Positions 1-64,000 of a stretch of 64,000 nt of DNA are shown here, one piece after another. The notes beneath the pieces are model-generated. The model did no database searches, had not been told where the DNA came from, and was given only the letters and a program-made list of their open reading frames with translations. Origin of the DNA: an uncultured Rhodanobacteraceae bacterium. GTDB lineage: Bacteria > Pseudomonadota > Gammaproteobacteria > Xanthomonadales > SZUA-5. The position numbers were made by a program, and so were the translations under genes. Location of the stretch: positions 21,541 to 85,540 of the forward strand of contig CALEZI010000117.1 of assembly GCA_937928755.1 (NCBI GenBank). Reading direction: 5' to 3'. Numbering within the stretch: position 1 is the first letter of the stretch; each line of letters opens with the position of its first letter.

Positions 1-1187
1 GCCTGATCCTGAGCCAGCGGCAGCAGCCGGTGGCCGAAACCCAGGCCGCATCCGGGGCGCTGGTGCCGGAACTGGCAAGCGCGCTCAACGATGTCAGCTC
101 GATCCGGATCAGCAAGGCGAAAGACGAGCTGATTGCGCACTTGAAGCGCGGCGAAAACGGCTGGACCGTGGCCAACCGCCACGACTATCCGGCCAACATC
201 GGCAAGATCCGCGAGTACCTGATCAAGCTGTCTGAAGCCAAGGTTCGCGAAGCCAAGACCAGCAAACCGGAAAACTACGCACGCCTGGGGGTCGAGGACC
301 TCGGCGCCGAGAGCGCCACTGGTCTCGGTGTCGAAGTGGGCGGGCTGAAGACGCCGGTCAAACTGATCGTCGGTGTCAGCTCTGGCGGCGGCTCCCCGGG
401 CACCTTCGTGCGTCGCGCTGCCGAAGCCGAGAGTTTCCTCGTCAGCGGCGACGTCATTCCGGACAAGGAAGGCGGCAACTGGCTGGCTCGCGAAATCTTG
501 AGCCTGCCCTCGGCTCAGGTGCGCGCCGTCGCGGTGACCGCGCCGGACAAATCGGTGCTGAAGATCGAAAAGTCTGACGCGAGCCAGGTCAACTACAGCG
601 TGTCGGGCATACCCAAAGGCCGCCAGTTGAGTTCCGAGTCGGTCGGCAATCTCACCGCAGCCGTGCTCGATGGACTCACTCTCGAAGACGTGCTGCCGGC
701 AGCAGATGCCAGCCCGGATGCCGCATCGACGTGGTCGGCGACTTACGCCGGTTACGATGGCCACGTGGTCGACGTGACACTGTGGGACAGCGACGGCAAG
801 AGCTGGGCGAAATTCGCCGCACGCGTCGACGAAGCTGCAGTGGACGCTTGGGTTGCGGCGGAGAAGGCCAAGGCTGATGCGGCGCGGGCTACGGCACAGG
901 CTGAAGCGGCGGCGAAATCGGCGGCGGCGGAGGACACGACTGCCGATGCAGCCCAGCCCAAGCCGGAATCGGGCGCAGCGACCGAGACCGTCGCCGACAG
1001 CGTGCCGGCAGCAGCGATTCCGGAGCCGTTCGACGCCGACAAGGCGCGCGCCGAGAAACTCGCCGAGCTGGAAAAACGCGTTGCCGAGTTGAATGCCCGC
1101 ACCAGTCCGTGGGCCTACGCCATTCCGACCTGGAAAGCCGCCAACATCAAGAAGAAGATGGACGATCTGCTGCAGCCAAAGAGCTGA
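1..1187 (+). CDS. DUF4340-like exported protein, 5'-partial (frame of ORF 30..1187 stays open to the window edge)
   Basis: The frame upstream of 30 reads LILSQRQQP with no stop, so the gene starts before the window. The body (GWTVANRHDYPAN..KIREYLIKLSEAKVRE..ENYARLGVED) resembles DUF4340 proteins as I recall them. The C-terminus is an Ala/Glu-rich low-complexity tail. Confidence 0.45.
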   Translation, partial: LILSQRQQPVAETQAASGALVPELASALNDVSSIRISKAKDELIAHLKRGENGWTVANRHDYPANIGKIREYLIKLSEAKVREAKTSKPENYARLGVEDLGAESATGLGVEVGGLKTPVKLIVGVSSGGGSPGTFVRRAAEAESFLVSGDVIPDKEGGNWLAREILSLPSAQVRAVAVTAPDKSVLKIEKSDASQVNYSVSGIPKGRQLSSESVGNLTAAVLDGLTLEDVLPAADASPDAASTWSATYAGYDGHVVDVTLWDSDGKSWAKFAARVDEAAVDAWVAAEKAKADAARATAQAEAAAKSAAAEDTTADAAQPKPESGAATETVADSVPAAAIPEPFDADKARAEKLAELEKRVAELNARTSPWAYAIPTWKAANIKKKMDDLLQPKS

Positions 1188-1258
1188 GCGAGGCACGCCG
1201 AGCCGAGCTCGGCGCTGCATGAATCGGCCTGCTGCTGCCTTCGGGCTTGCATGCGAGT

Positions 1259-1969
1259 TCAGTCGCCGATGGGCGTTGCCGCGACCAGGTTGATGTAGCG
1301 CGAAGGGGCCTGCTGCACATCGAGCGTCAATTGCAGGGACTGCCGGGTGCATTCGGCATCCCGGCCGGGAGCCACGCCCAGCGCCGCCAACACGGCGCCG
1401 GCGCCTGGCACGCCGTCGTAGTACAGAATCAGCTCCAACTCGAGACCCAACGCGTGACCAGCGTCCAGAGCAAAGTTGAATCGAACAGCGGCGCGACGCC
1501 AGCTGGTTGGCTCATGGCTGAGGCAGCGCGCGACGAACTTTTGGCGTCGGTACAGCAGTTGCCGTGCGGCGAGCCAGGATTCGAACGCCGATGACGAGCG
1601 ACGGTCGGGATCCCTGCCGCCCCATTGAATGTCGACGCGCGCACCCTGCACGTCGCCAAGGTCGATATATGCGCCCGACGGTGGCGCTTTGGCGTCGTTG
1701 CAGAGAAAGCGCCCGGGGTAACGCCTGTCGTCTGCCAGTTCGACGACAAAGCGCCTGGCGCAGAGCTTGTCCCGGGCGCGCAGCAATCGACCCTGGGCAT
1801 CGTAGTTCAAGTACAGCGAATGGGCGTTCGCGGTGTAGCCGCTGAGGTCGTTCGCGGTCAGTTCGAACACACCGGGCGGTTCACTGCGCAAATGAAATGG
1901 CGCCGCATCTGTTTGACTCATGCAAGCCAGTCCCCACAGCGAGATCGCCAATCGGGCGCAATTTTGCAT
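1259..1969 (-). CDS. hypothetical secreted protein
   Basis: 236-aa ORF with a signal-peptide-like N-terminus (MQNCARLAISLWGLACMSQTDAAP) and GC3-rich codons. I recognise no family. Confidence 0.4.
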   Translation of the reverse strand: MQNCARLAISLWGLACMSQTDAAPFHLRSEPPGVFELTANDLSGYTANAHSLYLNYDAQGRLLRARDKLCARRFVVELADDRRYPGRFLCNDAKAPPSGAYIDLGDVQGARVDIQWGGRDPDRRSSSAFESWLAARQLLYRRQKFVARCLSHEPTSWRRAAVRFNFALDAGHALGLELELILYYDGVPGAGAVLAALGVAPGRDAECTRQSLQLTLDVQQAPSRYINLVAATPIGD

Positions 1970-2169
1970 TCGAATTCCAGCAGTTCGTCAGGGGCCGAGC
2001 CATCGCATTCGCCGACGTGCTGCATTAGAAACGCCGCCCGGCCGGCAAATGCACGCAACGAGTTCCTTCCGTCCGCCTGTCGGTGACCGGTTTCAGTTCT
2101 CGAATACGCTGCCGAACACGGATCGGCGTCCGCCGCGCCCAGCCGCGCGGGGCGCAGGCAGCCGAAACA

Positions 2170-2457
2170 TCATGCGACGACGTCGAAGGACTCCAGCACC
2201 GGCGGTGCCAGCACCGCTGCGGCAATCCCGCCGAGGAAGGCCTGCGTGTGCGGCGCTGCCAGATGCGTCTCCATGTCGGCGCGACTGGCCCACTTCTCGA
2301 CGAACACGATGGTCTGCGGATCGCCGATCAACTGGTGGCCGTTGTATTCGATGCAGCCGGGCTCGCCGACGGTCTTCGCCACCATGTCGCGGCAGGCAGC
2401 GAGCACGCTGTCAAGCGCATCCGCGCGAACGCGCGCCTTGCCAAGAAAGATGACCAT
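2170..2457 (-). CDS. ABM (antibiotic biosynthesis monooxygenase / Dabb-fold) family small protein
   Basis: 95 aa. The pattern EPGCIEY....DPQTIVFVEKWASRADMETHLAAPH is typical of ABM-domain proteins. Confidence 0.6.
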   Translation of the reverse strand: MVIFLGKARVRADALDSVLAACRDMVAKTVGEPGCIEYNGHQLIGDPQTIVFVEKWASRADMETHLAAPHTQAFLGGIAAAVLAPPVLESFDVVA

Positions 2458-2633
2458 GCTGATTGCTCCTTTCGGTGTGTGAGCCGGCGACAGTGCGCTT
2501 TACGCATCGCGGGTGCGAGTCGGATGCACCACAGCTCGGAAACAAAGTGCCGTGCGCTGCTGCGAAAAGCGCCGCGCTCAATGCGTCGATCCGGAGATAA
2601 TCCCACCCATCCGAACCCGTGACGAGACCTTCC

Positions 2634-3956
2634 ATGTATCCGCAACGACCCCGCTTGATCGTCATCGGCGGCGGGTTCGCCGGTCTCTGGGCGGTACGCG
2701 CCCTGGCCCGCAGCGAGTTCGAAATCACGCTGATCGACCGCTGCAACCATCACCTGTTCCAGCCGCTGCTGTACCAGGTCGCCACTGGGGGCTTGTCGGC
2801 GCCGGCGATTGCCGCGCCGCTGCGGCACATCCTGCGCAAGCAGAAGAATGTGCGCGTGTTGATGGCCGAGGTCACGAGCATCGACCGCGACGCCCGCCGG
2901 GTGGGATTGGCCAGCGGAGATACCTTGGAGTTCGACTGGTTGCTGGTGGCCAGCGGCGCCACCCACGCGTATTTCGGCAACGAGAAATGGGCGCCCTGGG
3001 CGCCGGGACTGAAAACGCTCGACGATGCCATGTACATCCGCGCGCAGATCCTCGGCGCCTTCGAGCAGGCCGAATGCACCAGCGATCCCGATGTGCGCGC
3101 TGCGTGGCTCAATTTCGTCGTCGTCGGCGCCGGCCCCACCGGTGTCGAACTCGCCGGTACGCTGGCGGAAATTGCGCGGCACACGTTGAAGACCGAATTC
3201 CGCAGCATCGACCCGACCCGCGCGCGGGTGATGCTGGTCGAGGGCGGCCCTCGGGTGCTCAGCAGCTTCGATCCGGCCATGAGCGCGAAGGCGCAGATGC
3301 AACTGGAACGCCTCGGCGTCGAGGTGCGCACTGGCAAGCCAGTCAGTGCCATCGCCAACGATCACGTCATCGTCGGCGACGAGCGTATCGCCACCTACAC
3401 GGTGTTGTGGGCGGCCGGGGTGGCGGCCTCACCGCTGGGCGCCATGCTCGGCGCACCGCTGGACCGTGCCGGCCGGGTGCTGGTCGAGCCTGACCTCAGC
3501 CTGCCCGGCTACCCGCACATCTTCGTCGCCGGCGATCTGGCCAGCGTGAAGACCGAACGCCCGGTGCCGGGCACCGCGCCGGCCGCCAAGCAGATGGGCA
3601 AGCAGGTGGCAGCAGCGCTGCTGGCGCGCCGCGCCAATCGCCCTGCCCCGACCTTCGGCTACCGCGACTTCGGTTCGCTGGCGACCATCGGCCGCATGGC
3701 CGCGGTGATCCAGATGGGCCGCTTGCGCCTGTCCGGCCTGCCCGCCTGGTGGTTCTGGCTGGCCGCGCACGTGTTCTTCCTGATCGGATTCCGCAACCGC
3801 CTCGTGGTACTGATCGACTGGGCCTGGGCGTACTGGACCCATCAACGTTACGCGCGGATCATCGTGCGCGAAGTGCAGGCAGCCGGCCCCGATCCGCTGC
3901 TGGTTCCTCCTCCCGATGAGCGCGGAGAAGGTGGGGGCAAGACAGTGCCAGGATGA
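2634..3956 (+). CDS. ndh: type II NADH:quinone oxidoreductase (NDH-2)
   Basis: First dinucleotide fold RLIVIGGGFAGL, then HHLFQPLLYQVATGGLS, then a second fold NFVVVGAGPTGVELAG, and a C-terminal amphipathic/membrane segment. I chose the ATG at 2634. A GTG at 2619 is an alternative start. Confidence 0.85.
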   Translation: MYPQRPRLIVIGGGFAGLWAVRALARSEFEITLIDRCNHHLFQPLLYQVATGGLSAPAIAAPLRHILRKQKNVRVLMAEVTSIDRDARRVGLASGDTLEFDWLLVASGATHAYFGNEKWAPWAPGLKTLDDAMYIRAQILGAFEQAECTSDPDVRAAWLNFVVVGAGPTGVELAGTLAEIARHTLKTEFRSIDPTRARVMLVEGGPRVLSSFDPAMSAKAQMQLERLGVEVRTGKPVSAIANDHVIVGDERIATYTVLWAAGVAASPLGAMLGAPLDRAGRVLVEPDLSLPGYPHIFVAGDLASVKTERPVPGTAPAAKQMGKQVAAALLARRANRPAPTFGYRDFGSLATIGRMAAVIQMGRLRLSGLPAWWFWLAAHVFFLIGFRNRLVVLIDWAWAYWTHQRYARIIVREVQAAGPDPLLVPPPDERGEGGGKTVPG

Positions 3957-4139
3957 GCGGGCGCGCTGACGTGGCACTTGCACCGCAGAAGGGCCCCTCA
4001 CTTGCGGTGACTCGCAATCCCGTCGCCAACGGCCAGCCCGACGGGATGCTGGTTCGATCTTCCCGGCGCAATCGCGTTTGACCATCGCGATGGTCTTGCC
4101 GGCGTATGCTGCGTCCTCGTCCAGTGCGAGGAATCCGCC

Positions 4140-5018
4140 ATGCGCAATCCGATGCAGCGTCGATGCCTCGGCTTGTTGCTGGGCCTGACAGCGCTCGCCG
4201 CACACGCCGCGCAACCTGGCGACATCGTCGAGGTCTACGCCTACGGCAACTGGGGCACGGTCGGCAAGGTGGTGCGCGCCGACCAGTACGGCATTCTGGT
4301 GCTTTATCGCGGCGACGACGGCAGCTACAACGAGAGCACCGGGTTCACCCGCTACTTCGATCCCACGGATGTACGTCCGCTGGCATCGGCGGCGCAGGCT
4401 GCGGACAGCGGCGGTCAACGCAACGCGCCGGCCGCTCCCGCGAACGGCAATGATCCGCAACCCGCCACAGCCGGCGCCTTCAAGGTCGGCGACCGCGTGC
4501 AGGGCTGGAACATCGCCTGGTACGACGGTACCGTGGCCAAGGTGGGTGTCGGCAGTTACGCGGGTTATTACCTGATCAAACACGACGAGTATTCGCAGGA
4601 TTCGTATTACAGCGAGGCCAATGTGCGCCGGCTCGGCGATGCGCCCGCCGGCCGTCCCGGCAGCAGCGTTGTGGCGCCGACGCCGGATCCGGCGGCAGAG
4701 TCAGGTGGCGCTGCGACTGCCGCAGGCGGCCCGAAGGCCGGCACCTACGGCTGCGGTGTGTTTCTCAGCGGCCGCTACACGCCGACGCAGACCATCACGC
4801 TGGATGGCGGCCGCTACACCAGCAACCGCGGCGACGGCGGCAGCTATGCCTACGACGGGTCCAGCCTGCGCCTCGATTTCCGCGGCGGCATGCTGGCCGA
4901 TCAGGTGGGCCAGTACGAGCCGGACAACAACGCCATCATCCGCCTCACTCAGCGCAGCGACCTCAGCCAAAGCAGCTATACGCAGAAATGGCGCAGCCAG
5001 GTCTGCAGTCCACGCTGA
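4140..5018 (+). CDS. secreted hypothetical protein with two Tudor/SH3-like repeats
   Basis: Signal peptide MRNPMQRRCLGLLLGLTALAAHA. There are two GD.V......W..G.V.KV repeats (PGDIVEVYAYGNWGTVGKV and KVGDRVQGWNIAWYDGTVAKV). Confidence 0.5.
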   Translation: MRNPMQRRCLGLLLGLTALAAHAAQPGDIVEVYAYGNWGTVGKVVRADQYGILVLYRGDDGSYNESTGFTRYFDPTDVRPLASAAQAADSGGQRNAPAAPANGNDPQPATAGAFKVGDRVQGWNIAWYDGTVAKVGVGSYAGYYLIKHDEYSQDSYYSEANVRRLGDAPAGRPGSSVVAPTPDPAAESGGAATAAGGPKAGTYGCGVFLSGRYTPTQTITLDGGRYTSNRGDGGSYAYDGSSLRLDFRGGMLADQVGQYEPDNNAIIRLTQRSDLSQSSYTQKWRSQVCSPR

Positions 5019-5021
5019 GTC

Positions 5022-5951
5022 ATGCACCCGCGCAACCGCCACCAGGACCGCTACGATTTCGCACTGCTGACGCGTGCCTGGCCGCCGCTCAAGGCGCACC
5101 TGGTACGCACGCCGGACGGAGATTCGAGCATCGATTTCGCCGCACCGGCAGCCGTGCGTGCGCTCAATCGCGCGCTGCTGCAGAGCCAGTACGGCATCAC
5201 CGGGTGGCAATTCCCCGACGGTTATCTGTGTCCACCGATACCCGGGCGGGCCGACTATGTGCACGGCCTCGCCGACCTTCTGGCCGAGTGCAATGGCGGC
5301 GTCATCCCGCGCGGACCGGCGATTCGCGCGCTCGATATCGGTACCGGCGCCAGTTGCATCTACCCGCTGCTCGGTCACGCCGAATACGGCTGGAGCTTTG
5401 TCGGCTCGGAGGTCGACGCTGCTGCGCTTTGCGCCGCGCGGGAGATCGTTGCCGCCAATGCCGGCCTGGACAAGTCCATCGAATTGCGTCGGCAAGCCGA
5501 CCCTGGCTCGATCCTGAAGGGGGTGATCTTGCCCGGCGAACGCTTCGATGTGACGTTGTGCAATCCGCCGTTCCATGCCTCCGCCGCCGACGCCGCAAGC
5601 GCCAACGCCGAGAAGTGGCAGAAGCTTGGCCGCACTGCCGGGTCGCGCGCACGCCCGAAGCGCAACTTCGGTGGCCAGAGTCGGGAGTTGTGGTGTCGCG
5701 GCGGAGAAGTCGCCTTCGTGCGCCAGATCATCACCGAGAGTGCCGGACTGGCGACGTCGGCGTTCTGGTTCACCAGCCTGATCGCCAAGGCAGCCCATCT
5801 GGCGAGCCTCAAACAGCATTTGCAGAAAGTCGGCGCGCTCGACGTGCGCACGGTGACCATGGCGCAGGGGCAGAAGCAAAGTCGCTTTCTGGCCTGGAGT
5901 TTTCTCGATTCGGAGCAGCGCGCCTTGTGGAGGCGCGAGCACTGGGCCTGA
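5022..5951 (+). CDS. rlmF: 23S rRNA (adenine1618-N6)-methyltransferase
   Basis: HPRNRH..RYDF...DF..P.AV.ALN.ALL......W..PDGYLCPPIPGRADYVH.LADLL and the NPPFH catalytic motif match E. coli RlmF/YbiN as I remember it. Confidence 0.85.
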   Translation: MHPRNRHQDRYDFALLTRAWPPLKAHLVRTPDGDSSIDFAAPAAVRALNRALLQSQYGITGWQFPDGYLCPPIPGRADYVHGLADLLAECNGGVIPRGPAIRALDIGTGASCIYPLLGHAEYGWSFVGSEVDAAALCAAREIVAANAGLDKSIELRRQADPGSILKGVILPGERFDVTLCNPPFHASAADAASANAEKWQKLGRTAGSRARPKRNFGGQSRELWCRGGEVAFVRQIITESAGLATSAFWFTSLIAKAAHLASLKQHLQKVGALDVRTVTMAQGQKQSRFLAWSFLDSEQRALWRREHWA

Positions 5952-5952
5952 T

Positions 5953-6015
5953 GTGGGAGCGACCTTGCGTCGCGAGTTTCCACAGCCAAAGCTCGCGACA
6001 CAAGGTCGCTCCCAC
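5953..6015. repeat. REP-type palindrome (GTGGGAGCGACCTTGCGTCGCGA ... TCGCGACACAAGGTCGCTCCCAC)
   Basis: Imperfect inverted repeat directly after the rlmF stop. A near-identical copy lies at 24425-24487 and related copies at 9370-9433, 25284-25335 and 39805-39875. Confidence 0.8.
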
Positions 6016-6088
6016 CGGATTGTCACGGATGTCCAGCTTTGCCGCCGCGGTGTAGTTTCGCCTTTCCCGCAAGCGCCGCCGGAACCCG

Positions 6089-6979
6089 ATGACCCAGCCT
6101 CCCGACATCCTCTGCATCGGCTCGGTCCTCTGGGACACCATCGGCCGCGCCTCGGTGCACATGCAGCACGGGTCCGATGTACCCGGTCGCATCACGCGCC
6201 GGCCGGGTGGTGTGGCGATGAACATCGCGATGACCCTGGCGCGTTTCGGGCTGCGTCCGGCGCTGCTGTCGGCGATCGGTCGCGACGCGGACGGCGATGA
6301 ACTGGTCGCGGCGGCGCAGCGCATGGGGCTCGATTGCGATCACCTGTACCGCTCCGATGACCTGCCGACCGATCGTTACATGGCGGTCGAGGGTGCCAAT
6401 GGACTGATCGCCGCGATTGCCGACGCACATTCGCTGGAAGCCGCTGGCGACAAGATCCTGCGGCCGCTCGGCGATGGCCGGCTGGGCACTCTGGCTGAGC
6501 CATGGCCTGGCCCGGTGGCGCTTGACGGCAATCTGACCGAGGCATTGCTGGCGCAGATTGCACATTCGCCGCTTTTCGCAGCCGCCGATCTGCGCGTGGC
6601 GCCGGCCAGTCCCGGCAAGGCGGAGCGACTGCTGCCGCTGCTGGCGCGGGCGCAGTTGACGCTCTACGTGAACCTCGAGGAAGCGGGCATCCTGTGCCAG
6701 TGCAGCTTCGACCGTGCGCCGGACGCGGCGGCAGCGCTCATCGCGCGCGGCGCCAGTCGAGTGCTGGTCACCGACGGTCCGCGCCCGGCTGCGGACGCAA
6801 CCCGCGCGGGCGTCATCAGCCAGTCTCCACCGACGGTGCTGGAGACTCGTGTCACCGGGGCCGGCGATACCTTCATGGCCGCGCACTGGGTCGCCGAACG
6901 CCGCCACGCCAGTCGTGCCGAAGCGCTCGCTGCAGCGCTCGAAGCCGCAGCCCGGCATGTTTCCGGAGACAGTCCGTGA
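6089..6979 (+). CDS. psuK: PfkB-family carbohydrate kinase, probable pseudouridine kinase
   Basis: PfkB motifs are present (GGVAMNIA near the N-terminus, TGAGDTF near the C-terminus). A 4-nt GTGA stop/start overlap couples it to psuG. Confidence 0.65.
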   Translation: MTQPPDILCIGSVLWDTIGRASVHMQHGSDVPGRITRRPGGVAMNIAMTLARFGLRPALLSAIGRDADGDELVAAAQRMGLDCDHLYRSDDLPTDRYMAVEGANGLIAAIADAHSLEAAGDKILRPLGDGRLGTLAEPWPGPVALDGNLTEALLAQIAHSPLFAAADLRVAPASPGKAERLLPLLARAQLTLYVNLEEAGILCQCSFDRAPDAAAALIARGASRVLVTDGPRPAADATRAGVISQSPPTVLETRVTGAGDTFMAAHWVAERRHASRAEALAAALEAAARHVSGDSP

Positions 6980-7890
6980 GCCTGCCGCTCGAGTTCTCGC
7001 CCGAGGTTCGCGCCGCGCTGGATGCCGGCGCGCCGGTGGTCGCGCTGGAATCGACCATCATCACCCACGGCATGCCATTCCCGCAGAACCGCGACACCGC
7101 TCTGGCCGTAGAGGCGGAGGTGCGTGCGGCGGGCGCCACACCGGCAACCATCGCGGTGATGCATGGCCGTATCCACATTGGCCTCAGTGCCGATGCCCTC
7201 GATCGGCTGGTGATCGCACCTGATCCGTTGAAGCTGTCGCGCGCCGACCTCGCCGTATGTCTGGCGCAAGGTCGCGTTGGCGCGACAACGGTTGCCGCCA
7301 CCATGATCTGCGCACATCTGGCCGGCATCCCGGTGTTCGCAACCGGCGGCATCGGCGGCGTGCATCGCGGCGCCGAGACCAGCTTCGACGTCTCCGCCGA
7401 TCTTAACGAGCTGGCGGCAACACCAGTCAGCGTGGTCGCCGCCGGCGCCAAGGCGATCCTCGATCTGCCGAAGACGCTGGAGGTGCTGGAAACACTCGGC
7501 GTTCCGGTGATCGCGTTCGGGCAGGACGCATTCCCGGCCTTCTGGTCGCGGGATTCCGGCCATCGCGCGCCGCTGCGCCTCGACAGCGCCAACGCTATTG
7601 CCGCCGCGCATCTGATGCGCCGCCGGCTCGGTCTGCCCGGCGGCCAGCTGATTGCCAATCCGATACCGCCGGACGCTGAAATCCCGCGCAGCGAAATCGA
7701 TCCGACGATCACTGCCGCATTGATCGAAGCCAAAACGCAAGGGATCGCGGCAAAAGCGGTCACACCCTTCCTGCTCGGGCGCATCTTCGAGCTGACCATG
7801 GGCCGGTCGCTGACCGCCAACATCGCACTGGTGCGCAACAACGCACGGCTCGCGGCCGCAATCGCCATCGAGATCGTCCGGCAGCGTTGA
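6976..7890 (+). CDS. psuG: pseudouridine-5'-phosphate glycosidase
   Basis: VVALESTIITHGMPFPQN, ATTVAATMI.A.LAGI.VFATGGIGGVHRGAE.SFD.SADL.ELA and VVAAGAKAILDL match E. coli YeiN/PsuG. The track ORF (6694) is over-extended into psuK, and the GTG at 6976 fits the family's N-terminus. Confidence 0.9.
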   Translation: MSLPLEFSPEVRAALDAGAPVVALESTIITHGMPFPQNRDTALAVEAEVRAAGATPATIAVMHGRIHIGLSADALDRLVIAPDPLKLSRADLAVCLAQGRVGATTVAATMICAHLAGIPVFATGGIGGVHRGAETSFDVSADLNELAATPVSVVAAGAKAILDLPKTLEVLETLGVPVIAFGQDAFPAFWSRDSGHRAPLRLDSANAIAAAHLMRRRLGLPGGQLIANPIPPDAEIPRSEIDPTITAALIEAKTQGIAAKAVTPFLLGRIFELTMGRSLTANIALVRNNARLAAAIAIEIVRQR

Positions 7891-8048
7891 TCACCGGCAC
7901 TCAGGGGCAGCGCCGACGTCGGCGTTGAGGACGGGGATGCTGCTCAGGGCCGACCCGACACTTGCACATCCGCCGAGTCGCTGGCTTCGGTGCGCACATT
8001 GCGCGCACCAAACCGTCAGCGACTACGGAGTCTTTATTGGTCCGCAAA

Positions 8049-8180
8049 GGACCCTCTGAACAAGTCCCGCGACTCGTCATTGCGAGCGCAGCGAAGCAAT
8101 CCAGGCATTTGATTTTCAGAGCATTTCTGGATTGCCGCGTCGCTTCGCTCCTCGCAATGACGACTTGTTCAGAGGTTCCT
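8049..8180. repeat. MITE-like 132-bp palindromic element (CATTGCGAGCGCAGCGAAGCAATCCAG core)
   Basis: The left arm GGACCCTCTGAACAAGTC..TCGTCATTGCGAGCGCAGCGAAGCAATCCAG pairs with the right arm CTGGATTGCCGCGTCGCTTCGCTCCTCGCAATGACGACTTGTTCAGAGGTTCC. There is no coding potential. Confidence 0.7.
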
Positions 8181-8295
8181 GAAGGATGGAAGGGAAATTG
8201 ATTCAATGGCTTAGAGAATGTTCGTTGAGAGTCATGGTCGCCCCTGTCGGTGCGCTTGTTCGCGCATCAAACTGGTGGCGACCATGCGGTCTGCC

Positions 8296-8420
8296 TTTTT
8301 GTCCGCAAAGGACGCAAAGAGAGCCAAGAACCCAGGTGTTGATGTACTGCTTTCCTTTGCGTCCTTTGCGTCCTTTGCGTCCTTTGCGTCCTTTGCGTCC
8401 TTTGCGTCCTTTGCGGAAAA
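8296..8420. repeat. family-A k-mer-arm hairpin element, with 7 perfect tandem copies of TCCTTTGCG (8353-8415)
   Basis: The left arm TTTTTGTCCGCAAAGGACGCAAAGAGAGCCAAGAA has about 3 degenerate units. The right arm is (TCCTTTGCG)x7 followed by GAAAAA. The loop is about 20 nt. Confidence 0.85.
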
Positions 8421-8577
8421 AGCTTTTCTTTCAGATACTTGCGTATTGTCCGGCGAGAGTGGTCACTCGCACCGCTGAACATCCGTCCATGCGGCAGGTC
8501 AACAGATGTTCAACACGCATGCGGGTAAAATGTCGCCCATCGTTGTACTCACCTTGCCTCTTTCAGGAGTGGTCTCC

Positions 8578-9327
8578 ATGCGCCGTATCGTTCCGCTGCT
8601 CGTCGTCGCGACCGTCATGGCCGGTTGCGGCAGCAATGCCTCCGAGTCGGAAACTGCGCCGGTGGCTGCATCCGCCGCAAGCGCAGCCACGGCGCCTGCG
8701 AATGCGCCAGTCGGCGAAAACCTGACTGGCACGCTGCTGGAAAAGATTCCCGCGGCGCCCTACGTTTATCTGCGTCTGCAGACCGCCCGTGGCGAGATCT
8801 GGGCCGCAGTCTCCGATGCACCGGTTGACGTTGGCGCCGAGGTGACGGTTTACCAGTCGATGCGGATGGGCCAGTTCGCGTCGAAGACCCTGCAGCGGAC
8901 TTTCGAAGAGATCTATTTTGGATCGTTGACCGCTCCCGGCGCACCCGTCGCGGCCGGCAATCCGCATGCCGCCGTCGCGCAACCGACCGCGACCGCCGTC
9001 GACAAGGTCGAGGGAGCCAGCGGCGCCGATGCCCGCAATGTCGAGCAAACCTGGGCCGAGGGCGCCTCACTCTCGGGCAAGACGATCACCGTGCGCGGCA
9101 AGGTGGTCAAGTACAACCCCGGTGTGATGGGCAAGAACTGGATCCACCTGCAGGACGGCAGCGGCGACGCCGGCAAGGGCACCAACGATCTCACTGTGAC
9201 GTCCCTGGATGAAACGGCGATCGGCGATATCGTGACCGTCACCGGTACCGTTTCAGTCGACAAGGATTTCGGCGCTGGCTACCGCTACCCGATCATCGTC
9301 GAAGACGCCAAGGTGCTGAGACAGTAG
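8578..9327 (+). CDS. lipoprotein with OB-fold-like C-terminal region
   Basis: The ATG at 8578 is preceded by AGGAG. Lipobox signal MRRIVPLLVVATVMAGC. The C-terminal GKTITVRGKVVKYNPGVMGKNWIHLQDGSG is OB-fold-like. Confidence 0.55.
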   Translation: MRRIVPLLVVATVMAGCGSNASESETAPVAASAASAATAPANAPVGENLTGTLLEKIPAAPYVYLRLQTARGEIWAAVSDAPVDVGAEVTVYQSMRMGQFASKTLQRTFEEIYFGSLTAPGAPVAAGNPHAAVAQPTATAVDKVEGASGADARNVEQTWAEGASLSGKTITVRGKVVKYNPGVMGKNWIHLQDGSGDAGKGTNDLTVTSLDETAIGDIVTVTGTVSVDKDFGAGYRYPIIVEDAKVLRQ

Positions 9328-9369
9328 GTCAGGTTGCGCGCAGCGCGACCCGGACACTCGAACCCAACC

Positions 9370-9433
9370 GTGGGAGCGGACTTGTCCCGCGAGCAATGCG
9401 ACCTTGAAACTCGCGACCCAAAGTCGCTTCCAC
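9370..9433. repeat. REP-type palindrome (GTGGGAGCGGACTTGTCCCGCGA variant)
   Basis: Inverted repeat GTGGGAGCGGACTTGTCCCGCGAG ... CTCGCGACCCAAAGTCGCTTCCAC. Confidence 0.7.
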
Positions 9434-9772
9434 ACGCTCCCTGAGGGGGGCGCAGCCCATTCCTCCAACGCCGGCTGAACCGCCGACGCCGAATTCGCTG
9501 TATTTCGCACATTCATTGAAGACGCAACCGACCCGATTCGTGGATACTCCGCGACCGCGAAGCGTGTAGACCTGCAAAGGTGTGCGCATCCGCGCCACCT
9601 CGGCTTGAACGCCGCGTGCAAGGCGACGGCGAGCGCTCCGCGCAAGACCGACATGCGCGACCTTGACCGGTCGTACCGTTGTTTCCGAAAGATCGGCGCT
9701 GTTGCTGGGCGCGGCTTTTCGGGCCTCACGTTTCCAAGTTTTCTAAAAAACTTCCATTGAAGAGACCAGAAC

Positions 9773-11902
9773 ATGGCCAGGCAGAAAGAGCTCGCGCTGT
9801 ACCGCAACATCGGGATCATCGCGCACATCGACGCGGGAAAGACCACGACCACCGAGCGCGTGCTTTATTACACGGGTCGCAAGCACCAGATCATTGACGT
9901 CCACGACACCAAGGACGGCAAGAGCAGCACCACGACCGACTACCTGGAGCAGGAAAAGAAGCGCGGCATCACGATTCAGAGCGCCGCGGTCTCGACCGAG
10001 TGGAAGGGTTATCACGTCAACGTGATCGACACCCCGGGACACGTCGACTTCACCATCGAGGTGAATCGTTCCCTGCGCGTGCTCGACGGTGCCGTGGTGG
10101 TGTTCGACGGCGTTGCCGGCGTCGAACCGCAGACCGAGACCAACTGGCGCCTGGCCGACCAGTACGTCGTGCCGCGCATGTGCTACGTCAACAAGATGGA
10201 CCGCATCGGCGCCAACTTCGCCCATTGCGTGAAGGGCATTCGCGATCGCCTCGGCGCTACCGTGGTCATGTGTCAGGTGCCGCTGGGCAGCCAGGACGAA
10301 TTTGTCGGCATGGTCGACCTGGTCGCCGGTGCGGCCTACGTGTGGCACTCCAATGACAAGGACAGCCAGTGGGAAGTCATTCCGCTGGATCAGGTCCGTT
10401 CGCGCTTCAAGTTCACTGTGACCCGCGACGACGAGTACCTCGACAACCTGCAGAAGATGCGCGAAGAAATGATCGAGACCGCGCTCGCCATGGACGACGA
10501 TGCCTTCATGCACTACGTCGAAACCGGCGAGTTCGATGTCGCCAAGCTCAAGGAGTGCATCCGCACGGGAACGGTCGCTGGCAAGCTGGTGCCGGTGCTG
10601 TGCGGCTCCTCGTTCAAGAACAAGGGCGTGCAGCAATTGCTTGACGCAGTCGTCGACTACCTGCCCTACCCCGGCGAGAACGGCGGCATCTCGATGGTCG
10701 ACGAGGACGGCAACGTCCTCGGCAAGCAGGAAGTCCGCGACGACGCGCCGATCCGCGCGCTCGCGTTCAAGGTCATCAACGACCAGTTCGGCACGCTGAC
10801 CTTCACCCGCATCTACTCGGGCGTCATCAAGAAGGGCGACACCTTGATGAACGTCACGCGCGGCAAGAAGGAGCGCGTCGGTCGCATCGTGGAAGTCCAG
10901 GCGAATTCCACCAAGGACATCGAAGAGGCCCGCGCCGGCGACATCGTCGCTTTCGTGTCGATGAAGGACACCGAGACCGGCGACTCGCTGTGCGATCCGG
11001 CGCATCCGGTGCTGCTGGAGCGCATGCGCTTCCCGGACCCGGTGATCAGCGTCTCGGTCGAAGCCAAGACCCGCGACGACATCGACAAGATGTCGGCGGC
11101 GCTCTACAAGATGGCCAAGGCCGACCCGTCGCTGCGCCTGAATGTCGACCCGGAAACCGGCGAGACCGTGCTGCGCGGCATGGGCGAGCTGCACCTGGAA
11201 ATCACCATCGACCGCATGCGCACGGAACTCGGTGTCGAAGCCAACATGGGCAAGCCCAAGGTCAGCTTCCGCGAGGCCTTCGGCCGCACCGTCGAGCACA
11301 TCTACACGCACAAGAAGCAGACTGGCGGTTCGGGTCAGTACGCTGAAGTGAAGATGGTCTTCGAGCCGGGCGAACCGGGCACCGGTGTGGTGTTCGTCGA
11401 CGAGATCGTCGGCGGCCGCATCCCGCGCGAGTTCATTCCGTCGGTCGAGTTCGCGATCAAGACCGAGTCCAAGGCAGGCCAGATCGCCGGCTATGAAGTG
11501 CTCGATTTCAAGGCGCGCCTGATCGACGGCAAGTACCACGACGTCGACTCCTCGGCGCTGGCCTTCGAAATCGCCGGCCGCCATTGCTTCCGCGAAGCGC
11601 ACAAGATGAGCAAGCCCAAGCTGCTCGAACCGATGATGCGCATCGAGGTGGTGACCGAGTCCGAATTCCTCGGCGACGTCATCGGCGACATGAACCGCCG
11701 TCGTGGCCAGGTCATCGACCAGGGTACCAAGGGCACCGCAGCCTTCGTTCACGGCTTCGTGCCGCTGGCCGAGATGTTCGGCTACATCAACTATCTGCGT
11801 TCCGCCACCCGCGGCCGCGGCACCTTCTCGATGGAGTTCAACAACTACTCCGAAGTGCCGGCTGGCCTGGTCGACAAGTTGATGGAAAAAGAAGCGAAGT
11901 AA
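9773..11902 (+). CDS. EF-G family translational GTPase (stand-alone paralogue, not in an str operon context)
   Basis: G1 AHIDAGKTT, G3 DTPGHVDF and G4 NKMD are present, with full EF-G domain order through the C-terminal GRG.FSMEF. The region after G1 is atypical (VHDTKDGKSSTTTDYLEQEKKRGITI). Confidence 0.85.
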   Translation: MARQKELALYRNIGIIAHIDAGKTTTTERVLYYTGRKHQIIDVHDTKDGKSSTTTDYLEQEKKRGITIQSAAVSTEWKGYHVNVIDTPGHVDFTIEVNRSLRVLDGAVVVFDGVAGVEPQTETNWRLADQYVVPRMCYVNKMDRIGANFAHCVKGIRDRLGATVVMCQVPLGSQDEFVGMVDLVAGAAYVWHSNDKDSQWEVIPLDQVRSRFKFTVTRDDEYLDNLQKMREEMIETALAMDDDAFMHYVETGEFDVAKLKECIRTGTVAGKLVPVLCGSSFKNKGVQQLLDAVVDYLPYPGENGGISMVDEDGNVLGKQEVRDDAPIRALAFKVINDQFGTLTFTRIYSGVIKKGDTLMNVTRGKKERVGRIVEVQANSTKDIEEARAGDIVAFVSMKDTETGDSLCDPAHPVLLERMRFPDPVISVSVEAKTRDDIDKMSAALYKMAKADPSLRLNVDPETGETVLRGMGELHLEITIDRMRTELGVEANMGKPKVSFREAFGRTVEHIYTHKKQTGGSGQYAEVKMVFEPGEPGTGVVFVDEIVGGRIPREFIPSVEFAIKTESKAGQIAGYEVLDFKARLIDGKYHDVDSSALAFEIAGRHCFREAHKMSKPKLLEPMMRIEVVTESEFLGDVIGDMNRRRGQVIDQGTKGTAAFVHGFVPLAEMFGYINYLRSATRGRGTFSMEFNNYSEVPAGLVDKLMEKEAK

Positions 11903-11928
11903 CGCGCCGCACATTGCTGCACACTTGG

Positions 11929-11957
11929 ACGGCCGGGGAAACCCGGCCGTTTTTTTA
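11929..11957 (+). terminator. rho-independent terminator of the EF-G paralogue
   Basis: ACGGCCGGG-GAAA-CCCGGCCGT stem-loop followed by TTTTTTT, 27 nt after the stop codon. Confidence 0.8.
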
Positions 11958-12094
11958 TGGATGGCGCGGCTCCGGCGCGTGGCGAGCGCATGCACACCCC
12001 GCGGAATGCGAAGGCACAAATCGCGCATTCATGATGTCCATGTACCGTTGAACCGGCAGCGCGCAACTCGATTGCGCAGGAGTCCCCAGCGTCA

Positions 12095-12541
12095 ATGATC
12101 AACACGACAGGCCGCACCACGCTGCGAATCATCGCCACGCTGTGGGCGCTGCCGAACTCGCTCGTGGGTCTGGTCTATGGCGGCGTTGGACTTTGCTGCG
12201 GAGCGCGACACGAATGGGATGCGAGTGGCCGCATCCTGCGCTTTGTCGACATGCCGTCCTGGCTGATGCCGACAGCGATATCGCTCGGACATGTGCAAGT
12301 GTATGCCGGTGGTCGTTGCAAGCGAGCGGATGGCAGCCCGGCAGCGAACCGTTTCGGCGTTCCCGTGATGATCGAAGAAACCCTGCATACACGGCAGGCA
12401 GAAATTCTCGGCCCGTTGTACCTGCCACTGCATGGGCTTTGCATGCTTGTCTCGATCATCGCCGGTGGCGGCACGCACGATCGCAACCTGCTCGAAATCG
12501 GCCCCGAGCGCGGGCGAGGGCCGTGGCCATGGCAGGCCTGA
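12095..12541 (+). CDS. hypothetical protein
   Basis: 148-aa ORF with a hydrophobic N-terminal segment. I recognise no family, and coding status is not certain. Confidence 0.35.
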   Translation: MINTTGRTTLRIIATLWALPNSLVGLVYGGVGLCCGARHEWDASGRILRFVDMPSWLMPTAISLGHVQVYAGGRCKRADGSPAANRFGVPVMIEETLHTRQAEILGPLYLPLHGLCMLVSIIAGGGTHDRNLLEIGPERGRGPWPWQA

Positions 12542-12682
12542 CGGTAGGTTCAGACTTGTCCGTGCGCCGTTGGTTGACGTGAACGTGTTCAGACAAGTCT
12601 GGGCCCAGGAGCACAGCCACCCCTTGCAGCGACACCGGGCGCTCACGTAGCGTCGCGCATTCCCGCGCAATCGTAACCATTC

Positions 12683-13765
12683 ATGTCCGAACTTCGCCTG
12701 CCTGCCGAACTGAAATACGCCGCCGAATTGGCAGCGCTGGAAGCGAATGATGATGCGGCCCGACCGCCCCAGTGGCGGCTCAGCCCGAGGGCGGTCGAGA
12801 CCTATGTGATGGGCAGCGCCAAGCCGGTCGGCGGGGTTGCCATCACACCCAAGTATTACGGCGACCGCTCGCTGGTGCAGGTGGCCATCGCGACGTTGGC
12901 ATCGGACCGTGCACTGATGCTCGCAGGCGAGCCGGGCACGGCGAAAAGCTGGTTGTCCGAGCATCTGTCGGCGGCAATCTGCGGCACATCGTTGCTGACC
13001 GTACAGGGCACTGCCGGCACCAGCGAGGATCATCTGAAGTATGGCTGGAACTACGCATTGCTGATCGCCGAGGGTCCGAGCGAACGCGCGCTGGTGCCGT
13101 CACCGGTGTTGCGCGCGATGCGCCAGGGCAAGATCGCACGGGTCGAGGAAATCACCCGCACCAGTCCGGAGGTGCAGGACGCCTTGATTTCGATCCTGTC
13201 CGAGAAGCAGATCGCGGTGCCGGAGTTGAATGAAACCGTCAGCGCACAGCGCGGATTCTCGATCATCGCCACCGCCAACACGCGCGACCGCGGCGTCAAC
13301 GAGATGAGTGCCGCACTGAAACGGCGTTTCAACTTTGTCACCGTGCCGGTGGTGGATGACCTCGACCAGGAGATCCGCATCGTGCAGCAGCGTGAAGCGC
13401 AGTTGCGCAGCGACTATCAGGTCGGCGCGCCGCCACCGGACGATTTGACCCGGCTGTTGGTCACGGTCTTCCAGGAGTTGCGTGGCGGTGCCACCAAGGA
13501 CGGCAAGACCAAGGTGCGCGCGCCGAACGGCGTGCTGTCGACGGCAGAAGCCATCAGCGTGCTGTTCAACAGCGGCATCCTGGCGCAAAGCTTCGGCGAC
13601 GGCACGGTCAACGGCGCCGATCTGGCGCGTGCACTCACCGGCGCGCTGGCCAAGGAAGGCGTCGAGGATCTGAAAGTGCTGCGCGAGTACCTGGAGACCG
13701 TCGCCAAAGCACGCAGCGGCGCCTGGAAGGGATTTTACGCGGCGGCCAAGCAGGCGCTCACTTGA
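12683..13765 (+). CDS. AAA+ ATPase of the AAA_5 / MoxR-CbbQ-NorQ-dynein-like class (YehL-like)
   Basis: Walker A LAGEPGTAKS, Walker B-like KIARVEEI, sensor-1 IIATAN, and arginine-rich SAALKRRF. Confidence 0.8.
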   Translation: MSELRLPAELKYAAELAALEANDDAARPPQWRLSPRAVETYVMGSAKPVGGVAITPKYYGDRSLVQVAIATLASDRALMLAGEPGTAKSWLSEHLSAAICGTSLLTVQGTAGTSEDHLKYGWNYALLIAEGPSERALVPSPVLRAMRQGKIARVEEITRTSPEVQDALISILSEKQIAVPELNETVSAQRGFSIIATANTRDRGVNEMSAALKRRFNFVTVPVVDDLDQEIRIVQQREAQLRSDYQVGAPPPDDLTRLLVTVFQELRGGATKDGKTKVRAPNGVLSTAEAISVLFNSGILAQSFGDGTVNGADLARALTGALAKEGVEDLKVLREYLETVAKARSGAWKGFYAAAKQALT

Positions 13766-13822
13766 ATCTCCTGGACTCGCCATTGCGAGATCCCATTCCC
13801 GACCTGGAAATGAACACAGGCC

Positions 13823-13972
13823 GTGAACCGCTCATCCTGAGCAGAGCGTCCGCTTCATCAGGACGCGGCGTCGAAGGACGAGCAAGAGCCTCCAATTCGC
13901 CTCATTCACGGCCTGCCCTTCGACGCCGCATCCCGGTGGAGCCGGGATGCTCTGCTCAGGGCGAACGGTGCC
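13823..13972. repeat. MITE-like nested inverted repeat (GTGAACCGCTCATCCTGAGCA ... TGCTCAGGGCGAACGG)
   Basis: The outer arms pair, and the inner GCGTCGAAGGACGAG pairs with CCTTCGACGCCGC. A second copy lies at 21321-21478. Confidence 0.7.
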
Positions 13973-14022
13973 TTGTGGATTTCAATGGCGGGTATGAAAC
14001 CAACCCGTAGACTCCCTGACCC

Positions 14023-16377
14023 ATGAACCTCACCGGCGTGCATCTGTTCCCGGTGCGACATCACTCGCCGCGGGCGGCGATGTGCCTGCGGGCGCTGCTC
14101 GATGAGGTACGTCCGTCGCTGGTGTTGATCGAGGGACCGAGCGATGCCGATGCGTTGATCCCGGTTCTCACCGCGGCAGATTCGATTCCGCCGATTGCGA
14201 TCCTGGCCTATCGCACCGATGGCACGCCGCAGAGCGCGATGTGGCCGTTCGCGCGCTATTCGCCGGAGTACCAGGCCTTGCTGTGGGCGCGTGACCACGG
14301 GGTGACGGCGCGCTTCATCGACTGGCCGTCGGGTGTGGCATTGGCAGCCGACCTGCCGTGCGCGCCGGTTGCGGCGAGCGTGCCCGACGAGACGCCCGAC
14401 GACGCCGTCGAAGAGTCTTTCGAAGCAGACCGTGTGGAGCCTGCAAGTGAAGAGGAAGCGCAGGCGCCCCCGGTCGATCGCCATCAGGCGCTCGCTGAAC
14501 GCTTCGACTTGCGTCATTTCGACGAATTCTGGGACGCTTACTTCGAGACGCCGATCTACCAGCCGGAGTCCTTCCGTACCGCGCTCAACGCGTTCGCCGA
14601 GTGGGTCGCACCAGCCGCAGGACGCGACACCGAGAGTGCGCTGCGTGATCGCATCATGGGCCAGGCGATCGCCGATGCGGTGAACGCCGGCACGCCTCCG
14701 GAGCGCATTGTTGCCGTGCTCGGCGCTGCGCACGTGGCGGCGCTGCTGCGCGGCGATCCAGCGCCCGACGCCAACGTACCGACCGCATTGCCGACAGCGC
14801 TGGCGGTGGTGCCCTACTCCTATCCACGCCTGTCCGAACAGAGTGGCTATGGCGCTGGCAACCGCGCGCCGTGGTACTACGAGCGCGTGTTCGAAGGCGC
14901 CAACGATTTTGCCCGCGCATCGTTGGTGGTGTTGATCGAGTTCGCCGGCAACATGCGCGCGCGCGGATTTTCGGTGTCGCTGGCGGATGTGATCGAGGCC
15001 TATCGACTGGCGCTGACGCTCGCTGATATTCGCGGTAAATCGGCACCCGGCGTCGACGAACTCGCCGAAGCCGCGCAAGCCACATTGACGCGCGGCGAAG
15101 CGGCGCCGATCCGCGAGTTCCTCAACCCGCTGATGATCGGACGGCGCATCGGCAAGCTCGGCGCCAGCGCCGGTCGCAACTCGCTGCAACTCGAGTTTGC
15201 GCAAGGGCTGGCCACCTACGGCCTGCCGCAGGTCGACGAGCCGGAAACCGTGTCGCTGCGCCTGGCCGACGCCACCCAGGCCGGCGCCAGCCTGTTCCTG
15301 CATCGCTTGCGCGTCGCCGACGTGCCCTACGCCAGCTACGCCGGTTCACAATCGGTGGTCACGCGCGGCCGCGCCAGCGACGACGAAGCTGGCGGCTACA
15401 GCGCATTGAGCCGTATGCGCGAGCATTGGGACGTGCAATGGACGCCGGCGACCGAAGTCGCGCTGGCCGAACGCGTGATCTACGGCGAGCGCTTTTCCGA
15501 GGTCTGCGAGCGACGTCTGAACGAGGCCATCGGCAGCGCCGCACACGCGGCCGATGCCACCCGCTTGCTGATCGACGCGGTGCTCACCGATGCCACCCAG
15601 GCCACCGCGCGTGCGCTGGACGCCACCGAACGTCTGAGCAGTCTGGACGACGACGTCGGCAGCCTGAGTCAGGCGGCGCGCACGCTGGCCGCGCTGAAGA
15701 GCTACGGCAGCTCGCGTCCGGCGCTGACGCAGATCGCCGGCACCATCGAACGTTTGCTGGTCGGCACCTTCACTCGCGCGATGCTGCGCCTCGCCATCGC
15801 CAGCCGCGGCGATGTCGAAGCGACGCAGGACGCGCGCGCAGCGATGCGCGTGCTCAACGAACTGGCGTTGTCGCAAGCGCTGCTCGACCGCGGCGCCTGG
15901 ATGCAGACGCTGACACAAATTGCCGGCGACGAAGCCCTGGAGGCAACCGCCAGCGGCGTTGCCGCGGCCTTGTTGTACCTGGCGCGCGAGTTGCACGAAA
16001 ACGATCTGCGCGGCCTGCTCGAGCGCCGCCTCGGCGATGTCATCCGCCCGGCCCGCGCGGCCGATTTTCTCGCCGGTTTTTTCGAGGTCAACGCGCTGGT
16101 ACTGCTGAAGAACCGCGAGATCGTCGCTGCGATGAGCGGCTTTCTGTCAGCGCTGCCCGCCGAGCACTTCCGCGATGCGCTACCCGCGCTGCGCCGAGCA
16201 TTTGCCTTGCTCGGCGCCAGCGAGCGGCGTTTCCTGCTGGAACATCTGGTCGGCCTGCACGGGCGCGCCGCGCCAGCGGTTGCCGCGCAGGTGCTCACCG
16301 CAGCAGACCAGCAGTCGCTGACCGATCTCTCGGCCACGCTGGGACAGGCGCTCGACGATCTGGATGATTTGCTGTGA
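14023..16377 (+). CDS. large DUF5682-like protein (YehM-like)
   Basis: 784 aa. I recognise the N-terminal VHLFPVRHHSPRAA...LIEGPSDA as DUF5682/YehM-type. The rest is helical with no other known domain. Confidence 0.6.
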   Translation: MNLTGVHLFPVRHHSPRAAMCLRALLDEVRPSLVLIEGPSDADALIPVLTAADSIPPIAILAYRTDGTPQSAMWPFARYSPEYQALLWARDHGVTARFIDWPSGVALAADLPCAPVAASVPDETPDDAVEESFEADRVEPASEEEAQAPPVDRHQALAERFDLRHFDEFWDAYFETPIYQPESFRTALNAFAEWVAPAAGRDTESALRDRIMGQAIADAVNAGTPPERIVAVLGAAHVAALLRGDPAPDANVPTALPTALAVVPYSYPRLSEQSGYGAGNRAPWYYERVFEGANDFARASLVVLIEFAGNMRARGFSVSLADVIEAYRLALTLADIRGKSAPGVDELAEAAQATLTRGEAAPIREFLNPLMIGRRIGKLGASAGRNSLQLEFAQGLATYGLPQVDEPETVSLRLADATQAGASLFLHRLRVADVPYASYAGSQSVVTRGRASDDEAGGYSALSRMREHWDVQWTPATEVALAERVIYGERFSEVCERRLNEAIGSAAHAADATRLLIDAVLTDATQATARALDATERLSSLDDDVGSLSQAARTLAALKSYGSSRPALTQIAGTIERLLVGTFTRAMLRLAIASRGDVEATQDARAAMRVLNELALSQALLDRGAWMQTLTQIAGDEALEATASGVAAALLYLARELHENDLRGLLERRLGDVIRPARAADFLAGFFEVNALVLLKNREIVAAMSGFLSALPAEHFRDALPALRRAFALLGASERRFLLEHLVGLHGRAAPAVAAQVLTAADQQSLTDLSATLGQALDDLDDLL

Positions 16378-16446
16378 GCCGGCGTATTCGCTTCCAACAC
16401 TGTGCTGATCTGCACCTCGAACTGAGCGGCAATCTCGGGGGACTGG

Positions 16447-16582
16447 TTTTTTGTCCGCAAAGGACGCAAAGAACGCAAAGGAGAGCAAAGGCGTCAGGGG
16501 TGCGGCGCATGAACATCGAGCCCCAAAACGCTAACTTTCGCATGGCTTTCTTTGCGTCCTTTGCGTTCTTTGCGAACAAAGA
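16447..16582. repeat. family-A k-mer-arm hairpin element
   Basis: GTCCGCAAAGGACGCAAAGAACGCAAAGGAGAGCAAAGG ... CTTTCTTTGCGTCCTTTGCGTTCTTTGCGAAC, with a loop of about 55 nt. Confidence 0.85.
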
Positions 16583-16608
16583 CTCCTGCCCAATGAACAG
16601 CGAGAAGC

Positions 16609-17802
16609 ATGATGGAGCCTGAAGCCGCCGCCGCCCTGCTGCGCTGGCGACTGGTGCTCGGGGCTGAGGCCGAGCGTGCTGAGCCCTTGCTGGGTTTGAG
16701 CGCGCTGTGCGCACAGTGCGGGCCCGCGGCGGAAGACGTGGTGGCGATGACCGAGGCCGAACTTGAAGCGCTCGATGACACGCTCGACTTTGTCTACGGC
16801 GCCGGTCGCAAGAGTGGGCTGACTGCCTATCTGCCGCGCTGGCTGGAGCGCGTGCGCGGCTTCTTCACCGCCGATGTCGTCGCGTTGGTGCAGAAGGATG
16901 CAATCGAGAAGAAGGGGCTGACGCGCCTGCTGTTCGAGCCGGAGACCCTGCCGTACCTGGAGAAGAATGCCGATCTGGTCGCCACGCTGCTGTCGGCGCG
17001 CGCGCTGGTGCCGGACGAGGCGAAGGAAATCGCGCGGGGTATCGTGCGCGAGGTGGTCGAGCAGTTGCGCAAGAAGCTGGAGACGGCGACGCGTACGGCG
17101 CTGATCGGCGCGGTCAAGCGCCATTCGCGCAGCCCGTTCAAGGTCGCCCGCAATCTCGACTGGAAGCGCACCGTGCAGCGCAATCTGCACACCTACGACC
17201 ACAACAAGCGTCGGTTGGTGCCGGAGTCTTTCCACTTCCTCGCCAACCGGCGCAAGCGCCACGAATGGGAGGTGGCGATCCTGGTCGACCAGTCCGGTTC
17301 GATGGCGGTCAGCGTGGTCTACAGCGCGATCATGGCGGCGATCTTCGCCTCCATCGACGTGCTGAAGACGCGTCTGGCCTACTTCAACCACGACACCGTG
17401 GTCGACATGACACCGCATCTGGTGGATCCGGTCGAAGTGCTGTTCAGCGCGCAACTTGGCGGCGCAGAGAACTACAACCTGGCGCTCGATTACGCCAAGG
17501 AACATTTCCTCGAGCGCCCGGACAAGACCTTGGTGCTGCTGATTACCGATCTCTATCACACGGCCGGCAACAACGAGCGTTTTCTGTTGCAGGTGCAGGA
17601 GATGATCGACTCCAAGGTCAAGTTCATGGTCCTGCTCAAGCTCTCAGACGCCGGCCAGCCCAGTTACGACCATGACCTGGCAAAGAAACTGGTCGCCCTG
17701 GGCGCCCATTGTTTCGGCGCCTCACCCAAACAACTGGTGGAGATCGTCGAACGCATCATGAAGAACCAGCCCTACGATCACCTGGCGCAAAACCCGAAAT
17801 GA
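16609..17802 (+). CDS. VWA (MIDAS) domain protein (YehP-like / CoxE-type)
   Basis: MIDAS-type motif EVAILVDQSGSM in the C-terminal half, followed by a Rossmann-like alternation. The N-terminal helical region is of the kind seen in AAA-partner VWA proteins. Confidence 0.75.
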   Translation: MMEPEAAAALLRWRLVLGAEAERAEPLLGLSALCAQCGPAAEDVVAMTEAELEALDDTLDFVYGAGRKSGLTAYLPRWLERVRGFFTADVVALVQKDAIEKKGLTRLLFEPETLPYLEKNADLVATLLSARALVPDEAKEIARGIVREVVEQLRKKLETATRTALIGAVKRHSRSPFKVARNLDWKRTVQRNLHTYDHNKRRLVPESFHFLANRRKRHEWEVAILVDQSGSMAVSVVYSAIMAAIFASIDVLKTRLAYFNHDTVVDMTPHLVDPVEVLFSAQLGGAENYNLALDYAKEHFLERPDKTLVLLITDLYHTAGNNERFLLQVQEMIDSKVKFMVLLKLSDAGQPSYDHDLAKKLVALGAHCFGASPKQLVEIVERIMKNQPYDHLAQNPK

Positions 17803-17824
17803 ATCCGGCGTCGTTCCGCCGCTT

Positions 17825-18293
17825 TTGTAGGCCGCTGTGCCGCGTAGCGGCTCACCGGCGCAGCGATCAAAGCGCCGGTGAGCGCGATGAAACTGCGCAC
17901 ACGCGGCCTACAAAAGAACTTGCGCGTACACCCGTGAACCACAGCTCTGGTAGACCGCTGTGCCGCGTAGCGGCTCACCGGCGCAGCGACCAAAGCGCCG
18001 GTGAGCGCGATGAAGCTGCGCACACGCGGCCTACAAGAGCACTTGCGCATACACCCGTGAACCACAGCTCTGGTAGACCGCTGTGCCGCGTAGCGGCTCA
18101 CCGGCGCAGCGACCAAAGCGCCGGTGAGCGCGATGAAGCTGCGCACACGCGGCCTACAAGAGCACTTGCGCATACACCCGTGAACCATCGCTCTGGTAGG
18201 CCGCTGTGCCGCGTAGCGGCTCACCGGCGCTTTCCCTGCGGTCGTGACCAAAGCGCCGGTGAGTGCGATGGAGCTGCGCACACGCGGCCTACA
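17825..18293. repeat. tandem array, about 3.8 copies of a 123-bp unit, each unit a nested hairpin
   Basis: Units start at 17825, 17948, 18071 and 18194. Units 2 and 3 differ at only about 2 positions. Each has an inner stem GCTCACCGGCGC/GCGCCGGTGAGC and outer GTAGGCCGC...GCGGCCTAC. Unit 4 carries a small indel. Confidence 0.9.
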
Positions 18294-18328
18294 TTCGAAT
18301 CCACGACTTTTCGACCAAGGTCAACCCG

Positions 18329-21226
18329 ATGTCTGACATCCCGAATCTCCCCGTGAACCAGCTCAAGCTGGTCGTCAGCGACGCCCAGGAACTGGCCAAG
18401 GGCATGTCGATTGCCGACAAGGGCGGCATCCGCCATCTGGCGCGACATGGCAACAAGCTTTACGCCGAGGCCGATGGCAGCGGCGCGACGCCGTACAAGG
18501 CGCAGATCGTGCACGACGACAAGGGCTGGCGCGGACGCTGTTCGTGCATGGCAGCGCGCAGTCGGCCCTTCTGCAAGCACGCCGCCGCGCTGCTGGTGGC
18601 CTGGTCGCGCGACCCGGCTGCGTTCGCGGTGGCCGAGGCGCCGCCGGCGGTCGCAACTGGCGAACCCGGCAGCGAGGCCAAACGCGCCAAGCCGAAGACC
18701 GGCAAGGTCGATGCCAATGCGCTGATGCGCCAGGGCATCGAGCAGACCCTGAACCTGGTGCGTGAACTGGCGTTGTCTGGCATCAGCACGATCAGCGCCG
18801 AGCGTGTGGCGCAGATCCGCGCGCTGGCAGAAACCCTGCGCGCCGAACGCCTGCGCCGGATCAGCGCGCGGCTGCTGGAACTGGCCGGGCTGCTGGATAC
18901 CGCGGTCGCCGACTTCGGCCTGCTCGACTCAGAAGCTTACGCCGCAGCACTCACCGACATCAGCCTGAGCGCGCGACGAGTCAGCCGTCATCTGGACGGC
19001 AGCGATCCGCTCAAACCGGAATACGTCGAGACGCTGATCGGCAAGACCTGGACCAAAAAAGACCGTGCCGACGCGGGCAAGCTCGATCTGATCGAGTACG
19101 CCTTCATCCACGAGATCACCGCCGACGACTACGTCATCCGCGAGAGTCGTTTCGTCGACCTGGCGAGCGGTACGCACTACAGCGAGAAACAGATCCTGCC
19201 GGCCTTCCTGGCCAAGCGCACGGCGCCCAAGCGCAGTTACGCCGGATTCGTGTTGCGCGGCGCCGGCGGCGGGCGTTATCCGGGTTTCGCGCCGCTGCGC
19301 CTCGACCTTGCCGAGGAGGGTCGATTCGATGAACCGGCGGCTGGCGATTTCGCGGGCGTGCTCGCCAATGCGCTGCCGAGCGTAAGCGCGGCGCTTGCGA
19401 CGCTCGCCGAGGCGCGCAAGGACGTGTTCGGCGCCGACAGCGTGCCGGTAGCCATTCGCCTGGATTCGCTGTACGCCGAGGGCGAGCGCCTGTTTGCCGT
19501 GGATGGCGGCGGCGACAGTCTGTTGATCGGCGGCGGTACGGACACCGTGATGGCGGTGACTCAGGCGCTGACCCAGGCCGAGCTCAAGTGCGTGCTCGGC
19601 GATCTGCTGCTGCTTGGCGCGATGCCATGCCTGAATCCCCTGGCGCTGGTCATCGAACGCGCCGGGCAGGTGGAATTGGTGCCGCTGCCTGTCGTCGACC
19701 AGACCACGTTGCTGCGTCAACGCAAGCTCAAGCGCGTGGGCAAGCGCGAACGCTGGATCGACAGCGCGCGTGAGTTGGGTGTGAACGCTGCGGCGCTCGT
19801 TCTCGGCGAAGTGCGCGAGGAACTTGCCGATACCTTGAGCGAAGGCCTGAGTGCCTTGGGAACACGACGCGCTGACGGCATGGTCAGTCGACTGCAGGGA
19901 TTGGGCCTGGCGAAGCCGGCGGCCTTGCTCGCCGAAGTCGCCCAGCGCGCAGATCCGGCAGAGAAACTCGACGACGTGCTGCGTCTGCTGCAGGTGCTCG
20001 GCATCGGCCTGACGCGCCTCGCGGCCAGCAAGAAGATCGACCGTTCCACACTGGTGCGCTCGCCGCTGCACCCGGCCATCGAGGTACTGCCGCCGGATGT
20101 GCATCTGGAGCCCGCCGATCTGCTGGCCGAACTGGGATCGAGCCGATTGCAGGGTCACAGTCGCGCAATCGCCATCGATCGCGCACTGGCCGCTTACGAC
20201 TCCGATACGCTCGCGCAACTGGCGCCAATGCTGTTCGCCGATGGCAGTGTCTGCGGGTTGGTCGTCGGGCGTTATGCGGCGCATCCGGAGCTGGCCATGG
20301 AACTGGCGCAACACGCGCTGAGCGCCAATCCGTCGCGCATTCGCCGCTGGACCGTCGAGTCCGCGTACGCCGACCAGGCGCGTGTTGCCAAGTTGACCGC
20401 GATCCTGCTGCTGCAAACACTGGCAACGCCAGCGGCGCGCGAGGTGTTGCGTCAGTTCCGCGATCAGCGACGTCCGGATCCCGCGCTCAAGGCGATGGCC
20501 AACTGGGCGCTCGAACCCGCGCATGCGCCGGAAGTCCGCCCGGAGTTGCTTGCCGGGCTGAATGCCCCCAACCGCGACGAGCGCATCCAGTACCTGCAAA
20601 AGATCGGCCAGAACGGCGCGATCGCCGCAATCCATTCGGTACGCCTGGTTGCCGCCAGCGACGCCAGCATGCCGGTGCGCTACAGCGCCTGGGCGACGCT
20701 GGCGCTGCTGCTCGACGTCGGTGTCGTGCCGATGCTGATCGGCAAGCTGCAGGACCGCCGCAATGACGACGACGCGGCGCGCGAAGCGGCGCACGCGCTC
20801 GGTCTGCTCGGCGACAGTCGCGCGATCGGTCCACTGCTGGCGGCATTCACCGAAGCTTTCAAGCCGGCGATCATCGCCGACAGCTTGCGCGCCATTGGGC
20901 CCGCTGTGCTGCCCGCACTGGTCGACCATGTCGATCGTCAGCCCGAACTGGCGGAGCGCAAGGTCGCGCAGGAACTGGTCATCGGTGTCGGCGCGGAGCT
21001 GTCGCGCGATTTTCTCGCCGCGCGGCTGCAGCAGGTACCGCAAGGTGACCTCGTGGCGTGCGCGCAGCGCTATCTCAAGCTGGCCAGCGGTGCGACCCAG
21101 TTGAAGCTTTGGGTTGCCGATGCCGTCGAGGCACGCGTGACGGCAGACGGCGCCGAAGTCCCGGCCGAGCTCAAGAAGATCCTGAGTCGGGCGCGTGTTC
21201 CACCCAAGGCACGTGCGAAAGCGTAG
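18329..21226 (+). CDS. SWIM zinc-finger protein with long helical body and C-terminal HEAT/PBS-lyase-like repeats (YehQ-like, extended)
   Basis: SWIM motif CSCMAARSRPFCKHAAALL. The C-terminal repeats include AAREAAHALGLLGDSRAIGPLL. I chose the ATG at 18329 because the track start (18263) lies inside the tandem repeat. Confidence 0.7.
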   Translation: MSDIPNLPVNQLKLVVSDAQELAKGMSIADKGGIRHLARHGNKLYAEADGSGATPYKAQIVHDDKGWRGRCSCMAARSRPFCKHAAALLVAWSRDPAAFAVAEAPPAVATGEPGSEAKRAKPKTGKVDANALMRQGIEQTLNLVRELALSGISTISAERVAQIRALAETLRAERLRRISARLLELAGLLDTAVADFGLLDSEAYAAALTDISLSARRVSRHLDGSDPLKPEYVETLIGKTWTKKDRADAGKLDLIEYAFIHEITADDYVIRESRFVDLASGTHYSEKQILPAFLAKRTAPKRSYAGFVLRGAGGGRYPGFAPLRLDLAEEGRFDEPAAGDFAGVLANALPSVSAALATLAEARKDVFGADSVPVAIRLDSLYAEGERLFAVDGGGDSLLIGGGTDTVMAVTQALTQAELKCVLGDLLLLGAMPCLNPLALVIERAGQVELVPLPVVDQTTLLRQRKLKRVGKRERWIDSARELGVNAAALVLGEVREELADTLSEGLSALGTRRADGMVSRLQGLGLAKPAALLAEVAQRADPAEKLDDVLRLLQVLGIGLTRLAASKKIDRSTLVRSPLHPAIEVLPPDVHLEPADLLAELGSSRLQGHSRAIAIDRALAAYDSDTLAQLAPMLFADGSVCGLVVGRYAAHPELAMELAQHALSANPSRIRRWTVESAYADQARVAKLTAILLLQTLATPAAREVLRQFRDQRRPDPALKAMANWALEPAHAPEVRPELLAGLNAPNRDERIQYLQKIGQNGAIAAIHSVRLVAASDASMPVRYSAWATLALLLDVGVVPMLIGKLQDRRNDDDAAREAAHALGLLGDSRAIGPLLAAFTEAFKPAIIADSLRAIGPAVLPALVDHVDRQPELAERKVAQELVIGVGAELSRDFLAARLQQVPQGDLVACAQRYLKLASGATQLKLWVADAVEARVTADGAEVPAELKKILSRARVPPKARAKA

Positions 21227-21320
21227 CAGTGCCCACTGGCCATCAACCGCCAAATCGTCATTGCGAATCAGCCTTGGCGATTGTGGCAAACGCTCCATCC
21301 GCGCAGCGCATCCAGCGACA

Positions 21321-21478
21321 TTGAACCCGCTCATCCTGAGCAAGGCATCCAACGCTCCATCAGGATGCGTCGTCGAAGGACGAGCAGGGCCTCCAGGACG
21401 TCGCACACCGATCGCCCCGCGGCACCCTTCGACGCCGCATCCCGATGAAGCCGGGATGCCCTGCTCAGGGTGAACGGC
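21321..21478. repeat. MITE-like nested inverted repeat, second copy of the 13823-13972 family
   Basis: TTGAACCCGCTCATCCTGAGCAAGGCATCC ... GGGATGCCCTGCTCAGGGTGAACGG, with the same inner GTCGAAGGACGAG/CTTCGACGCCGC pair. Confidence 0.7.
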
Positions 21479-21544
21479 TCACAAATTCAATAACTTACGA
21501 TATCGGCTCTTGGAGAGCTGAGCTTACTCGGCTGGGAGAGCGAC

Positions 21545-23170
21545 TCAAGTCCCCGGCTGCAAATACGCCACCGGCGCGAACAGCAGGCGTTCGCGACGAC
21601 GTGGGTCGAGCTCCACGCGGGTCTCGGTGTCGAAAATCATCGCCGGGCGTTGCGCGAGTTCGAACTGCGGCCACTGCGGTAATCCTCGGACGTTCGGATC
21701 GCCCGTGCGCGCAAATGCCAGCAGCGCATCGCTCATCCGGTCGGCGAGTGCCTGGGCGGAAACGTCACCGGCGGTGTACGGGCTTGCATCCACCGTGTTG
21801 AACAAGAGCGGGATGTCGACCATGTGCGGCGCGCCCCAGCGGCCGCCGTCGAGCGGTGACTGCCAGTGCACGTAATAGGTCCAGGTCGGCGCGCCCTGTT
21901 CGGCACGGCGTTCGGCTTCGATCAACATGCCGCGCCAGGAACGCGCCGCGGTGGTGATGGAAAAGAACAACTCGCTCGGTGAGGCCCGTGGATACCAGCG
22001 GCGATAATGCTCGACGATCGCTTCGGCGCTGAGTGGCCCCATGAACTGCGCGATGTGCTGCTTGAGCTTGTCCGGCAGGCCAATCCAATCGAGTTCAAAC
22101 GTGGTGGGATCGGCCACCCCGATCAGGCTGGTGGTCTCCTGCAGTGTGTTGCCGAGCACCATCGGGATGTGGCGGGACTGGGCCGGCGCGTCCGGAGAAA
22201 ACGGGTCGCGCGGCAGTGCCTTGCCATCGACGACTGGCGTCCAGACGCCGCCCTGCATGGCCTGCAGTACCTGCGTCAGCGGCATCGTTTCGATCTCTCG
22301 CACACGGTCAGGCGACAACTGCAGCGCCGCCAGCACCGCCTGCGCGGTCTCTCGGCCATGCGCCCGCGTGCGCCCGGTCACTTGCTGCCCGCTCATGGTC
22401 CAGACGCGGTGGAACAATCCTCTTGCCGCAGGCATGGCCATCAATGTTGCGCACTTGGCGCCGCCGCCGGACTGACCGAAAAGGGTCACCGACGCCGGAT
22501 CGCCACCAAACGTGGCGATGTTGTCGCGCACCCAGGTCAGGGCCAGCACCAGATCCAGCATGCCGGCATTGCCCGACTCGGCGTAGCGCTCGGCATCGAA
22601 ATCGGCCAGATACAGGAAACCGAAACCACCGATCCGGTGGTGCAGCGTCACTACCACGACATCGCCGCGTCGACTCAACGCTGCGCCGTCATACAGCGGC
22701 TCGCTGACGGCCCCATGGCTGTAACCGCCACCGTGGAAGTAGACCAGCACGGGGCGCTTTGGCGTATCCTCCAGTCCCGCCGTCCACACGTTGAGACGCA
22801 AGCAGTCTTCGCTGATCGTCGCCGGATCGATCGCTGAGGTCTGTGGGCACGCCGGTCCGTACTCGACGGCATCGCGGATTCCGGTCCACGGCGGCGCCGG
22901 CAGCGGCGCACGGAACCGACGGTTTGAGGTATCGGCGCCGTAGGGAATGCCCTTGAAGCTGTGGATGCCGTCCGATTCGACGCCGCGCAACAGTCCGCTT
23001 CTCGTTTCCACCAATACGCTGCCAGCTTCTTCCGTGTGCAGGAGCGCGCTTGCGCGCGATGGCCTTTGAAGGCCCTCGCTCGCAGGTGGCGAATCCTTCA
23101 TGGACTCCCGCTCGCTGCCGCAAGCCGCGAGCACCCATACCACCAGCAACAACGACCGTCGAGACCTCAC
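21545..23170 (-). CDS. type-B carboxylesterase/lipase family lipoprotein
   Basis: Nucleophile elbow FGQSGGG and oxyanion region YFHGGGY. Lipobox signal LLLVVWVLAAC. A GTGA overlap links it to the upstream gene. Confidence 0.85.
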   Translation of the reverse strand: MRSRRSLLLVVWVLAACGSERESMKDSPPASEGLQRPSRASALLHTEEAGSVLVETRSGLLRGVESDGIHSFKGIPYGADTSNRRFRAPLPAPPWTGIRDAVEYGPACPQTSAIDPATISEDCLRLNVWTAGLEDTPKRPVLVYFHGGGYSHGAVSEPLYDGAALSRRGDVVVVTLHHRIGGFGFLYLADFDAERYAESGNAGMLDLVLALTWVRDNIATFGGDPASVTLFGQSGGGAKCATLMAMPAARGLFHRVWTMSGQQVTGRTRAHGRETAQAVLAALQLSPDRVREIETMPLTQVLQAMQGGVWTPVVDGKALPRDPFSPDAPAQSRHIPMVLGNTLQETTSLIGVADPTTFELDWIGLPDKLKQHIAQFMGPLSAEAIVEHYRRWYPRASPSELFFSITTAARSWRGMLIEAERRAEQGAPTWTYYVHWQSPLDGGRWGAPHMVDIPLLFNTVDASPYTAGDVSAQALADRMSDALLAFARTGDPNVRGLPQWPQFELAQRPAMIFDTETRVELDPRRRERLLFAPVAYLQPGT

Positions 23171-24345
23171 GGCGCCGGCGCCGCGGCCTTTGGCGCCTGC
23201 GCGTACACGATCAGGATCGCCAGATCCTCACGACCCACTTGGCGCAGGCTGTGACTGGAACCATCGCGCGTCAGGATTGCCATCCCCGGTACCACCGCGT
23301 GCGCCTTGCCATCCAGCGTCAGCTCGCCGCGTCCGCTGAGCACGTAATAGACCTCATCCTTGCCATGCGCATGCAGACCAATCGACGCGCCCTGGTGCAA
23401 CACGCGCCGGCGCACTGCGAATCCGAAGCCCGGCGCGTCCTTGAAGAACGGCGACGCCACGGTGATGCCATCGCCTCCGTGGGGCGCGATCTGCACCTGC
23501 GCGATGCGCTCGGCGTGCTCGATCAAGGAGGGCAGCGGCTGGCCAGCGTGGCGCTGGCGCTGGTCGGCCGGCACGCCGCAATCCACGTCGCGCGTGGCAA
23601 TCGATGCCGGCAACAACTTCTGCGCGATCAGATCGCCGACCACCAGACAGGCGACAGCGATGGCGCCACGATGGTGAAAATGGGTGTCATCGGCGAGCCC
23701 GACGACCGGGTCATGCAAAAAGTAGGCTTTCGACGCTTCCGGGCCGAGCGCTTCGATCCAGTCCATGCTGCGCTGCGCCAGATCGATCAATGCCACCTTG
23801 TCCGCGGCGGCCACGTCGCGCACCGCCGCGGCGTATGCGCCGTGCGTGTCGACCGCACGGCCCTGTTCGTCAAAGGTTCCGCGCGCCACAGGCGTCAGCA
23901 GCACCGGCGTCGCTCCCGCAGCCCGTGCGGCACTGACGAATCGCCGCAGGCCAGCTGGAAAATCGACCGTGGCATCGGCGTAGCGCGCCGGATCCTCGGC
24001 CTTCTGATCGTTGTGGCCGAACTGAATCAGCAGCAGATCGCCGGCGCGCAGCTCCGCCATGGTGGTGTCGAAATGGCCGAGCGTCCGATAGTCGCGCGTG
24101 CTGCGCCCGGACACGGCACGATTGAGAATTTCGACGTCGTCGGTGACGAAACTGCCCAGCGCCTGACCCCAACCGGTACGCGGATAGCGCGCCTGCGGAT
24201 ACTCACTCGCCGTGGAATCGCCGACGATGACGATGCGCGGCGCGCCGTGGGCGTTGGCGGCGAGCGACAGACTCGCCACGACCAAGACGAGCGACCGACC
24301 CGATCGAAGCAAGCGCTGCAGTCTACCCATCGTCAGCGTTGGCAT
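23167..24345 (-). CDS. SGNH/GDSL esterase (rhamnogalacturonan-acetylesterase-like) fused to a C-terminal cupin domain
   Basis: Signal peptide, block I IVIVGDSTASEY, block III FGHNDQK. The C-terminal cupin motif is GLHAHGKDEVYYVLSGRG...PGMAILTRDGSSHSL. Confidence 0.7.
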   Translation of the reverse strand: MPTLTMGRLQRLLRSGRSLVLVVASLSLAANAHGAPRIVIVGDSTASEYPQARYPRTGWGQALGSFVTDDVEILNRAVSGRSTRDYRTLGHFDTTMAELRAGDLLLIQFGHNDQKAEDPARYADATVDFPAGLRRFVSAARAAGATPVLLTPVARGTFDEQGRAVDTHGAYAAAVRDVAAADKVALIDLAQRSMDWIEALGPEASKAYFLHDPVVGLADDTHFHHRGAIAVACLVVGDLIAQKLLPASIATRDVDCGVPADQRQRHAGQPLPSLIEHAERIAQVQIAPHGGDGITVASPFFKDAPGFGFAVRRRVLHQGASIGLHAHGKDEVYYVLSGRGELTLDGKAHAVVPGMAILTRDGSSHSLRQVGREDLAILIVYAQAPKAAAPAP

Positions 24346-24424
24346 TTCCCTGCACTCTCCGTCCGAGCCTTCGGCACATTGTAGCGACAACCTGTCTACC
24401 GGTGTCATTCAATGGTGCGGACCT

Positions 24425-24487
24425 GTGGGAGCGACCTTGCGTCGCGCGCTCTCACTTTCAGCGCTCGCGACACAAGGTCGCTCCCAC
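24425..24487. repeat. REP-type palindrome, near-identical to 5953-6015
   Basis: GTGGGAGCGACCTTGCGTCGCGCG ... GCTCGCGACACAAGGTCGCTCCCAC. Confidence 0.8.
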
Positions 24488-24621
24488 ATGGGCCATTGCG
24501 CGAACAAGCGCCGCAGCAGGGATGACCGGACCACTCAAGGATCTCCAACCGCGACACCCGAGCGCCGTTGGTCGTGTCACCATATCCGCCCGTCCCGATC
24601 GCCTGCCGAAGGAATCACCCG

Positions 24622-25275
24622 ATGAATCCGACTGCAATTTCGCGCCGCCAGATGCTGCAAGGGAGCCTGGGCACCATTGCCCTGGTCGCCACCAGCCCAC
24701 TGTTGTCCGAGACCCGTGGGGCAACGCCGTCGCAGACCGAGGGTCCGTTCTTCCCGACCCGCGACCAGGCCGACAAGGACATCGACATGACGCTGATCGA
24801 GGGTCATGCCGAGCATGCCCTTGGCGAGGTGGTCGAGATCAGCGGCCAGGTGTTGGCCGAGGACGGCACGCCGATCGCCAATGCACTGGTGGACGTCTGG
24901 CAAGCCAACAGCCACGGCCGTTACGCGCATGAACGCGACACCAATACGGCGCCGCTGGACCCGAACTTCCAGGGTTGGGCGCAGTTCACGACGGATGCGC
25001 AGGGCCGCTATCGGGTCAAGACGATCAAACCGGGTGCCTATCCGGTCGACAAGGGCTGGTCACGACCACCGCACATCCACTTCAAGGTGGCGCTGCGCGG
25101 CTATCACGAGCTGACCACGCAGATGTATTTCGCCGGCGACTCGCTGAACGACATAGACCGTTTGTTGCAGGCGTTGTCCGCCGATGAGCGCAGTCGCGTC
25201 GTCGTTGCCTTTTCAGCTGCAGCGGAGAAAAGCGCGCCGCACGGTCAGTTCGATCTGGTGCTGCGCAAAGTTTGA
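24622..25275 (+). CDS. intradiol ring-cleavage dioxygenase family protein with Tat signal
   Basis: Twin-arginine signal SRRQMLQGSLGTIALVA. TEGPFFP, ALVDVWQANSHGRY, and PPHIHFKV with the Y/H iron ligand pattern. Confidence 0.75.
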   Translation: MNPTAISRRQMLQGSLGTIALVATSPLLSETRGATPSQTEGPFFPTRDQADKDIDMTLIEGHAEHALGEVVEISGQVLAEDGTPIANALVDVWQANSHGRYAHERDTNTAPLDPNFQGWAQFTTDAQGRYRVKTIKPGAYPVDKGWSRPPHIHFKVALRGYHELTTQMYFAGDSLNDIDRLLQALSADERSRVVVAFSAAAEKSAPHGQFDLVLRKV

Positions 25276-25283
25276 CGCCCGCT

Positions 25284-25335
25284 GTGGGAGCGGGTTTATC
25301 CCGCGAAAGCTGTCGCGGAGTAAATCCGCTCCCAC
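25284..25335. repeat. REP-type palindrome (GTGGGAGCGGGTTTATCCCGCGA variant)
   Basis: Inverted repeat immediately after the dioxygenase stop codon. Confidence 0.75.
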
Positions 25336-25404
25336 TTGAAAATCAAGGCCTTACGGCATATTCGAAAAGAGTCCGTGCCTTGTTCGCGCAACGAACATCT
25401 TGAG

Positions 25405-25484
25405 GTAGGTCACCTTGGCCGCGTGGCGGCCTACGTGATAACGCCGACTGTCACGTAGTCTGCTGCGCAGACAACGTGACCTAC
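25405..25484. repeat. 80-bp nested palindrome (GTAGGTCAC...CTACGTGA..TCACGTAG...GTGACCTAC), copy 1
   Basis: Two nested stems, with the outer arm GTAGGTCAC pairing GTGACCTAC. It sits 28 nt downstream of the iorB-like stop. Confidence 0.8.
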
Positions 25485-25512
25485 TTTCAACATCACCGGC
25501 TCGCAAAGATTC

Positions 25513-27837
25513 CTACGACCCCAGCGTCCACCTCTGCGCCGCAAACGGCATGCTGCGCAGACGTTTGCCGGTTGCCGCGAACAGCGCATTGGCGAGCGCC
25601 GGCGCTGCGGTTGGAATGCCCATCTCGCCGGCACCTGAGGGAGCACGCTCGCTGTCGATGATTTCGACTTCGACATCCGGTGCGGCGGCCAACTGCAGCA
25701 ACGGATAGGTGTCGAAGTTGCCCTCGACGACGCGGCCCTTGTCGATGTGGATTTCGAGCGCTTGTGCGGTGCTGATGCCATCGATGGTGCCGCCCATCAT
25801 CTGGGCATCGATGCCCAGGCGATTGATTGGCCGGCCGACGTCGACCACGCAGACGCAGCGCTCGATCCGGTAGGCACCGCCCTCGCCCGCCGAGACTTCC
25901 ATGGCATGAGCGGCGTAACCGCCAAAAGTGAAGTGCGCGGCGATCCCCAGTCCGCGGCCTTTGGGCATTTCACGACCCCAACCGATGTTCTTCGCAGCGC
26001 GCCGCAGCACTTCACTCAAACGACCGGTCTCGAACATCGGGCCGCCGTGGCCGGAATACGGGATCTGCCGCGGCTTGCCGAGCAGTTCGAGCCGGAACGC
26101 CACTGGATCCTTTCCCGCAGCATGGGCGACTTCGTCGACGAAGCTCTGCACAGCAAACGCGTTGGCGGTGTGCGCGGGTGCGCGCCAGGAGCCGCGGGTC
26201 ATGCCGGACTTCACGCCAAACCATTCCATGCGCAGGTTCGGCAGCAACGCGGCCGGAAAATCGTCCGGATACAGTTCCGCCGCCCACATCTGGTCCTCGG
26301 GCATGTTCGGCCGCCGGTAATACTTGCTGGCGCTCGCCAGCCGATGCGCCCATCCGGTGACCTGCTGATCCTGGTCGAGAGTCGCCAGCATATGGTGATG
26401 GCCAAACGGGCGGAAATAATCGTGGCGCAGATCGTCCTCGCGCGTCCACAACAGCCGGATCGGGCGCTTGCTCAACTGCGACAGCAACACGGCCTCGGCG
26501 ACGAAGTCGTTGCTCAGGCGTCGACCAAAACCGCCGCCGACGCGGGTCATCTGCACCTCGATGTTGAAGCGGTCGACTCCGGTGATCTGGTTGGCCAAAC
26601 GCGAGGCACCGGCCGGTTGCTGCATCGGGGCGATGATGCGCACGCGATCCGCCTCGACATGCACGCAGGCATTTTGCGGCTCCAGCGGGCAGTGCGACAC
26701 GAACGGCACGCGATAGACCGCTTCGACCACCCGTGCGGCGCGATTGCGCGCGGCATCGAAGTCACCATCCTCGCGACAGCGAAAGCCCTTGCCCTTCAGC
26801 AACTCGGTGCACTGGGCGTCGAGCGCGGCGCTCGATTCGTCGCGCCAGGGTCCGTCGCTCCAGACGATCTTGAGTGCTGCGCGACCCTTCAGTGCCGACC
26901 ACGTGTCATCGGCCAGCACCGCCACGCCGGGCGCCAGATTGGCGATGATCGGCTCGCCGGATTTCGGTCCGGGAAGGGCAAGAACCTCGCGCACGCCGGG
27001 GATTTTCAGCGCTGCGCTGGCGTCGAAGGACACCAGCTCGCCGTCGAAATTCGGACATCGCGCGACCACCGCGACCAGCGCATCGGGCATGCGCGCATCG
27101 ATCCCGAACTGCGCCTTGCCAGTGACGATTTCGCGCAGCGCAACTTGCGGCTGGGCGCTGCCGATCAACCGGTAGTCCTTGGGCGCCTTGGTGGCCACAT
27201 CTTCGGTCGGCCAGGCTGCCCGGGCGGCCGCGCCGATCAGTGCCGCATAGTTGACGCGTCGACCGTCGCTGTGAATCACCGCTCCGGATTCGGTACGCAG
27301 ATTGTCGACGGCGGCGTTCCAGTGCGACGCGGCCGCGTGCAGCAACACCCAGCGCACGCGCGCGCCGACCTGACGCAGATCGGTCCATGCGTCCGGAATC
27401 GAGGTGCTGCCGCCGGCACCCTGCGGGCCGTATTTCCAGGTCACGCCGGGTTCGGCGTCGATCCTGACGATGCCGAACGGCAACTGTTCGACCTTCACCT
27501 TCGACCAGTCGGCATCCATCTCCTCGGCGATGATCATCGGCAACGAGGTGTTGACGCCCTGCCCGATCTCCGGCGCGCGCGCACCGATATGCGTGGTGCC
27601 GTCCTGATCGATGCGGATGAACAGGCCGATTGCGTTCGTTTGTCGTGGGTCCAGACTTGTCTGGACGCTTGTCGCTTCCGCACGTAGCACTCGCGGCACC
27701 AGACTCGCCGAAATCAGCAGCGCGCCGGTCGCCGTCAGCGTGGCGCGGATGAAATCGCGGCGGGTCAGGCCGGCCTGCACCGCTGTACCCCCATCGAACA
27801 GCGCCGGGCCCCAGTCATCGCGATCGAGCCTGCTCAT
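25513..27837 (-). CDS. molybdopterin-dependent oxidoreductase large subunit (aldehyde oxidase/xanthine dehydrogenase family, IorB-like), Tat-exported
   Basis: Tat signal [18 protein letters not shown] and the two-domain a/b hammerhead-like body typical of IorB-type subunits. The ATG at 27837 overlaps the small-subunit stop (ATGA). Confidence 0.85.
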
Positions 27838-28298
27838 GCGGACCCTCCCGACCGCGCCATCAGGGCAGCGCGCTTGATCGCCCGACGGATGCGCGGATAG
27901 GTGCCGCAGCGACAAAGGTTGGTCAGAGTATCGATGTCGGCGTCGGTCGGTTCAGGCTGGCGTTTCAGCAGGTCCACCGCCGCCATGATCTGGCCGGCCT
28001 GGCAATAGCCGCACTGAGGCACGTCCTCGGCGATCCACGCCTGCTGCACGACATGCAGCGAGTCGCCGGCAAGGCCCTCGATGGTCAGGACGTTTCGACT
28101 CTCGGCGGCGCTGATCGGAAAGCTGCATGAGCGCACGGCAGCGCCATCCACATGCACCGTACAGGCGCCGCACAGGCCGATTCCGCAACCGTACTTGCTG
28201 CCGGTCAGCCCGGCGTGATCACGCAGATACCACAGCAGCGGCATGCTGGCGTCGCCGTCGAAGGTCGCTTGCTTGCCGTTCAAGGTGAACCGGATCAT
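27834..28298 (-). CDS. (2Fe-2S)-binding small subunit (IorA-like)
   Basis: [11 protein letters not shown] and [10 protein letters not shown]....CRCGTY, the two [2Fe-2S] motifs of xanthine-dehydrogenase-family small subunits. Confidence 0.9.
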
Positions 28299-28424
28299 GG
28301 TCGGCCCTCGCGATGGCGAAGACCGATCGTAGCGCCGCCCGGTGGCGGGCGCACCGGTCGGAGGTCATGTGGGAGTCCCGGTCGCCCCTGTCGATGCGCT
28401 TATTCGCGCAAAGAACACACGGAA

Positions 28425-28504
28425 GTAGGTCACGTTGCCTGCGCAGCAGGCTACGTGACGCTGTCCATTGTCACGTAGCCCGCTGCGCAGGCAACGTGAC
28501 CTAC
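28425..28504. repeat. 80-bp nested palindrome, copy 2 (same family as 25405-25484)
   Basis: GTAGGTCACGTTGCCTGCGCAGCAGGCTACGTGACGCTGTCCATTGTCACGTAGCCCGCTGCGCAGGCAACGTGACCTAC. It sits upstream of the iorA-like start. Confidence 0.8.
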
Positions 28505-28565
28505 AAATAAATACTCTACAATCAAACGTTTAGAGGATGTTCTGTGAAAGGCGGAACAGCCAATA

Positions 28566-28676
28566 GTCCGCAAAGGACTCAAGGGACGCAAAGAAAGCAC
28601 AATCGTGGATGCGTTCAGCCGGAGCGATTCCCGTTCAACACTTCCCTTTGCGTCCTGTGTGTCGTGCGGACAAAAA
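28566..28676. repeat. family-A k-mer-arm hairpin element (degenerate copy)
   Basis: AGTCCGCAAAGGACTCAAGGGACGCAAAGAAAGC ... CCCTTTGCGTCCTGTGTGTCGTGCGGAC. Confidence 0.7.
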
Positions 28677-28775
28677 GAAGGGGAACGATATCGCCACTGG
28701 TCGAGTTGGCGACGCGTTCCCCGGGTAGACACCCAGCGCGCGACTGGAACAATCCAGTCGCGCGCCGGGAAACGC

Positions 28776-31613
28776 TTACGGCGTGAAGTTCAAGCGTGCC
28801 ACCTCACCAGCCACTGCAGCATCACGTCCGATCACCAGCGGCTTGTAGGCATTCACCAGCCAACGTGGCAACTGGCTGATGTACGCCGGGCTCAGCAGCG
28901 AACCACTCTGGCCACCCGGATAGATCTGCTGGGCGCTGATCGGGGTGCTCATGCTGCCGACGAAACGTCGCACCGGGCCACCGGTGAACATGAAACCGTT
29001 GAGTGTGTTGGCACGGACGCTGACATCGGAGTCGTCGACCACCTCGTAGTTGCCCGGACGAGCGACGCCGGGCAGGTTGGGCCCCAGATTGGTGATCGGG
29101 AACGGATTGTTGCCCGGGATGTTGAAGGGCTCGCCGAGTGGGTGACGGAACACCTTGCGGTGCAGCTTGCCCCAGCGGTAAGCGTCCTGATTGGTCGACT
29201 GCCCGAACGCCGGCGCGAATTCGGCGCTGGCGAGCAGATTCAGGCCATCCTTGAGGCTCTTCAGCAGCAGGAAGTCGCGCGCGGCCTCCGGATTGGGTGC
29301 GCCTGCAACCACGAAGAAGTCGAGCCCCGATGCACCTTTGCCACGCGCGGTCGGGAAAGTATCCAACAGGTTCTTGATCGCACGCAGGCTCTCTTCGTTG
29401 CTCGGAAGCTGCGACGACAACCCCACCCGCGCCAATGTCGCATCCAGCACGTTGCGAACGGTCTGGTTACGCCAGAAGGTGTACAACGTGGTCGCCACCG
29501 AGTTGGCTACCTCGGCCGCCGAGGGTTCGGGTAGATTGGCCGGGTTGTCGCCCGGATCGTAACCTTCGCGGATGCCGGTCGGCGTGGTGAGGTTCCAGTC
29601 GCGGATGCGTGTGACTGCCTCGACCACTGCCGGGTCGGCGCCCAGTGCCGCCAGTTGCGACCACGCGCCGCTGGCACCGGCGTTGGCGAATGCACTGAGC
29701 AGTGCCGGACGCAACAACTCGGCGTCGAGCGGCTGGTTGTTGGCCTGCCACTGGCGCATGTCGGCGAGCGACACCTTGACGTCGGCATCCAGCTTGGCGC
29801 GGATCAAGCGGTCGACGCGGCCCATGCGGAAATCCGCATATCCCGCATTCAGGTAATACAGACCTCCACCCGCGCGGGTCTGGTTCAGCGCGTTGTTGTC
29901 GCTGGTGGTTCCCACCGGGTCGTTGTTGGCGTTGGCAATGTAACCACTGGCCGGATTGGTCGCATTCGGCATCTCGGCGATCGGCAACAACTGGAAGGGC
30001 GTGGCCTGATTTGCCTGCGAAGTGGTGCGCGGCAACCAGTCGTGCTTGAGTGCGCCCGTTCCATCGCGGACCAGGAACGGGGGAATGTTGCCGTCGGCAC
30101 GGCCGAGCGTCTGCAGGTCGGTGCGCAACGGCAGCTCGCCGGGCGCCGTGTAGGCGATATTGCCATCGACATCGGCATAGGCGAAGTTCTGGCTGGCGCC
30201 GTCGAAGAAGGTCAGTGCCTCGCGGAACTCGGCCAGGTTCTGCGCCCGCGCGATGCGCCGGTAGGCCTCCAGTTCTTGCGTCGGACCCCAGCCGGTATAG
30301 GCGAAGCTGATGCCGGTATCGCCGGTGATCGAGACCACCGGGCCGTTGTTGCGCCGCGGCACGATGATGGTCACGCCACCGTTGGTGTAACCGATCGAAC
30401 TCACCCGGGAGACGTTGTCGTTCACCTGATCGCCGAGCGAATTGGCGAAATAGCTCTGGAAAATCCAGACCACCGGCTCGGCCACGCCACTGTGGATGGT
30501 GTGCGTCGGCAGTCCATAGGTATTCAGGCGGAATTTCTCGGAGAAGGCATCCGTCATGTCCATCGGATTGACCGTCTGCCCCCAGCAATGGCGCGTGGTG
30601 CAACCAAGCAGGATGTTCGGCGTCCCAGGTACCGAGACCCCCACCACGTCCATCGGCTGCGCAAATTGCGGGTCGGTGGACACCACGTGGGCCTCGTTCC
30701 ACAGCGCCGGCATGTCCATCGACAAGTGCGGGTCGTTGGCGAGAATCGCCTTGCCGTCGACGGTCTTGCTGCCACTGATCAACCACCAGTTGCTGCCGCC
30801 GCGCTTGGCGTTGAGCTGCATCGTCGGCGCCAGCCACGGATTGTCCTTGACCGCCTCGACATGCTGACGTGCCGCTTCCAGCGTCTGCGGATCGATCATC
30901 GGGATATTGCTTGTGTCCATGCCCGACTTGTCGGCCTCGGTGACGCCGATGCCGGCGAGGAAGCCCGGAACAGTCACCCGACCGTCGACCGGCTTCACGC
31001 GACTCAAATCCTCGAAAAACAGCCGGTTGCCATCGAAGCCGGCGGCTGCACCCGCCTGCTGATAGGCGCCCAGACGCACGGTCAGGCCGGTGTCGTTGTC
31101 GAAACCGAGCTGCCAGGCGAGGAATTTGCCGATCGCAAAGGTATCGACCGGCGACCACGGCTCGGCGCGCGTCAGTTCCAGGGCCGAATACTCGACCGGC
31201 AGGGGATTGCTGCGCAGCCAGGCGTTGACGCCATTGGCATAGGCCTGGGTGATGCCGCGCAGTTTGGCGTTGGTTTCGACATAGGTCGCCCAGGCCGCAC
31301 GGCGGATACCGAGCGTACGCAACTGCACGTCGTTGGCGAGCGCGGCAGGTCCAACCAATTCGGCATAGGTGCCACTGGCGACGCGGCGCAGGAAATCCAT
31401 CTGGAAGAAGCGGTCGCGCGCGTGACTGTAGCCGAGCAGGTAGGCGGCATCCTCGTCACTCGCGGCGAGCACCGTCGGCACGCCCTCCGCGTCGTACGAG
31501 ATCGATCCCGGCGCCTTCAGGCCGGGCGCGGAAATGGACTGGGCGGATGCCAGCGAAGCACCTCCCAGAAGGGCGACAACGAGCGCGGCAACCAGCGGCT
31601 TTTTGATCATCAC
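28776..31613 (-). CDS. penicillin acylase / acyl-homoserine-lactone acylase family Ntn-hydrolase, secreted
   Basis: Signal peptide. GYSHARDRFFQMD near the N-terminus and the internal RGGSNWW site typical of the Ser-nucleophile autoprocessing junction. Confidence 0.8.
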   Translation of the reverse strand: MMIKKPLVAALVVALLGGASLASAQSISAPGLKAPGSISYDAEGVPTVLAASDEDAAYLLGYSHARDRFFQMDFLRRVASGTYAELVGPAALANDVQLRTLGIRRAAWATYVETNAKLRGITQAYANGVNAWLRSNPLPVEYSALELTRAEPWSPVDTFAIGKFLAWQLGFDNDTGLTVRLGAYQQAGAAAGFDGNRLFFEDLSRVKPVDGRVTVPGFLAGIGVTEADKSGMDTSNIPMIDPQTLEAARQHVEAVKDNPWLAPTMQLNAKRGGSNWWLISGSKTVDGKAILANDPHLSMDMPALWNEAHVVSTDPQFAQPMDVVGVSVPGTPNILLGCTTRHCWGQTVNPMDMTDAFSEKFRLNTYGLPTHTIHSGVAEPVVWIFQSYFANSLGDQVNDNVSRVSSIGYTNGGVTIIVPRRNNGPVVSITGDTGISFAYTGWGPTQELEAYRRIARAQNLAEFREALTFFDGASQNFAYADVDGNIAYTAPGELPLRTDLQTLGRADGNIPPFLVRDGTGALKHDWLPRTTSQANQATPFQLLPIAEMPNATNPASGYIANANNDPVGTTSDNNALNQTRAGGGLYYLNAGYADFRMGRVDRLIRAKLDADVKVSLADMRQWQANNQPLDAELLRPALLSAFANAGASGAWSQLAALGADPAVVEAVTRIRDWNLTTPTGIREGYDPGDNPANLPEPSAAEVANSVATTLYTFWRNQTVRNVLDATLARVGLSSQLPSNEESLRAIKNLLDTFPTARGKGASGLDFFVVAGAPNPEAARDFLLLKSLKDGLNLLASAEFAPAFGQSTNQDAYRWGKLHRKVFRHPLGEPFNIPGNNPFPITNLGPNLPGVARPGNYEVVDDSDVSVRANTLNGFMFTGGPVRRFVGSMSTPISAQQIYPGGQSGSLLSPAYISQLPRWLVNAYKPLVIGRDAAVAGEVARLNFTP

Positions 31614-31705
31614 GGCACCTCCTCAGAGAAAACACCCGGAGCATCCTACGAGCAGCGTCCGAGTGCACGTTGCGCTGCGTCAATACGGTTACTTGCCCGA
31701 CTTGT

Positions 31706-32524
31706 TCAATCCCGACTGCGCGGTCCGATCGGCGTCTCCGGTACCGGATAGCCGGCCGCGGTGAACACTTCGACGATCTTGCGATTGGTGTCGAAATACA
31801 CCTGCCAGTAGTTGTCCGTGTGGGTGTACGGCCGCACACACAATTTTGGTCCCTCGGGCGTGAACTCCAATATGTCGATTTCCGGTGCCGGATTGCTGCA
31901 CACGTTGGCGATCGATGCGATGACCGGCTTCAGGCGGGCGATGGCATCGATCGGATCCACGCTGTTGGCGATCTTTGCCACGCAGTCGACGCGCCGATGC
32001 GGCAGCACGCTGAAGTTCTGGATGTTGTCGGCGAAGATCTTGTTGTTGCCCACCACCACGACGGTATTGTCCGGGGTCACGATGGTGGTCGCGAACAGTC
32101 CGAGCTCGCGCACGGTGCCAAGCGTGCCGCCGGCGCAGATGAAATCGCCCACGTTGTACGGGCGCAGCACCTGCATGAAGATGCCGGCGGCGAAACTGCC
32201 GAGCATGCCGCTCCACGCCGCGCCGATCGCCAGTCCGGCGCCGGCCAGCAAAGCGGCGAACGAGGTCGTCTTGACCCCGAACATCTCCATCAGCGCGAGG
32301 ATCAACACGATGTTGAGCAACACCGAGACGATCGACCGCAGGTAATTGATCAGCGTGACATCGAGCTTCTTCGCGCGCTCCATCACCGCGCCCATGGCGC
32401 GTACCGCCATGCCGATCAACCAGCGACCGACCACCCAGGCAACGATGGCACCGAGAATCTTGAGACCGATATCGACGCCCTGTGTGCTCAAGTAGGCCCA
32501 CGCGCCCTGCAATGTGTCGTTCAT
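31706..32524 (-). CDS. MscS-family mechanosensitive channel
   Basis: Three N-terminal TM helices, then GAAWSGMLGSFAAGIFM..RPY.VGDFI....GTV.E.GLF.T.....DN......NN.I. I chose the ATG at 32524, so the upstream part of the track ORF is non-coding leader. Confidence 0.8.
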   Translation of the reverse strand: MNDTLQGAWAYLSTQGVDIGLKILGAIVAWVVGRWLIGMAVRAMGAVMERAKKLDVTLINYLRSIVSVLLNIVLILALMEMFGVKTTSFAALLAGAGLAIGAAWSGMLGSFAAGIFMQVLRPYNVGDFICAGGTLGTVRELGLFATTIVTPDNTVVVVGNNKIFADNIQNFSVLPHRRVDCVAKIANSVDPIDAIARLKPVIASIANVCSNPAPEIDILEFTPEGPKLCVRPYTHTDNYWQVYFDTNRKIVEVFTAAGYPVPETPIGPRSRD

Positions 32525-32619
32525 GGCGGTCCTCGCGATTGTCAGTGATGTCGGCTCACGTTCTGCTGCGGTGTTCCCACAATTTGCGTTGAGCCCGTCG
32601 GCATAGCCGCCGGGCGTTC

Positions 32620-32745
32620 GACCGATCGCGCGGCATGCCGCGCAAACTTGATCGGTCTCACTTTCGCGATAACCTTGCCCGGCCCGCAACAAGTTGCGTG
32701 CGTTCAAGCCGGCGCGCGGCATGCCGCGCCAGCGGCCGGCTTTCA
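32620..32745. repeat. twin hairpins, each centred on the perfect 16-bp palindrome GCGCGGCATGCCGCGC (32628-32643 and 32714-32729)
   Basis: Both cores are flanked by further pairing (GACCGATC/GATCGGTC and AAGCCGGC/GCCGGCTT). They lie between the tail-fibre-like gene stop and the mscS-family start. Confidence 0.6.
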
Positions 32746-32883
32746 CCCTTCACGCGCCTTGCCTGGCGATGAAATCGATCGGAACTTTCTTCAAGTTACT
32801 TCTTGGACACCACACTAACGACTGCGCATGCGCGAAGCAATCGCGACATGCCGATAGTGGAACGCGGCGCCATCAGTGCAGTG

Positions 32884-35304
32884 TCACGGCGTCAGGCGCA
32901 CCTTGAGCAGCACCAAATCCAGTTGTGCCTGCATCGCCTGAATTTCGCGACGCAAAGTCGCGAGTTCTGCGCTCTGCGCGGCATCGGCGGGGTTGAGACC
33001 CACCAGCGCCCGAACGATTTGTGGACCGTCCCGCGTGCTGGCGCTCCAGGCACGACCGACGACGAGCGGCAGATCATCATACGCAAGCTCGCTGATCGGC
33101 ACGGCGCGCGCGCGGCCGCCACCGGCGGCGACCAGAAAATCACCGGCAGCGACATGGCCGACCACACGCACATCGACCTGGCCGATGAAGGCGATCAGTG
33201 CGTGCGTCGCGCGCCGGCTCTCGCCGGGATCGTTGCCGCTGATCGCCGGATTGCTCGATACGACCGCCAATTGCTGGGCACCGAGGATATCGAGACCGAC
33301 CATGCCATCTCGGATGCCGACGACGCTGCCCGGCGGCAATCCGGCGTTTGCATCGGCTTTCGGCAGGTACTCGGCGTAGTCACCGCCGCTGCTGTTGAAG
33401 ACAACGCCGCCGGAGCCGTTGCCCTCGACCGAACCGATCGCCGCGGCGCTGCCGTTCTGGAAGGTCAGGAAATTGTTGGAGGTCGTCGGCAGCGGGACGT
33501 TGACGCGGATCGCCAGCCCGTCCGGCGTCACGCCGCCGGATTGCGCGGCGTTGTTGCGGATCAGCGCCGCATGTCCGTTGCGCTCGGCCACCACATCGAA
33601 AGCGGTGATCGGATCGTTGGTATTGAAGCCAAACCCACCGCCGGCACGGATCAGGAACTGGTTGTCGCCGGAAGAAACGAAGTCGGTAGCGGTGCTGTCG
33701 GCCCACACAAAGGTGCCGGCATCGCCCAGGGCGTCTCCCGACAACGCGACGTCCTGGCAACCGAATCGCGGCAGACCCGAAGAAGTGCCAGGGCGCACTT
33801 TCGCGCTGCGTCCGGCGGCCAGCGAATAGGACCCGCCGGCGCAATTGTCGGAGCCGCCCGGGACCATGCTCAACCCGCCGCTGGCAGAGTTGATGTTGCC
33901 TCCGGCGACCGTGCTCCAGGGGCCACTGGCGGTGTTGACGCCACCACCGCCGACGACGCTGCGGCTGCCAACTGCCTGGTTGGCCTCGCCGCCGGAAACC
34001 GTGTCGTGGTCCGCGGCAGCGGTGTTGGCGAAGCCGCCGCTCACCACACTGCGTTGTCCGGTAGCGGCGTTGCCGGCGCCACCGGCGACGGCGCTGTTTT
34101 CGCCGCTTGCGCCATTGTTCGTGCCACCGGCAACAGTGCTGCCGGTCGCGCTGGCGCTATTACTGTCGCCACCGCCGACGCTGGCGAATGGCGCGCTCAG
34201 CGGATCCTCGCCGAGATCGCCAGCGCGATGGCCAAATCCACCGGCGATGGTGCCGTAGTGATCGCTGACCACGTGCGCGCGCTCGCCGGTGTAGCTGGGG
34301 TCGCTGTCGCCAGCCGGCACTCCGCCGCCAGAAATGGTGGCACCGCGCACGCTTGCGGGCGCAATCGTGTTGGCCGAACTGCCGAAGCGTATGTTGGCGG
34401 TCGCGCCGCCGGCTGGCCCGGTCAGAACCACACTCTGCAGCGAGGCCACGGTGGTGTTGTTGACGCGCAAGTTCAACGGCTGATTGTCGACGGTGCCGAG
34501 GAATGCAGACGCCGGATTGCCGGAATTGCCGCTCAACGACCAGGCCGGCGTCGCCACCGCCACGCAAACCGCGGCACCATCCGCCGCAATCGACTGCAGG
34601 TACTGGCCTGCCGGGCAACTCAACGGGCTGGCTGCGGTACGTCGCTGCACGCTCGCGTCGCTGCCGAGGGTGAGCGTGCGCGCGGCGATGCTGCCGGTGA
34701 TGCCACCGCCGCCGGTTACGGCGGTCACGCCGGTGTCGGCATCGCTGGCGCAATTCACGTTGCCGGTGGCCTGCACGCCCTGCATGAACTGGCCAGCGGC
34801 GCAGTTGCCGCTGACCCGCACCTGCACCTGGGCCGGGTTGATCTCGGCACTGCCGACGGTGCCGTTGACGATGCTGGTTGCATTCACCGAGTCCGGTCCG
34901 GCGACCAGCGCCAGATCGGCGCTGATCGCCTTGCTCGCATACGGCACCTCGCGCACATTGGTGCGCGGGTTCAGCGTGGTGTAGGCGCCGGTCGAGGCGC
35001 CATCGCGGATGCGGACTTCGAGCCAGCGCTGGTCGCTGGCGGAAAACGGCGACGGCAACCCGAAGTTCAGGTCGCGGTTGAGCAATCCCCCGGTCAACGC
35101 CAGGTCGGCGACCACCACGGTCTGGCCGACCTGGGCTCCTGCAGCGGACTGGTTGAACAGGCGGAATTCGAGATCGAAGACGCCATTCGCCGGCACCCCT
35201 GCCACGCGCAACTGACCCTGGTAGCTGAGCGTGCCGTCCACGCTTTGCGCCCGGGCGCCGCATGCCAGCGCAAACAGCGCCAGCCCAAGCAACCGCTGCC
35301 GCAT
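32884..35304 (-). CDS. secreted tail-fibre-like protein with YadA-head-like GG..N.ASG repeats and a Peptidase_G2/IMC-like C-terminal region
   Basis: The ATG at 35304 follows GAGGAG. Signal peptide MRQRLLGLALFALACGARAQS. The N-terminal YQGQL...NG.FDLEF.LF....WLEVRI module is common in 'tail fiber domain' proteins. There are about 8 repeats of S.VAGG..N.A.G, then GGDYAEYL...AVVSSNPAISGN, then a terminal coiled coil. Confidence 0.65.
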   Translation of the reverse strand: MRQRLLGLALFALACGARAQSVDGTLSYQGQLRVAGVPANGVFDLEFRLFNQSAAGAQVGQTVVVADLALTGGLLNRDLNFGLPSPFSASDQRWLEVRIRDGASTGAYTTLNPRTNVREVPYASKAISADLALVAGPDSVNATSIVNGTVGSAEINPAQVQVRVSGNCAAGQFMQGVQATGNVNCASDADTGVTAVTGGGGITGSIAARTLTLGSDASVQRRTAASPLSCPAGQYLQSIAADGAAVCVAVATPAWSLSGNSGNPASAFLGTVDNQPLNLRVNNTTVASLQSVVLTGPAGGATANIRFGSSANTIAPASVRGATISGGGVPAGDSDPSYTGERAHVVSDHYGTIAGGFGHRAGDLGEDPLSAPFASVGGGDSNSASATGSTVAGGTNNGASGENSAVAGGAGNAATGQRSVVSGGFANTAAADHDTVSGGEANQAVGSRSVVGGGGVNTASGPWSTVAGGNINSASGGLSMVPGGSDNCAGGSYSLAAGRSAKVRPGTSSGLPRFGCQDVALSGDALGDAGTFVWADSTATDFVSSGDNQFLIRAGGGFGFNTNDPITAFDVVAERNGHAALIRNNAAQSGGVTPDGLAIRVNVPLPTTSNNFLTFQNGSAAAIGSVEGNGSGGVVFNSSGGDYAEYLPKADANAGLPPGSVVGIRDGMVGLDILGAQQLAVVSSNPAISGNDPGESRRATHALIAFIGQVDVRVVGHVAAGDFLVAAGGGRARAVPISELAYDDLPLVVGRAWSASTRDGPQIVRALVGLNPADAAQSAELATLRREIQAMQAQLDLVLLKVRLTP

Positions 35305-35315
35305 CGGAGTTCTCC

Positions 35316-35585
35316 TCATTGCTCGAAGCCGTTGGCGAACAACGCATCGGGCGGGATTTCGACACCTGCCCAGAAACCGCCGGCCAATTCGAAGCTGCCA
35401 CCGGTCATCGGCGGACTGGCCTCGAACTGCCCAAGTGTATGGTCGACGAGGACACTGGCGCCGGCAGCGCTCCCGCTGCCCCCTTTCAAGGTCGACCAAC
35501 GCAGGTCATAGGAGCCACCCTGCTGCGCCGACAAGGGTGCGCCGACCACCAGTAGAAGAACCCAGCGCAAACGGCCAGCAGGCAT
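35316..35585 (-). CDS. small secreted protein (89 aa) with GG.Y.L / GGFW beta-hairpin-like repeats
   Basis: Signal peptide MPAGRLRWVLLLVVGAPLSAQQ. GGSYDLRWSTLKGG....GGSFELAGGFWAG. The stop codon abuts or overlaps the start region of the downstream large gene. Confidence 0.5.
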   Translation of the reverse strand: MPAGRLRWVLLLVVGAPLSAQQGGSYDLRWSTLKGGSGSAAGASVLVDHTLGQFEASPPMTGGSFELAGGFWAGVEIPPDALFANGFEQ

Positions 35586-35748
35586 GCGGCACCCGGAGGA
35601 AGCGACCCGATGAATGATGGTACGGGTTAAACCGCTCCAGCGGGCCAGCGCGGTCGCAGATTTTCTCTGCGGCGGGTTCTCCGGCCGGCCCGATGCAGCG
35701 AGGTCAACGTGGACAGGGTCAGCACGCCAAGCCTCGACCAGCAGGACC

Positions 35749-36741
35749 TCAACCGTAATCCAGCGGTTTCGCCGGACCGCGAAACACGCTGTAGGTGTAA
35801 GCCGAATAGCCGAGGATCATCGGCAGCGTCACAGCCACCCCGAACAGGATGATCCACAGCGATCCGCTCGCCGCCGCCGCCTGATGGATGGTGATGCGAT
35901 CGACCACCAGATACGGGTACAGGCTGTAGGCGAGACCTGCGAAAGCACTGGTGAACAATCCGACCGCGCAGGCGAAGGGCAGCTTCGGCGCACCGCTGAT
36001 GCCACCTGACAACCGGCGCAGGGATCGATCTGCCAACAACACCAGCGCCACGCTGGCCAGGGGTATCGGCATCAGCAACAGAAAGTTGGGCAGCGCGAAC
36101 CACTTGTCGAAGATCCGCGCACTGACCAGCGGCGTGGCGATCGACACCCCGGCAATGCCGAACGCGGTCAACCACAACGCCACGCGCGCCCAGCGCACCG
36201 CCTTCGCCTGCAGTTCGCCGCCGGTCTTCAGCATCAACCAGGTGGCGCCAAGCAGGCTGTAGCCCGCCAGCAGGCAGACACCGATGAAACCGGCGAAGGT
36301 GAAATTGGCGAGGCTCCACTCGAAGCCCAGAATGTAGGCGCCGAGCATGAAGCCCTGCGACAGCGCGGCGAGCGCCGAACCGGCGAAGAATGCGCGGTCC
36401 CACAGATGCTTGTGTTGCGCGCGCGCCTTGACGCGGAAGTCGAAAGCCACCCCGCGCAGGATCAGCGCAATCAGCATCAGCGTGACCGGCATGTAGAGCG
36501 CGCCGAGAATGACGCCATGAGCAACCGGAAAGGCGATCAGCAGGATGCCGACACCGAGCACCAGCCAGGTTTCGTTGGCATCCCAGAACGGTCCGATCGA
36601 CGCGATCATCAGGTCCTTCTGCGCCTCGTCGGCGCCGGGCAGAAGGATGCCCACGCCAAGGTCGAAGCCATCCAGGATCACGTAGGCGAACATCGCCACG
36701 CCCATCAGTGCCATGAAGATTTCCGGCAACCAGGCGCTCAT
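35749..36741 (-). CDS. cydB: cytochrome bd-type quinol oxidase subunit II
   Basis: N-terminal FAYVILDGFDLGVGIL...IGPFWDANETWLV is diagnostic. A 4-nt overlap links it to subunit I. Confidence 0.9.
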   Translation of the reverse strand: MSAWLPEIFMALMGVAMFAYVILDGFDLGVGILLPGADEAQKDLMIASIGPFWDANETWLVLGVGILLIAFPVAHGVILGALYMPVTLMLIALILRGVAFDFRVKARAQHKHLWDRAFFAGSALAALSQGFMLGAYILGFEWSLANFTFAGFIGVCLLAGYSLLGATWLMLKTGGELQAKAVRWARVALWLTAFGIAGVSIATPLVSARIFDKWFALPNFLLLMPIPLASVALVLLADRSLRRLSGGISGAPKLPFACAVGLFTSAFAGLAYSLYPYLVVDRITIHQAAAASGSLWIILFGVAVTLPMILGYSAYTYSVFRGPAKPLDYG

Positions 36742-38087
36742 GGCGTCACCGCCTGCAGCGACGGCGCCACGGCGGGCTGGTCATGACCTTGCATCGCCTT
36801 GCGCATCAAGTGAAACAACACGCTGATGAAGGCCAGCAGCAGAACCGCGTACACCATCAGGTACAAGGCGAGGCTGATGCCGATCATCGACGCTGGCACG
36901 CTGGAAGCGGCGTCCGCGGTCGCCAGGGTGCCGTAGACCAGCCAAGGCTGGCGCCCGATCTCGGTGACGTACCAACCGGCGAGCGTCGCCACCCAACCGG
37001 AAAAGGTCATCGCCACCAGCGCGTGCGCCAACCACGGTCGCGGCTCGCGACCCCGGCGCAACTGCCAGGTCGCAAGCCAGCTCAGCGCCAGCATCAACAT
37101 GCCGATACCGACCATCAGGCGAAAGCCGAAGAACAGCGGAGCCACCGGCGGATGATGTTCGAAATCGTTCAGCCCGCGCACCACCCCATCGGCATCGTGG
37201 GTCAGGATCAAGCTGGCCAGCTTCGGCACGGCGATCTCGAAATGGTTGCTGCGCGTCGCTTCGTCCGGCCACGCGAACAAACGCAGCGCAGCGCCCTGCT
37301 CCGTTTCCCAGATGCCTTCCATCGCCGCCACCTTGGCCGGCTGGTGCTCGAGCGTATTCAAGCCATGCAGATCGCCGGCGAGGATCTGCAAGGGAATCAG
37401 CAGCGCCGCGAGACGCACGCCGGTACCCAGCGTAACGCGCACTTCTTCGCCGCGATCGCCCTTCAGCCAGCGCCATGCCGACAAGCCCGCGATGAGAAAC
37501 GCCACGGTCAGGCCCGATGCCAGCAGCATGTGCGTCAGGCGGTACGGCATTGACGGATTGAACACGATGGCCAGCCAGTCGGTAGGGTGCGCCTGACCCG
37601 CGATCATTTCGAAGCCAACCGGCGTGTGCATCCACGAATTCAGCACCAGGATCCAGAACGCCGACAAGGTGGTGCCGAACGCGACCAGAAAGGTCGCCAG
37701 CGTGTGCACGCGGTCGGACACCCGGTTCTGGCCATACAGCATGATTCCGAGAAACGCCGCTTCGAGGAAAAAAGCAGTCAGCACTTCGTAGCCCAGCAAC
37801 GGCCCGGCAATGTTGCCGACGCTTTCCATGAAACCCGGCCAGTTGGTGCCGAACTGGAAGCTCATGGTGATGCCGCTGACCACGCCGAGCGCGAATGCCA
37901 GCGCAAACACCTTGACCCAGGTGCGATAGGCCGCCTGCCATTTGGGATCGCCGCTGCGGCGCCAGCGCAACTTGAAGTACAGCAACACCCAGCCAAGCGC
38001 GATGGTGATGGTCGGAAACAGGATGTGGAAGCTGATGTTCGCGGCAAACTGGATGCGCGCGAGGATCAGTGAGTCGATGCTGTCCAT
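36738..38087 (-). CDS. cydA: cytochrome bd-type quinol oxidase subunit I (short Q-loop, CioA-like length)
   Basis: LARIQFA..ISFHILFP..TIALG, GNIAGPLLGYEVLTAFFLEA and EIGRQPW. At 449 aa it resembles the cyanide-insensitive CioA form. Confidence 0.9.
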   Translation of the reverse strand: MDSIDSLILARIQFAANISFHILFPTITIALGWVLLYFKLRWRRSGDPKWQAAYRTWVKVFALAFALGVVSGITMSFQFGTNWPGFMESVGNIAGPLLGYEVLTAFFLEAAFLGIMLYGQNRVSDRVHTLATFLVAFGTTLSAFWILVLNSWMHTPVGFEMIAGQAHPTDWLAIVFNPSMPYRLTHMLLASGLTVAFLIAGLSAWRWLKGDRGEEVRVTLGTGVRLAALLIPLQILAGDLHGLNTLEHQPAKVAAMEGIWETEQGAALRLFAWPDEATRSNHFEIAVPKLASLILTHDADGVVRGLNDFEHHPPVAPLFFGFRLMVGIGMLMLALSWLATWQLRRGREPRPWLAHALVAMTFSGWVATLAGWYVTEIGRQPWLVYGTLATADAASSVPASMIGISLALYLMVYAVLLLAFISVLFHLMRKAMQGHDQPAVAPSLQAVTP

Positions 38088-38200
38088 GTTCCGGTTCTTC
38101 TCCTCACAATCATCCGACGGGACGAAGCTCTTGAGGGAGCGACGTGCACGTCGCGACCGATCGCCCGCCGGGGGCCGTGGTCGCGACGTTCACGTCGGTC

Positions 38201-38800
38201 CTACAAAATCGAGCTGTTCTTTGCGATTTGCCGATTGTCCAGCGTCGTGTCGGGTACCCTGCCCCCGAACACTCGCTCCTTCATCTCCAGCAACTTGACC
38301 ACCTTGCCGCCGAGCGCCATCAGCGACTGCAGGGTTTCCGGTGACAGCTTGCGTACCTCGGCGAACCAGTCGGTGATCTGCTCGATCAACTCGTGCATGC
38401 GCCGCATGCGCTCCTGCGCGTAGACGTCCTCCGGGGAACCGGCCGTCTCCAGCAAGGCATCGCGCAGCATCGACAGCGTTGGATCGACCTCGCGCCGCTG
38501 GCGTTCCTCGGCGAGCGTGCGGAAGATCTGCCACACATCCTCGGGCGCGCTGAAAAAGTCGCGACGATCGCTCGGCCGATGTTCCAGCTTGACCAGACGC
38601 CAGGATTGCAGCTCTTTCAAGCCCATGCTGACGTTGGAGCGCGACACGCCGAGGCGCTCGACGATGTCGTCGGCGGTCAGCGCATCGCGACTGATGTAGA
38701 GCACGGCGTAGATCTGCCCAACCGTTCGATTGATTCCCCAACGGCTGCCCATCTCACCGAAGTGCAGCACAAAGGACTGGCTCAGCGGATGCAGGTTCAT
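38201..38800 (-). CDS. GbsR/MarR-type winged-helix transcriptional regulator
   Basis: GINRTVGQIYAVLYIS...LTADDIVERLGVSRSNVSMGLKELQSWRLV matches the GbsR-family wHTH as I recall it. It is co-directional with and upstream of cydAB. Confidence 0.7.
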   Translation of the reverse strand: MNLHPLSQSFVLHFGEMGSRWGINRTVGQIYAVLYISRDALTADDIVERLGVSRSNVSMGLKELQSWRLVKLEHRPSDRRDFFSAPEDVWQIFRTLAEERQRREVDPTLSMLRDALLETAGSPEDVYAQERMRRMHELIEQITDWFAEVRKLSPETLQSLMALGGKVVKLLEMKERVFGGRVPDTTLDNRQIAKNSSIL

Positions 38801-38813
38801 ACCTTTCCCGTAA

Positions 38814-38831
38814 TTTCAGTAATTACTGAAA
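38814..38831. promoter_or_regulatory. perfect 18-bp palindrome TTTCAGTAATTACTGAAA, candidate operator
   Basis: It lies 13 nt upstream of the regulator's ATG (38800) in an AT-rich patch, which is a typical autoregulatory operator position. Confidence 0.5.
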
Positions 38832-38840
38832 CTTCGGAAT

Positions 38841-38859
38841 GAATAATGCGAATCATTGC
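38841..38859. promoter_or_regulatory. Fur-box-like sequence GAATAATGCGAATCATTGC
   Basis: About 13 of 18 positions match the GATAATGATAATCATTATC consensus by eye. It lies upstream of the palindrome in the regulator-cydAB promoter region. Confidence 0.3.
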
Positions 38860-38945
38860 GTGAACGGTTCGTGGATGACCTTCGCGACTCACGTCTTCGA
38901 CGTGCGTGCCGCAGATCGAACTATCCGGCAGTTTGGTGAGCCGTT

Positions 38946-39080
38946 TTCTTGTCCGCCAAGGACGTAAAGAACGCAAAGGAAGTCAAGGGCTTGCTCGGAG
39001 ATGCCGGCCAGTTGGCACTTGCTGACAACCGTTGTCTTTCTGCTCTCCTTTGCGTCCTTTGCGTCCTTTGCGGACCAAAG
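38946..39080. repeat. family-A k-mer-arm hairpin element
   Basis: GTCCGCCAAGGACGTAAAGAACGCAAAGGAAGTCAAGGG ... CTCCTTTGCGTCCTTTGCGTCCTTTGCGGAC, with a loop of about 50 nt. Confidence 0.85.
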
Positions 39081-39090
39081 CCTTTGACCC

Positions 39091-39774
39091 CTACCCGCCC
39101 GCCCAGCGCCGAAGCAGGTTGTGGTAAGTGCCCGTCAGAGCCACGACGCGTGAGTCGTCACCCGGCAAGTCGAGGCGCAATTGCTGGATGGTCTGGTCGA
39201 GGTCGAAAAGCAGCGCGCGTTCACCCGGATCGCGGACCAGGCTCTGGATCCAGAAGAAGGCAGCGTTGCGCGCGCCGCGGATCACCGGCGTAACCCGGTG
39301 CAGACTCGACGACGGATACAGCACCATCGACCCGGCCGACAACTTGACCGCCTGCGCACCGAAATCGGTCTCGATGGTCAGTTCGCCGCCGTCGTACTCG
39401 TCAGGTTCGCTGAGGAACACGGTTGCCGACACGTCGGTGCGCAGCAACTCGGGATCGTCGCCGTAGCGCATCAGCGAGCCATCGACATGGATGCCGAAAT
39501 GTCCGCCGTCGCGATAGCGGTTGAACCGCGGCGGATAGATCCGGTGCGGCAGCGCTGCGGAAATCACCCGCGGATGGGAATTCACCGCGCGCAGCAGCTG
39601 CGCACGCAGCGCGCGGCCGGTCGGACAGGCGTCGTCGACCTGTTCATTGGACTTGACCAGGCCGGACAGGCTGCCGGAGGTCACGCGTCCATCGATCCAG
39701 TCGGCATTGGTGAGGTGCTGGCGAAAATGGGCGACCGCCTCGGCGTCCAGCAGGTCGTCGATGATGATCAGCAT
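39091..39774 (-). CDS. piuC: Fe(II)/2-oxoglutarate-dependent PKHD-type hydroxylase (PiuC/YbiX family)
   Basis: N-terminal [12 protein letters not shown].....L....W.DG..T.G matches YbiX/PiuC. The HVD...H iron triad is present (FGIHVDG..., [10 protein letters not shown]). It lies downstream of a TonB-dependent receptor, as in fiu-ybiX and piuA-piuC. Confidence 0.85.
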
Positions 39775-39804
39775 GCGTGAACCCCCGCGTTCACCCGCTT
39801 CACT

Positions 39805-39875
39805 GTGGGAGCGGGTTCACCCCGCGATTTTTGCGTAAACCTGGCCAGAAGCTCGCGGGATGAACCCGCTCCCAC
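39805..39875. repeat. REP-type palindrome (GTGGGAGCGGGTTCACCCCGCGA variant)
   Basis: GTGGGAGCGGGTTCACCCCGCGA ... TCGCGGGATGAACCCGCTCCCAC, between the receptor stop and the piuC start. Confidence 0.75.
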
Positions 39876-39901
39876 AAGAGCAACCACAATCAACAGCCCG
39901 T

Positions 39902-42247
39902 TCAGAACTCCGCGCTGAAAGTGAGTTGCGCATTCCTTGCATCGCCGATGTAGGTGAACGAGCCGCTGCGGTAGGCCGCGAGATAGTAGTCGCGATCGAA
40001 CAGGTTGCCGACATTGAGCCTGGCCTTGAGCGTCTCGGTGAATTCGTAGTTGGCGAAAACGTCGACCGTGGTGTAACCGGGAATGCGGTAACTGTACTCG
40101 CCGGCGGCATTGAATCCGGCCGCGGTGTCGGGTTGGCCGGCATACATCTCGCTCGAATAGGTCACCGAGCTGCCCAGCGAGAACTTCGGCGTCGCCTGGT
40201 AGCGCAACTGGAGGAAGGCCTGGTCGTCGGCGAAGTTGCTGAGCACCTTGCCGACCTGATTGGCGACGAACGCCTCGAGAACCTCCGATTCCATCATCGT
40301 TGCCGAGAACTGCGCGCTCCACTTTTCCGTGAGATTGCCCGACAGGCCGAACTCGATGCCGCGCACGCGATTCTTGCCGGTGTTCAGCGTGCCCAACTGC
40401 GAGTAGGCGTCGCCGACGCTTTCCATGACGTCGTCCTTGGTGATCTGGAACACCGCCGCGGTCGCCAGAAGTTTCTCGCCCATCAGATTCCACTTGCTGC
40501 CAAGTTCGATGTTCTGCACGCGCTCCGGCTGGCTCAACACCACCTGATCCGGCGATCCGCACAACCCACCGTATCCGCAACTGCCGCCGACATCGGATTC
40601 CCCACCGTTGATGTCGCTGGCACTGGCCCACGCGAGATAGACATTGCCGACCTCGTTGATGCGCCAGGTGAGGCTGGCATTGCCGTTCCACAAATCGTCC
40701 GAATAGTCGTAGCGAGTGAGCGTTCCGGTGCCGCTGCGCAAGGTGTTCTGGTAGTCGAAGTCGTCCCAGCGCACGCCGATGCTCGCGCTCAGACGGTCGC
40801 TGATGTCGAAGCTGTCCATTGCGTAGAACGACCAGGTCTCGATGCGATAGTCGGAATCGAAGTTGCCGCGCACGATGTCTCGCTGCAGCAGCGAGCCTAT
40901 GTTGGGGACCACTGCGCCACTGCCATCGAGCAAACAGAAGTTCGGGCTGCCACCACCCCCGCCGGTCAGACAATTGCGCGCGCCATTGTTGACGACCGAG
41001 TAGACGCCGTTGAGTACGTCCAGATCCGAGTACTCGGCGCCGAATACGAGGCTGTGGTTGCGCCCGGCAAACACCGCGTCCTTGATGAGATTCAACTGGT
41101 CGACGAAATAGTCGACCTCCTGCCAACCCTGATGCGTCGACAGGGTCACCGTCGGCACCGCGCCAGCGGGATCATTGGCATTACGCGTGCCGCCGCGCGC
41201 ACCGGTCAGCACGTAGCCGTTCTCGGTCGAACCAAAGCGCGCGGCATTCTCGACGCGCCAGCCGTCGTTGCCCTCGAACTCGGTGCGTAACGTGGCAATG
41301 TTGACCGTCGACTCGAGGAAATCTTCCTTCTGCTGGTACACCGGCAGGTCGTCGACCGGATTCCCGCCGTTGGCTTCGATGTAGGTGCCGAGATCGGCGC
41401 TGCCGTCGGCATCGAGGAAATAGTAGTCGGCGGTCAGTGCGAGGCGGTCTGTCGGTCGCCACAGGTACGACAGTGCCGCGCCGTCGCGCTGGCGCTCGGC
41501 TGGCGCACGATCGGGGACTTCTTCGTCGGCGTGCAACAGATTGGCGCGCAGCGCGGCACGCTCGCCCAACGAAAGGTTGCTGTCGAGTGCAACCCGCACA
41601 TGATTGTCCGTGCCAAGGCCGACATCCACGCGGTTGAAGCTGTAGTCGCTGCTGGCGCGCTTGCTGATGCTGTTGATGATGCCGCCCGACGATCCACGCC
41701 CGGCAAAGCTCGATGACGGACCCTTGGTGATCTCCACCTGTTCGACGGCAAAACTCTCGCGCGTGGTCATTCCGGGGTCGCGCAGGCTGTCGATGAACAC
41801 GTCCGAGCGCGCCTCCTGACCACGAATCACGTAGCGGTCGCCGAAGGCATTGCCGTTCTCGCCGGTACCGATGGTGATTCCCGGCTGGCCACCGACGATC
41901 GCGCGCAGATCGGTTCGCCCGGACTCGCGGATCTGCGTTTGCGTCAACACGCTGATGGTGGCCGGAGTTTCGGCCAGCGTTTCGGTGCGCCGACGGTCTC
42001 CGGAAACACGCGCCTTGTAAGGCGCGCCCTTCTCTGCGTACGGGTTGGTGTCGAGCGTGCGGTCCTCGATCTGCAGCGTGTCGAGCACCAATTCTTCTTC
42101 GCCCTCCGACGGCGTCTGTTGCGCAGCGACAGCGCCGGCCAGCGACAGCGACACGCCGAGCGCCAGGGCGCCGCGAACGACCGGTGTGCGCAGGGACAGC
42201 GGGCGCCGGAGGTTGGTCGTTACGGGTACTTCAGTCAGGACGGGCAT
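39902..42247 (-). CDS. TonB-dependent outer-membrane receptor (catecholate-siderophore Fiu/PiuA-like)
   Basis: Signal peptide, TonB box/plug (LDTLQIED...), and a long beta-barrel ending in the canonical ...AQLTFSAEF terminal Phe. Confidence 0.9.
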   Translation of the reverse strand: MPVLTEVPVTTNLRRPLSLRTPVVRGALALGVSLSLAGAVAAQQTPSEGEEELVLDTLQIEDRTLDTNPYAEKGAPYKARVSGDRRRTETLAETPATISVLTQTQIRESGRTDLRAIVGGQPGITIGTGENGNAFGDRYVIRGQEARSDVFIDSLRDPGMTTRESFAVEQVEITKGPSSSFAGRGSSGGIINSISKRASSDYSFNRVDVGLGTDNHVRVALDSNLSLGERAALRANLLHADEEVPDRAPAERQRDGAALSYLWRPTDRLALTADYYFLDADGSADLGTYIEANGGNPVDDLPVYQQKEDFLESTVNIATLRTEFEGNDGWRVENAARFGSTENGYVLTGARGGTRNANDPAGAVPTVTLSTHQGWQEVDYFVDQLNLIKDAVFAGRNHSLVFGAEYSDLDVLNGVYSVVNNGARNCLTGGGGGSPNFCLLDGSGAVVPNIGSLLQRDIVRGNFDSDYRIETWSFYAMDSFDISDRLSASIGVRWDDFDYQNTLRSGTGTLTRYDYSDDLWNGNASLTWRINEVGNVYLAWASASDINGGESDVGGSCGYGGLCGSPDQVVLSQPERVQNIELGSKWNLMGEKLLATAAVFQITKDDVMESVGDAYSQLGTLNTGKNRVRGIEFGLSGNLTEKWSAQFSATMMESEVLEAFVANQVGKVLSNFADDQAFLQLRYQATPKFSLGSSVTYSSEMYAGQPDTAAGFNAAGEYSYRIPGYTTVDVFANYEFTETLKARLNVGNLFDRDYYLAAYRSGSFTYIGDARNAQLTFSAEF

Positions 42248-42259
42248 GCAGGCTCCGGG

Positions 42260-43084
42260 TCAACGGGTAATCAGCGAGTACTCGATCGGCACGGTGACCG
42301 TCAGGCGGTCGACACCGAGCGAGTCGGGGATGGGGGGCAGCGGATCGGCACTGCGCAGGACCTGCAACGCCGCTGTTTCGAGGATTTCGAAGCCGGCGCC
42401 GCGAGCGATGCTGGCCGCCAGCACGTGCCCTTCGCGATTGAGCGAGAAGCGCACATGCACGGTGCCGCGCGCACGCTGTTTGCGCGCCTCCGGCGGATAG
42501 CTGCGGTGCTGCAGCAGCGCTGCCATCAGCGCGCGCATGTAGGCGGCGCGATCGCTGCGAATCTGCTCCGTAGCACCATGCACCGATTGTTCTGCGACTG
42601 CAGCTTTGTCCTCGGTGCTTGCTTGCGGCGACGTCGTCGCCGGCGGCAACACAGTTTGTAGTGAAACTGGCGCCGGCAATTCGGTCGCCACGACTACCGC
42701 GGCCGGTGGCGTCCTCGCTGGCGCCTTCACGAGCGATGGAACCCGCAGGCGCTCGGGCAGCGGCATCGGCGGCAATGGCGGCGGCTGCGGCGGACTGGGC
42801 AACGGATCCAGTTCAACGAACAGCGTCATTCGATCGACATCGCGAAGCGCTGTTGCCTGTGCGTGGGGCTGCCGCCACGGCGCTGCGTTGTCGTCCGGCA
42901 GCGCCAACACTCCGACGCCGACGATGTGCCCGGTGAAAACCACAGCCAGCGATGCAACCCGCCACCCGTCGAGCCCTCCTGCGCGACTGGGCGTGAGCCA
43001 ACGCGACCGTGATCGCGACCGGTACGGCGCGGCAGCGTCTGCGGTCGCGATTGCCGCGTCTGAAAGGTCGGGTGCGGTCAGCAT
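42260..43084 (-). CDS. tonB: TonB-family energy transducer
   Basis: A Pro-rich spacer (PPQPPPLPPMPLPE) and a C-terminal TonB domain (YPPEARKQRARGTVHVRFSLNREG.V......G.GFE.L..AA...L). I chose the ATG at 43084. The track start at 43108 is a TTG. Confidence 0.75.
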   Translation of the reverse strand: MLTAPDLSDAAIATADAAAPYRSRSRSRWLTPSRAGGLDGWRVASLAVVFTGHIVGVGVLALPDDNAAPWRQPHAQATALRDVDRMTLFVELDPLPSPPQPPPLPPMPLPERLRVPSLVKAPARTPPAAVVVATELPAPVSLQTVLPPATTSPQASTEDKAAVAEQSVHGATEQIRSDRAAYMRALMAALLQHRSYPPEARKQRARGTVHVRFSLNREGHVLAASIARGAGFEILETAALQVLRSADPLPPIPDSLGVDRLTVTVPIEYSLITR

Positions 43085-43110
43085 GCTCAGGATTAAATCA
43101 CAAGACAAAG

Positions 43111-43129
43111 CTAAATGCTAATGATTCGT
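43111..43129. promoter_or_regulatory. weak Fur-box-like sequence CTAAATGCTAATGATTCGT
   Basis: It sits in an AT-rich patch 27-45 nt upstream of the tonB ATG. About 11 of 19 positions match the Fur consensus by eye, and the position fits an iron-uptake operon. Confidence 0.3.
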
Positions 43130-43240
43130 ACTTCACTTATTTGCACAAAATGAATGCCCTCCTTGCTCAAAGGGCTACGTGCCGGGCCTGCAGTGCGTCG
43201 GGCGACGCCTCAACCGGAAGCCCACCTGCGTCGTGGCGAC

Positions 43241-43594
43241 TCAGGCCTCCAGAAGGATGTCGAAGCCGCCAAAGATCATGCGCTTGCCATCGAACGGCAT
43301 GCTCGTCCCAAAGTTCTGCATGCGCGGGTCCTCGTGCGCGTGCTGCATGCCCGCGTCGCGGGTCGCCTTGTCCGGCCAGCGCACCCACGAAAACACCACG
43401 ACCTCGCCCTCTTCGAGTTTCACGGCCAGCGGAAAGGACGTCAGCTTGCCTTCGGGCACGTCCTCGCCCCAACACTCCACCACCTGCAGCGCGCCGTGGT
43501 CCTTGAAAACCTCGGCCGCCAGTTCTGCCAGCTTGAGGTATTGATCGCGATTGGCCGCGGGAACTGCCAGCACGTATCCGTCTACATAAGCCAT
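43241..43594 (-). CDS. DUF1428 family protein
   Basis: MAYVDGYVLAVP..N...Y..LA...A.VFK.HGAL..VE.WG.DVP.G..T.F ... FDGKRMI.GGF matches DUF1428/YbaA-like proteins as I recall them. Confidence 0.7.
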   Translation of the reverse strand: MAYVDGYVLAVPAANRDQYLKLAELAAEVFKDHGALQVVECWGEDVPEGKLTSFPLAVKLEEGEVVVFSWVRWPDKATRDAGMQHAHEDPRMQNFGTSMPFDGKRMIFGGFDILLEA

Positions 43595-43892
43595 GCGTTA
43601 ATCCTCCGGGTTGGTCCGGGTGGGAACCTGGGTGACACCCGCGCGGCAGCAGGCTTTGCGGCCGCGACGGCAAATTGGCGTTGAAACAATGACGGTTTCC
43701 CACGCTGCACGCCACTGTTGAGGCCTCACGAGCTTGCCTGCCGCGTCAATCGCGGCATGGAACCGCTGGTCTGCGCACTTTGCATTCGATGTTCGCCCCG
43801 GGTCTGGACCCGCGCAGGAAGCGTGTGGAGGCTCACTGCGTTCAGCCCTGGTCTGGTGTAACTTGCGTCGATCCGAGCGGGGAGACCTCCTG

Positions 43893-45980
43893 ATGCGTTT
43901 CTTGTCCATACCTTTGATTGCTCTCGCGCTTTGTTGCGGGATGGCGCTGTCCGTCGCGGCGCAATCGGAGCGCGACCCGGAGCCGGAACAGCCCGCCGTC
44001 GAAGCGCTGGAGATGGTTGAGGCTCCGATCACGGATACGCCGCTGCCGCTCGATGCAGCGGCAGTAGCGGCGCCGCCGACCGCCGACGCGACCACCAGTG
44101 CTGCATTCGACGGCATGGCCGCGGCGATTCCGGACGAGACCGCCCTCGCCGAAATCAGCGACCAGCGCGAGTTGCAGGCCTACATCGATGGTCTGGTCGC
44201 GAGCCTGCAGCGCGAGCACGGGCTCTCCGCCCTGACCTTGTCGGTGGTCAAGGACGATGCGCTGTGGATTGCCCGCGGCTATGGACAGGCGGATCTGGGC
44301 AGCAAACGTCCGGTGGTCGCCGACACCACCCTGTTCCGCATCGGCTCGGTCTCCAAGACCTTCATCTGGACCGCGGTGATGATGCTGGTGGAACGCGGCC
44401 AGATCGACCTCGATGCAGACGTCAACAGCTACCTGAAAACCGTGCGCATCGCAGACGCTTTCGGCGTACCGGTGACCATGCGCCAATTGATGCATCACCG
44501 CGCTGGTTTCGAGGACAGCATGCGGCTCTTTGCAGTGAGCGACGATGATCCGCGCGCGCTGGCCGACCTGCTGACGGAGCAACAGCCAAAGCGCGTTTAC
44601 GCGCCAGGTCTGCGCACGTCCTACTCCAACTGGGGATCGGCCCTGGCAGCGCAGATCGTCGCCGATGTCAGCGGCAAGCCTTATGGCGAGTACCTGCGCG
44701 GCGAAATCCTCGATCCGCTTGGCATGCATGCCACCAATTTCCTCGCACCGTCGAAGCTGGATGAAGCGCAACGCGCCAACCTGGCCGGCGGCTACAAGAA
44801 CGGCAAGGGCGCCCTTGCCGCACAGGGCTACATGCAAATCGGCGCCTACTGGCCAGCCGGCGGAATCGCCTCGACGGCCACCGAGATGGCGCGCTGGATG
44901 CGTTTTCACCTCAACGGCGGCGAACTCGAAGGCGTGCGCCTGATGCGCGCCGAGACCCACGCGCAAATGTGGACACGCGCATATGACGACCGCCCGGGCG
45001 CACCCGACCTCGCGCATGGATTCCAGGACCGAAGTTATCGTGGTCTGCGCGTGCTCGGCCACGGCGGCGCCACCGCAGCGTTCTACACCAACATGGTGCT
45101 GGTACCGGAGCTTGGCCTCGGTGTGTTCGTGTCGCAGAACAGCCGGCAGACACGGTTGCCGGTGAACCAGCTCCCCGACCAGATCATCGACCATCTCCAC
45201 GGTTTAGCCTATCAGGCAGCCTTGGAAGTGGGATCGACCGAGCCCGGAACGCTCGCCGAGCTGGCGGGCAGCTATCTGCAGAATCGCCGGGTGTTTTCCA
45301 GTTTCGCGGCGGTGTTGGGACTGAATTCGGTTGGCGCGGTCGCGCCACTCTCGCCCGACGCGCTGCTGGTGACGCTGAACGACCAGACCAGGCAATACCA
45401 ACGCGTCGACCAGCAGCGCGACCTGTTCGAAGCCGCCGATGGCAGCCGCATCGGCTTCGTGCGCGAGGGTGGGCGCGTGGTCGCGCTGGCCGACAGCAGC
45501 GGCGTACATACGCTGGAAAAGGTCAATCTGCTCAGCGCGCCGAGCACTGCGCTCGGTGCCGGCGGCGCTGCAGTGTTGCTGGCGCTGACCAGCCTGCTCG
45601 GATTCTGGTGGCGACTCGGTCGCGGCGCCGCATACGGCAAGGGTTACGCCGCCGGCTTCGCGGCGTTCGTGACTCTGATCAGTTCACTGTGCGTGCTCGG
45701 CTTCGCCGTGGCTGCGGGTTTGATGGTGATGGAGCTTTCGAAACTCGACCTGTCGACGATGGCCGGCAACTACCCGACGCCGATGATGCTGTACACCAGC
45801 TACGGCGGCTGGGCCGTGGCCGGTGCGGCGGGCGCCATGCTGATCGCACTGATCCCGGCATGGGTCGCGACCGGCTGGGGCCTGTGGCGACGTCTGCACT
45901 ACAGCGTCTTTACGCTGACGCTGGCGCTCGCTGCATTCCTGCTTTGGCAGTGGCGGGTGTTCGGCGCGCCCGTGTACTGA
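43893..45980 (+). CDS. beta-lactamase-fold serine hydrolase with C-terminal multi-TM anchor
   Basis: Signal peptide MRFLSIPLIALALCCGMALSVAAQ and the SxxK motif FRIGSVSKTF. There are about 4 predicted TM helices in the last ~170 aa. Confidence 0.75.
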   Translation: MRFLSIPLIALALCCGMALSVAAQSERDPEPEQPAVEALEMVEAPITDTPLPLDAAAVAAPPTADATTSAAFDGMAAAIPDETALAEISDQRELQAYIDGLVASLQREHGLSALTLSVVKDDALWIARGYGQADLGSKRPVVADTTLFRIGSVSKTFIWTAVMMLVERGQIDLDADVNSYLKTVRIADAFGVPVTMRQLMHHRAGFEDSMRLFAVSDDDPRALADLLTEQQPKRVYAPGLRTSYSNWGSALAAQIVADVSGKPYGEYLRGEILDPLGMHATNFLAPSKLDEAQRANLAGGYKNGKGALAAQGYMQIGAYWPAGGIASTATEMARWMRFHLNGGELEGVRLMRAETHAQMWTRAYDDRPGAPDLAHGFQDRSYRGLRVLGHGGATAAFYTNMVLVPELGLGVFVSQNSRQTRLPVNQLPDQIIDHLHGLAYQAALEVGSTEPGTLAELAGSYLQNRRVFSSFAAVLGLNSVGAVAPLSPDALLVTLNDQTRQYQRVDQQRDLFEAADGSRIGFVREGGRVVALADSSGVHTLEKVNLLSAPSTALGAGGAAVLLALTSLLGFWWRLGRGAAYGKGYAAGFAAFVTLISSLCVLGFAVAAGLMVMELSKLDLSTMAGNYPTPMMLYTSYGGWAVAGAAGAMLIALIPAWVATGWGLWRRLHYSVFTLTLALAAFLLWQWRVFGAPVY

Positions 45981-46136
45981 GCGCCGGGCGCCCGACGGCG
46001 CCCGCAACCGCCGACGGTGTCTGCTTTAGCTGCCGAACTGCTCAGGTGCCGGCAATCGCCTTTGCGCGGTCGCCGCACCGACCTTCGAGCACTCTCCATC
46101 CTAACTGCACATTCGGGCAGTAGGCTGTGTCGCAGG

Positions 46137-47822
46137 ATGAGATTCGGAAGCCCGACCATGCGCTCCCCCTTGCTGCCGCTTGCGCTGACGCTGCTCGCGT
46201 CATTCACCTTCGCCGCAACATCCGTGTGCGCCCAGGGTGGCCCGCCGCCACTGCCGCCACTCGGTCCGCCACCTGTTCCTGCAGAAAATCCGCAGACCGC
46301 GGCGAAGATCGCGCTTGGCCAGGCGCTGTTCTGGGATGAGCAACTGTCGATCACCGGCACGGTCGCCTGCGGCACCTGCCACATGCCGCGCGCCGGCGGC
46401 AACGAGCCGCGCACCGCACAGCCGAACGCCGCCAGCGTGCATCCCGGCGCGGACCAGTTGTTCGGCAGCGCCGACGATATCGTCGGTTCGATCGGCGTGG
46501 CCGTACACGACGCCAGCGGCCTGTACCAACGCCATCCTTTGTTCGGAATGGCGCCGCAGGTGGGCACTCGCCAGTCGCAATCGGCGATCAATTCGGCGTA
46601 TCCGCCGACCTTGTTCTGGGACGGTCGCGCTGGCGGCACCTTTCTCGATCCCGACACGCAGGCGCCAGTGATCGCCGTCGGCGGCGCCCTGGAGAATCAG
46701 GCGCTCGGTCCGGTGGTCAACAATGTCGAGATGGCGCATTCCGGCCGCACCCTGTCTGACGTTGCAGCGCGTATCGCCGACGTGCGCCGCTTGCGCCTGT
46801 CGCCGAGCATTCCGCCGGCACTGTCGGACTGGATCGCCAACCGCGACTATCCTGCCCTGTTCGCCGAGGTGTTCGGCAGCGCCGAGATCAGTTCGGCACG
46901 GATCGCGCTGGCGGTCGCCAGCTACCAACGCTCGCTGGTCGCCAATCAGACGCCTCACGACCTGCAGAGCGCCGGTCAACCAGCGATGACCCAGGCCGAA
47001 ATCGCCGGTCGCCAGGCATTCCTGCAGGCCGGCTGCGCGCGCTGCCACGGTGGCCCACTGCTCAGCGACAACAATTTCCACTACATCGGCGCGCGACCAC
47101 AGGGCGCTGATCCGGGCCGATTCGCGGTAACCGGCAACAACGCCGACCGTGGGCGCATGCGCACGCCGCCGCTGCGCAACGTCGAACTGTCACCGCCGTA
47201 CATGGCCGATGGCCGCTTGCGCACGCTCGAAGAAGTGGTCGACTTCTACAACCGCGGTGGCGACTTCACGGCGCCGAACAAGGACCCCCGCATCGTGCCG
47301 CTGGGCCTGACGCCGCAACAGCGCGCCGCCATCGTCAGCTTCCTGCGGCGGCCGCTCACCGATGTGCGCGCGCAGAACGAAACCGGACCGTTCGAACGCC
47401 CGATGCTGCTCAGCGAGTCGCCGTTCGCGCCGCAGCCTGCGACCGCAGGAACGCCAGGACAGGGAGGTATCGCACCGCGGCTGATCGCCATCGAACCGCC
47501 ACTCGCCGGCAGCAGCGAGTTCACCATCGGCGTCGACCTTGGCCGGGCATCTGCGAGCGCTCGCGCGCTGCTGGCGTTGACCGACCCTACCGAAGCGACC
47601 GCATCGGCGCTGTTGCAGCGGAACTTCACGCTCGCCGCGGATGGCAGCGCCTCGCTGAACCTGGATCTTCCGAATGACGAGGACCTTCGCGACCTGACCC
47701 TGTACCTGCGGGTGTTTGTCGAAGACCCGGCAGCGAGCGGCGGTTGGTCGTCGAGCAACAGCGTCCGTTTCCAGTTGCTCGAGATCAACGACGCCTTGTT
47801 CGCGCATGGATTCGAGGATTGA
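46137..47822 (+). CDS. di-haem cytochrome c peroxidase (CCP/MauG) family protein with a C-terminal extension
   Basis: Signal peptide. Haem motifs CGTCHMP and CARCHGG. PPLRNVELSPPYMADGRLRTLEEVVDFYNRGG is typical of CCP/MauG. An extra ~170-aa C-terminal region ends in ALFAHGFED. Confidence 0.8.
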   Translation: MRFGSPTMRSPLLPLALTLLASFTFAATSVCAQGGPPPLPPLGPPPVPAENPQTAAKIALGQALFWDEQLSITGTVACGTCHMPRAGGNEPRTAQPNAASVHPGADQLFGSADDIVGSIGVAVHDASGLYQRHPLFGMAPQVGTRQSQSAINSAYPPTLFWDGRAGGTFLDPDTQAPVIAVGGALENQALGPVVNNVEMAHSGRTLSDVAARIADVRRLRLSPSIPPALSDWIANRDYPALFAEVFGSAEISSARIALAVASYQRSLVANQTPHDLQSAGQPAMTQAEIAGRQAFLQAGCARCHGGPLLSDNNFHYIGARPQGADPGRFAVTGNNADRGRMRTPPLRNVELSPPYMADGRLRTLEEVVDFYNRGGDFTAPNKDPRIVPLGLTPQQRAAIVSFLRRPLTDVRAQNETGPFERPMLLSESPFAPQPATAGTPGQGGIAPRLIAIEPPLAGSSEFTIGVDLGRASASARALLALTDPTEATASALLQRNFTLAADGSASLNLDLPNDEDLRDLTLYLRVFVEDPAASGGWSSSNSVRFQLLEINDALFAHGFED

Positions 47823-47921
47823 CACATGAAACCCGGCAACGATGAGCGCCGGTTCGCGCTGCGCCGTTGACGCGAACTCGCGACAAGCGATGGTCGTGCT
47901 GGCGGCAGGAATCCAGGAAAC

Positions 47922-49430
47922 TCAGCCGCAGGGTCGCCACAGGACATACGGGCCGTGGTCGCGGAACAGCCCCAAGCGCCACAACATTGGCGACGGCACC
48001 GGACGCGGCACCAGATCGGGAGACACCGATCGCCCCTGCGCATCGATCCATTCACCTGGGCAATAGCCGGCACCCCGCAACTTGTCGTCGAGATCGTCGA
48101 CCAGCACCCAGGTGCCGGTCGAATCGATCGCGCGAATCACGACATCCGGAGCGAATCGCTTGAGCCACAGGAGCACCTGGTCCCCGCCATCGCCTGGGTA
48201 GGAGCGCACCATGCGCAGGCCATGGGAACGGCCGCTCTCGTAGAAATCCCAGCTGTAATCGGCCACGGCGGTACCAGCGGGCAGTTCACTCAACCAGGTC
48301 TGTCGGGGTGCGATGCGGACCTCGTTGACCAGGGCAAACCCGACTCGCAACACCATCAGCGCGATCGCAACGCCTACCGCAACCACCAGGTACCGCCGCC
48401 AGGCGTCGACCTGAAGCGAACTTCGACTCTGTCCTATCAGCAACGCCGTCGCAGCGACGCAGTACATCAGCAGGTAGGGAATGCGAAACGGATAAAAGCC
48501 ACTGGCGAAAATCAGGCAAATGCCGGTGAACAGCATCAGCGCCACCCAACGCGGGCGAATCAACATCAGGGCAACAAAGCCCGGAAGCACCAGGAACAGA
48601 CTGACCGCCAGCAACGACGGAATACTGCGCAGCGAGTCCCACGAGGTCCACGCCGTGAACAACGGATTCGACGCGTGAGCCTGCCGCACCGACCAGATAT
48701 GAGCAATGTCGATGGTCGCCAGTACCACCAGTATTGGCACTCCGAGAAATGCCGCCGACGCCTTGCCCGGAGCGGCGCCGCTGCGTCGCAGGCGAATCCA
48801 GTTCCACAGCCAGTGCGATGCCAGCAGCGGACCGAGCAGCACTGCGCTGATCCAGACCGAAGGCGCAAACGCGCATGCGGCATAACCGATGGCGACCAGC
48901 GTCCAGCCCGGGCGCGCCGCGAGCACCCGCGCGCCGCCAATGTCGGCAAGCAACAGGCCGCCGATCGCAAAAAACAGCGCCAGGGCGTCTGGTCGCCCCA
49001 GCACGACCGACTGGGCCAGCGTCGGATCCAACAGGACCGCTGCAGCCAGCAGCAGCGCCAAGCCGGTTCCCAAGCCGTGGTTCCTGGCCAACCGAAAGAT
49101 TGCTGCGGCCACCAGCATCATTGCCAGAATGCTCAGCCAGCGGAAGGCGACCACGCTTGCGCTCAGCCGAAACAGCAACTCGGACAGGATCGGACCGAAC
49201 CAGGCGACGATCCTGAGCGAGGTGCCGTCGGCGAACATGTACATCGAATGGGTCGTCGATGGATCGAGCAATACCCGGCCCCATTCGATCAACCAGATCT
49301 CGTCGATGAATACGCGCGTTCGCCACGCCAACCAGCCGGCAACGCACAGATAAAGCGCGCCGCCGAGCCCGATCGGCAGCGACCACCGTGGCGAATCTGG
49401 CGCCGGCGGCGCCCAGGTGCCTGCCGTCAC
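47922..49430 (-). CDS. polytopic membrane protein, GT-C-like (ArnT/PMT_2-like) glycosyltransferase candidate
   Basis: The GTG at 49430 is preceded by GGAGGA. There are about 11-12 hydrophobic helices, a DE pair in the first loop (VFIDEIW), and a C-terminal soluble domain. The longer track ORF (to 49862) would overlap the pmm gene. Confidence 0.55.
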   Translation of the reverse strand: MTAGTWAPPAPDSPRWSLPIGLGGALYLCVAGWLAWRTRVFIDEIWLIEWGRVLLDPSTTHSMYMFADGTSLRIVAWFGPILSELLFRLSASVVAFRWLSILAMMLVAAAIFRLARNHGLGTGLALLLAAAVLLDPTLAQSVVLGRPDALALFFAIGGLLLADIGGARVLAARPGWTLVAIGYAACAFAPSVWISAVLLGPLLASHWLWNWIRLRRSGAAPGKASAAFLGVPILVVLATIDIAHIWSVRQAHASNPLFTAWTSWDSLRSIPSLLAVSLFLVLPGFVALMLIRPRWVALMLFTGICLIFASGFYPFRIPYLLMYCVAATALLIGQSRSSLQVDAWRRYLVVAVGVAIALMVLRVGFALVNEVRIAPRQTWLSELPAGTAVADYSWDFYESGRSHGLRMVRSYPGDGGDQVLLWLKRFAPDVVIRAIDSTGTWVLVDDLDDKLRGAGYCPGEWIDAQGRSVSPDLVPRPVPSPMLWRLGLFRDHGPYVLWRPCG

Positions 49431-49485
49431 TGATCCTCCCGCGCGTTCATCCGCTCGCGCTTGCGCAGCCCGAGCCCGTGAGCCC

Positions 49486-50874
49486 TCAGTGCCCCGCCCC
49501 GACGTGCGCATCCGGCTTGACCGCCAGGACCTGCGCCATGAACTGCGCCTGGATGCGCGCCAGTGCCTCCGGCGTGTGGCCTTCGAAGCGCAGTACCAGC
49601 ACCGGGGTGGTGTTGGAGGCGCGCACCAATCCAAATCCGTCGGCGAATTCGGCACGCAAGCCATCGATGGTGATGACTTCCAGGGCACCCTCGAACGTCG
49701 CCGTCTGGCGCAGCTTCTCCACCAGCGCGTGATGCTCACCCTCGGCGCACGAGATGTTGAGTTCCGGGGTGCTGAAGCTGGTCGGCAATGCGTCGAGCAC
49801 GGCGCTCGGATCCGCTGATCGACTGAGGATTTCGAGCAGGCGCCCGGCGGTGTAAGTGGCATCGTCGAAGCCGTACCAGCGCTCCGAGAAAAAGATGTGG
49901 CCGCTCATTTCGCCGGCCAGCGGTGCGCCGGTTTCCTTAAGGCGCGCCTTGATCAGCGAGTGCCCGGTCTTGTACATCTCTGGAACGCCACCCGCCTCGC
50001 GAATTGCCAATGCCAGGCGCTGACTGCACTTGACGTCGAAAATGATGCGACCTCCGGGCACCCGCGACAGCACGTCGCGCGCAAACAGCACCAACTGGCG
50101 ATCGGGGAAAATGTTGTTGCCCTGGCGCGTCACCACCCCGAGGCGGTCGCCGTCGCCATCGAAGGCCAGACCCAGATCGGCGCCGCCGGCCGCGACCGCC
50201 GCGATCAGGTCGACCAGGTTTTCCGGCTTGGACGGGTCGGGATGGTGATTGGGGAAATCGCCGTCGACCTCCGAGTACAGTTCGGTCACCTCGCAGCCGA
50301 GCGCGCGCAGGATGCCGGGCGCAGACGCTCCCGGGATGCCGTTGCCGGAATCAACCACGATCTTCAGTGGGCGCGCCAGTTGGATGTCGCCGACGATGCG
50401 CGCGGTGTATTCGGCAAGCACATCGAGCTGCGTGTGGCCGCCCTGCCCGCTGGCATAGTCCTCGGTTTCGATGCGCGCGCGCAGGCCCTGGATGTCGTCG
50501 CCATAGATCGCCTTTCCGGCCAGCACCATCTTGAAGCCGTTGTAATCCTTGGGATTGTGGCTGCCGGTCACCTGGATGCCGCTGCGACAACCGATGTCGC
50601 CGCGAGTGGCCGCTACGTAGTACAGCATCGGCGTGGTTACCGCACCGAGCTCGATCACGTCGATGCCGCTGGCGCGCAGGCCCTTGATCAGCGCCGCGCT
50701 CAGGGACGGGCCAGATATGCGCCCGTCACGGCCGATGGCCACTGCGCGTTCGCCGAGCTTGAGCGCTTCGGTGCCGAATGCGCGCCCGAGATGCTCGGCG
50801 AAAGTTTCGTCGATCGTCTTGCCGACTACGCCACGAATGTCGTAAGCCTTGAAGATGGAAGCGTTGACGTGCAT
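49486..50874 (-). CDS. algC: phosphomannomutase/phosphoglucomutase
   Basis: FKAYDIRGVVG, the active-site TGSHNP.DYNGFK, metal-binding FDGDGDR, GEMSGH, and the C-terminal RASNTTPVLVLRFE. Colinear with P. aeruginosa AlgC. Confidence 0.9.
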   Translation of the reverse strand: MHVNASIFKAYDIRGVVGKTIDETFAEHLGRAFGTEALKLGERAVAIGRDGRISGPSLSAALIKGLRASGIDVIELGAVTTPMLYYVAATRGDIGCRSGIQVTGSHNPKDYNGFKMVLAGKAIYGDDIQGLRARIETEDYASGQGGHTQLDVLAEYTARIVGDIQLARPLKIVVDSGNGIPGASAPGILRALGCEVTELYSEVDGDFPNHHPDPSKPENLVDLIAAVAAGGADLGLAFDGDGDRLGVVTRQGNNIFPDRQLVLFARDVLSRVPGGRIIFDVKCSQRLALAIREAGGVPEMYKTGHSLIKARLKETGAPLAGEMSGHIFFSERWYGFDDATYTAGRLLEILSRSADPSAVLDALPTSFSTPELNISCAEGEHHALVEKLRQTATFEGALEVITIDGLRAEFADGFGLVRASNTTPVLVLRFEGHTPEALARIQAQFMAQVLAVKPDAHVGAGH

Positions 50875-51024
50875 GAGTATCCCCTGATGGGCATGTTCGA
50901 TGGTCGTCGATACTAGCGGCTGTGTTGGCGAGCCCCGTGACAGCGGACAAACTGCGCCGGGGCGGTGACCGGGAAGCAGAAGCTCGCGACTCAAGATCGC
51001 CGCCACAGATTGCCAACAGGAATC

Positions 51025-52803
51025 TCAACGTACGACGCCAGAGACTGCACCTTCGAAACCATCCGAAAACATCGGTGCGGCGTAGCGGACATCCAGAAAT
51101 GGCCGCGCGCTGCCGAGCACTTCGGCAATGCCGCGGTGCTGCAGCACGCTGCCGGTGACGCTGCGCGAACGGAGGGTTCCGTCGGGCTGCAACTCGTCCA
51201 CCACATCGACCGTTTCGGCAAATTCGGCGGGCGCCAGCAGCGCATCGCCATCCTTGAAGGCGACGCGATGAACGCCGGCATCCACCGTCGTGAACGCGAG
51301 CCGGAACTGGGTCAGCCCACTGCGGTTGATCGCCGCCAGCCCCGCAGGCGTCAGATCGACCCGCCAGGCGTAGTACTCGGCAGCCGCGCTTCCGACGAAA
51401 CAGCCGACATCCTGTGCATCGGCATCGGCCGTGGCGTCGCCGGGCTCGACTTCCGGCGCACCGAAGCTTCCAGTGGCCACATCGAGACGCGGCGGGCCGA
51501 GATTGCCGGCGGTGATCGGATTGGTTCCGCTGCGCGATTCCTGCAGCAGGTAGAGGCTCGCCGAGACGATCTCGGCGCCATCGGGAACGGCGCTGGTATC
51601 GATGGACACGATGCCGCGGGTCAGGCGCACACCGTCGTCGCCGACGATCACCGCGTTGGTGCCGCTGGCGACGCCGTCGGCCCAGCCGTCGAAGGCCCCG
51701 CCCTGCGATGGCAGGCTGGCCGAAATCTCACCACGAAACCGCGGAAAAAAGTGGGTTTCCGCCTGTACGCCGACCTTGTAGAGATAACCCTCGGCATCGA
51801 GATGGATTGGATCGGCCGAGATTCCCGAGTTCAGGCGAAAGTTCTCGCGCAGACTCGGTCGCGCCGGATTGCCGGCCGGGAACGGCAAGTAGGCGGGCGC
51901 CAGTTGCCCCGGTCGCGGCAGGATGCCGGCGGCTGTCTGGCCATCGCCGTAGTAGTGGTGCATCTCGCCGACGCCGTGATCGAAGGCCAGTCGCGGATCG
52001 CCGTTGGTCCAGGCCATGCGCCGCGTTTCGACATCCAGATTCATCGCATTGATCTCGGCGTCGGTCACCAGCGCATTGGCGGGATCGCGGCTGAGGTCGT
52101 TGCGCTTGGGGCAGGCGTAGATCCAGCACCACAGCGGCGACACGTTGAAATTGGGGTATTCGTAACTGGAAATGATGACGTCGATCTGCGGGCGGACGTT
52201 GACGAACGACTGCGCGATTGCGTCGCTGTGCTGCAACACGCGAGCGAACAGCGCCTCTTCCGCTCCCGGCACGTCGAGGTCCATGTCCTTGTACCAGCCG
52301 CCACCCGACCTGCCCGCCAGAATGTCATTGCCGCCGATGCTGAGAACCACGCTGTCGATGCTGGGAAGCGCCTGCAATTCGGATACCACGTTTGCCGCCC
52401 ACGGATAACTGGCGCCATTGACCCACTCGCGCGCCTCGCTGCCTGATATCGCGTACTCGGGACCGCTGTAACCGGGCCCGGGATTGCTGCCGAGCGAGCG
52501 ACTGACAGCGCGTTTGTCGGCATGCCCGAACTTGTCGAAGACCTCGTTGTGCGCATCGTCGTCCCACATGAACTGCGCCCAGCTGTCGCCGGCGATCAGC
52601 ACGCGTGGAAGCGGCGCGGTAACTGCGCATGCCCCCGCTATGGCCGTCGGCCGCTGGGCACGTTCGCGAACGCCCGAGTAGTTCCACGGATAGGTCCCGC
52701 CGCGCACCGCCGGCGCACTGACGGATGCATCGGTCGCTGCCACCGGGTTGGCCGATGCCAGCGCAATCACCACCAGCAAACACCGATGTGCGGTCAGGGA
52801 CAT
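51025..52803 (-). CDS. secreted SGNH/GDSL-family hydrolase with a large C-terminal domain
   Basis: Signal peptide MSLTAHRCLLVVIALASA, block I VLIAGDSWAQF, block III SIGGNDIL. An alternative start lies at 52830. Confidence 0.65.
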   Translation of the reverse strand: MSLTAHRCLLVVIALASANPVAATDASVSAPAVRGGTYPWNYSGVRERAQRPTAIAGACAVTAPLPRVLIAGDSWAQFMWDDDAHNEVFDKFGHADKRAVSRSLGSNPGPGYSGPEYAISGSEAREWVNGASYPWAANVVSELQALPSIDSVVLSIGGNDILAGRSGGGWYKDMDLDVPGAEEALFARVLQHSDAIAQSFVNVRPQIDVIISSYEYPNFNVSPLWCWIYACPKRNDLSRDPANALVTDAEINAMNLDVETRRMAWTNGDPRLAFDHGVGEMHHYYGDGQTAAGILPRPGQLAPAYLPFPAGNPARPSLRENFRLNSGISADPIHLDAEGYLYKVGVQAETHFFPRFRGEISASLPSQGGAFDGWADGVASGTNAVIVGDDGVRLTRGIVSIDTSAVPDGAEIVSASLYLLQESRSGTNPITAGNLGPPRLDVATGSFGAPEVEPGDATADADAQDVGCFVGSAAAEYYAWRVDLTPAGLAAINRSGLTQFRLAFTTVDAGVHRVAFKDGDALLAPAEFAETVDVVDELQPDGTLRSRSVTGSVLQHRGIAEVLGSARPFLDVRYAAPMFSDGFEGAVSGVVR

Positions 52804-52864
52804 CAGGCGGGATCTCGCGCAAATCGGCACCCGAGCATAACAACGTTGACCGTTTCGCCTGCCG

Positions 52865-53902
52865 TCAATGGCGCTTCAACACCCGCGGCTCGATCTCCAG
52901 CTCCACCCCGAAACGCGCCTGCACATCGACCTGGATGCGTCGCGCCAGCGCCAGGATGTCGCGACCGCTGGCGTTCCCGTAGTTGACCAGCACCAGCGCG
53001 TGCTGCTGGTGCACGCCGGCATCGCCGTCGCGGAAACCCTTCCAGCCGCAAGACTCGATCAGCCAGCCGGCAGCGAGCTTGGCCTGTCCGCGTCCAGCCG
53101 GATACAGCGGCAGGCCGGGGTATTCGGCCTTGAGCCCTTCCACGCGGTCGAGCGACAGCAGCGGATTCTTGAAAAAGCTGCCGGCATTGCCGAGCGTCGC
53201 CGGATCCGGCAGCTTGCGACGACGGATTGCGGCCACCGCGTGGAAGACGTCGACCGGCGCCGGCCTCGATACATCCATCGCCCGCAGTTCTTCACGCAAG
53301 CCGGCGTAATCGAGCCGCAATTCCGGCGTGCCGGACAGCGCAAATTCGACGGCCACGATCAGATGGCGTCCGTTTTCGTGCTTGAAGCGACTGTCGCGGT
53401 AGCTGAATCCGCAATCGGCGGCCTCGATGCGAACGAAGCGTCGCTCGACGCGATCGAACGCTTCGACCGCGACAACGAAACGCTCGAGCTCGACCCCGTA
53501 GGCGCCGATGTTCTGGATTGGCGCCGCGCCGACATTGCCGGGAATCAGCGCCAGGTTTTCCAGGCCGAACGCGCCGCGATCGAGCGTGGCGCCGACGAAC
53601 GCGTGCCAGTTCTCGCCGGCTGCGGCGCGCACCCGGATCCACCCGTCATCGCCCTGCCCGCGCCATTCAATGCCGCGCAATTGCGGCTGCAGCACCAGCG
53701 CATCGAGGTCGTCGACGATCAACACGTTGCTGCCGCCGCCGAGCACCTCCACTGGCAGACCCTCGCGATCGGCGTAGTCGAGTGCCGCCATCAGGCCTTC
53801 ATGCGAATCGATCCGCGCCAGCGCCCGCGCACGCGCCGCGACACCGAAACTGTTCAGCGGTCGCAGGTCGGCGTTGGGGGTGAGCGTGAAGGGTCTGGTC
53901 AT
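52865..53902 (-). CDS. murB: UDP-N-acetylenolpyruvoylglucosamine reductase
   Basis: L..LNSFG....A, the FAD-binding LGGGSN.L, GAAPIQNIGAYGVE, and the C-terminal GSFFKNP motifs of MurB. Confidence 0.9.
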   Translation of the reverse strand: MTRPFTLTPNADLRPLNSFGVAARARALARIDSHEGLMAALDYADREGLPVEVLGGGSNVLIVDDLDALVLQPQLRGIEWRGQGDDGWIRVRAAAGENWHAFVGATLDRGAFGLENLALIPGNVGAAPIQNIGAYGVELERFVVAVEAFDRVERRFVRIEAADCGFSYRDSRFKHENGRHLIVAVEFALSGTPELRLDYAGLREELRAMDVSRPAPVDVFHAVAAIRRRKLPDPATLGNAGSFFKNPLLSLDRVEGLKAEYPGLPLYPAGRGQAKLAAGWLIESCGWKGFRDGDAGVHQQHALVLVNYGNASGRDILALARRIQVDVQARFGVELEIEPRVLKRH

Positions 53903-53944
53903 CGCTCGTCGCTGTTCCGGGCGAATGCTGAAGAGGAGCAATCC

Positions 53945-54068
53945 TTATCCGCAAAAGACGCAAAAGACGCAAAGGACGCAAAGAAAGCAGGAACGCGAAC
54001 AGTGGCCATGTAACTTTCCCTGCTCCCCTTTGCGTCCTTTGCGTCCTTTGCGTCCTTTGCGGACAAAA
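53945..54068. repeat. family-A k-mer-arm hairpin element (best-preserved copy)
   Basis: ATCCGCAAAAGACGCAAAAGACGCAAAGGACGCAAAGAAAGCAGG ... CCTGCTCCCCTTTGCGTCCTTTGCGTCCTTTGCGTCCTTTGCGGAC, with a loop of about 28 nt. Confidence 0.9.
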
Positions 54069-54112
54069 CAGAAGGGTCGACGAGCGATCAACGCGCGGGT
54101 CTGCTCGCGTAC

Positions 54113-55138
54113 CTACCCACGCGCCCGCAGCGCCTCGACGCATTCGCCGATCAGCTCCGGGCCGCGGTAGATCATGCCGCTGTAGAACTGCACCAGTTGC
54201 GCTCCGGCATCGAACTTGGCCGCCGCGTCGACGCCGCTCAGGATGCCGCCAACGCCGACGATCGGCACGCGTGCGCCGATGCGTTCGTGCATGCCGCGTT
54301 GTACCTCGGTGGAGCGCGCCATCAGCGGCCTGCCCGACAGGCCGCCGGCTTCGCTCGCCAACGGGTGCCCAGCGATGACGTGGCGATCGATGGTGGTGTT
54401 GGTGCAGATCAGCCCGTCGATGCCGGAAGCCAGCAGCACCTCGGCGATGCCATCCATCTCGTTCATGGTCAGGTCGGGCGCGATCTTCAGCAACATCGGC
54501 TTGCGCTTTCCGTGCACGCCGGCCAGGCGCTCCTGGGCCTCGCGCAAGGTGCCGATGAAGCGCGCCAGCGCCTTTTCCTCCTGCAGGTCGCGCAGGCCTT
54601 CGGTATTCGGCGACGAGATGTTCACGGTGATATAGGTCGCCAGCGGATACACGCGCTGCAGGCACGCAAGGTAGTCATCGACTGCACGCTGGTTCGGCGT
54701 GTCCTTGTTGCGACCGATGTTGATGCCAAGTACGCCCTGGAAGCGGCTGCACTCGATGTTGCGTACCAGCGCATCCACTCCCTGATTGTTGAATCCGAGG
54801 CGATTGATCACCGCCTGGCGATCCGGCAGACGGAACATGCGTGGCTTGGCGTTTCCCGGCTGCGGGCGCGGCGTGATCGTGCCGACTTCGATGAAGCCGA
54901 AGCCGAGCGACCCCAGCGCATCGATGTGCGCCGCATTCTTGTCGAGCCCCGCTGCCAATCCGACCGGGTTCGGGAAATCGATGCCGAATACGCGTGTCGG
55001 CAAAGGCTGCGGGCGCGTGGCGAGCAACGGGTTCAAGCCGCTGCGGTAAGCCAGTTCGATCGCCTTCAGGCCCAACTCGTGAGCACGCTCGGCGTCGAGG
55101 GCGAACAACAACGGCTGCGCGAGGCGATAGAGCGACAT
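54113..55138 (-). CDS. pyrD: dihydroorotate dehydrogenase (quinone), class 2
   Basis: [40 protein letters not shown], and GGLSG.P, colinear with E. coli PyrD. ATG at 55138. Confidence 0.9.
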
Positions 55139-55143
55139 CGCGA

Positions 55144-55668
55144 TCAGTTGCCCAAAGGCTTGGCGTAGACCTCGAACCACAGGTCCTGACGCTTGGGAAG
55201 TCCGAATCGTTCGTCGCCGTAGGGAAACGGTGCACGCTCGCCGGTCGCCGTGTAACCGCGCCGCTGATAAAAGGCGATCAGCTCGCTACGCGTCCAGATC
55301 ACCGTCATGCGCACGCTGCCCACCTTCCAGCTTGCCGCAAGGCGCTCACATTCGCGCAGGATGGCATCGCCGATGCCCTGTCCCTGCAGGCCAGGTCGCA
55401 CCGCGAACATGCCGAAGTACGCCGCATCGCCCTGCCGCTCCAGATTGGCGCAGCCCAGCAACTCGCCATCGCGCTCCGCCAGCACGATGACCGAGCCATC
55501 CTTGTCGATGGTGGCGCGCAGCCCATCGCAATCCGTCCGCTGGCCATCGAGCAGATCGGCCTCGGTGGTCCAGCCCTGGCGACTGGCGTCGCCGCGATAA
55601 GCGGACTCGACCAGTTCCAGCAGGGCGGGAATGTCGTCGTGCGTGGCGGGGCGGAAGGCGAGGGTCAT
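55144..55668 (-). CDS. GNAT-family N-acetyltransferase
   Basis: The acetyl-CoA motif A is present ([17 protein letters not shown]), and at 174 aa the size fits the family. ATG at 55668. Confidence 0.75.
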
Positions 55669-55718
55669 GGGAGTGGGGTTGGTTCGGTGCGGACGGAGGT
55701 GGCGGGTGGCGGGGGGAA

Positions 55719-55830
55719 GTGAAACGTTAAATGTCAAACGTCAAACGTCAATTGAAAAGCACGGCGGGCAGCGCTTTTCGTTTCACGTTTCACGTTTCAC
55801 GTTTCACACCTTTCACCTTTCACGTTTCAC
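55719..55830. repeat. k-mer-arm hairpin element, type B (7-mer GTGAAAC/GTCAAAC arms)
   Basis: Left arm GTGAAACGTTAAATGTCAAACGTCAAACGTCAATTGAAAAGC, a 12-nt loop, and right arm GCTTTTC(GTTTCAC)x4 ACCTTTCACCTTTCACGTTTCAC. The right arm overlaps the last codons and the stop of ispG. Confidence 0.8.
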
Positions 55831-57091
55831 CAATGCTTGCCTCACGACTTCCGATCACCGGGTACTTCGCCGCCACGTATGCCTCGATCATCCCCACAAA
55901 CTCCTCGCTGATGCGCTCGCCGCGCAGGGTCGCCACCTTGACGCCATCGATGAACACCGGGGCCGCGGGACTTTCGCCGGTGCCGGGCAAGCTGATGCCG
56001 ATATTCGCCTGTTTGCTCTCGCCGGGCCCGTTGACGATGCAGCCCATCACCGCGAGGGTCAAATCCTCCACGCCGCGATGCCGCAGGCGCCATTCGGGCA
56101 TGCGCGCGCGCACATGGTCTTGCACCGTCTTGGCCAGTTCCTGGAAGAAGCTGCTGGTGGTGCGGCCGCAACCCGGGCAGGCGGTGACCATCGGCGTGAA
56201 CGCGCGCAGTCCCATGGTCTGCAACAACTCCTGGGCGACGATCACTTCGGTGCTGCGGCTTTCGCCGGGCTCGGGCGTCAGCGAAATGCGGATGGTGTCG
56301 CCGATGCCTTCCTGCAGCAGCACCGCCAGCGCCGCGGTGGAGGCGACAATGCCCTTGCTGCCCATGCCGGCCTCGGTCAGGCCAAGGTGCAAGGGATAAT
56401 CGCTGCGACGCGCCAGCTCACGGTAAACGGCGATCAGCTCCTGCACCCCGCTGACCTTGCACGAGATGACGATCCGATTGGCCGGCAGGCCGATTTCCTC
56501 GGCCTTCGCCGCGCTCAGCAGTGCCGACTGGATCAGCGCCTCGCGCCCGACCGCTGGCGCATCGAGCGGATGCGATGCCTGGGCATTGTGATCCATCAGG
56601 CGCGTCAGCAGGGCCTGATCCAGGCTGCCCCAGTTGGCACCGATCCGCACCGGCTTGTCGTATCGGCAGGCCTGTTCGACGATTGTCGCAAACTGCGTAT
56701 CGCGCTTCTGCCCGAAGCCGACGTTGCCCGGATTGATCCGGTACTTTCCGAGCGCCTGGGCGCAATCCGGATAGCGCGTCAACAAGGTGTGCCCGTTGTA
56801 ATGAAAATCGCCGATCAGCGGCACCGATACCGACATCCGATCAAGCTTCTCGCGGATGCGCGGTACGGCAGCGGCAGCCTCGTCGGTATTGACCGTGATC
56901 CGAACCAGTTCCGAGCCGGCACGCCACAACTGCGCGACCTGGCGCGTCGTCGCATCGACGTCGGCGGTGTCGGTATTGGTCATCGACTGCACGACGACCG
57001 GCGCGCCGCCGCCGACCTGCGTCGAGCCGATCTGCACGGCGACGGTATGGCGGCGGGGATGGGAGCCGTACGAGGGTAGCGAAGAAGTCAT
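55820..57091 (-). CDS. ispG: 4-hydroxy-3-methylbut-2-en-1-yl diphosphate synthase
   Basis: [16 protein letters not shown]......[13 protein letters not shown], the cluster ligands CPGCGRT, and [12 protein letters not shown] at 57091. Confidence 0.9.
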
Positions 57092-57095
57092 TTTT

Positions 57096-57292
57096 GAGAA
57101 GCGGGGCAAGGGGCAGGGGGCAAGGGAAATGGCGCAAAGCTTCGTTTGCAGCGTTGTCGCGGACCGGAGGCTCTGAACGGCACGTGCCCCGCGCAAGGTC
57201 TCAGGCTTGGCGCCCGAAATCGCACGCCGCGACGGTGCCCGTGCATGGCGCAACGGCTGGTCCCCTGCCCCCTGCCCCCTGCCCCGCTCTTC
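57096..57292. repeat. k-mer-arm hairpin element, type C (7-mer GGGGCAG/GGGGCAA arms)
   Basis: The 32-nt arm GAGAAGCGGGGCAAGGGGCAGGGGGCAAGGGA (57096-57127) pairs with TCCCCTGCCCCCTGCCCCCTGCCCCGCTCTTC (57261-57292). The arms are 28/32 complementary, with a 133-nt loop. Confidence 0.8.
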
Positions 57293-57356
57293 ACAGCCTC
57301 GACCTCGTCAACTGAAGTTCCACGCGCGCCTTGATGTCTACCGCGCGCATCACCCC

Positions 57357-59090
57357 TCACACCGTCGACCAGATCTCGTCGAGTTCAGCCGCAGGCGGCG
57401 CTTCCGGTGCCTCGAGCGAGCGACCGGAAATCGGCATGTTGCCGTAGCGGAATTGTTTGTAGGCTCCGGTGTTTTCCAGCAGCTCGAGTGCTTCCAGCGG
57501 CTCGGACAACACGCGAACTTCCATGCCGGTTGAATCGGGCAGACGCAACAACTCAAGGCCGCCGGTCGAATCCAGGATCGATGGAGCCAGCAAGGTCGGA
57601 TGCTGGCTGCCGTCGATCGCCAGTGGCGCCAGCAACAGACCGCGCAGGATCACGCGGCTGGTATGCGCCTCACCGGTGGCGCGAACGGCAACGGCCTCGA
57701 CACGACGGCTGAGCAACTGAACGCCGGCTTCCAGGCTGTCGTTGTTGCCGCCCTTGAGCCAGCGCAGAACTCCAACCATCCAGTCCGGCTGGTCGTCCGC
57801 GTCCTGCGCCGGCGTCGACAATGCCACCAGTTCTCCGACCTTGGCCTTCAGTCCATCGGCGTTCTCCCAGAACAACCGGTAGCCGCCAAGGCTCTGATCG
57901 ACGACGCGCACACGCAGCGGCAACGGCACTGCAGCATCCGAACTGGATTGCGCCCAAGCCGCAGAGCGGTCGCGATCGCTGAGCGTGACCCCGCCGCCCA
58001 GTTCCGATACGAATTCGTTGAAATCGCGCTGTTCGGCAGCCAGGTAGTGCACCGCATGCAGGCCTATGCAGGTGTTCATCAGGTGATTTGCGGGCAGCCG
58101 CGGATGACCCCGTTCGCCGCTGAAACTCCACGCCACGCTGAGTTTTTCGACCACCTCGCCGGACACCTCCGGCCCTTGGCCCAGGCGACCACGCACCGCG
58201 ATCGGGGCGTCGATCGCCGGCAGCACCCGCAACTGATTCTGCAGCGACTGTACCAAACCGCTGCTGTCCAGACGCCAGTAGGGGCCGTCGATCTCCGCGC
58301 GCGGCGACATCGGCGGCGCATCCGAGCGCGGATCGATGACGAACGACCCGATCGCGCCCTTGTGATCGATCTTGCAGTGCGTCGACCAGATCTTGGCGGC
58401 CGCCTCGATGTCGACGATCTCTTTCTGCGTCAGTCGGTACGGATTGCCGATGAAGGTCAGCAGCGTCTGCAGATAGACGCTTTCCGGCGTCAGCGTGATG
58501 CCGGGCACCTGCGGGTCGGTGATTGCCTTGTCCGACAACTGCGCCTCATAGGCAAATCCGGCGAGCCGATGCAGCAAGCCCCAAACGCCAGCCGGAATTT
58601 CGCTGTAGGCGATGTAGCACTTGCTCAGCAATTGCGAGCAATGACTGAGTGCGCGCACCAGCGCCAGCGCCGTGCTGCGGCCGCGCAGGAAAGGCACGCT
58701 GCCGCGCGGGGCGCAATAGTCGTGCACGCAGATCGCGAAACCGAGCGCCAGCTCGCGATGGAAGTCGCGCATCACCGCGCCGATCTGGCGCTTCTGCAGC
58801 GGCAACGGCAACGGCTGTCCGAGCACGTGACGTTCCATGCTGGAAATCACCACCGCCACCGGGTGACGCATCTGCTCGAGTATCTCGACGCGCTGGTTGG
58901 GCTCGACATCCAGCTGGTTGAGTTCCTTCAAGCCGTTGTAGAGCAGGCGGGCGGTGGCGCCGCTGTTGGCCATCGGCAGCGCCTCGATCCACGCCTTGAC
59001 GGCCTTGCCAGTCGTCGGAAACGCATCACGACCGGGTCGCTCGCGCCTGGGAAGTGCCCCCCTGAGCAACTCGAACGCGCTTTCGGCCAT
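57357..59090 (-). CDS. hypothetical 577-aa protein with a C-terminal PilZ-like beta-barrel (possible c-di-GMP receptor)
   Basis: ATG at 59090. The C-terminal third contains LRVRVVDQSLGGYRLFW...GELVAL....WMVGVLRW, which resembles the D.S..G strand pattern of PilZ domains. A canonical RxxxR is not obvious. Confidence 0.5.
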   Translation of the reverse strand: MAESAFELLRGALPRRERPGRDAFPTTGKAVKAWIEALPMANSGATARLLYNGLKELNQLDVEPNQRVEILEQMRHPVAVVISSMERHVLGQPLPLPLQKRQIGAVMRDFHRELALGFAICVHDYCAPRGSVPFLRGRSTALALVRALSHCSQLLSKCYIAYSEIPAGVWGLLHRLAGFAYEAQLSDKAITDPQVPGITLTPESVYLQTLLTFIGNPYRLTQKEIVDIEAAAKIWSTHCKIDHKGAIGSFVIDPRSDAPPMSPRAEIDGPYWRLDSSGLVQSLQNQLRVLPAIDAPIAVRGRLGQGPEVSGEVVEKLSVAWSFSGERGHPRLPANHLMNTCIGLHAVHYLAAEQRDFNEFVSELGGGVTLSDRDRSAAWAQSSSDAAVPLPLRVRVVDQSLGGYRLFWENADGLKAKVGELVALSTPAQDADDQPDWMVGVLRWLKGGNNDSLEAGVQLLSRRVEAVAVRATGEAHTSRVILRGLLLAPLAIDGSQHPTLLAPSILDSTGGLELLRLPDSTGMEVRVLSEPLEALELLENTGAYKQFRYGNMPISGRSLEAPEAPPAAELDEIWSTV

Positions 59091-59171
59091 AGGTCCAACT
59101 CCCTTCCCCTGGGCCGTGCATGATAACCCGCCGGCGACCCACCTCGAAGTTTTTGCGGTCAATGCGCGTGG

Positions 59172-59217
59172 CCCGATTGCGGCCGACCCGGTTGCATACC
59201 TACACTCCGCAATCGGG
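59172..59217. promoter_or_regulatory. 11-bp perfect inverted repeat CCCGATTGCGG-N24-CCGCAATCGGG in the divergent promoter region
   Basis: Located 24 nt upstream of the ATG at 59241, between the divergently transcribed 57357-59090 and 59241-61640 genes. Confidence 0.3.
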
Positions 59218-59240
59218 GATCAGCCACAGGCGGAACAACG

Positions 59241-61640
59241 ATGTCGGACATCGTCGAAATCGCAATCGTCGGCTCGGGGCCGGGCGGCATCAGTGCCGCT
59301 GCTCGTGCCGCCGAACTCAAAGTGTCGCACGTGTTGCTGGAAGCTGCGCCGCACCTGTCGAACACGATCTTCCGCTATCAGAAAGGCAAACACGTGATGG
59401 CCGAGCCCGAGGCTCTGCCGTTGCGCTCGCCGCTGACCTTCAGCGCCGGCAGTCGCGAATCGATCCTCGAGGCCTGGGACCAGGGCGTCGCCAGCCTCGC
59501 GGTGAACGTGCGCCATGGCGCAGAGATCACGGCGATCAAGAAGCTGGATGACCACTTCGAACTCAGCATCGGCCGCAAGGACAAGCTGCTGGCGCGCAAT
59601 GTGGTACTCGGCATCGGCCTGCAGGGCAACATCCGCAAACTGGGCGTACCCGGCGACGACGCGCCCTTTGTCCAGTACACCCTCGACGATCCAGACGAAT
59701 ACGAAGGCGAGACCATCATCGTGGTCGGCGCCGGCGACGCCGCGATCGAAAACGCCGTGGCGCTGGCCAGGCAGAATCAGGTCGTGGTGGTCAACCGCCG
59801 CGAGGAATTCGCACGCGCCAAGGAAGGCAACCTGCGCGCCATCAGCAAGGCCATCGAGGACGGCGTGATCGAGTGTTACTTCGGCGCTGCGCCAGAACGC
59901 GTCGACAAACTCTCGGTCGGCCGCAAGCCGGGTCGACTGATCCTGAACACGCCCAAGGGCCGCGCCCAGGTGCTCTGCGACCGCATCATCGGTCGCCTCG
60001 GCGCCAACCCGCCGCGCGCCTTCGTCGAGGCCTGCGGCGTGGTGTTTCCGAATGCCGATCCATCGGCAGTGCCGGCGATCAGCGCCAAGTACGAGAGCAA
60101 CGTGCCCGGCCTCTACATCGTCGGCGCCCTCGGCGGTTATCCGCTGATCAAGCAGGCGATGAACCAGGGCTATGAGGTGGTCGAGTACATCCTCGGCCGC
60201 AGCGTGGAGCCCGCCGACGAGCCACTGCTGCGCGCCAAGTTCCAGAGCATGCCAGGCTTCAGCTCAGTCGGCGCGGCGCTGGAGAAGGTGCAGTCGGCGG
60301 TGCCCTTGCTGGCGACCATCACGCCGCTGCAGTTGCGCGAATTCATGATCGATTCGGATATCCGCACACCGAAATCCGGGGAGATTCTGTTCAAGCGCAA
60401 CGACTACACCAACAGCTTCTACTGCATCGTTGCGGGACAGGTCGAGATTCTGGTCGACGAGGCGGCAGGCAAGCGCGTGGCACTCGGCCCCGGCGAGTTT
60501 TTCGGTGAGATGAGCCTAATCTCGGGGCGTCGTCGCAGCGCCACGGTTTTCGCTGGCGCCAACTGCGTGCTGATCGAAACCCCGCGACGGTCGATGACCA
60601 AACTGATCAACTCGGTCGACGCGGTCAAGAAGCTGGTCGACCGCACCTTCGTCGAACGTGCCATCCGCGCGCGCTTTGGCGACGAGGCGACCGTCGCGCA
60701 GATCAAGGAGGTGGTATCGGGCGCCTCGCTGCAGCGCTTCAAGGCCGGCGAGGTCCTGTTCCGCGAGGGCGACGACGGCGATTGTCTGCACCTCGTTCGC
60801 GTCGGATCGTTGACCATTTCCAGGTCGATCGGCGGTCGCGACATCGTCCTGTCCTACGTACCCGCCGGCAACTACGTCGGCGAAATGGCGATCATCGGCG
60901 GCAGCAAGCGTTCGGCGACGGCGAAGGCTGCGGTCGCGACCGAGACCATTCGCGTCGAGCGCGACGCATTTCGCAAGCTGCTCGGTCAGAATCCGCTGTT
61001 GCGCGCGAAGCTGGCGCAGGAGGTCAAACAACGCACCGCCGAGAACATCACCATGCAGGCGGCCGCCTCGGGCGGCGACATCATTTCCTTCCTCGTCGGA
61101 CAGGGCCTCGGCGAGGCCACCGACGTGCTGTTGATCGACGAGTCCTTGTGCGTGCGCTGCGACAACTGCGAGAAGGCCTGCGCCGAAACCCACGGCGGCA
61201 CCTCGCGACTGGATCGAGAAGCCGGGCCGACCTTTGCCAACGTGCACGTGCCGACCTCCTGCCGACACTGCGAGCACCCGCACTGCATGAAGGATTGCCC
61301 GGCGGACGCCATTCACCGCGCACCCAACGGCGAGGTCTACATTGCCGACAACTGCATCGGCTGCGGCAATTGCGAACGCAACTGCCCGTATGGCGTCATC
61401 CACATGTCGGCCAAACCGAAGAAGAAGCCGGGACTGCTGCAATGGTTGTTGCTCGGTGCCGGCCCTGGCCCCGGCGAGTCGCCTTATGACCCCGACAGCC
61501 ACGAAAAGAAAGCGGTCAAGTGCGATATGTGCAAGGACATCAAGGGTGGTGCCTCATGCGTGCGCGCCTGCCCGACCGGCGCGGCGATCCGCATCAGCCC
61601 GGAACAACTGCCTGAATACGCCTTTGCTCGGGGGCCGTGA
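59241..61640 (+). CDS. multidomain redox/signalling protein: FAD/NAD(P)-binding reductase + two cNMP-binding domains + 4x[4Fe-4S] ferredoxin domain
   Basis: IAIVGSGPGGISAA and IIVVGAGDAAIENA dinucleotide folds. Two CAP-type cNMP motifs (FFGEMSLISGRRRSATV, YVGEMAIIGGSKRSATA). Four Cys clusters (CVRCDNCEKAC, CRHCEHPHCMKDCP, CIGCGNCERNCP, CDMC...CVRACP). Confidence 0.8.
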   Translation: MSDIVEIAIVGSGPGGISAAARAAELKVSHVLLEAAPHLSNTIFRYQKGKHVMAEPEALPLRSPLTFSAGSRESILEAWDQGVASLAVNVRHGAEITAIKKLDDHFELSIGRKDKLLARNVVLGIGLQGNIRKLGVPGDDAPFVQYTLDDPDEYEGETIIVVGAGDAAIENAVALARQNQVVVVNRREEFARAKEGNLRAISKAIEDGVIECYFGAAPERVDKLSVGRKPGRLILNTPKGRAQVLCDRIIGRLGANPPRAFVEACGVVFPNADPSAVPAISAKYESNVPGLYIVGALGGYPLIKQAMNQGYEVVEYILGRSVEPADEPLLRAKFQSMPGFSSVGAALEKVQSAVPLLATITPLQLREFMIDSDIRTPKSGEILFKRNDYTNSFYCIVAGQVEILVDEAAGKRVALGPGEFFGEMSLISGRRRSATVFAGANCVLIETPRRSMTKLINSVDAVKKLVDRTFVERAIRARFGDEATVAQIKEVVSGASLQRFKAGEVLFREGDDGDCLHLVRVGSLTISRSIGGRDIVLSYVPAGNYVGEMAIIGGSKRSATAKAAVATETIRVERDAFRKLLGQNPLLRAKLAQEVKQRTAENITMQAAASGGDIISFLVGQGLGEATDVLLIDESLCVRCDNCEKACAETHGGTSRLDREAGPTFANVHVPTSCRHCEHPHCMKDCPADAIHRAPNGEVYIADNCIGCGNCERNCPYGVIHMSAKPKKKPGLLQWLLLGAGPGPGESPYDPDSHEKKAVKCDMCKDIKGGASCVRACPTGAAIRISPEQLPEYAFARGP

Positions 61641-62536
61641 CGATGCATGACTCGATTCTCGATTACCGCGGCTTCCGCTACCTCTGGGTGGCGCTGATCC
61701 TGTCGATCGGATCGATCGTCGCCTATGTCTGGCATGACCCGATAGGCGTGCCCAATGGCGGGTCCTGGCTCGGCTACACGCTCGGCACCATCGGCGCCCT
61801 GCTGATCTTGTGGCTGCTCTGGTTCGGTATCCGCAAGCGCCGTTATTCCGGCGGCAGCGGCACCGCTCGCGGCTGGTTGTCGGCGCATGTATACCTCGGC
61901 ACCACGCTGATCCTGATCGCGTTCCTGCATGCCGGCTTCCAAGTCGGCTGGAACATCCACACGCTGGCGCTGGTCTTGATGCTGCTGGTGATCTTCAGCG
62001 GCTTTTTCGGCGTTTATGCGTACTTGCGCTATCCCGCGATGATGACGCGCAATCGCGCCGACACCACGCGCGACGCGATGCTCGCCGAGATTCGCGAACT
62101 CGACCAGCAGACCCTGCAGCTCGCCGACAAGGTCGACAAGAGCATCCACGACGCCATTCTGAGCTCGATTCAGCACACCCAACTCGGCGGTGGTGTCTGG
62201 ACGCAACTGAGTGCGCGCGACGACTCCGGATTGGCTCTGGCCAAGCTCAAGGAAGCCGTACTCAAGTCGGAAACCGGGGAAAAGTCATCGAAATCCGGTC
62301 AGACCATGGTGATGATGGTCGATTTCCTCGCCAACCAGGCCACCGATGCACAATCGGAAAACCTGCGCAGACTGATCGATCTGGTCTCGCGCAAGCGCGC
62401 CCTGGCAGCGCGCGTCGCGCGCGACATCCAACTCCAGGCGCTGATGGAAATCTGGCTCTACATCCATGTCCCGCTGTCGCTCGGATTGCTCGGTGCGCTG
62501 ACGGCGCATGTGGTGGCGGTGTTTTTTTATTGGTGA
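61637..62536 (+). CDS. integral membrane protein with conserved His residues in TM helices (possible haem-b electron-transfer subunit)
   Basis: An ATGA overlap links it to the upstream gene. Four N-terminal TM helices contain WLSAHVYLG, IAFLHAGF and NIHTLAL, followed by a soluble helical segment and a C-terminal TM helix. Confidence 0.6.
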   Translation: MTMHDSILDYRGFRYLWVALILSIGSIVAYVWHDPIGVPNGGSWLGYTLGTIGALLILWLLWFGIRKRRYSGGSGTARGWLSAHVYLGTTLILIAFLHAGFQVGWNIHTLALVLMLLVIFSGFFGVYAYLRYPAMMTRNRADTTRDAMLAEIRELDQQTLQLADKVDKSIHDAILSSIQHTQLGGGVWTQLSARDDSGLALAKLKEAVLKSETGEKSSKSGQTMVMMVDFLANQATDAQSENLRRLIDLVSRKRALAARVARDIQLQALMEIWLYIHVPLSLGLLGALTAHVVAVFFYW

Positions 62537-62537
62537 T

Positions 62538-62660
62538 GAAGCGGGAAAAGGGGAAATGGAAAATGGAAAAGGGAAAGGCAACAGCAATGCGCGGGCGCAA
62601 GTCGCACTCTTCGCACCTCCTTTTTCCTTTTTCCTTTTTCCTTTTTCCCCTTCCCCGCCC
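62538..62660. repeat. k-mer-arm hairpin element, type D (7-mer GGAAAAN / CCTTTTT arms)
   Basis: Left arm GAAGCGGGAAAAGGGGAAATGGAAAATGGAAAAGGGAAAGG, and right arm CCTCC(TTTTTCC)x4-like run ending CCCCTTCCCCGCCC. It shares the terminal GAAGCGGG motif with type C. Confidence 0.8.
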
Positions 62661-62684
62661 TGACTCGGCCGAGGATCGCGCGCC

Positions 62685-64000
62685 ATGAAATGGTTCATTC
62701 GCCGCGTCATCAAGAAGGGCAAAGGCAGCCTGCAGTTCGAGGAAGAAATTCACTTCGGCGAGACGCTGACCGTTGGCCGTGCCGCCAATCAGGCCATTTT
62801 CATCAACGACCTGCGTGCCGCACTGGAGCATGCCCGCGTCGTCGCGCTGGGTAACGGTCGTTATCGTGTCGAGTCGCTGGTCGCCTCCGGAATACGCATC
62901 GATGGTCGCTTCGAGCACGCCGCGACGGCCACTTCCGGCTGCACCCTCGAAATTGGCAACGTGCGCATCACGCTGGTGGACCCGCCTGCCGACTTTGAAG
63001 CTGCGGTGGAAGTCGGGTTGGTCGACAAGGCTGAAGTCGCCGCGCGCGAAATATCCGAAGCGCTGCCGCAGTCATTGGCCGAAGCGGGACTTGGCAAACG
63101 CAAGCTGGCTTGGACTTTGCTGCTGCTGACGCTCGCATTCGGGCTGTTGTTGCCCGTTGCCGCGCATTTCGTCCCCACCTTCCGAGCGATCACCAAGGAC
63201 GTTCCAGCCGTCGGACTCAACGCTTGGGACAGTGGTCCACTGGCAGCCGCCCACCACACCATGGCGAACGATTGCCAGAGTTGCCACGGCGAGCCGTTCA
63301 ACGTGGTCGCCGACGACAAATGCATCGTCTGTCATGCGGGCACTGCCGCGCATGCGGATCCGGTGAAATATCCGTTGCCGGACATCGCCGATGCCCGCTG
63401 CGCACATTGCCATCGCGATCACAACGGCGACGACGGCCTGGTGCGCGCCGATCAGGAACTCTGCAGCGACTGCCATCGCAACCTGAGCGAACGCGTCAAC
63501 GGCGACACACTGCTGGTCGATGTGTCCGATTTCGGCAGCAACCACCCGCAATTCAAGATTCTGCTGCCGGCGTGGGATGCGCAGGGACGGTATCAGCCGG
63601 AACGGGTCAGCATGGACCAGATTCCGTTGACCGAACGCTCCGGCCTCAAGTTCCCGCATTCAAAACATCTGCCTGCCGCAGGCTTGAAGACTCCCGATGG
63701 CGTGCGCGTGCTCGACTGCGTCGATTGCCACAAACCCGAGCCGGGCGGTGCGCTGATCGCGCCGATCAATTTCGAACTGCACTGCCAGTCGTGCCATCGC
63801 ATTGATTTCGACCTGCGCATGCCGGACCGCCAGGTGCCGCACGGGAATGCCGCCGAAGTGCAGTACATGCTCGACGAGTTCTATTCCAAGGTCGCGCTGG
63901 AAGGCGGATACGACGACGTTCAGGCACCGGTGACGGTGCGCCAGCGCAGGCGCCCTGGCGAGGCGCCGCCCAATGCTCAGGAGCAACGCGAAGCACTGGC
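62685..64000 (+). CDS. FHA-like domain / single TM helix / multihaem c-type cytochrome, 3'-partial (not in the supplied ORF track)
   Basis: I translated from the ATG at 62685 and found no stop to the window end (438 codons). N-terminal LTVGRAANQAIFINDLRAALEHARVV..GNGRYRVE...GIRIDGR....LEIGNVRITL is FHA-like. TM helix WTLLLLTLAFGLLLPVAA. Six CxxCH motifs follow: CQSCH, CIVCH, CAHCH, CSDCH, CVDCH, CQSCH. Confidence 0.75.
   Translation, partial: MKWFIRRVIKKGKGSLQFEEEIHFGETLTVGRAANQAIFINDLRAALEHARVVALGNGRYRVESLVASGIRIDGRFEHAATATSGCTLEIGNVRITLVDPPADFEAAVEVGLVDKAEVAAREISEALPQSLAEAGLGKRKLAWTLLLLTLAFGLLLPVAAHFVPTFRAITKDVPAVGLNAWDSGPLAAAHHTMANDCQSCHGEPFNVVADDKCIVCHAGTAAHADPVKYPLPDIADARCAHCHRDHNGDDGLVRADQELCSDCHRNLSERVNGDTLLVDVSDFGSNHPQFKILLPAWDAQGRYQPERVSMDQIPLTERSGLKFPHSKHLPAAGLKTPDGVRVLDCVDCHKPEPGGALIAPINFELHCQSCHRIDFDLRMPDRQVPHGNAAEVQYMLDEFYSKVALEGGYDDVQAPVTVRQRRRPGEAPPNAQEQREAL

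What the first reader, a model, noticed from the sequence alone, without database searches (positions are those of the whole stretch)
12683..21226. Complete AAA_5 ATPase / DUF5682-like / VWA / SWIM+HEAT four-gene cluster (yehLMPQ-type) of unknown function
Four co-directional genes make up the cluster:
- A 360-aa AAA+ protein with Walker A GEPGTAKS, Walker B-like ARVEEI, sensor ATAN and RRF. This places it in the dynein/MoxR/CbbQ/NorQ-like AAA_5 class.
- A 784-aa protein whose N-terminus (HLFPVRHHSPRAA..LIEGPSDA) I recognise as DUF5682/YehM-type.
- A 397-aa protein with a MIDAS VWA motif (ILVDQSGSM).
- A 965-aa protein with a SWIM zinc finger (CSCMAARSRPFCKHAAALL) and C-terminal HEAT/PBS-lyase repeats.

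Gene order and domain content equal the E. coli K-12 yehL-yehM-yehP-yehQ cluster as I remember it. As far as I know, that cluster has no assigned function.

AAA_5+VWA pairs elsewhere act as ATP-driven remodelling or metal-centre maturation machines (CbbQ/CbbO, NorQ/NorD, CoxD/CoxE, BchI/BchD, RavA/ViaA, eukaryotic midasin). MoxR-VWA modules have also been proposed as NTP-dependent conflict systems. No obvious client enzyme is adjacent here, and the SWIM protein is much longer than I recall for YehQ. This is my best candidate for an undescribed system in the window.
Basis: partly seen in the sequence, partly recalled or inferred. Interest (0 to 1): 0.78.

Follow-up and report, generated by a model that had tools for sequence, protein, structure and literature searches.

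The report
Conserved MoxR–VWA–DUF5682–SWIM operon, function unknown
Four intact, co-directional genes encode an ATP-driven motor, its metal-dependent adaptor, a probable hydrolase and a zinc-finger scaffold; relatives of this cluster occur in many bacteria, including almost every E. coli, and nobody has worked out what it does.

Summary
Four intact + strand genes lie at 12683-21226:
- AAA_5 ATPase (Pfam E 2e-40)
- DUF5682 (2e-125)
- VWA_CoxE with an intact MIDAS motif (1e-35)
- a 965-aa protein with an invariant SWIM CxC..CxH motif and C-terminal HEAT repeats

The first three are homologues of E. coli YehL, YehM and YehP (47%, 26% and 31% identity). The fourth is not a YehQ orthologue and shares only the N-terminal SWIM module. 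It is a fusion of the stand-alone 460-aa SWIM protein of Rhizobium/Deinococcus-type operons (hhalign 98.5%) with a HEAT module that sits where DUF5691 sits in those operons.

The order AAA-DUF5682-VWA-SWIM/HEAT recurs in 48 of 63 related genome loci. Flanks are unrelated, and no fifth gene or client enzyme is conserved.

Added here:
- DUF5682 has an N-terminal alpha/beta domain with a family-invariant H/E/H/R/D set and two GxxH motifs.
- That domain is probably TraB/Tiki-like.

My best reading is a self-contained MoxR-VWA remodelling machine that controls this hydrolase. The cellular role is still unknown. I found no functional study. The cluster family is already catalogued (YehL subfamily, DUF5682, DUF5691), so this is a variant of a known, uncharacterised kind.

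The parts
11927..11962 (+). Terminator-like hairpin plus T-run after the upstream EF-G paralogue. It separates that gene from the cluster.
   Evidence: 11-pair stem with 8 GC pairs, followed by TTTTTTATGG. EF-G domains are at 9773-11902.
12683..13765 (+). MoxR-class AAA+ ATPase of the YehL subfamily (AAA_5), 360 aa.
   Evidence: Pfam AAA_5 E 2.3e-40. 47% identity to E. coli YehL, E 2e-97. Catalytic motifs are invariant in 85 homologues. The best solved relatives are midasin AAA modules, E 5e-22, against NorQ at 3e-5.
13766..14022 (.). 257-nt spacer holding a hairpin-forming repeat element (13851-13968). A second copy lies at 21353-21477.
   Evidence: families D8 and D10 (91-92% identity). RNA fold -66.9 kcal/mol, z -4.15. 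In related loci this junction is mostly an overlap of up to 46 nt or a gap of 16 nt or less; the next-largest gap is 55 nt (some large negative values come from over-extended ORF starts).
14023..16377 (+). DUF5682 protein (YehM-like), 784 aa. It has an N-terminal alpha/beta domain (about 1-290) with an acidic disordered insert at 115-149, an alpha-helical solenoid (296-778), and an invariant C-terminal tail DDLDDLL.
   Evidence: Pfam E 2.1e-125. AF2 pLDDT 84.5. R12, H13, E37, E82, D100, E175, R208, M212, G234 and H237 are invariant in 62 members at 24-36% identity. The top BFVD fold hit is a TraB family protein, probability 0.98. Tail.
16378..16608 (.). 231-nt spacer holding a palindromic element whose arms are 9-nt tandem repeats (CGCAAAGGA / TCCTTTGCG). 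It is one of five copies in the window.
   Evidence: families D1, D3 and D4 (copies at 8295-8433, 16447-16592, 28560-28677, 38945-39090, 53941-54079). Fold -68 kcal/mol, z -6.07.
16609..17802 (+). CoxE-type VWA protein (YehP-like), 397 aa, with an intact MIDAS site and a conserved N-terminal LLRWRLxLG helical region.
   Evidence: Pfam VWA_CoxE E 9.5e-36. 31% identity to YehP, E 7e-59. DQSGS and D314 present in 73 of 73 homologues.
17816..18293 (.). Tandem array of a 123-nt hairpin-forming unit (3.3-4 copies) in the 526-nt spacer before gene 4.
   Evidence: TRF: period 123, 3.3 copies, 96% matches. families D2 and D5. Unit fold -62.6 kcal/mol, z -5.02.
18329..21226 (+). SWIM / beta-rich / HEAT scaffold protein, 965 aa. 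Layout: SWIM module 1-105, disordered 108-126, helical 129-237, beta-rich 252-452, helical 458-564, HEAT repeats 595-965.
   Evidence: AF2 pLDDT 87.5. The SWIM motif is invariant. Residues 7-437 are homologous to stand-alone 460-aa SWIM proteins, hhalign 98.5%, E 1.5e-15. HEAT. Whole-chain Foldseek hit to ZSWIM8, E 2.2e-3; HIN/OB-like hits for the beta-rich part, probability 0.97-0.98.

Best explanation
The four genes encode one self-contained, ATP-driven protein-remodelling machine of the MoxR-VWA type. Its working partners are encoded in the operon itself rather than next to it.

Proposed mechanism, with each step marked shown or inferred:
1. The YehL-class AAA+ protein forms a catalytically competent ring ATPase. 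The motifs are shown; the ring is inferred from the family.
2. The CoxE-type VWA protein uses its intact MIDAS metal site to grip an acidic peptide of a partner. The motifs are shown; the grip is inferred from integrin, midasin and NorD precedent.
3. One candidate ligand is the invariant acidic-hydrophobic C-terminal tail (DDLDDLL-COOH) of the DUF5682 protein. Another is its acidic disordered loop. This is inferred and untested.
4. DUF5682 is the catalytic component. It is an alpha/beta domain with a family-invariant H13/E37/H237 (+R208, D100, E82, E175) constellation and two GxxH motifs, and it is probably a TraB/Tiki-type hydrolase. The domain is mounted on an alpha-solenoid. The conservation is shown; the fold assignment is probable; the activity is inferred.
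5. The SWIM/beta-rich/HEAT protein is the scaffold or target-recognition subunit, built like SWIM substrate receptors such as ZSWIM8. This is inferred.
6. ATP hydrolysis would switch the hydrolase between a latent and an active or target-loaded state.

The substrate and the physiological role are not known.
For: - The operon is conserved. 48 of 63 related genome loci with enough flanking sequence carry all four genes in the same order. The VWA and SWIM/HEAT junctions mostly overlap by 4-8 nt and the AAA-DUF5682 junction is an overlap or a short gap. Public gene calls show the same arrangement.
- The module is self-contained. No flank family is shared by more than 6 of 19 clades.
- The same five modules (SWIM, helical repeat/DUF5691, AAA_5, DUF5682, VWA) recur in Rhizobium, Deinococcus and Hymenobacter in a different order. 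They are split or fused there, which argues for physical interaction.
- The ATPase and MIDAS motifs are invariant.
- DUF5682's invariant residues lie mostly in the N-terminal domain, across 62 members at 24-36% identity.
- Three weak, independent pointers to TraB/Tiki:
  - Pfam TraB_PrgY_gumN hits in 13 of 31 N-terminal domains and ChaN hits in 10 of 31, best E 6.9e-4.
  - A colinear hhalign alignment to E. coli YbaP that pairs E37 with E67 and H237 with H252, E 0.003.
  - The top-ranked BFVD fold hit is a Marseillevirus TraB family protein, probability 0.98, TM 0.40.
- The general MoxR-VWA mechanism is as reviewed in PMC7159879.
Against: - No interaction was tested.
- The TraB/Tiki assignment is below significance in every single test. 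hhalign probability is 3-11%. Only 1-2 of 62 diverse full-length members hit the Pfam models. Foldseek against PDB gave no Tiki-like hit in the top 50.
- Most of the 13 of 31 Pfam hits come from related myxobacterial sequences, so they are not independent.
- The acidic tail is missing in E. coli YehM and in the Rhizobium, Deinococcus and Hymenobacter proteins, so it cannot be the universal MIDAS ligand.
- Some Sorangium, Byssovorax and Minicystis loci keep only AAA+DUF5682 (with or without VWA) locally.
- An unlinked client cannot be excluded.
Confidence: 0.5

Rival explanations
1. It is a maturation or cofactor-insertion chaperone for an unlinked client enzyme. This is the classical MoxR-VWA role, as in NorQ/NorD, CoxD/CoxE, CbbQ/CbbO, and the AAA+/VWA subunits of class I chelatases (CobS/CobT, BchI/BchD). 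In this reading DUF5682 acts as the large cofactor- or metal-handling subunit.
For: - The VWA domain is of the CoxE type. The ATPase is distantly related to NorQ.
- The AAA_5 + VWA + large third subunit layout copies class I chelatases (established knowledge).
- Weak Pfam hits place the DUF5682 N-domain near ChaN, a haem-binding Tiki-superfamily protein.
- The invariant His/Glu/Asp set could equally be a metal site.
- The E. coli operon is near-core: 5210 of 5426 complete genomes, chromosomal, single copy. That fits a cellular rather than an accessory role.
- A molybdopterin oxidoreductase gene lies 4.3 kb downstream in the window.
Against: - No client gene is conserved next to the operon in 19 clades.
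- The Mo-enzyme gene is on the other strand, behind two unrelated hydrolase genes. It is not seen next to the related loci inspected.
- DUF5682 has no detectable similarity to CobN/BchH or to any solved structure.
- The role of the SWIM/HEAT subunit is unexplained.
Confidence: 0.22
2. It is an NTP-dependent conflict (anti-phage or anti-invader) system. The SWIM/HEAT protein senses an invader, MoxR-VWA acts as the threshold switch, and the DUF5682 hydrolase is the effector.
For: - The module is self-contained, with unrelated flanks and a patchy distribution. Members occur in Myxococcota, Lysobacterales, Verrucomicrobia, Planctomycetota, Leptospirales, one Thermoplasmata MAG and megaplasmids.
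- The sensor-like SWIM/helical component is the variable part: YehQ, SWIM+DUF5691 or SWIM+HEAT.
- The PADLOC candidate PDC-S62 matches the SWIM module, E 5.9e-9.
- E. coli yehL and yehM are de-repressed in hns/stpA mutants (PMC3686432).
- There are occasional neighbours of the defence or mobile-element kind:
  - a PIN/PhdYeFM pair
  - a PDDEXK nuclease and a recombinase
  - an Eco57I-like methylase
- MoxR-vWA ternary conflict systems are a described class (PMC7159879).
Against: - Three of the four proteins hit no PADLOC model at a meaningful level.
- The system is not one of the four ternary classes of PMC7159879, and that paper mentions neither SWIM nor YehL.
- Near-core, single-copy, chromosomal status in E. 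coli is atypical for defence systems.
- There is no swapping of effector domains, and sequences are strongly conserved (46-80% identity across orders).
- No genuine phage carries it. The only record in the phage collection is an unverified scaffold of bacterial genes.
Confidence: 0.18
3. In this particular genome the operon is decaying. Three repeat-element insertions have uncoupled the genes, so the cluster may no longer be expressed as a unit.
For: - All three junctions carry hairpin-forming repeat elements.
- The spacers measure 257, 231 and 460-526 nt. At junctions 1 and 3 they are the longest among 50 complete loci. At junction 2 only the Thermoplasmata locus L080 (1608 nt) is longer.
Against: - All four reading frames are full length with every catalytic motif intact.
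- A bioreactor-sludge metagenome contig (L006) carries an identical DUF5682 protein and the same three-gene layout as far as it extends.
- REP-type elements inside operons are common and usually compatible with expression (established knowledge).
Confidence: 0.07

Closest known systems
E. coli K-12 yehL-yehM-yehP-yehQ operon (uncharacterised)
   Same: - Same gene order: AAA_5, DUF5682, VWA, SWIM protein.
- YehL 47%, YehM 26% and YehP 31% identity.
- The same invariant motifs are present, including RHHSP, E37 and GxxH in YehM.
- The SWIM module sits at the same N-terminal position.
   Different: - YehQ (614 aa) has no detectable similarity beyond about 72 SWIM-module residues and lacks HEAT repeats.
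- YehM lacks the DDLDDLL tail.
- E. coli has WGR and DUF4132 genes (yehF, yehH, yehI) upstream. These are absent here and in about 85 related loci.
SWIM - DUF5691 - AAA - (small ORF) - DUF5682 - VWA operons of Rhizobium, Deinococcus and Hymenobacter (annotated, uncharacterised)
   Same: - Same set of modules.
- The window protein's residues 7-437 are homologous to their 460-aa SWIM protein (98.5%, E 1.5e-15).
- Hymenobacter also fuses SWIM to a helical-repeat module.
   Different: - Gene order differs: the SWIM-type gene(s) come first there and last here.
- The C-terminal helical module here scores as HEAT, not DUF5691. The comparison reaches only E 0.065.
- No small ORF lies between the AAA and DUF5682 genes here. 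The 82-aa ORF in that spacer is repeat-derived and unrelated.
CoxD/CoxE, NorQ/NorD, CbbQ/CbbO and RavA/ViaA (characterised MoxR-VWA pairs)
   Same: - AAA+ of the MoxR clade paired with a MIDAS-containing VWA protein in one operon.
- The VWA domain is of the CoxE Pfam type.
   Different: - Those pairs sit beside, or act on, a known client (CODH, cNOR, Rubisco, Nuo/Frd/LdcI).
- Here there is no adjacent client, and there are two extra obligatory partners (DUF5682 and SWIM/HEAT).
- NorQ matches only at E 3e-5.
Midasin (Rea1/Mdn1)
   Same: - Its AAA_5 modules are the closest solved relatives of the ATPase, E 5e-22.
- Midasin also couples AAA_5 modules to a MIDAS domain through acidic and helical linkers (established knowledge).
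   Different: - Midasin is a single 4,700-4,900-residue eukaryotic polypeptide with six AAA modules, and it acts on pre-60S ribosomes.
- Here the parts are separate bacterial proteins.
- No ribosome link was found. The adjacent EF-G paralogue is not conserved in other loci.
MoxR-vWA ternary conflict systems (VMAP, iSTAND, FtsH and beta-propeller classes; PMC7159879)
   Same: - A MoxR + vWA core plus obligatory extra component(s).
- A CoxE-like N-terminal helical region on the vWA protein.
- Frequent in Myxococcota.
   Different: - The third and fourth components are DUF5682 and SWIM/HEAT, not VMAP, iSTAND, FtsH or a propeller.
- There are no variable effector domains on the vWA protein.
- The bpMoxR Pfam model matches only at E 0.0085, below its cut-off.
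TraB/PrgY/GumN - Tiki - ChaN - erythromycin esterase superfamily
   Same: For the DUF5682 N-terminal domain:
- two widely spaced GxxH motifs, a Glu after strand 2 and an R-[DE]-x-x-M motif, in the same order as in E. coli YbaP
- recurrent weak Pfam hits
- a TraB family protein as the top BFVD fold hit
   Different: - No test reaches significance.
- DUF5682 carries a 35-aa acidic insert and a 490-aa helical solenoid that those families lack.
ZSWIM8 (SWIM substrate receptor of a cullin-RING ligase)
   Same: SWIM module followed by a long alpha-solenoid. Whole-chain Foldseek hit 9rwz_M, E 2.2e-3.
   Different: - Probability is only 0.60 and TM only 0.10.
- No cullin or ubiquitin machinery is present.
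- ZSWIM8 is eukaryotic.
- The resemblance may be architectural only.

Membership tests
MoxR AAA+ ATPases, YehL subfamily (Pfam AAA_5) | AAA_5 domain above the Pfam gathering score. | tested here: met
   138.2 bits against a cut-off of 22, E 2.3e-40.
MoxR AAA+ ATPases, YehL subfamily (Pfam AAA_5) | Closest characterised or named relative is E. coli YehL, over the full length. | tested here: met
   47% identity over 356 aligned positions, E 2e-97. NorQ scores only 3e-5.
MoxR AAA+ ATPases, YehL subfamily (Pfam AAA_5) | Intact Walker A, Walker B, sensor 1 and arginine finger. | tested here: met
   GEPGTAKS, R-x-E-E-[IV]-T-R (Glu-Glu where Asp-Glu is usual), TAN-T-R and KRRF are conserved in 84-85 of 85 homologues. 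ATPase activity itself was not tested.
MoxR AAA+ ATPases, YehL subfamily (Pfam AAA_5) | Genomic pairing with a VWA protein. | tested here: met
   A VWA_CoxE gene lies in the same operon here, in 72 of about 85 related loci, and in the public gene calls.
VWA_CoxE / MIDAS-containing VWA proteins | VWA_CoxE domain above the gathering score. | tested here: met
   123.7 bits against a cut-off of 26.4.
VWA_CoxE / MIDAS-containing VWA proteins | MIDAS motif DxSxS ... T ... D. | tested here: inconclusive
   DQSGS is present in 73 of 73 and D314 in 73 of 73. The middle Thr position (LGGG-T) is Thr in 56 of 73 but Glu in the window protein and 16 others. Metal binding was not tested.
DUF5682 (Pfam PF18934) | Full-length match above the gathering score. 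| tested here: met
   420.2 bits against a cut-off of 26; residues 22-763 cover model positions 1-713 of 727.
SWIM zinc finger (Pfam PF04434) | Match above the Pfam gathering score (19.6 bits). | tested here: not met
   11.5-14.1 bits, E 0.035-0.22.
SWIM zinc finger (Pfam PF04434) | CxC-x(n)-CxH zinc-ligand signature, conserved among homologues. | tested here: met
   C71, C73, C82 and H84 are invariant in 42 sequences. The module aligns in register with SWIM-positive proteins of related operons: 97-98.5%, with Pfam SWIM E 8.5e-6 in the Rhizobium protein.
HEAT / HEAT_PBS repeats | Repeat match and an alpha-solenoid fold. | tested here: inconclusive
   HEAT_2 scores 20.1 bits, below the 27.7 cut-off. 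However, PDB alphaRep chains match at E 4e-14, many homologues carry precomputed PF13646/PF03130, and the AF2 model shows paired helices over 595-965.
yehLMPQ orthologous cluster | All four proteins are orthologous to YehL, YehM, YehP and YehQ. | tested here: not met
   Three of four are homologous. The fourth shows no BLASTP similarity and only a SWIM-module alignment at E 0.067.
TraB/Tiki/ChaN superfamily (for the DUF5682 N-domain) | Significant sequence or profile match to a member family. | tested here: inconclusive
   Pfam TraB best E 6.9e-4 in 13 of 31 related N-domains, but only 1 of 62 diverse full-length members. hhalign E 0.003-0.015, probability 3-11%.
TraB/Tiki/ChaN superfamily (for the DUF5682 N-domain) | Two GxxH motifs plus a catalytic Glu, in the family order. 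| tested here: met
   The family consensus is G-I-R-H13 and G234-A-W-H237 with E37. All are invariant in 62 members and colinear with YbaP. That these motifs define the superfamily rests on my knowledge of the literature and was not checked here.
TraB/Tiki/ChaN superfamily (for the DUF5682 N-domain) | Fold similarity. | tested here: inconclusive
Known or candidate anti-phage systems (PADLOC-DB 2.0) | Component proteins match the models of one system. | tested here: not met
   The only hits are mad8 at E 5e-4 for the ATPase and PDC-S62 at E 5.9e-9, restricted to the SWIM module. DUF5682 and VWA have no hit.
MoxR-vWA ternary conflict systems (PMC7159879) | The third component is VMAP, iSTAND, FtsH or a vWA-fused beta-propeller. 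| tested here: not met
   Pfam shows none of these. bpMoxR scores 15.6 bits, below the cut-off of 27. The paper does not mention SWIM or YehL.

The most novel reading that the evidence does not exclude
The YehL-class cluster is a so-far unrecognised type of bacterial ATP-dependent machine. A midasin-like AAA+ motor and a MIDAS adaptor deliver or activate a TraB/Tiki-type hydrolase. The targets are chosen by a SWIM/OB-like/HEAT receptor. It would be a prokaryotic substrate-selective processing system, architecturally parallel to SWIM-receptor pathways (ZSWIM8) and to midasin in eukaryotes. Its cellular role (quality control, RNP or nucleoid remodelling, or immunity) would be distinct from all characterised MoxR-VWA pairs.
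Probability: 0.25. Interest if true: 0.8.

Novelty: new variant of a known kind. Interest (0 to 1): 0.5.

Why it matters
MoxR-VWA pairs are among the most widespread uncharacterised chaperone-like machines in bacteria. Of the seven MoxR subfamilies, I found no functional study of the YehL subfamily in the held literature. Its operon is present in about 96% of complete E. coli genomes, and DUF5682 spans about 2,800 sequence clusters.

This analysis does four things:
- It defines the full module set: AAA_5, VWA, DUF5682, a SWIM-beta module and a helical-repeat module.
- It shows that the module set is self-contained, with no conserved neighbouring client.
- It points to a probable catalytic centre (H13, E37, H237, R208) that can be mutated.
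- It identifies a candidate docking tail.

Together these turn 'unknown function' into a short list of bench experiments. E. coli offers a tractable model for them.

Tried and rejected
**YehQ orthology of gene 4**
- Rejected.

**Linkage to DUF4132/MolR, WGR or YehK**
- No homologue within about 10 kb of the cluster in about 85 loci.
- YehI shows no profile similarity to the HEAT or DUF5691 modules.

**A conserved fifth gene or client**
- Flank clustering over 19 clades found nothing shared by more than 6 clades.

**Solved-structure relatives of DUF5682 by sequence**
- None found.

**Whole-chain Foldseek of DUF5682 against PDB**
- Only non-significant helical-repeat hits.

**Making the TraB/Tiki link significant**
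- I built a YbaP alignment for this. The search returned only close enterobacterial orthologues, so the profile was shallow.
- hhalign stayed at 3-11% probability.

**Phage carriage**
- The single 'phage' record is an unverified scaffold of bacterial genes.

**Small ORFs in the spacers (13762-14010, 16374-16622)**
- No Pfam hit for the 13762-14010 ORF; the 16374-16622 ORF was not scanned against Pfam.
- Neither ORF is similar to the small genes of the Deinococcus or Hymenobacter operons.
- They lie over repeat elements, so I treat them as non-coding.

**Rfam**
- No RNA family in 11500-22000.

**Co-variation of the acidic tail with presence of the HEAT protein**
- Uninformative. Sorangium proteins keep the tail although the partner gene is not adjacent.

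**Literature**
- No functional study of yehL, yehM, yehP or yehQ, of DUF5682, or of DUF5691 was found.

Full report
**1. Observation**

The window has about 65% G+C, so long spurious ORFs are common.

- 12683-13765: AAA_5, E 2.3e-40.
- 14023-16377: DUF5682, E 2.1e-125, covering nearly the whole model.
- 16609-17802: VWA_CoxE, E 9.5e-36.
- 18263/18329-21226: only a sub-threshold HEAT_2 hit (E 8e-4) and a sub-threshold SWIM hit (E 0.035-0.22).

The SWIM call is still sound, for three reasons.

- C71-x-C73...C82-x-H84 is invariant in 42 homologues.
- The module aligns at 97-98.5% hhalign probability with the SWIM proteins of related operons.
- One of those related proteins passes Pfam SWIM.

HEAT repeats are confirmed by PDB alphaRep matches (E 4e-14) and by the AF2 model. 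The homologue alignment favours the ATG at 18329 as the start, giving 965 aa.

Rfam finds no RNA family in the region. A terminator-like hairpin after the upstream EF-G paralogue (11927-11962) sets the cluster apart from that gene.

**2. Relation to E. coli yehLMPQ**

I fetched the K-12 locus and compared proteins.

| Window protein | E. coli protein | Result |
|---|---|---|
| AAA_5 ATPase | YehL | 47% identity, E 2e-97 |
| DUF5682 | YehM | 26% identity, E 3e-26 |
| VWA | YehP | 31% identity, E 7e-59 |
| SWIM/HEAT | YehQ | no BLASTP similarity |

A profile comparison with YehQ aligns only the first ~72 residues around the SWIM motif (E 0.067). So three genes are homologues of their E. coli counterparts, probably orthologues. 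The fourth is a positional analogue that shares only the SWIM module.

**3. What the fourth protein is**

It belongs to a large family of ~960-aa proteins in Myxococcota, Lysobacterales, Verrucomicrobia and others.

The AF2 model (pLDDT 87.5) has this layout:

- SWIM module, 1-105
- disordered linker, 108-126
- helical bundle, 129-237
- beta-rich domain, 252-452
- helical region, 458-564
- HEAT solenoid, 595-965

Foldseek against PDB gives three kinds of hit:

- alphaRep, bilin-lyase and deoxyhypusine-hydroxylase HEAT hits
- HIN (tandem OB) hits for the beta-rich part (probability 0.97-0.98, E 0.03-0.05)
- a whole-chain hit to ZSWIM8 (E 2.2e-3, probability 0.60)

More distant DUF5682 operons on Rhizobium, Deinococcus and Hymenobacter replicons are annotated as SWIM (460 aa) - DUF5691 (470 aa) - AAA - small ORF - DUF5682 - VWA. 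In Hymenobacter the SWIM and DUF5691 parts are fused into one 1009-aa protein.

Residues 7-437 of the window family are homologous to those 460-aa SWIM proteins (hhalign 98.5%, E 1.5e-15, 390 columns). The C-terminal HEAT part resembles DUF5691 only weakly (E 0.065).

The window protein is therefore a fusion of the SWIM-beta module with a helical-repeat module that occupies the place of DUF5691.

**4. Conservation of the cluster**

A scan of one genome per species found 383 genomes with close DUF5682 relatives, and 80 loci were fetched. The nearest is a Lysobacterales MAG at 81% identity. A bioreactor-sludge contig carries an identical DUF5682.

- Of 63 loci with enough flanking DNA, 48 carry all four genes in the order AAA-DUF5682-VWA-SWIM/HEAT.
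- The exceptions are mainly Sorangium, Byssovorax and Minicystis loci that keep AAA+DUF5682, with or without VWA.
- Public gene calls show the same operon between completely different neighbours.
- Clustering flank ORFs over 19 sequence clades found no family in more than 6 clades.
- No YehQ, YehI (DUF4132), YehF (WGR) or YehK homologue occurs in any locus.

The module is self-contained, with no conserved client.

Family size and distribution:

- DUF5682 has 2805 clusters at 50% identity with E<=1e-3 (1802 at <=1e-10) among 1.84 billion representatives.
- In E. coli the operon is near-core. 5210 of 5426 complete genomes carry at least 80% of it, chromosomally and in single copy.
- In K-12, yehL and yehM are de-repressed in hns/stpA mutants (PMC3686432).
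- No genuine phage carries it.

**5. The enzymatic parts**

*ATPase.* Walker A, the R-x-E-E-I-T-R segment at the Walker B position, sensor 1 and the KRRF arginine segment are conserved in 84-85 of 85 homologues. Its best solved relatives are midasin AAA modules (E 5e-22), far ahead of NorQ (3e-5).

*VWA.* The MIDAS residues DQSGS and D314 are invariant. The middle Thr is Glu in this clade.

*DUF5682.* The AF2 model (pLDDT 84.5) shows three parts:

- an alpha/beta domain, ~1-290, with a disordered acidic insert at 115-149
- a long alpha-solenoid
- a disordered C-terminal tail

Across 62 members at only 24-36% identity, 17 of the 22 invariant residues lie in the N-domain. They include R12, H13, E37, S80-P81-E82, D100, W170, E175, R208, M212, G234 and H237. 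The family consensus motifs are G-I-R-H-H-G and G-A-W-H. That pattern is the signature of an active or metal-binding site.

It also reproduces, in order, the two GxxH motifs, the Glu and the R-[DE]-x-x-M motif that I know from the TraB/Tiki/ChaN/erythromycin-esterase superfamily. Tests of that link were individually weak but pointed the same way.

| Test | Result |
|---|---|
| Pfam on related N-domains | TraB_PrgY_gumN in 13 of 31 and ChaN in 10 of 31 (best E 6.9e-4) |
| Pfam on diverse full-length members | only 1-2 of 62 hit |
| hhalign against E. coli YbaP | E 0.003-0.015, probability 3-11%; colinear alignment pairs E37 with E67 and H237 with H252 |
| Foldseek against viral structure library | top of 202 hits is a Marseillevirus TraB family protein (probability 0.98, TM 0.40) |

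I rate the TraB/Tiki-like assignment at about 60-70%.

*C-terminal tail.* In this subfamily DUF5682 ends in an almost invariant [DE]DL[DN][DE]LL-COOH. Related acidic-hydrophobic tails (DFDFDDI and similar) occur in about a third of the wider family. Other members, including E. coli YehM and the Rhizobium type, end differently.

**6. Mechanism**

The established behaviour of MoxR-VWA pairs is this: the MIDAS site captures a peptide and the AAA+ ring remodels the bound protein (PMC7159879).

Applying that here, the most economical model is a four-protein machine.

- The ATPase and VWA proteins act on partners encoded in the same operon.
- DUF5682 is the catalytic subunit.
- The SWIM/beta/HEAT protein is the scaffold or target selector.
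- The acidic tail or loop of DUF5682 is a plausible MIDAS or HEAT-groove ligand.

Shown: gene linkage, motif integrity, and fission/fusion of modules. Inferred: everything about contacts, activity and substrate. Confidence is about 0.5.

Rivals:

- A classical maturation or chelatase-like chaperone for an unlinked client (0.22). Near-core status in E. coli and the CoxE/ChaN hints favour it. The lack of any linked client weakens it.
- A conflict system (0.18). Modularity, patchy distribution, H-NS silencing and the PDC-S62 SWIM hit favour it. PADLOC negatives, near-core status, the absence of effector swapping and the absence from phages weaken it.
- Local decay of the operon in this genome (0.07).

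**7. Novelty**

The cluster type is catalogued, as the YehL subfamily of MoxR (PMC3893208), as Pfam DUF5682 and DUF5691, and in PGAP names. I found no functional study.

The window copy is a member of a widespread subfamily whose SWIM component differs from YehQ. I therefore class it as a new variant of a known, uncharacterised kind.

What this analysis adds is the module map, the self-containment result, the probable hydrolase centre and the tail motif.

Interest is 0.5. It is a real open problem with a tractable E. coli model, but not a surprise to specialists, and the window itself adds no functional clue.

**8. Seen in passing**

In this genome all three gene junctions are filled by hairpin-forming repeat elements. 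In related loci the VWA and SWIM/HEAT junctions overlap by 4-8 nt and the AAA-DUF5682 junction is an overlap or a short gap. Details are in the list below.

Noticed in passing
window 13766-14022, 16378-16608, 17803-18328: All three gene junctions of the operon are occupied by repeat elements, giving spacers of 257, 231 and 526 nt. In related loci the same junctions are overlaps or short gaps (4-8 nt overlaps at junctions 2 and 3). The window's spacers are the longest of 50 complete loci at junctions 1 and 3. At junction 2 only the Thermoplasmata locus L080 (1608 nt) is longer. A sludge metagenome contig (L006) with an identical DUF5682 protein has the same gene spacing at the two junctions it covers.
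   Followed up: partly
window 8295-8433, 16447-16592, 28560-28677, 38945-39090, 53941-54079: Five copies of a palindromic element whose two arms are tandem 9-mers (CGCAAAGGA on one side, TCCTTTGCG on the other). The copy inside the operon folds at -68 kcal/mol (z -6.1). It looks like a REP/MITE-like family of this Lysobacterales-type genome.
   Followed up: partly
window 17816-18293: Tandem array of a 123-nt unit (3.3-4 copies, 96% identical). Each unit forms a long GC-rich hairpin (GGCTCACCGGCGC...GCGCCGGTGAGC), z -5.0.
   Followed up: partly
window 13851-13968 and 21353-21477: Two copies (91-92% identical) of a ~120-nt hairpin element. One lies between genes 1 and 2, the other just downstream of gene 4, so they bracket most of the cluster.
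   Followed up: no
window 5952-6015 and 24424-24487: Two copies (86% identical) of a 64-nt perfect-armed palindrome (TGTGGGAGCGACCTTG...CAAGGTCGCTCCCAC). This is another REP-like family.
   Followed up: no
window 9773-11902 (+): A 709-aa EF-G paralogue with all five EF-G domains lies immediately upstream, followed by a strong terminator. It is also adjacent in the sludge contig L006, but not in the Lysobacterales MAG or the other loci, so the linkage to the cluster is probably fortuitous.
   Followed up: partly
window 12095-12541 (+): A 148-aa ORF lies between the EF-G terminator and the ATPase gene. It was called as a gene on the public sludge contig but has no Pfam hit. It is not present upstream of the operon in the closest MAG.
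   Followed up: partly
window 21545-27915 (- strand): The downstream genes are unrelated to the cluster: a carboxylesterase (21545-23170), a GDSL lipase fused to a cupin domain (23167-24408), and a molybdopterin-cofactor-binding oxidoreductase subunit (25513-27915). The last is the only conceivable CoxD/E-type client nearby, but the linkage is not conserved.
   Followed up: partly
L055, L058, L061, L065, L067, L071, L073 (Sorangium); L046 (Minicystis); L062, L063: In Polyangiaceae the operon is reduced locally to AAA+DUF5682, or the VWA gene is displaced by ~3 kb of unrelated ORFs. The DUF5682 proteins still carry the DDLDELL tail. Whether the missing partners are encoded elsewhere in these 12-16 Mb genomes was not checked.
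   Followed up: partly
L080 (Thermoplasmata archaeon MAG, DASPYU010000008.1): An archaeal MAG contig carries AAA-DUF5682-VWA and a SWIM/HEAT-like ORF at 37% identity to the window DUF5682. This is either horizontal transfer into archaea or a binning artefact.
   Followed up: no
L091 (MT835988.1, 'Bacteriophage sp.', unverified): This record in the phage collection carries AAA_5-DUF5682-VWA next to MgsA/RarA, a polysaccharide deacetylase and DUF5716/DUF5717 genes. It has no recognisable phage gene and looks like a misassigned bacterial scaffold.
   Followed up: yes

Follow-up and report, generated by a model that had tools for sequence, protein, structure and literature searches.

Hairpin-forming mobile repeats in the gaps of a yehLMPQ-type operon, and the open reading frames that cross them

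BIMEs are composed of REPs of about 35 nt in alternating orientation with defined linker motifs, and stable palindromes between co-transcribed cistrons (e.g., malE-malF) are reported, by Newbury et al. 1987 and in other work on BIMEs, to be able to alter relative expression. In-frame palindromic repeats, such as the Rickettsia RPEs and intragenic REPs, survive only where the reading frame stays open. REPs tagged with GTAG, their head-to-head dimers and REPINs have been described (Di Nocera et al. 2013, PMC3733652; Bertels & Rainey 2011, PMC3116915; Nunvar et al. 2010, PMC2817692), including a copy in frame inside a gene (PMC3733652). Correia elements and other bacterial MITEs form another class (Snyder et al. 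2009, PMC2649163). Translational coupling by termination-reinitiation occurs at ATGA and GTGA gene overlaps (Huber et al. 2019, PMC6728339; review PMC12548453) and normally falls off with distance (PMC12548453). Here we describe an operon where three unrelated repeats of this general kind are found between four genes.

The cluster is on the plus strand of a 64,000 nt stretch of DNA (the window) from an uncultured Rhodanobacteraceae bacterium. It consists of an AAA_5 (MoxR/YehL-like) ATPase gene (positions 12683–13765; Pfam AAA_5, E = 2e-40), a DUF5682 (YehM-like) gene (14023–16377; Pfam DUF5682, E = 2e-125; 1775 homologues found), a VWA_CoxE (YehP-like) gene (16609–17802; Pfam VWA_CoxE, E = 1e-35) and a SWIM/HEAT gene in the YehQ position (ATG at 18329, end at 21226). 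The domain order AAA(MoxR)-DUF5682-VWA-SWIM is shared with E. coli yehL-yehM-yehP-yehQ. The fourth protein differs from its E. coli counterpart: it has 965 aa and HEAT-like repeats, and BLASTP finds no similarity between it and YehQ. It has a CxCx8CxH SWIM motif (CSC...CKH) at residues 71–84, with a sub-threshold Pfam SWIM match (11.5 bits) and a weak HEAT_2 match, and is 53–84% identical to the fourth-gene products of relatives; the AAA_5 protein is 81–95% identical to its orthologues there. The four ORFs are all full length and their termini are conserved: at 360 aa the AAA protein equals those of the closest relatives, DUF5682 has 784 aa vs 774–783, VWA 397 vs 396–402, and the SWIM protein 965 vs 959–976. 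The gaps between the genes are 257, 231 and 526 bp, the lengths given by an earlier sequence-only reading. As that reading also stated, each gap is filled by a different structured repeat, and all three fold strongly (z = -7.9, -3.8 and -9.6).

Gap 1 (positions 13766–14022) is filled by El1a, a MITE-like nested palindrome of about 230 bp (~13779–14007), on the evidence of inverted repeats, folding, homologous copies and an empty site in relatives. The core hairpin is at 13823–13972, and the nested inverted repeats are at 13827–13851/13945–13969 and 13852–13877/13917–13942. The sequence-only reading had found the nested repeats and took the core for the whole element, which is in fact longer. 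The whole gap folds with -125 kcal/mol and the core alone with -92 kcal/mol. A second copy, El1b (~21258–21518, plus strand), has 78% identity to El1a over the core and was extended by alignment to metagenome contig L015. It is between the stop of the SWIM gene and a convergent carboxylesterase gene, in a gap with a z-score of -6.4. A third copy, in L015 itself, is nested within the loop of a hairpin of El3, the repeat of gap 3.

Gap 2 (16378–16608, plus strand) holds an element of about 200 bp from a second family, family A, recognised from its arms, left module, fold and other copies. The family A architecture is a conserved 60–70-nt left module followed by a hairpin, with arms that are inverted arrays of the 9-mer GCAAAGGAC in varying copy number. 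In gap 2 the left module is at ~16385–16446 and the hairpin at 16447–16582; its 31 nt arms (16450–16480/16550–16580) are 90% complementary and made of GCAAAGGAC-type 9-mers. The hairpin had been noticed before, and with the left module added the element occupies the gap. The gap folds with -92 kcal/mol. Five copies are present in the window, the other four at 8221–8424, 28370–28677, 38916–39083 and 53941–54070. A second GTAG hairpin family is nested in a copy at 28399–28504, and near-identical strains differ in copy number by one 9-mer at 8353–8361. One copy was found in relatives, at the VWA-SWIM junction of the L009–L012 lineage.

El1 and family A are similar to Correia elements and other bacterial MITEs in that they are non-coding, 150–250 bp long and bounded by terminal inverted repeats, are present in several diverged copies, insert between genes and into one another, and vary in presence among relatives. 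They differ in having no clear, fixed target-site duplication, and no parent IS was identified. Family A is further unlike a typical MITE in its arms of tandem 9-mers, non-conserved centre and asymmetric left module.

Gap 3 (17803–18328, plus strand) contains the El3 array at positions 17821–18293, as seen from Tandem Repeats Finder, the sequence and folding. The array has four GTAG...CTAC hairpins (17827–17911, 17950–18034, 18073–18157 and 18196–18292) with a 123-bp period. Tandem Repeats Finder reports 3.3 copies of 123 bp with 96% matches at 17827–18230; with the fourth hairpin, whose loop has a 12-nt insertion, the array reaches 18293, or ~3.85 units, in agreement with the 3.8 units described earlier for 17825–18293. 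The gap folds with -280 kcal/mol, about -60 kcal/mol per hairpin. There is one El3 locus in the window, and a related contig (L035) has an array that is one 123-bp unit shorter. Six single copies are found in metagenomes in unrelated contexts, with exact GTAG and CTAC ends and 6 covarying pairs. One of these (L018) forms an in-frame part of a DNA polymerase III alpha (dnaE2-like) ORF.

El3 is a hairpin that resembles a REP dimer or a REPIN, here amplified to four tandem units. Like the GTAG REPs and REPINs, it is an imperfect hairpin of 93–105 nt that ends exactly in GTAG...CTAC, with a variable loop and covarying stem positions. It is located just 3' of an ORF and between co-directional genes, its tandem repeats include a piece of flanking DNA, and one copy is in frame within a gene. 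In contrast to those elements, the halves of El3 are not copies of one short REP, as they match over only 9 nt on the outside and 12 nt on the inside; whole dimers are arrayed head-to-tail; and no RAYT or transposase gene is found among the window ORFs tested.

The gene junctions were compared in 13 relatives, whose DUF5682 proteins are 60–85% identical, and in E. coli yehLMPQ. The AAA-DUF5682 junction (J1) has a spacing of -4 to +15 nt in 13/13 relatives, the DUF5682-VWA junction (J2) is a 4-nt GTGA or ATGA overlap in 12/13, and the VWA-SWIM junction (J3) is -4 or -11 nt in 10/13. L008, the relative with which the window groups, has three tight junctions. In relatives and E. coli the genes overlap by ATGA or GTGA or lie no more than 21 nt apart, with two other independent insertions as the exceptions. 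The E. coli K-12 spacings are +10, -8 and -4, so the enterobacterial cluster is indeed as tightly packed as the sequence-only reading had it, and the three inserts are missing there. The arrangement is lineage-specific, as proposed; equally long gaps without repeats would have spoken against this, and the relatives lack the gaps altogether. The same operon has been colonised independently elsewhere, with an insert at J3 in L020 and L009 and at J2 in L025.

The inserts are fixed in the species: contigs of 99.7–100% identity from at least three other metagenomes have the same inserts and no accompanying frameshifts. Each insertion duplicated junction nucleotides, so that neither the stop of the upstream gene nor a start for the downstream gene was lost. 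Points against mobility are the short or imperfect target-site duplications, which REP/RAYT-type transposition is not known to produce, the negative search for a transposase or RAYT gene among the window ORFs tested, and the single El3 locus in the window.

A stop-free frame crosses each insert from the old start codon. Bridge ORF 1 (13762–14010, plus strand) begins with a TTG that overlaps the AAA stop (TTGA), is the sole stop-free plus frame across gap 1, and ends with TAG at 14008, leaving 12 nt to the DUF5682 ATG. Bridge ORF 2 (16374–16622, plus strand) begins with the ancestral VWA start, a GTG overlapping the DUF5682 stop (GTGA), and has 82 stop-free codons across the whole family A element; its TGA at 16620 is 11 nt past the new VWA ATG. 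Bridge ORF 3 (17799–18356, plus strand) begins with the ancestral start of the SWIM gene, an ATG overlapping the VWA stop (ATGA), and runs for 185 stop-free codons through all four El3 hairpins to a TGA at 18354, 25 nt past the new ATG. The El3 copy inside the dnaE2-like ORF is read in the same strand and frame as bridge ORF 3.

These properties suggest how the inserts may be tolerated. The old start, which shares bases with the upstream stop, has been kept, and from it a stop-free frame runs the length of the insert. Ribosomes reinitiating at this start would translate through the insert, melt its hairpins and terminate close to the start of the downstream gene, so that translational coupling would be relayed over 230–530 nt. 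Inserts with a stop codon in the relay frame would be polar and be lost. At J1 the relay would need TTG as a start. As each insert can be read from its retained old start without meeting a stop, the hairpins are probably melted by translating ribosomes and not left as static intercistronic stem-loops. The ancestral junctions are the classic 4-nt overlaps of termination-reinitiation coupling, and the proposed relay would have two such steps, one from the upstream gene into the bridge ORF and one from there into the downstream gene. It differs from the known cases in that it would run via an ORF created by a mobile-element insertion; a literature search found no coupling via such an intervening ORF. 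The El3 copy within the dnaE2-like gene is a direct example of an in-frame intragenic palindrome, whereas the frames in the window would be separate relay ORFs between two genes and not protein insertions.

The bridge frames could instead be coincidental, with the insertions neutral junk, the downstream genes initiated de novo or poorly expressed, and no relay, a possibility to which we give somewhat less than an even chance. The relay-ORF pattern emerged post hoc from five events. In dinucleotide shuffles at 65% G+C a given frame stays open over ~240 nt in ~17–25%. A comparable bridge-like ORF (62537–62684) is found where relatives have no tight junction, which indicates that chance produces some ORFs of this type in DNA of 65% G+C. 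However, the frame of the retained start (NTG(A)) is stop-free across the insert in 5/5 independent junction insertions (J1, J2 and J3 in the window, J3 in L020 and J2 in L025), for which the post hoc chance is 0.008 with random phase alone and 0.0015 with both phase and orientation random. The other plus frames of the five inserts have 1–12 stops, except in L020, where two of three plus frames are open, a point in favour of coincidence. Among other same-strand window gaps of at least 171 nt, 1/10 is open in that frame. Also against coincidence, the bridge frames end between 15 nt short of the downstream start and 25 nt past it, and the array period (123 bp), the indel (12 nt) and the repeat unit of the arms (9 nt) are all divisible by three. 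Family A copies at junctions of unrelated genes have no bridging ORF: one has in-frame stops, and the other has an open frame that lacks a start codon and ends 140 nt beyond the downstream start. Intergenic El3 copies elsewhere have two stops in the equivalent frame, and translated copies have none.

The sequence-only reading had proposed that the stem-loops are intercistronic RNA elements of the REP/BIME type that set mRNA stability or subunit stoichiometry. All three repeats do fold very stably as RNA, are near the 3' ends of upstream ORFs like transcribed 'uni-REPs' (PMC3733652), have long near-perfect stems that are plausible substrates for RNase III or barriers to exonucleases, as in Correia elements (PMC2649163), and are fixed in all sampled strains. 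They share with E. coli REP/BIME elements the location of stable palindromes between cistrons. They differ in being hairpins of 130–230 nt from three unrelated families in formerly overlapping junctions. Their absence from every relative means that they are not a conserved regulatory feature, and copies of each family lie either way round with respect to the neighbouring genes and in every kind of intergenic context. The window is repeat-rich, with 14/40 gene junctions comparably structured and further runs of three occupied gaps. The retained-start frames, moreover, imply that ribosomes unwind the hairpins, and a regulatory role is improbable. That the inserts decouple the genes transcriptionally, as terminators or outward promoters that make each gene its own unit, was also suggested and is less probable again. 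There is a weak terminator-like hairpin, CGGCGTCGTTCCGCCG and then CTTTTG, 4 nt past the VWA stop, and some MITEs, e.g., Correia elements, create promoters (PMC2649163). The gaps, however, contain no sigma-70-like promoter and no Rfam match, no U-tract follows any of their large hairpins, and terminator-like matches are not above shuffle expectation (10 found vs 7.1 +/- 2.8). Family A has a T-run 5' and an A-run 3' on both strands. Shine-Dalgarno sequences at the new downstream starts are weak or absent, which argues against independent initiation. Least probable of all is an operon under inactivation, where the insertions are polar strikes in a dispensable cluster on the way to pseudogenes. 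Three insertions in one four-gene cluster with no assigned function, and two more in the cluster of relatives, could suggest weak constraint; against this, the four ORFs are intact, every insertion preserved stop and start exactly, and several strains have identical inserts without accompanying frameshifts.

We consider it highly likely, taking the explanation as a whole, that three non-coding mobile repeats able to form hairpins were inserted recently, independently of one another and specifically in this lineage, at overlapping or abutting NTGA junctions of a yehLMPQ-type operon, and are tolerated there as selfish passengers via relay frames. Empty sites, dispersal of the families, nesting of elements, copy-number variation between near-identical strains and intact flanking ORFs are all observed. 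We infer that the elements are selfish passengers and not evolved regulators. The insertion of hairpin repeats is itself of an ordinary kind; the new point is the open frames across every insert, which suggest relay translation instead of static stem-loops.

The cluster consists of four co-directional genes in the order AAA-DUF5682-VWA-SWIM. This domain order is of the yehLMPQ type and is the same in E. coli. The AAA_5 gene (positions 12683–13765), the DUF5682 gene (14023–16377) and the VWA_CoxE gene (16609–17802) match their Pfam domains well above the cut-off. The fourth gene (18329–21226) encodes a protein of 965 aa with a SWIM motif, i.e., the signature CSCx8CKH (CxCxnCxH) at residues 71–84. 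The Pfam SWIM score is 11.5 bits compared with a cut-off of 19.6 and a HEAT match is weak; the SWIM label is based on the motif only. Orthology to E. coli YehQ was dropped, as BLASTP shows no similarity between the two proteins. A literature search on yehLMPQ biology found nothing informative. Just 5' of the cluster is a 148-aa ORF (12095–12541) that has no Pfam match and is called by the gene caller in the near-identical contig L007; the relatives do not share the gene order found 5' of the AAA gene.

The gaps at the three junctions (J1, AAA to DUF5682; J2, DUF5682 to VWA; J3, VWA to SWIM) are 257, 231 and 526 bp in length, in a window with a G+C content of ~65%. The sequence-only reading had placed a different structured repeat in each, and sizes, structures and positions are as it claimed. 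In gap 1, one inverted repeat is nested in another (25 and 26 nt). Gap 2 has a hairpin with 31-nt arms composed of GCAAAGGAC-type 9-mers. Gap 3 is a tandem array with a 123-bp period, for which Tandem Repeats Finder reports 3.3 copies with 96% matches; it continues to position 18293 in a fourth hairpin, the loop of which has a 12-nt insertion. Folding of each spacer as RNA, a check proposed in the same reading, shows that all three are stable: -125, -92 and -280 kcal/mol for gaps 1, 2 and 3, with z-scores of -7.9, -3.8 and -9.6 relative to dinucleotide shuffles. The individual elements have fold energies of -60 to -120 kcal/mol.

The element in gap 1, El1, is a nested palindrome. A second copy (~21258–21518) is situated ~30 nt past the SWIM gene stop and is 78% identical over the core. 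A third is in JGI contig L015, and the three-copy alignment extends the gap 1 element to ~13779–14007; thus gap 1 is essentially all El1. The three copies are 76–78% identical and have the ends CATTG.../...CAATG. In L015 (Ga0138256_10018877, positions 1717–2050) El1 is nested within the loop of a hairpin of the gap 3 type. The 363 nt that separate a cobalamin adenosyltransferase gene from a co-directional DUF6580 gene are taken up by this composite, which has stops in all three frames. El1 and the gap 2 family share features of MITEs in that they are short, non-coding and multicopy, with terminal inverted repeats. El1 is a MITE-like palindrome, a new family of a known kind.

The gap 2 element belongs to family A, which has copies in the window at 8221–8424, 16385–16585, 28370–28677, 38916–39083 and 53941–54070. 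A sixth copy is at the VWA-SWIM junction of the lineage of contigs L009–L012. The six copies have conserved ends (TTGTCCGCAAAGGAC.../...GTCCTTTGCGGACAA) and 9-mer arms; the centre is not conserved. A left module of 60–70 nt is common to the copies and explains the 69 nt of gap 2 beyond the hairpin. On both strands the family has a T-run 5' and an A-run 3'. The number of 9-mers varies between arms and between strains, and these arrays behave as VNTRs. The left module of the copy at 28370–28677 has a different GTAG...CTAC hairpin nested in it (28399–28504). No paper on the 9-mer of the arms came up in a literature search. Family A is a less usual hairpin with tandem-repeat arms, and represents a new family of a known kind.

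A 637-bp divergent intergenic region (7869–8505) is full of nested repeats, namely a truncated family-A left module and a solo GGTCCGCAAAGGACC hairpin (7990–8056), a 120-nt palindrome (8057–8177) with GTCATTGCGAG/CTCGCAATGAC ends that resemble the El1 termini, and the full family-A copy at 8221–8424. The arms of that copy are highly asymmetric (2–3 units compared with 7). Contig L007, which is 99.75% identical to the window, differs from it here by one TCCTTTGCG unit at 8353–8361, the right arm having 7 units in the window and 6 in L007.

The gap 3 hairpin, El3, is present at only one locus within the 64 kb. A scan of JGI metagenomes for exact matches to one arm located it at six other loci, as single hairpins of 93–105 nt that are 82–86% identical and are found in unrelated contexts. 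The GTAG/CTAC ends are invariant in all nine aligned copies and the loop is variable. The hairpin has a fold energy of ~-60 kcal/mol and six covarying stem pairs. In the window, a hairpin and its linker have been amplified to four units, of which units 2 and 3 are 98% identical. An assembly artefact was considered and rejected: the independent contigs L007 and L036–L038 enter the array from either side, and at least four hairpins are supported by L036. Contig L035 (5598–6000), from a JGI assembly of the same strain, has three hairpins in a 403-nt gap, compared with four in the 526 nt of the window (17803–18328). This deficit could reflect true variation in copy number by one 123-bp unit, or the middle units, which are 98% identical, could have been collapsed in short-read assembly.

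E. coli-type BIMEs are composed of REPs of ~35 nt in alternating orientation with defined short linkers. The gap 3 array differs from these in having whole 93–105-nt hairpins arranged head-to-tail with a linker of ~20–40 nt, and is not a BIME of that type. Its invariant GTAG...CTAC ends are those of the GTAG REPs and REPINs. Each unit forms a large hairpin like that of a head-to-head REP dimer, but its arms diverge in their middle parts and do not represent a single short REP in two copies. GTAG REPs carry GTAG tags, form head-to-head dimers, are sited just 3' of ORFs between co-directional genes, and form clusters in which dimers are repeated in tandem along with flanking DNA; in-frame copies are found in DnaE2 (Di Nocera et al. 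2013, PMC3733652). One El3 copy (L018 2261–2351, JGI Ga0075163_10124624) is likewise part of the reading frame of a DNA polymerase III alpha (dnaE2-like) ORF, where it sits between the NTPase and finger domains and adds ~30 aa (...AGERDEAAHTRPT...). The El3 array in gap 3 resembles an array of GTAG REP dimers and is again a new family of a known kind.

Other repeats are present in the window and in related genomes. The hairpin at 28399–28504 belongs to a second GTAG...CTAC family (GTAGGTCACGTTGCCTGCGCAGC...), with another member at 25379–25484 (77% identical). A GTAG-tagged hairpin on the minus strand (38140–38203) provides the TAG stop of a MarR-family gene (38201–38800); GTAG REPs that supply the stop codon of a gene are known (Di Nocera et al., PMC3733652). 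Pseudomonas-like REP dimers (GTGGGAGCGnnnTTnnnCCGCGA...TCGCGnnnnAAnnnCGCTCCCAC) are found at 5952–6015, 24424–24487 and 39803–39880, as well as at 9368–9392 and 25282–25306. A CGTTTCA array of seven units is at 55779–55830. At 62537–62684 the hairpin arms consist of GGAAAAG/CTTTTCC 7-mers, and at this same junction a Rhodanobacteraceae MAG (L029 3895–4065, flanking protein 92% identical) has CGTGAAA 7-mers. Hairpins with short-tandem-repeat arms thus recur in the clade, with units of 9, 8 and 7 nt (family A, the relative L025, L029 and window 62537), and may represent an undescribed repeat class.

The organism belongs to the Lysobacterales, and among named genomes its closest relatives are MAGs of the Lysobacterales and Rhodanobacteraceae. 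Orthologous clusters from 13 other lineages, with DUF5682 proteins 60–85% identical to that of the window, were compared, and the junctions were measured by tblastn and ORF extension. J1 measures -4 to +15 nt in all 13 and J2 is a 4-nt GTGA/ATGA overlap in 12 of the 13. J3 is -4 or -11 nt in ten of the 13 lineages and +21 nt in one. The corresponding spacings in the E. coli K-12 yehL/M/P/Q genes are +10, -8 and -4, which bears out the statement of the sequence-only reading that the enterobacterial cluster is tightly packed. The arrangement in the window also proves to be lineage-specific, as had been proposed: the 13 relatives and E. coli are tight at these junctions, save for independent inserts in some relatives. 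In a neighbour-joining tree of DUF5682 and VWA the window groups with L008, which is tight at J1, J2 and J3. At least three other metagenomes contain contigs with these three inserts and 99.7–100% identity to the window. Hence, the species has fixed the insertions, and its relatives lack them. These comparisons indicate that the gaps are lineage-specific insertions into junctions that once overlapped.

That all three gaps of the cluster are occupied was considered as a remarkable feature in itself and rejected. Fourteen of the 40 junctions in the window are structured (z ≤ -3.5), and there are two further runs of three consecutive occupied gaps; since the window is so rich in these repeats, occupancy of every gap is, for this genome, no statistical surprise. 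The unusual feature is that the inserts went into junctions of zero length.

The inserts found in some relatives are separate events. At J3 the sister lineages L020 and L009–L012 share a 253-nt insert with a GTGGGAGCGGG-type REP dimer, to which a family-A element has been added in L009–L012. Homology between this insert and the J3 insert of the window was sought and not found; therefore the events are independent, and a shared ancestral J3 gap was rejected. The Pseudomonas-like REP dimers described for the window are also seen at the VWA-SWIM junction of these two relatives (L009 11610–11670 and L020 4118–4178). At J2, contigs L025–L027 have a 130-nt insert (L025 9353–9482; L025 DUF5682 is 69% identical to that of the window) that forms a hairpin with z = -6.9 and has arms made of arrays of a CACGAATC-like 8-mer. 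This brings the independent insertion events in the operon family to five, three of them in the window.

In all five events an NTGA region is found on either side of the insert. The left and right sequences are CTTGAATCTC and CATGAACCTC at J1 of the window, GTGAGCC and ATGATGGAGCC at J2, and AACCCGAAATGA and AACCCGATG at J3; they are GTGA and ATGA at J3 of L020, and ATGA on both sides at J2 of L025. The upstream gene has therefore kept its stop and the downstream gene its start. Candidate flanking direct repeats are TGAATCTC / TGAACCTC or CTCCTGGAC / CTCCCTGAC at J1, GAGCC at J2 and AACCCGAAATG / AACCCGATG at J3. The matches are imperfect, and the lengths differ among the three junctions. The doubled NTGA, of inconsistent length, may be a true target-site duplication or simply what selection passes. 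Target duplication is not known for REP/RAYT-type transposition.

The sequence-only reading had suggested that the stem-loops function as REP/BIME elements do, by control of mRNA stability or stoichiometry, or that they decouple the genes transcriptionally. Stable folding is a property of all three spacers. No sigma-70-like promoters are found in gaps 1–3, and the large hairpins are not followed by the T-run of an intrinsic terminator. The sole terminator-like feature in the gaps is a weak 5-bp hairpin (17806–17821) followed by CTTTTG, and the count of terminator-like matches is not above shuffle expectation. A search of the window with Rfam 15 gives no matches at gathering thresholds; a permissive search gives only sub-threshold miRNA-precursor matches, which reflect the hairpin shape and are meaningless. 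The results give regulatory control and decoupling no support and do not refute them; both are less likely than selfish insertion. The origin of the elements was also searched for. Y1_Tnp (RAYT) has no match in 25 window ORFs and 10 ORFs adjoining El3 copies, and no autonomous IS with El1 or family-A ends is seen within the window. None of the small repeat-flanked ORFs examined is a transposase; the one at 24568–25275 encodes a dioxygenase.

Insertion has left a further pattern at the split junctions. An NTG that overlaps the upstream stop is retained at J1, J2 and J3; that of J2 and that of J3 are the codons at which the downstream genes ancestrally started, and their upstream context is unchanged. 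At each of the three junctions, the retained NTG opens the sole stop-free plus-strand frame over the entire insert, and the other two plus-strand frames have 2–12 stops. This bridge ORF runs at J1 from TTG 13762 to a first stop at 14008, 15 nt before the DUF5682 ATG (14023); at J2 from GTG 16374 to 16620, 11 nt after the VWA ATG (16609); and at J3 from ATG 17799 to 18354, 25 nt after the SWIM ATG (18329). In L020 it extends from GTG 4040 to TGA 4298, in an ATGA overlap with the new ATG at 4297, and in L025 from ATG 9349 to TGA 9484, which overlaps ATG 9483 (ATGA). The L025 ORF (45 aa) is already called by the gene caller and has an ATGA overlap with both neighbours. All five events have the required frame open, and the chance of this, calculated from the real sequences, is 0.008 with random phase and 0.0015 with random phase and orientation; the pattern was spotted post hoc in these five events, L020 has two open frames, and the start at J1 would be TTG.

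Of ten further gaps in the window that are 171 nt or longer and lie between genes on one strand, only one has the corresponding frame open. Two family-A gaps between unrelated genes can be compared, and neither is bridged in this manner: at 38801–39090 this frame has stops, and at 53942–54112 it is open but lacks a start codon and extends 140 nt beyond the start of the downstream gene. The array period (123 nt), the loop indel (12 nt) and the arm unit (9 nt) each have a length divisible by three. In intergenic El3 copies of like orientation at other loci, the equivalent frame has two stops; there are none in the window copies or in the dnaE2 copy, which has the strand and frame of the J3 bridge ORF. 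The structured 148-nt gap at 62537–62684 was rejected as a sixth bridge, as the spacers of relatives are 102–171 nt and have no bridge frame. In the minus-strand gap at 39775–39901, 127 nt between genes for a TonB-dependent receptor and a PKHD/PiuC-type hydroxylase, a REP dimer is present and the frame set 1 nt upstream of the receptor stop is open throughout, ending with a TGA 4 nt after the hydroxylase ATG. This frame is a possible further candidate for a bridge ORF.

Coupling efficiency normally decreases with the distance between stop and start; in phage f1, for example, no coupling remains at +89 nt (review, PMC12548453). The most economical reading of the post hoc pattern at the split junctions would be a relay of four steps. 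From the retained start, where ribosomes would reinitiate, translation would proceed across the insert and melt its hairpins, then terminate beside the displaced downstream start and begin again there. Inserts with a stop in the retained-start frame would be polar and would be lost. Hairpin repeats at NTGA junctions would then persist only if stop-free in that frame, and a relay ORF of 45–185 codons would melt the hairpin, feed the displaced start and keep coupling over 130–530 nt. This rule is put forward tentatively from the open frames, as possible rather than probable. If true, it explains why five of five inserts are open in exactly that frame, and why the 123-, 12- and 9-nt lengths are multiples of three.

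At face value, the cluster represents a clean natural case of REP/MITE-like selfish DNA that has colonised an operon, with the empty sites kept in relatives. Junctions with a 4-nt overlap and translational coupling can be split by hundreds of bases with the flanking genes intact. The relay-ORF signature is the part worth following up. If the relay reading is right, it yields a simple and testable rule on the insertions that a coupled junction can tolerate, and intercistronic hairpins would be translated through by ribosomes and not act as static stability elements. With regard to annotation, short "hypothetical" ORFs situated between genes of an operon, e.g., the 45-aa ORF in L025, would be possible coupling relays.

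Follow-up and report, generated by a model that had tools for sequence, protein, structure and literature searches.

Dispersed hairpins with tandem 9-mer arms in a Rhodanobacteraceae genome: a candidate palindromic core of a small non-autonomous mobile element

In this study, five dispersed hairpins, here called family A, were characterized in the window, the whole 64,000-nt stretch of DNA that was analysed. PyrD homologs assign the source to an uncultured bacterium of the Rhodanobacteraceae/Lysobacterales found in bioreactor sludge. On balance, family A is best read as the palindromic core of a small non-autonomous mobile element of the MITE/REPIN/BIME kind. Sequence comparison showed that in one clear-cut case a composite unit was inserted at the junction of two genes, directly after a stop codon; that one composite lineage has recently multiplied in a related population, where its copies number dozens and are nearly identical; and that inserted copies are inherited vertically. 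It also showed that whole 9-mers are added to and lost from the arms, which often differ in length yet stay near-identical in sequence, and that the loop and side modules drift, the loop apparently being inverted at times. An intact element would be about 230-260 bp long and would consist of TGAGAG, a left hairpin module, a T-run, the tandem-9-mer hairpin, an A-run, and a right module ending in GGTGAGAG. Family A would represent one lineage of a pan-bacterial class of extragenic palindromes with tandem 7-9-mer arms.

Architecture and gene context of the family A hairpins

The initial annotation described five hairpins whose arms are made of tandem GACGCAAAG 9-mers. All five were present at the positions given, and both the sequence at these coordinates and TRF bore out the arm structure; no further copy was found in the window. 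The hairpins, listed without strand, are as follows.

8296..8420, A1: left arm of 2 units, right arm of 7 perfect units; upstream Indigoidine_A, downstream an ORF without Pfam support
16447..16582, A2: 3 units per arm; upstream DUF5682, downstream VWA_CoxE
28566..28676, A3: degenerate copy; upstream penicillin amidase, downstream Fer2
38946..39080, A4: GTTTGGTGAG, similar to the composite end motif described below, directly 5' of the T-run; upstream PKHD hydroxylase, downstream MarR
53945..54068, A5: 4 units per arm, in the pyrD-to-murB spacer, with an ortholog in the relative L240; upstream pyrD, downstream murB

Alignment of 16 half-arms revealed a common plan. From left to right, a T-run of about 5 leads into GTCCGCAAAG as the outer unit, GACGCAAAG repeated n times, GA(G/A)AGCA as the inner unit, and the loop; the right arm is the mirror image and ends in an A-run. 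As a sequence pattern, the family is written (GACGCAAAG)n..(CTTTGCGTC)n. The hairpins measure 110-135 bp, and their arms (27-63 nt) are near-perfect inverted repeats, purine/A-rich in the 5' arm and pyrimidine/T-rich in the 3' arm. Of the 19 exact matches to GACGCAAAG in the window, 18 fall within the five loci; a random 9-mer would be expected about 0.5 times in 128 kb. TRF resolved the right arm of A1 into 7.0 perfect units and found 3-4 units in other arms. In folding, all copies except the degenerate A3 beat their shuffles by far (z-scores: A5, -10/-12; A2, -6.1; A4, -4.4; A1, -3.9; A3, -2.3). These results support family A as a genuine dispersed hairpin family. The LRP, FAS and TQR peptides in the open reading frame track, which had been called spurious, are the direct outcome of translating the 9-mer.

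The loops had been described as 20-55 nt long and completely different among copies, the opposite of what is expected of MITEs. The length holds roughly, the measured range being about 25-70 nt, depending on where the degenerate inner units are counted. The five loops of the window are indeed mutually unrelated. This part of the description is limited to the window, because A1-type copies elsewhere keep both loop and flanks: the A1 loop and about 130 nt of flanking sequence are 75-97% conserved in at least 38 other copies, and the A5 loop is homologous to that of its L240 ortholog.

All five copies lie between co-directional genes, as had been stated; this was confirmed by Pfam or by the GC3 of the flanking genes, with no Pfam support for the ORF downstream of A1. 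For a broader survey of position, 117 hairpins of the CGCAAAG unit type were placed with a crude gene caller. The initial annotation had held that a lack of intergenic or orientation bias would speak against the family; the survey found such a bias, with 66 of the 117 hairpins between co-directional genes, 15 between convergent genes and 3 between divergent genes (16 overlapped a called ORF and 17 lay at a contig edge). Among the 84 classifiable hairpins, 13-18 would be expected in divergent spacers, as calculated from the other spacers at the same loci, so that the 3 observed correspond to a 4-6 fold depletion (p from 1e-3 to 4e-6). Copy number is also high, with 5 in the 64 kb window and at least 36 on sampled contig stretches of one assembly. 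The family A type is, like REP/REPIN elements, extragenic, high in copy number, located 3' of genes, and rare between divergent genes.

The composite repeat and the A2 insertion

A1 lies within a longer repeat, whose parts and whose relatives around A2 and A3 are listed below.

8203..8459, + strand: composite repeat containing A1 (257 nt), with at least 39 related copies on metagenome contigs
8203-8231, + strand: end repeat of the A1 composite (29 nt), 3' end TTGAGAG
8232-8295, + strand: left module of the A1 composite, a two-level hairpin CATGGTCGCC..GGTGCGC-TTGTTC-GCGCATC..GGCGACCATG
8422-8459, + strand: right module of the A1 composite, 3' end GGCGAGAG
16381..16612, + strand: lineage-specific insert holding A2 (232 nt), in which the hairpin stands between a left module that has diverged and a right module
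28369..28551, + strand: decayed composite remnants upstream of A3
28369-28409, + strand: truncated left module of the A3 remnant
28425-28504, + strand: REP pair insertion in the A3 remnant
28523-28551, + strand: end repeat TCAAACGTTTAGAGGATGTTCTGTGAAAG of the A3 remnant

A metagenome scan for hairpins of the GTCCGC subtype returned 104, including a few window and relative copies. Clustering by loop and flanks revealed 62 distinct loci, with one cluster of 39 members that includes A1; within this cluster the composite is conserved at 75-97%, loop included. The remaining 61 of the 62 loci have unique loops and flanks, indicating that most copies are old or of some other origin. About 10 of these 61 solo loci, A2 among them, retain a diverged left module, and A3, as judged from its remnants, is a decayed composite interrupted by a REP pair.

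The boundaries of the composite are constant. TGAGAG or TGGGAG invariably comes directly before the left module, and GGTGAGAG is the 3' end of the right one; TGAGAG stands 5' of every left module and also at the 3' end of the element. The composite ends are direct repeats (TGAGAG) and not inverted ones, inverted repeats being present only at the level of the hairpins, and copies can stand head to tail. In A1-type copies the hairpin is extended by pairs between T-run and A-run and is followed by TTTTCTTTC. Left and right modules are no more than 325 nt apart everywhere in about 1 Mb of sampled loci. REP-like pairs stand directly beside the family A composite in several metagenome copies. One contig carries five tandem left modules alone at a spacing of 131 nt (L314:1788-2330), which indicates that the left module also multiplies without the family A hairpin.

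The insert around A2 provides the clearest comparison of an empty with a filled site. In four relatives, whose VWA proteins are 79-91% identical, the DUF5682 and VWA_CoxE genes either overlap by 4 nt or have 2 nt between them. The window instead has, precisely between GTGAGCC and TGGAGCC, a block of 232 nt that includes A2; its right module ends in GCGAGAAG, followed by CATGA, and it supplies VWA_CoxE with a new ATG at 16609. A clear target duplication was not seen at this insert. On the evidence of the four relatives, A2 is an insertion of a unit larger than the hairpin, and is the decisive case for mobility.

The surrounding operon was also found to be interrupted elsewhere. In the four relatives, AAA_5, DUF5682, VWA_CoxE and the HEAT protein gene follow one another closely, neighbours overlapping by 4 nt or being separated by 4 nt at most; in the window, each of the three junctions is interrupted by a different repeat element (13766-14022, 16381-16612 and 17803-18262). 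The first and third show imperfect target duplications of about 12-15 nt around the start codon. The VWA-to-HEAT junction is occupied by a 123-bp tandem repeat (17827-18230; 3.3 copies, 96% identity), each copy of which has an internal hairpin GCTCACCGGCGC..GCGCCGGTGAGC. The window also has a further family of dispersed hairpins, GCT(T/C)CATCAGGA(C/T)GCG(G/T)CGTCGAAGG ... CCTTCGACGCCGCATCCCG(G/A)TG(G/A)AGC, at 13852-13942 and 21354-21451, and one copy of it is the insert at the AAA_5/DUF5682 junction.

Mobilization would presumably occur in trans, by an enzyme encoded outside the window. No transposase, RAYT or integrase is present among the 40 proteins of the window, and about 1 Mb of sampled loci contained no autonomous version. 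An autonomous element bounded by distant arms was considered and rejected: arrays 0.3-4 kb apart flank amidohydrolase, CorA and phage terminase genes, not transposases. No target-site duplication was found at the hairpin boundaries, where the k-mers of 3-8 nt on the two sides agree with each other no better than those of shuffled pairs. Our best guess at the mobilizing enzyme is a single-strand HUH/Y1 transposase of the RAYT or IS200/IS605 TnpA type, because there is no target duplication, the 5' motif equals the element's own 3' end, copies stand head to tail, and the ends are rich in hairpins. Composite orientation did not follow GC skew, and thus lacked the signature of replication coupling that HUH elements show. 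The surviving copies are probably co-transcribed with the upstream gene and may fold into stems of 30-45 bp; such RNAs would play a REP-like role, hindering 3' exonucleases, causing partial attenuation and decoupling adjacent cistrons.

Turnover, distribution and alternative readings

The initial annotation had proposed comparing orthologous intergenic regions for presence or absence and for arm copy number. In seven related genomes, whose PyrD proteins are 85-100% identical, both proved variable. The pyrD-murB spacers of the source genome and L240 hold orthologous family A hairpins with homologous loops (z 9.2), with arms of 4/4 units in the source genome versus 2/3 in L240. L239 and L241 carry a family A hairpin with a different terminus in this spacer, and their loops match better as reverse complements (z 6.3) than in forward alignment (z 2.6), which suggests inversion of the loop between the arms. 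L116 has no element in the spacer, and in the outgroup L242 pyrD and murB overlap. The same spacer of L118 contains an unrelated long hairpin CGTCATTGCGAGGAGCGCAGCGACGAAGCAATCCAGCG...CGCTGGATTGCTTCGCTGCGCTCGCAATGACG (L118:11050-11160), of a sequence type that is recurrent in many bacterial genomes.

Hairpins with arms of other units also occur in the window, at the following positions.

55719-55830: heptamer arms GTGAAAC/GTCAAAC
57095-57293: heptamer arms GGGGCAG/GGGGCAA
62543-62648: heptamer arms GGGAAAA

At the three syntenic spacers of these heptamer hairpins a long hairpin is present in 7/7 genomes, the L242 copy at the first being degenerate, and the unit family differs by genome: GGAAAAA versus GTGAAAC at one spacer; GGGGCAG versus GGGGCAC/T, or versus 16 copies of CATGCCCT, at another; and GTGAAAC versus GTGAATA, or versus a REP pair in L239, at another. 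Such persistence with changing unit family looks like selection for a hairpin or turnover in situ more than like insertion at random, and speaks against the mobile-element reading. In L242 (7510-7929), one arm of a G-rich hairpin has about 16 copies of CATGCCCT/CGTGCCCT and the opposite arm about 3 units, an extreme one-sided expansion. Unequal arms were found in 41 of the 104 GTCCGC-type copies, the modal form being 3+3 units, and contigs from a single strain (100% and 99.9% identical) agreed in unit number. Arm turnover may proceed by replication slippage together with templated correction between the two arms.

A breadth scan with two tandem units, at one genome per species, found at least 111 stretches of the CGCAAAG unit type. 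By genome label, the matches listed cover about 10 phyla, including several classes of Pseudomonadota as well as Chloroflexota, Planctomycetota, Verrucomicrobiota, Bacteroidota, Acidobacteriota, Thermodesulfobacteriota, Chlamydiota, Synergistota and Cyanobacteria; an isolate, Uliginosibacterium sediminicola, is among them. Viral contigs yielded more than 120 stretches with three units. The unit type is not peculiar to the source genome. Most of the listed matches follow the hairpin plan with the purine arm first, the reverse order being rare, and single unpaired arrays of equal polarity were also found. In 45% of arms a C stands directly before the outermost unit, versus 9% for inner units, with T at -5 and -4; the outer terminus TTnAC|CGCAAAG is conserved though absent from the query. 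Unit variants (e.g. CGCAGAG and CACAGAG) are matched between arms in 23 of 41 hairpins with a non-canonical majority unit. Arrays of different unit families adjoin or are nested at L048, L059 and L010, for example (CTCGGGA)n beside a family A left arm and then (CGTGCCCT)n, or (GACGATA)n around a CGCAAAG arm; these mixed arrays appear as modular blocks.

A far-reaching extension, which we regard as doubtful, would make tandem-unit palindromes a single pan-bacterial, phage-borne class of mobile DNA that also serves as a general U-tract-independent signal for 3' ends or attenuation. Taken jointly with this reading, and at the same low probability, the class would share a common polar layout, running from an outer clamp unit through n slippage units and an inner unit to the loop; it would spread without a conventional transposase, for instance through hairpin-primed or replication-coupled copying or an unrecognized HUH enzyme; and the CGCAAAG family with its TTnAC|CGCAAAG terminus would be a single ancient or horizontally moving lineage.

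The main alternative to a mobile element, unlikely overall though with a real chance of being right, is a host-selected RNA element that evolves in place as a bidirectional factor-independent terminator or attenuator and a 3'-end stabilizer. Each unit of the descending arm (GCGUC + CUUU) would be a weak stem-plus-U-tract, the arm an iterated terminator, and slippage the cause of turnover. Several observations suit this view: hairpins lie just 3' of genes and are depleted in divergent spacers; canonical terminator matches in the window are only at chance level; a long hairpin persists in 7/7 genomes at three spacers despite the changing unit family, and the REP pair of L239 substitutes for a tandem-unit hairpin; the purine-rich arm comes first in family A and in 17 of 20 unrelated unit families at the same loci; the tail beyond the A-run is pyrimidine-rich; and folding energy favours the sense strand weakly (Wilcoxon p = 0.014, with no significance in a sign test). 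Transcripts of Xanthomonas also tend to start or stop at such repeats (PMC4692102). Against it, A2 was inserted within an operon, between two genes coupled in translation, and termination at that point would do harm. Moreover, U precedes the stem and A follows it, whereas a terminator has the opposite arrangement, and a canonical U-tract is absent at all copies except after A1. G·U pairs show no significant strand bias (125 versus 104), a result that fits homogenization at the DNA level, and the conservation of arms, termini and side modules across loci requires common descent. Thus, the terminator reading accounts for the constant presence of a hairpin and for arm polarity, but not for the insertion into an operon or the reversed T/A flanks. 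A conventional intrinsic terminator was rejected separately: the consensus scan missed the family A hairpins, whose stem is followed by an A-run in place of a U-tract. The most convincing canonical intrinsic terminator in the window (11927-11952; an 11-bp GC-rich stem and T8) lies directly 3' of the EF-G gene, indicating that the organism uses classical terminators at some genes.

It is improbable that family A acts as a structural element at the DNA level, that is, as a cruciform or a phased protein-binding array in which the 9-mers are binding units for a nucleoid protein, gyrase or a recombination factor, as proposed for BIMEs. Complementarity is kept equally on both strands, and three units per arm are the modal preference; the apparent loop inversion in L239/L241 (z 6.3 versus 2.6) points to recombination between arms. 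Yet there is no known binding protein, the 9-bp period is unlike the helical repeat of DNA, and several unrelated unit families per genome would need several binding factors. Neither the depletion in divergent spacers nor the closeness to stop codons is predicted by this reading.

It is quite improbable that the composite is a multi-copy small-RNA gene, with the left module as the RNA body, the family A hairpin as its terminator, and the solo hairpins as decayed copies. The two-level hairpin of the left module would agree with this, as would the A1-type hairpin extended by T-run/A-run pairs before TTTTCTTTC; however, no promoter-like site and no Rfam match were found, covariation was uninformative because the copies are too alike, and dozens of copies, head-to-tail arrays and an insertion in an operon are more typical of mobile DNA. 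Least of all can family A be credited as a mutational by-product in which slippage seeds at palindromes expand, template switching symmetrizes them, and similar units converge with no transfer: the variable unit numbers and often unequal arms, the expansion of single arms (e.g. 16 units in L242) and the many unrelated unit families in many phyla are compatible with such a process, but copies at different loci have the T-run, the distinctive outer unit and the inner unit in common, and in many cases the side modules as well, and the A2 junction previously had neither spacer nor palindrome.

Significance and comparison with known systems

As the probable core of a mobile element, family A is of interest in several respects. 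Extragenic palindromes shape operon expression and genome plasticity, and few families (REP/RAYT, Correia, BOX, ERIC) are understood. Family A is abundant, spawns spurious ORFs and breaks translationally coupled junctions; since it is absent from Rfam and the searchable literature, annotation pipelines will mishandle it. It offers clean comparative cases, namely an empty versus a filled site and an ortholog pair with changed unit number, and is suited to studying how palindromes are kept up by slippage and inter-arm correction during loop decay. That one core of 7 nt, with its conserved terminus, recurs in different phyla and in phage contigs raises a testable question on the horizontal spread of tiny DNA elements. 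Interest would be greater still if the pan-phylum family proved homologous or the mobilization mechanism new.

Family A had been reported as unrecognized, and the searches agree with this. At the gathering score, Rfam gave no match in the window, in 18 loci from other phyla, or for the hairpin or left module; below threshold only generic miRNA-hairpin noise appeared. A literature search by repeat string did not find the family A sequence, the nearest papers by description being only Rehm 2015, MacGregor 2015, Di Nocera 2013 and Holder 2015. Family A is thus a largely undescribed family of the extragenic-palindrome (MITE/REP/BIME) kind, without an Rfam or searchable published counterpart. An integron attC site was rejected on the basis of the termini (TTnACCGC / GTCCGC), the housekeeping neighbours, the lack of an integrase, and the lack of R''/R' sites (RYYYAAC / GTTRRRY); CRISPR and uptake-signal readings were ruled out by termini, architecture and context.

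Like a bidirectional intrinsic terminator, family A forms a stable 3' stem-loop with an A-rich ascending and a T-rich descending side, but its loop (25-70 nt) and stem (30-45 bp) contrast with a terminator loop of 3-8 nt. The cyanobacterial STRR heptamers and the TAACTGA repeats found in Beggiatoaceae, Cyanobacteria and Bacteroidetes (PMC4679880) are likewise short intergenic tandem units that are spread patchily over phyla and have no known transfer mechanism; arrays of CGCAAAG also occur in Nostoc and Calothrix. The STRR and TAACTGA arrays are for the most part direct repeats that stand singly, in many cases 5' of start codons, whereas family A is a paired polar hairpin downstream of genes.

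PATEs of the IS200/IS605 type have neither inverted ends nor target duplication, insert 3' of a short specific motif, carry subterminal hairpins and are mobilized in trans by a Y1 transposase. The composite has TGAGAG 5' of every left module and at its own 3' end, and its copies can stand head to tail; neither a transposase in the window nor an orientation bias with GC skew was found. As in MITEs, the element is small and non-coding with terminal inverted repeats, and the interior of A1-type copies is conserved. The MITE Chunjie was reported inside an operon that it does not break, and A2 similarly entered an operon in the manner of a MITE, leaving the downstream gene a start codon. Family A differs from MITEs in that no target-site duplication and, in about 1 Mb of sampled loci, no related insertion sequence were found and most interiors are unique: a conserved interior is seen in the A1-type composite (39 copies) and not in the 61 other distinct loci. 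The composite ends are direct (TGAGAG), whereas those of MITEs are inverted.

REP, REPIN and BIME elements share with family A a high copy number of extragenic palindromes 3' of genes in co-directional or convergent spacers, a mosaic arrangement with other repeat modules, and the absence of target duplication. A REP is an imperfect 20-40 bp palindrome with an unpaired GTAG or CGTC tag, and roles in mRNA stabilization and attenuation have been proposed (PMC3733652). Family A, in contrast, is 110-135 bp long, has tandem 9-mer arms and showed no RAYT link among the 40 proteins of the window; its outer ends are TTTTT-GTCCGC without GTAG, and CGTC occurs only inside paired right-arm units. Two classical REP-like families, GTGGGAGCG..CGCTCCCAC and GTAGGTCACG..CGTGACCTAC, stand in the window as inverted pairs separate from family A (5953-6015, 24424-24488, 25284-25335 and 39804-39876; also 25405-25484 and 28425-28504). 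In L239, a REP pair occupies a spacer that carries a tandem-unit hairpin in sister genomes.

The closest counterpart in architecture is found in Xanthomonas, where hairpins with tandem-repeat arms are a class already reported as inverted heptamer pairs (PMC4692102). Each genome has 70-75 inverted pairs of GGGAATC heptamer arrays in convergent orientation (Rehm et al. 2015, PMC4692102); the arrays lie on average 28 nt from the upstream ORF, are rare between divergent genes, and have no resolved function, and transcripts tend to begin or end at the repeats (PMC4692102). Family A fits the definition of such inverted tandem-repeat pairs, with a different unit and length, and the three heptamer-armed hairpins of the window are likewise of this kind. 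Both family A and the GGGAATC pairs occur in the same bacterial order, have convergent tandem units with the purine-rich arm first, lie near the upstream stop, are about 90% intergenic and rare in divergent spacers, and vary in unit number among species around a preferred number (PMC4692102). The family A unit is a 9-mer without a G-tract, so a G-quadruplex reading does not apply to it. Family A also has features undescribed for the heptamers, namely distinct outer and inner units, T/A-run clamps, side modules, and an insertion event.
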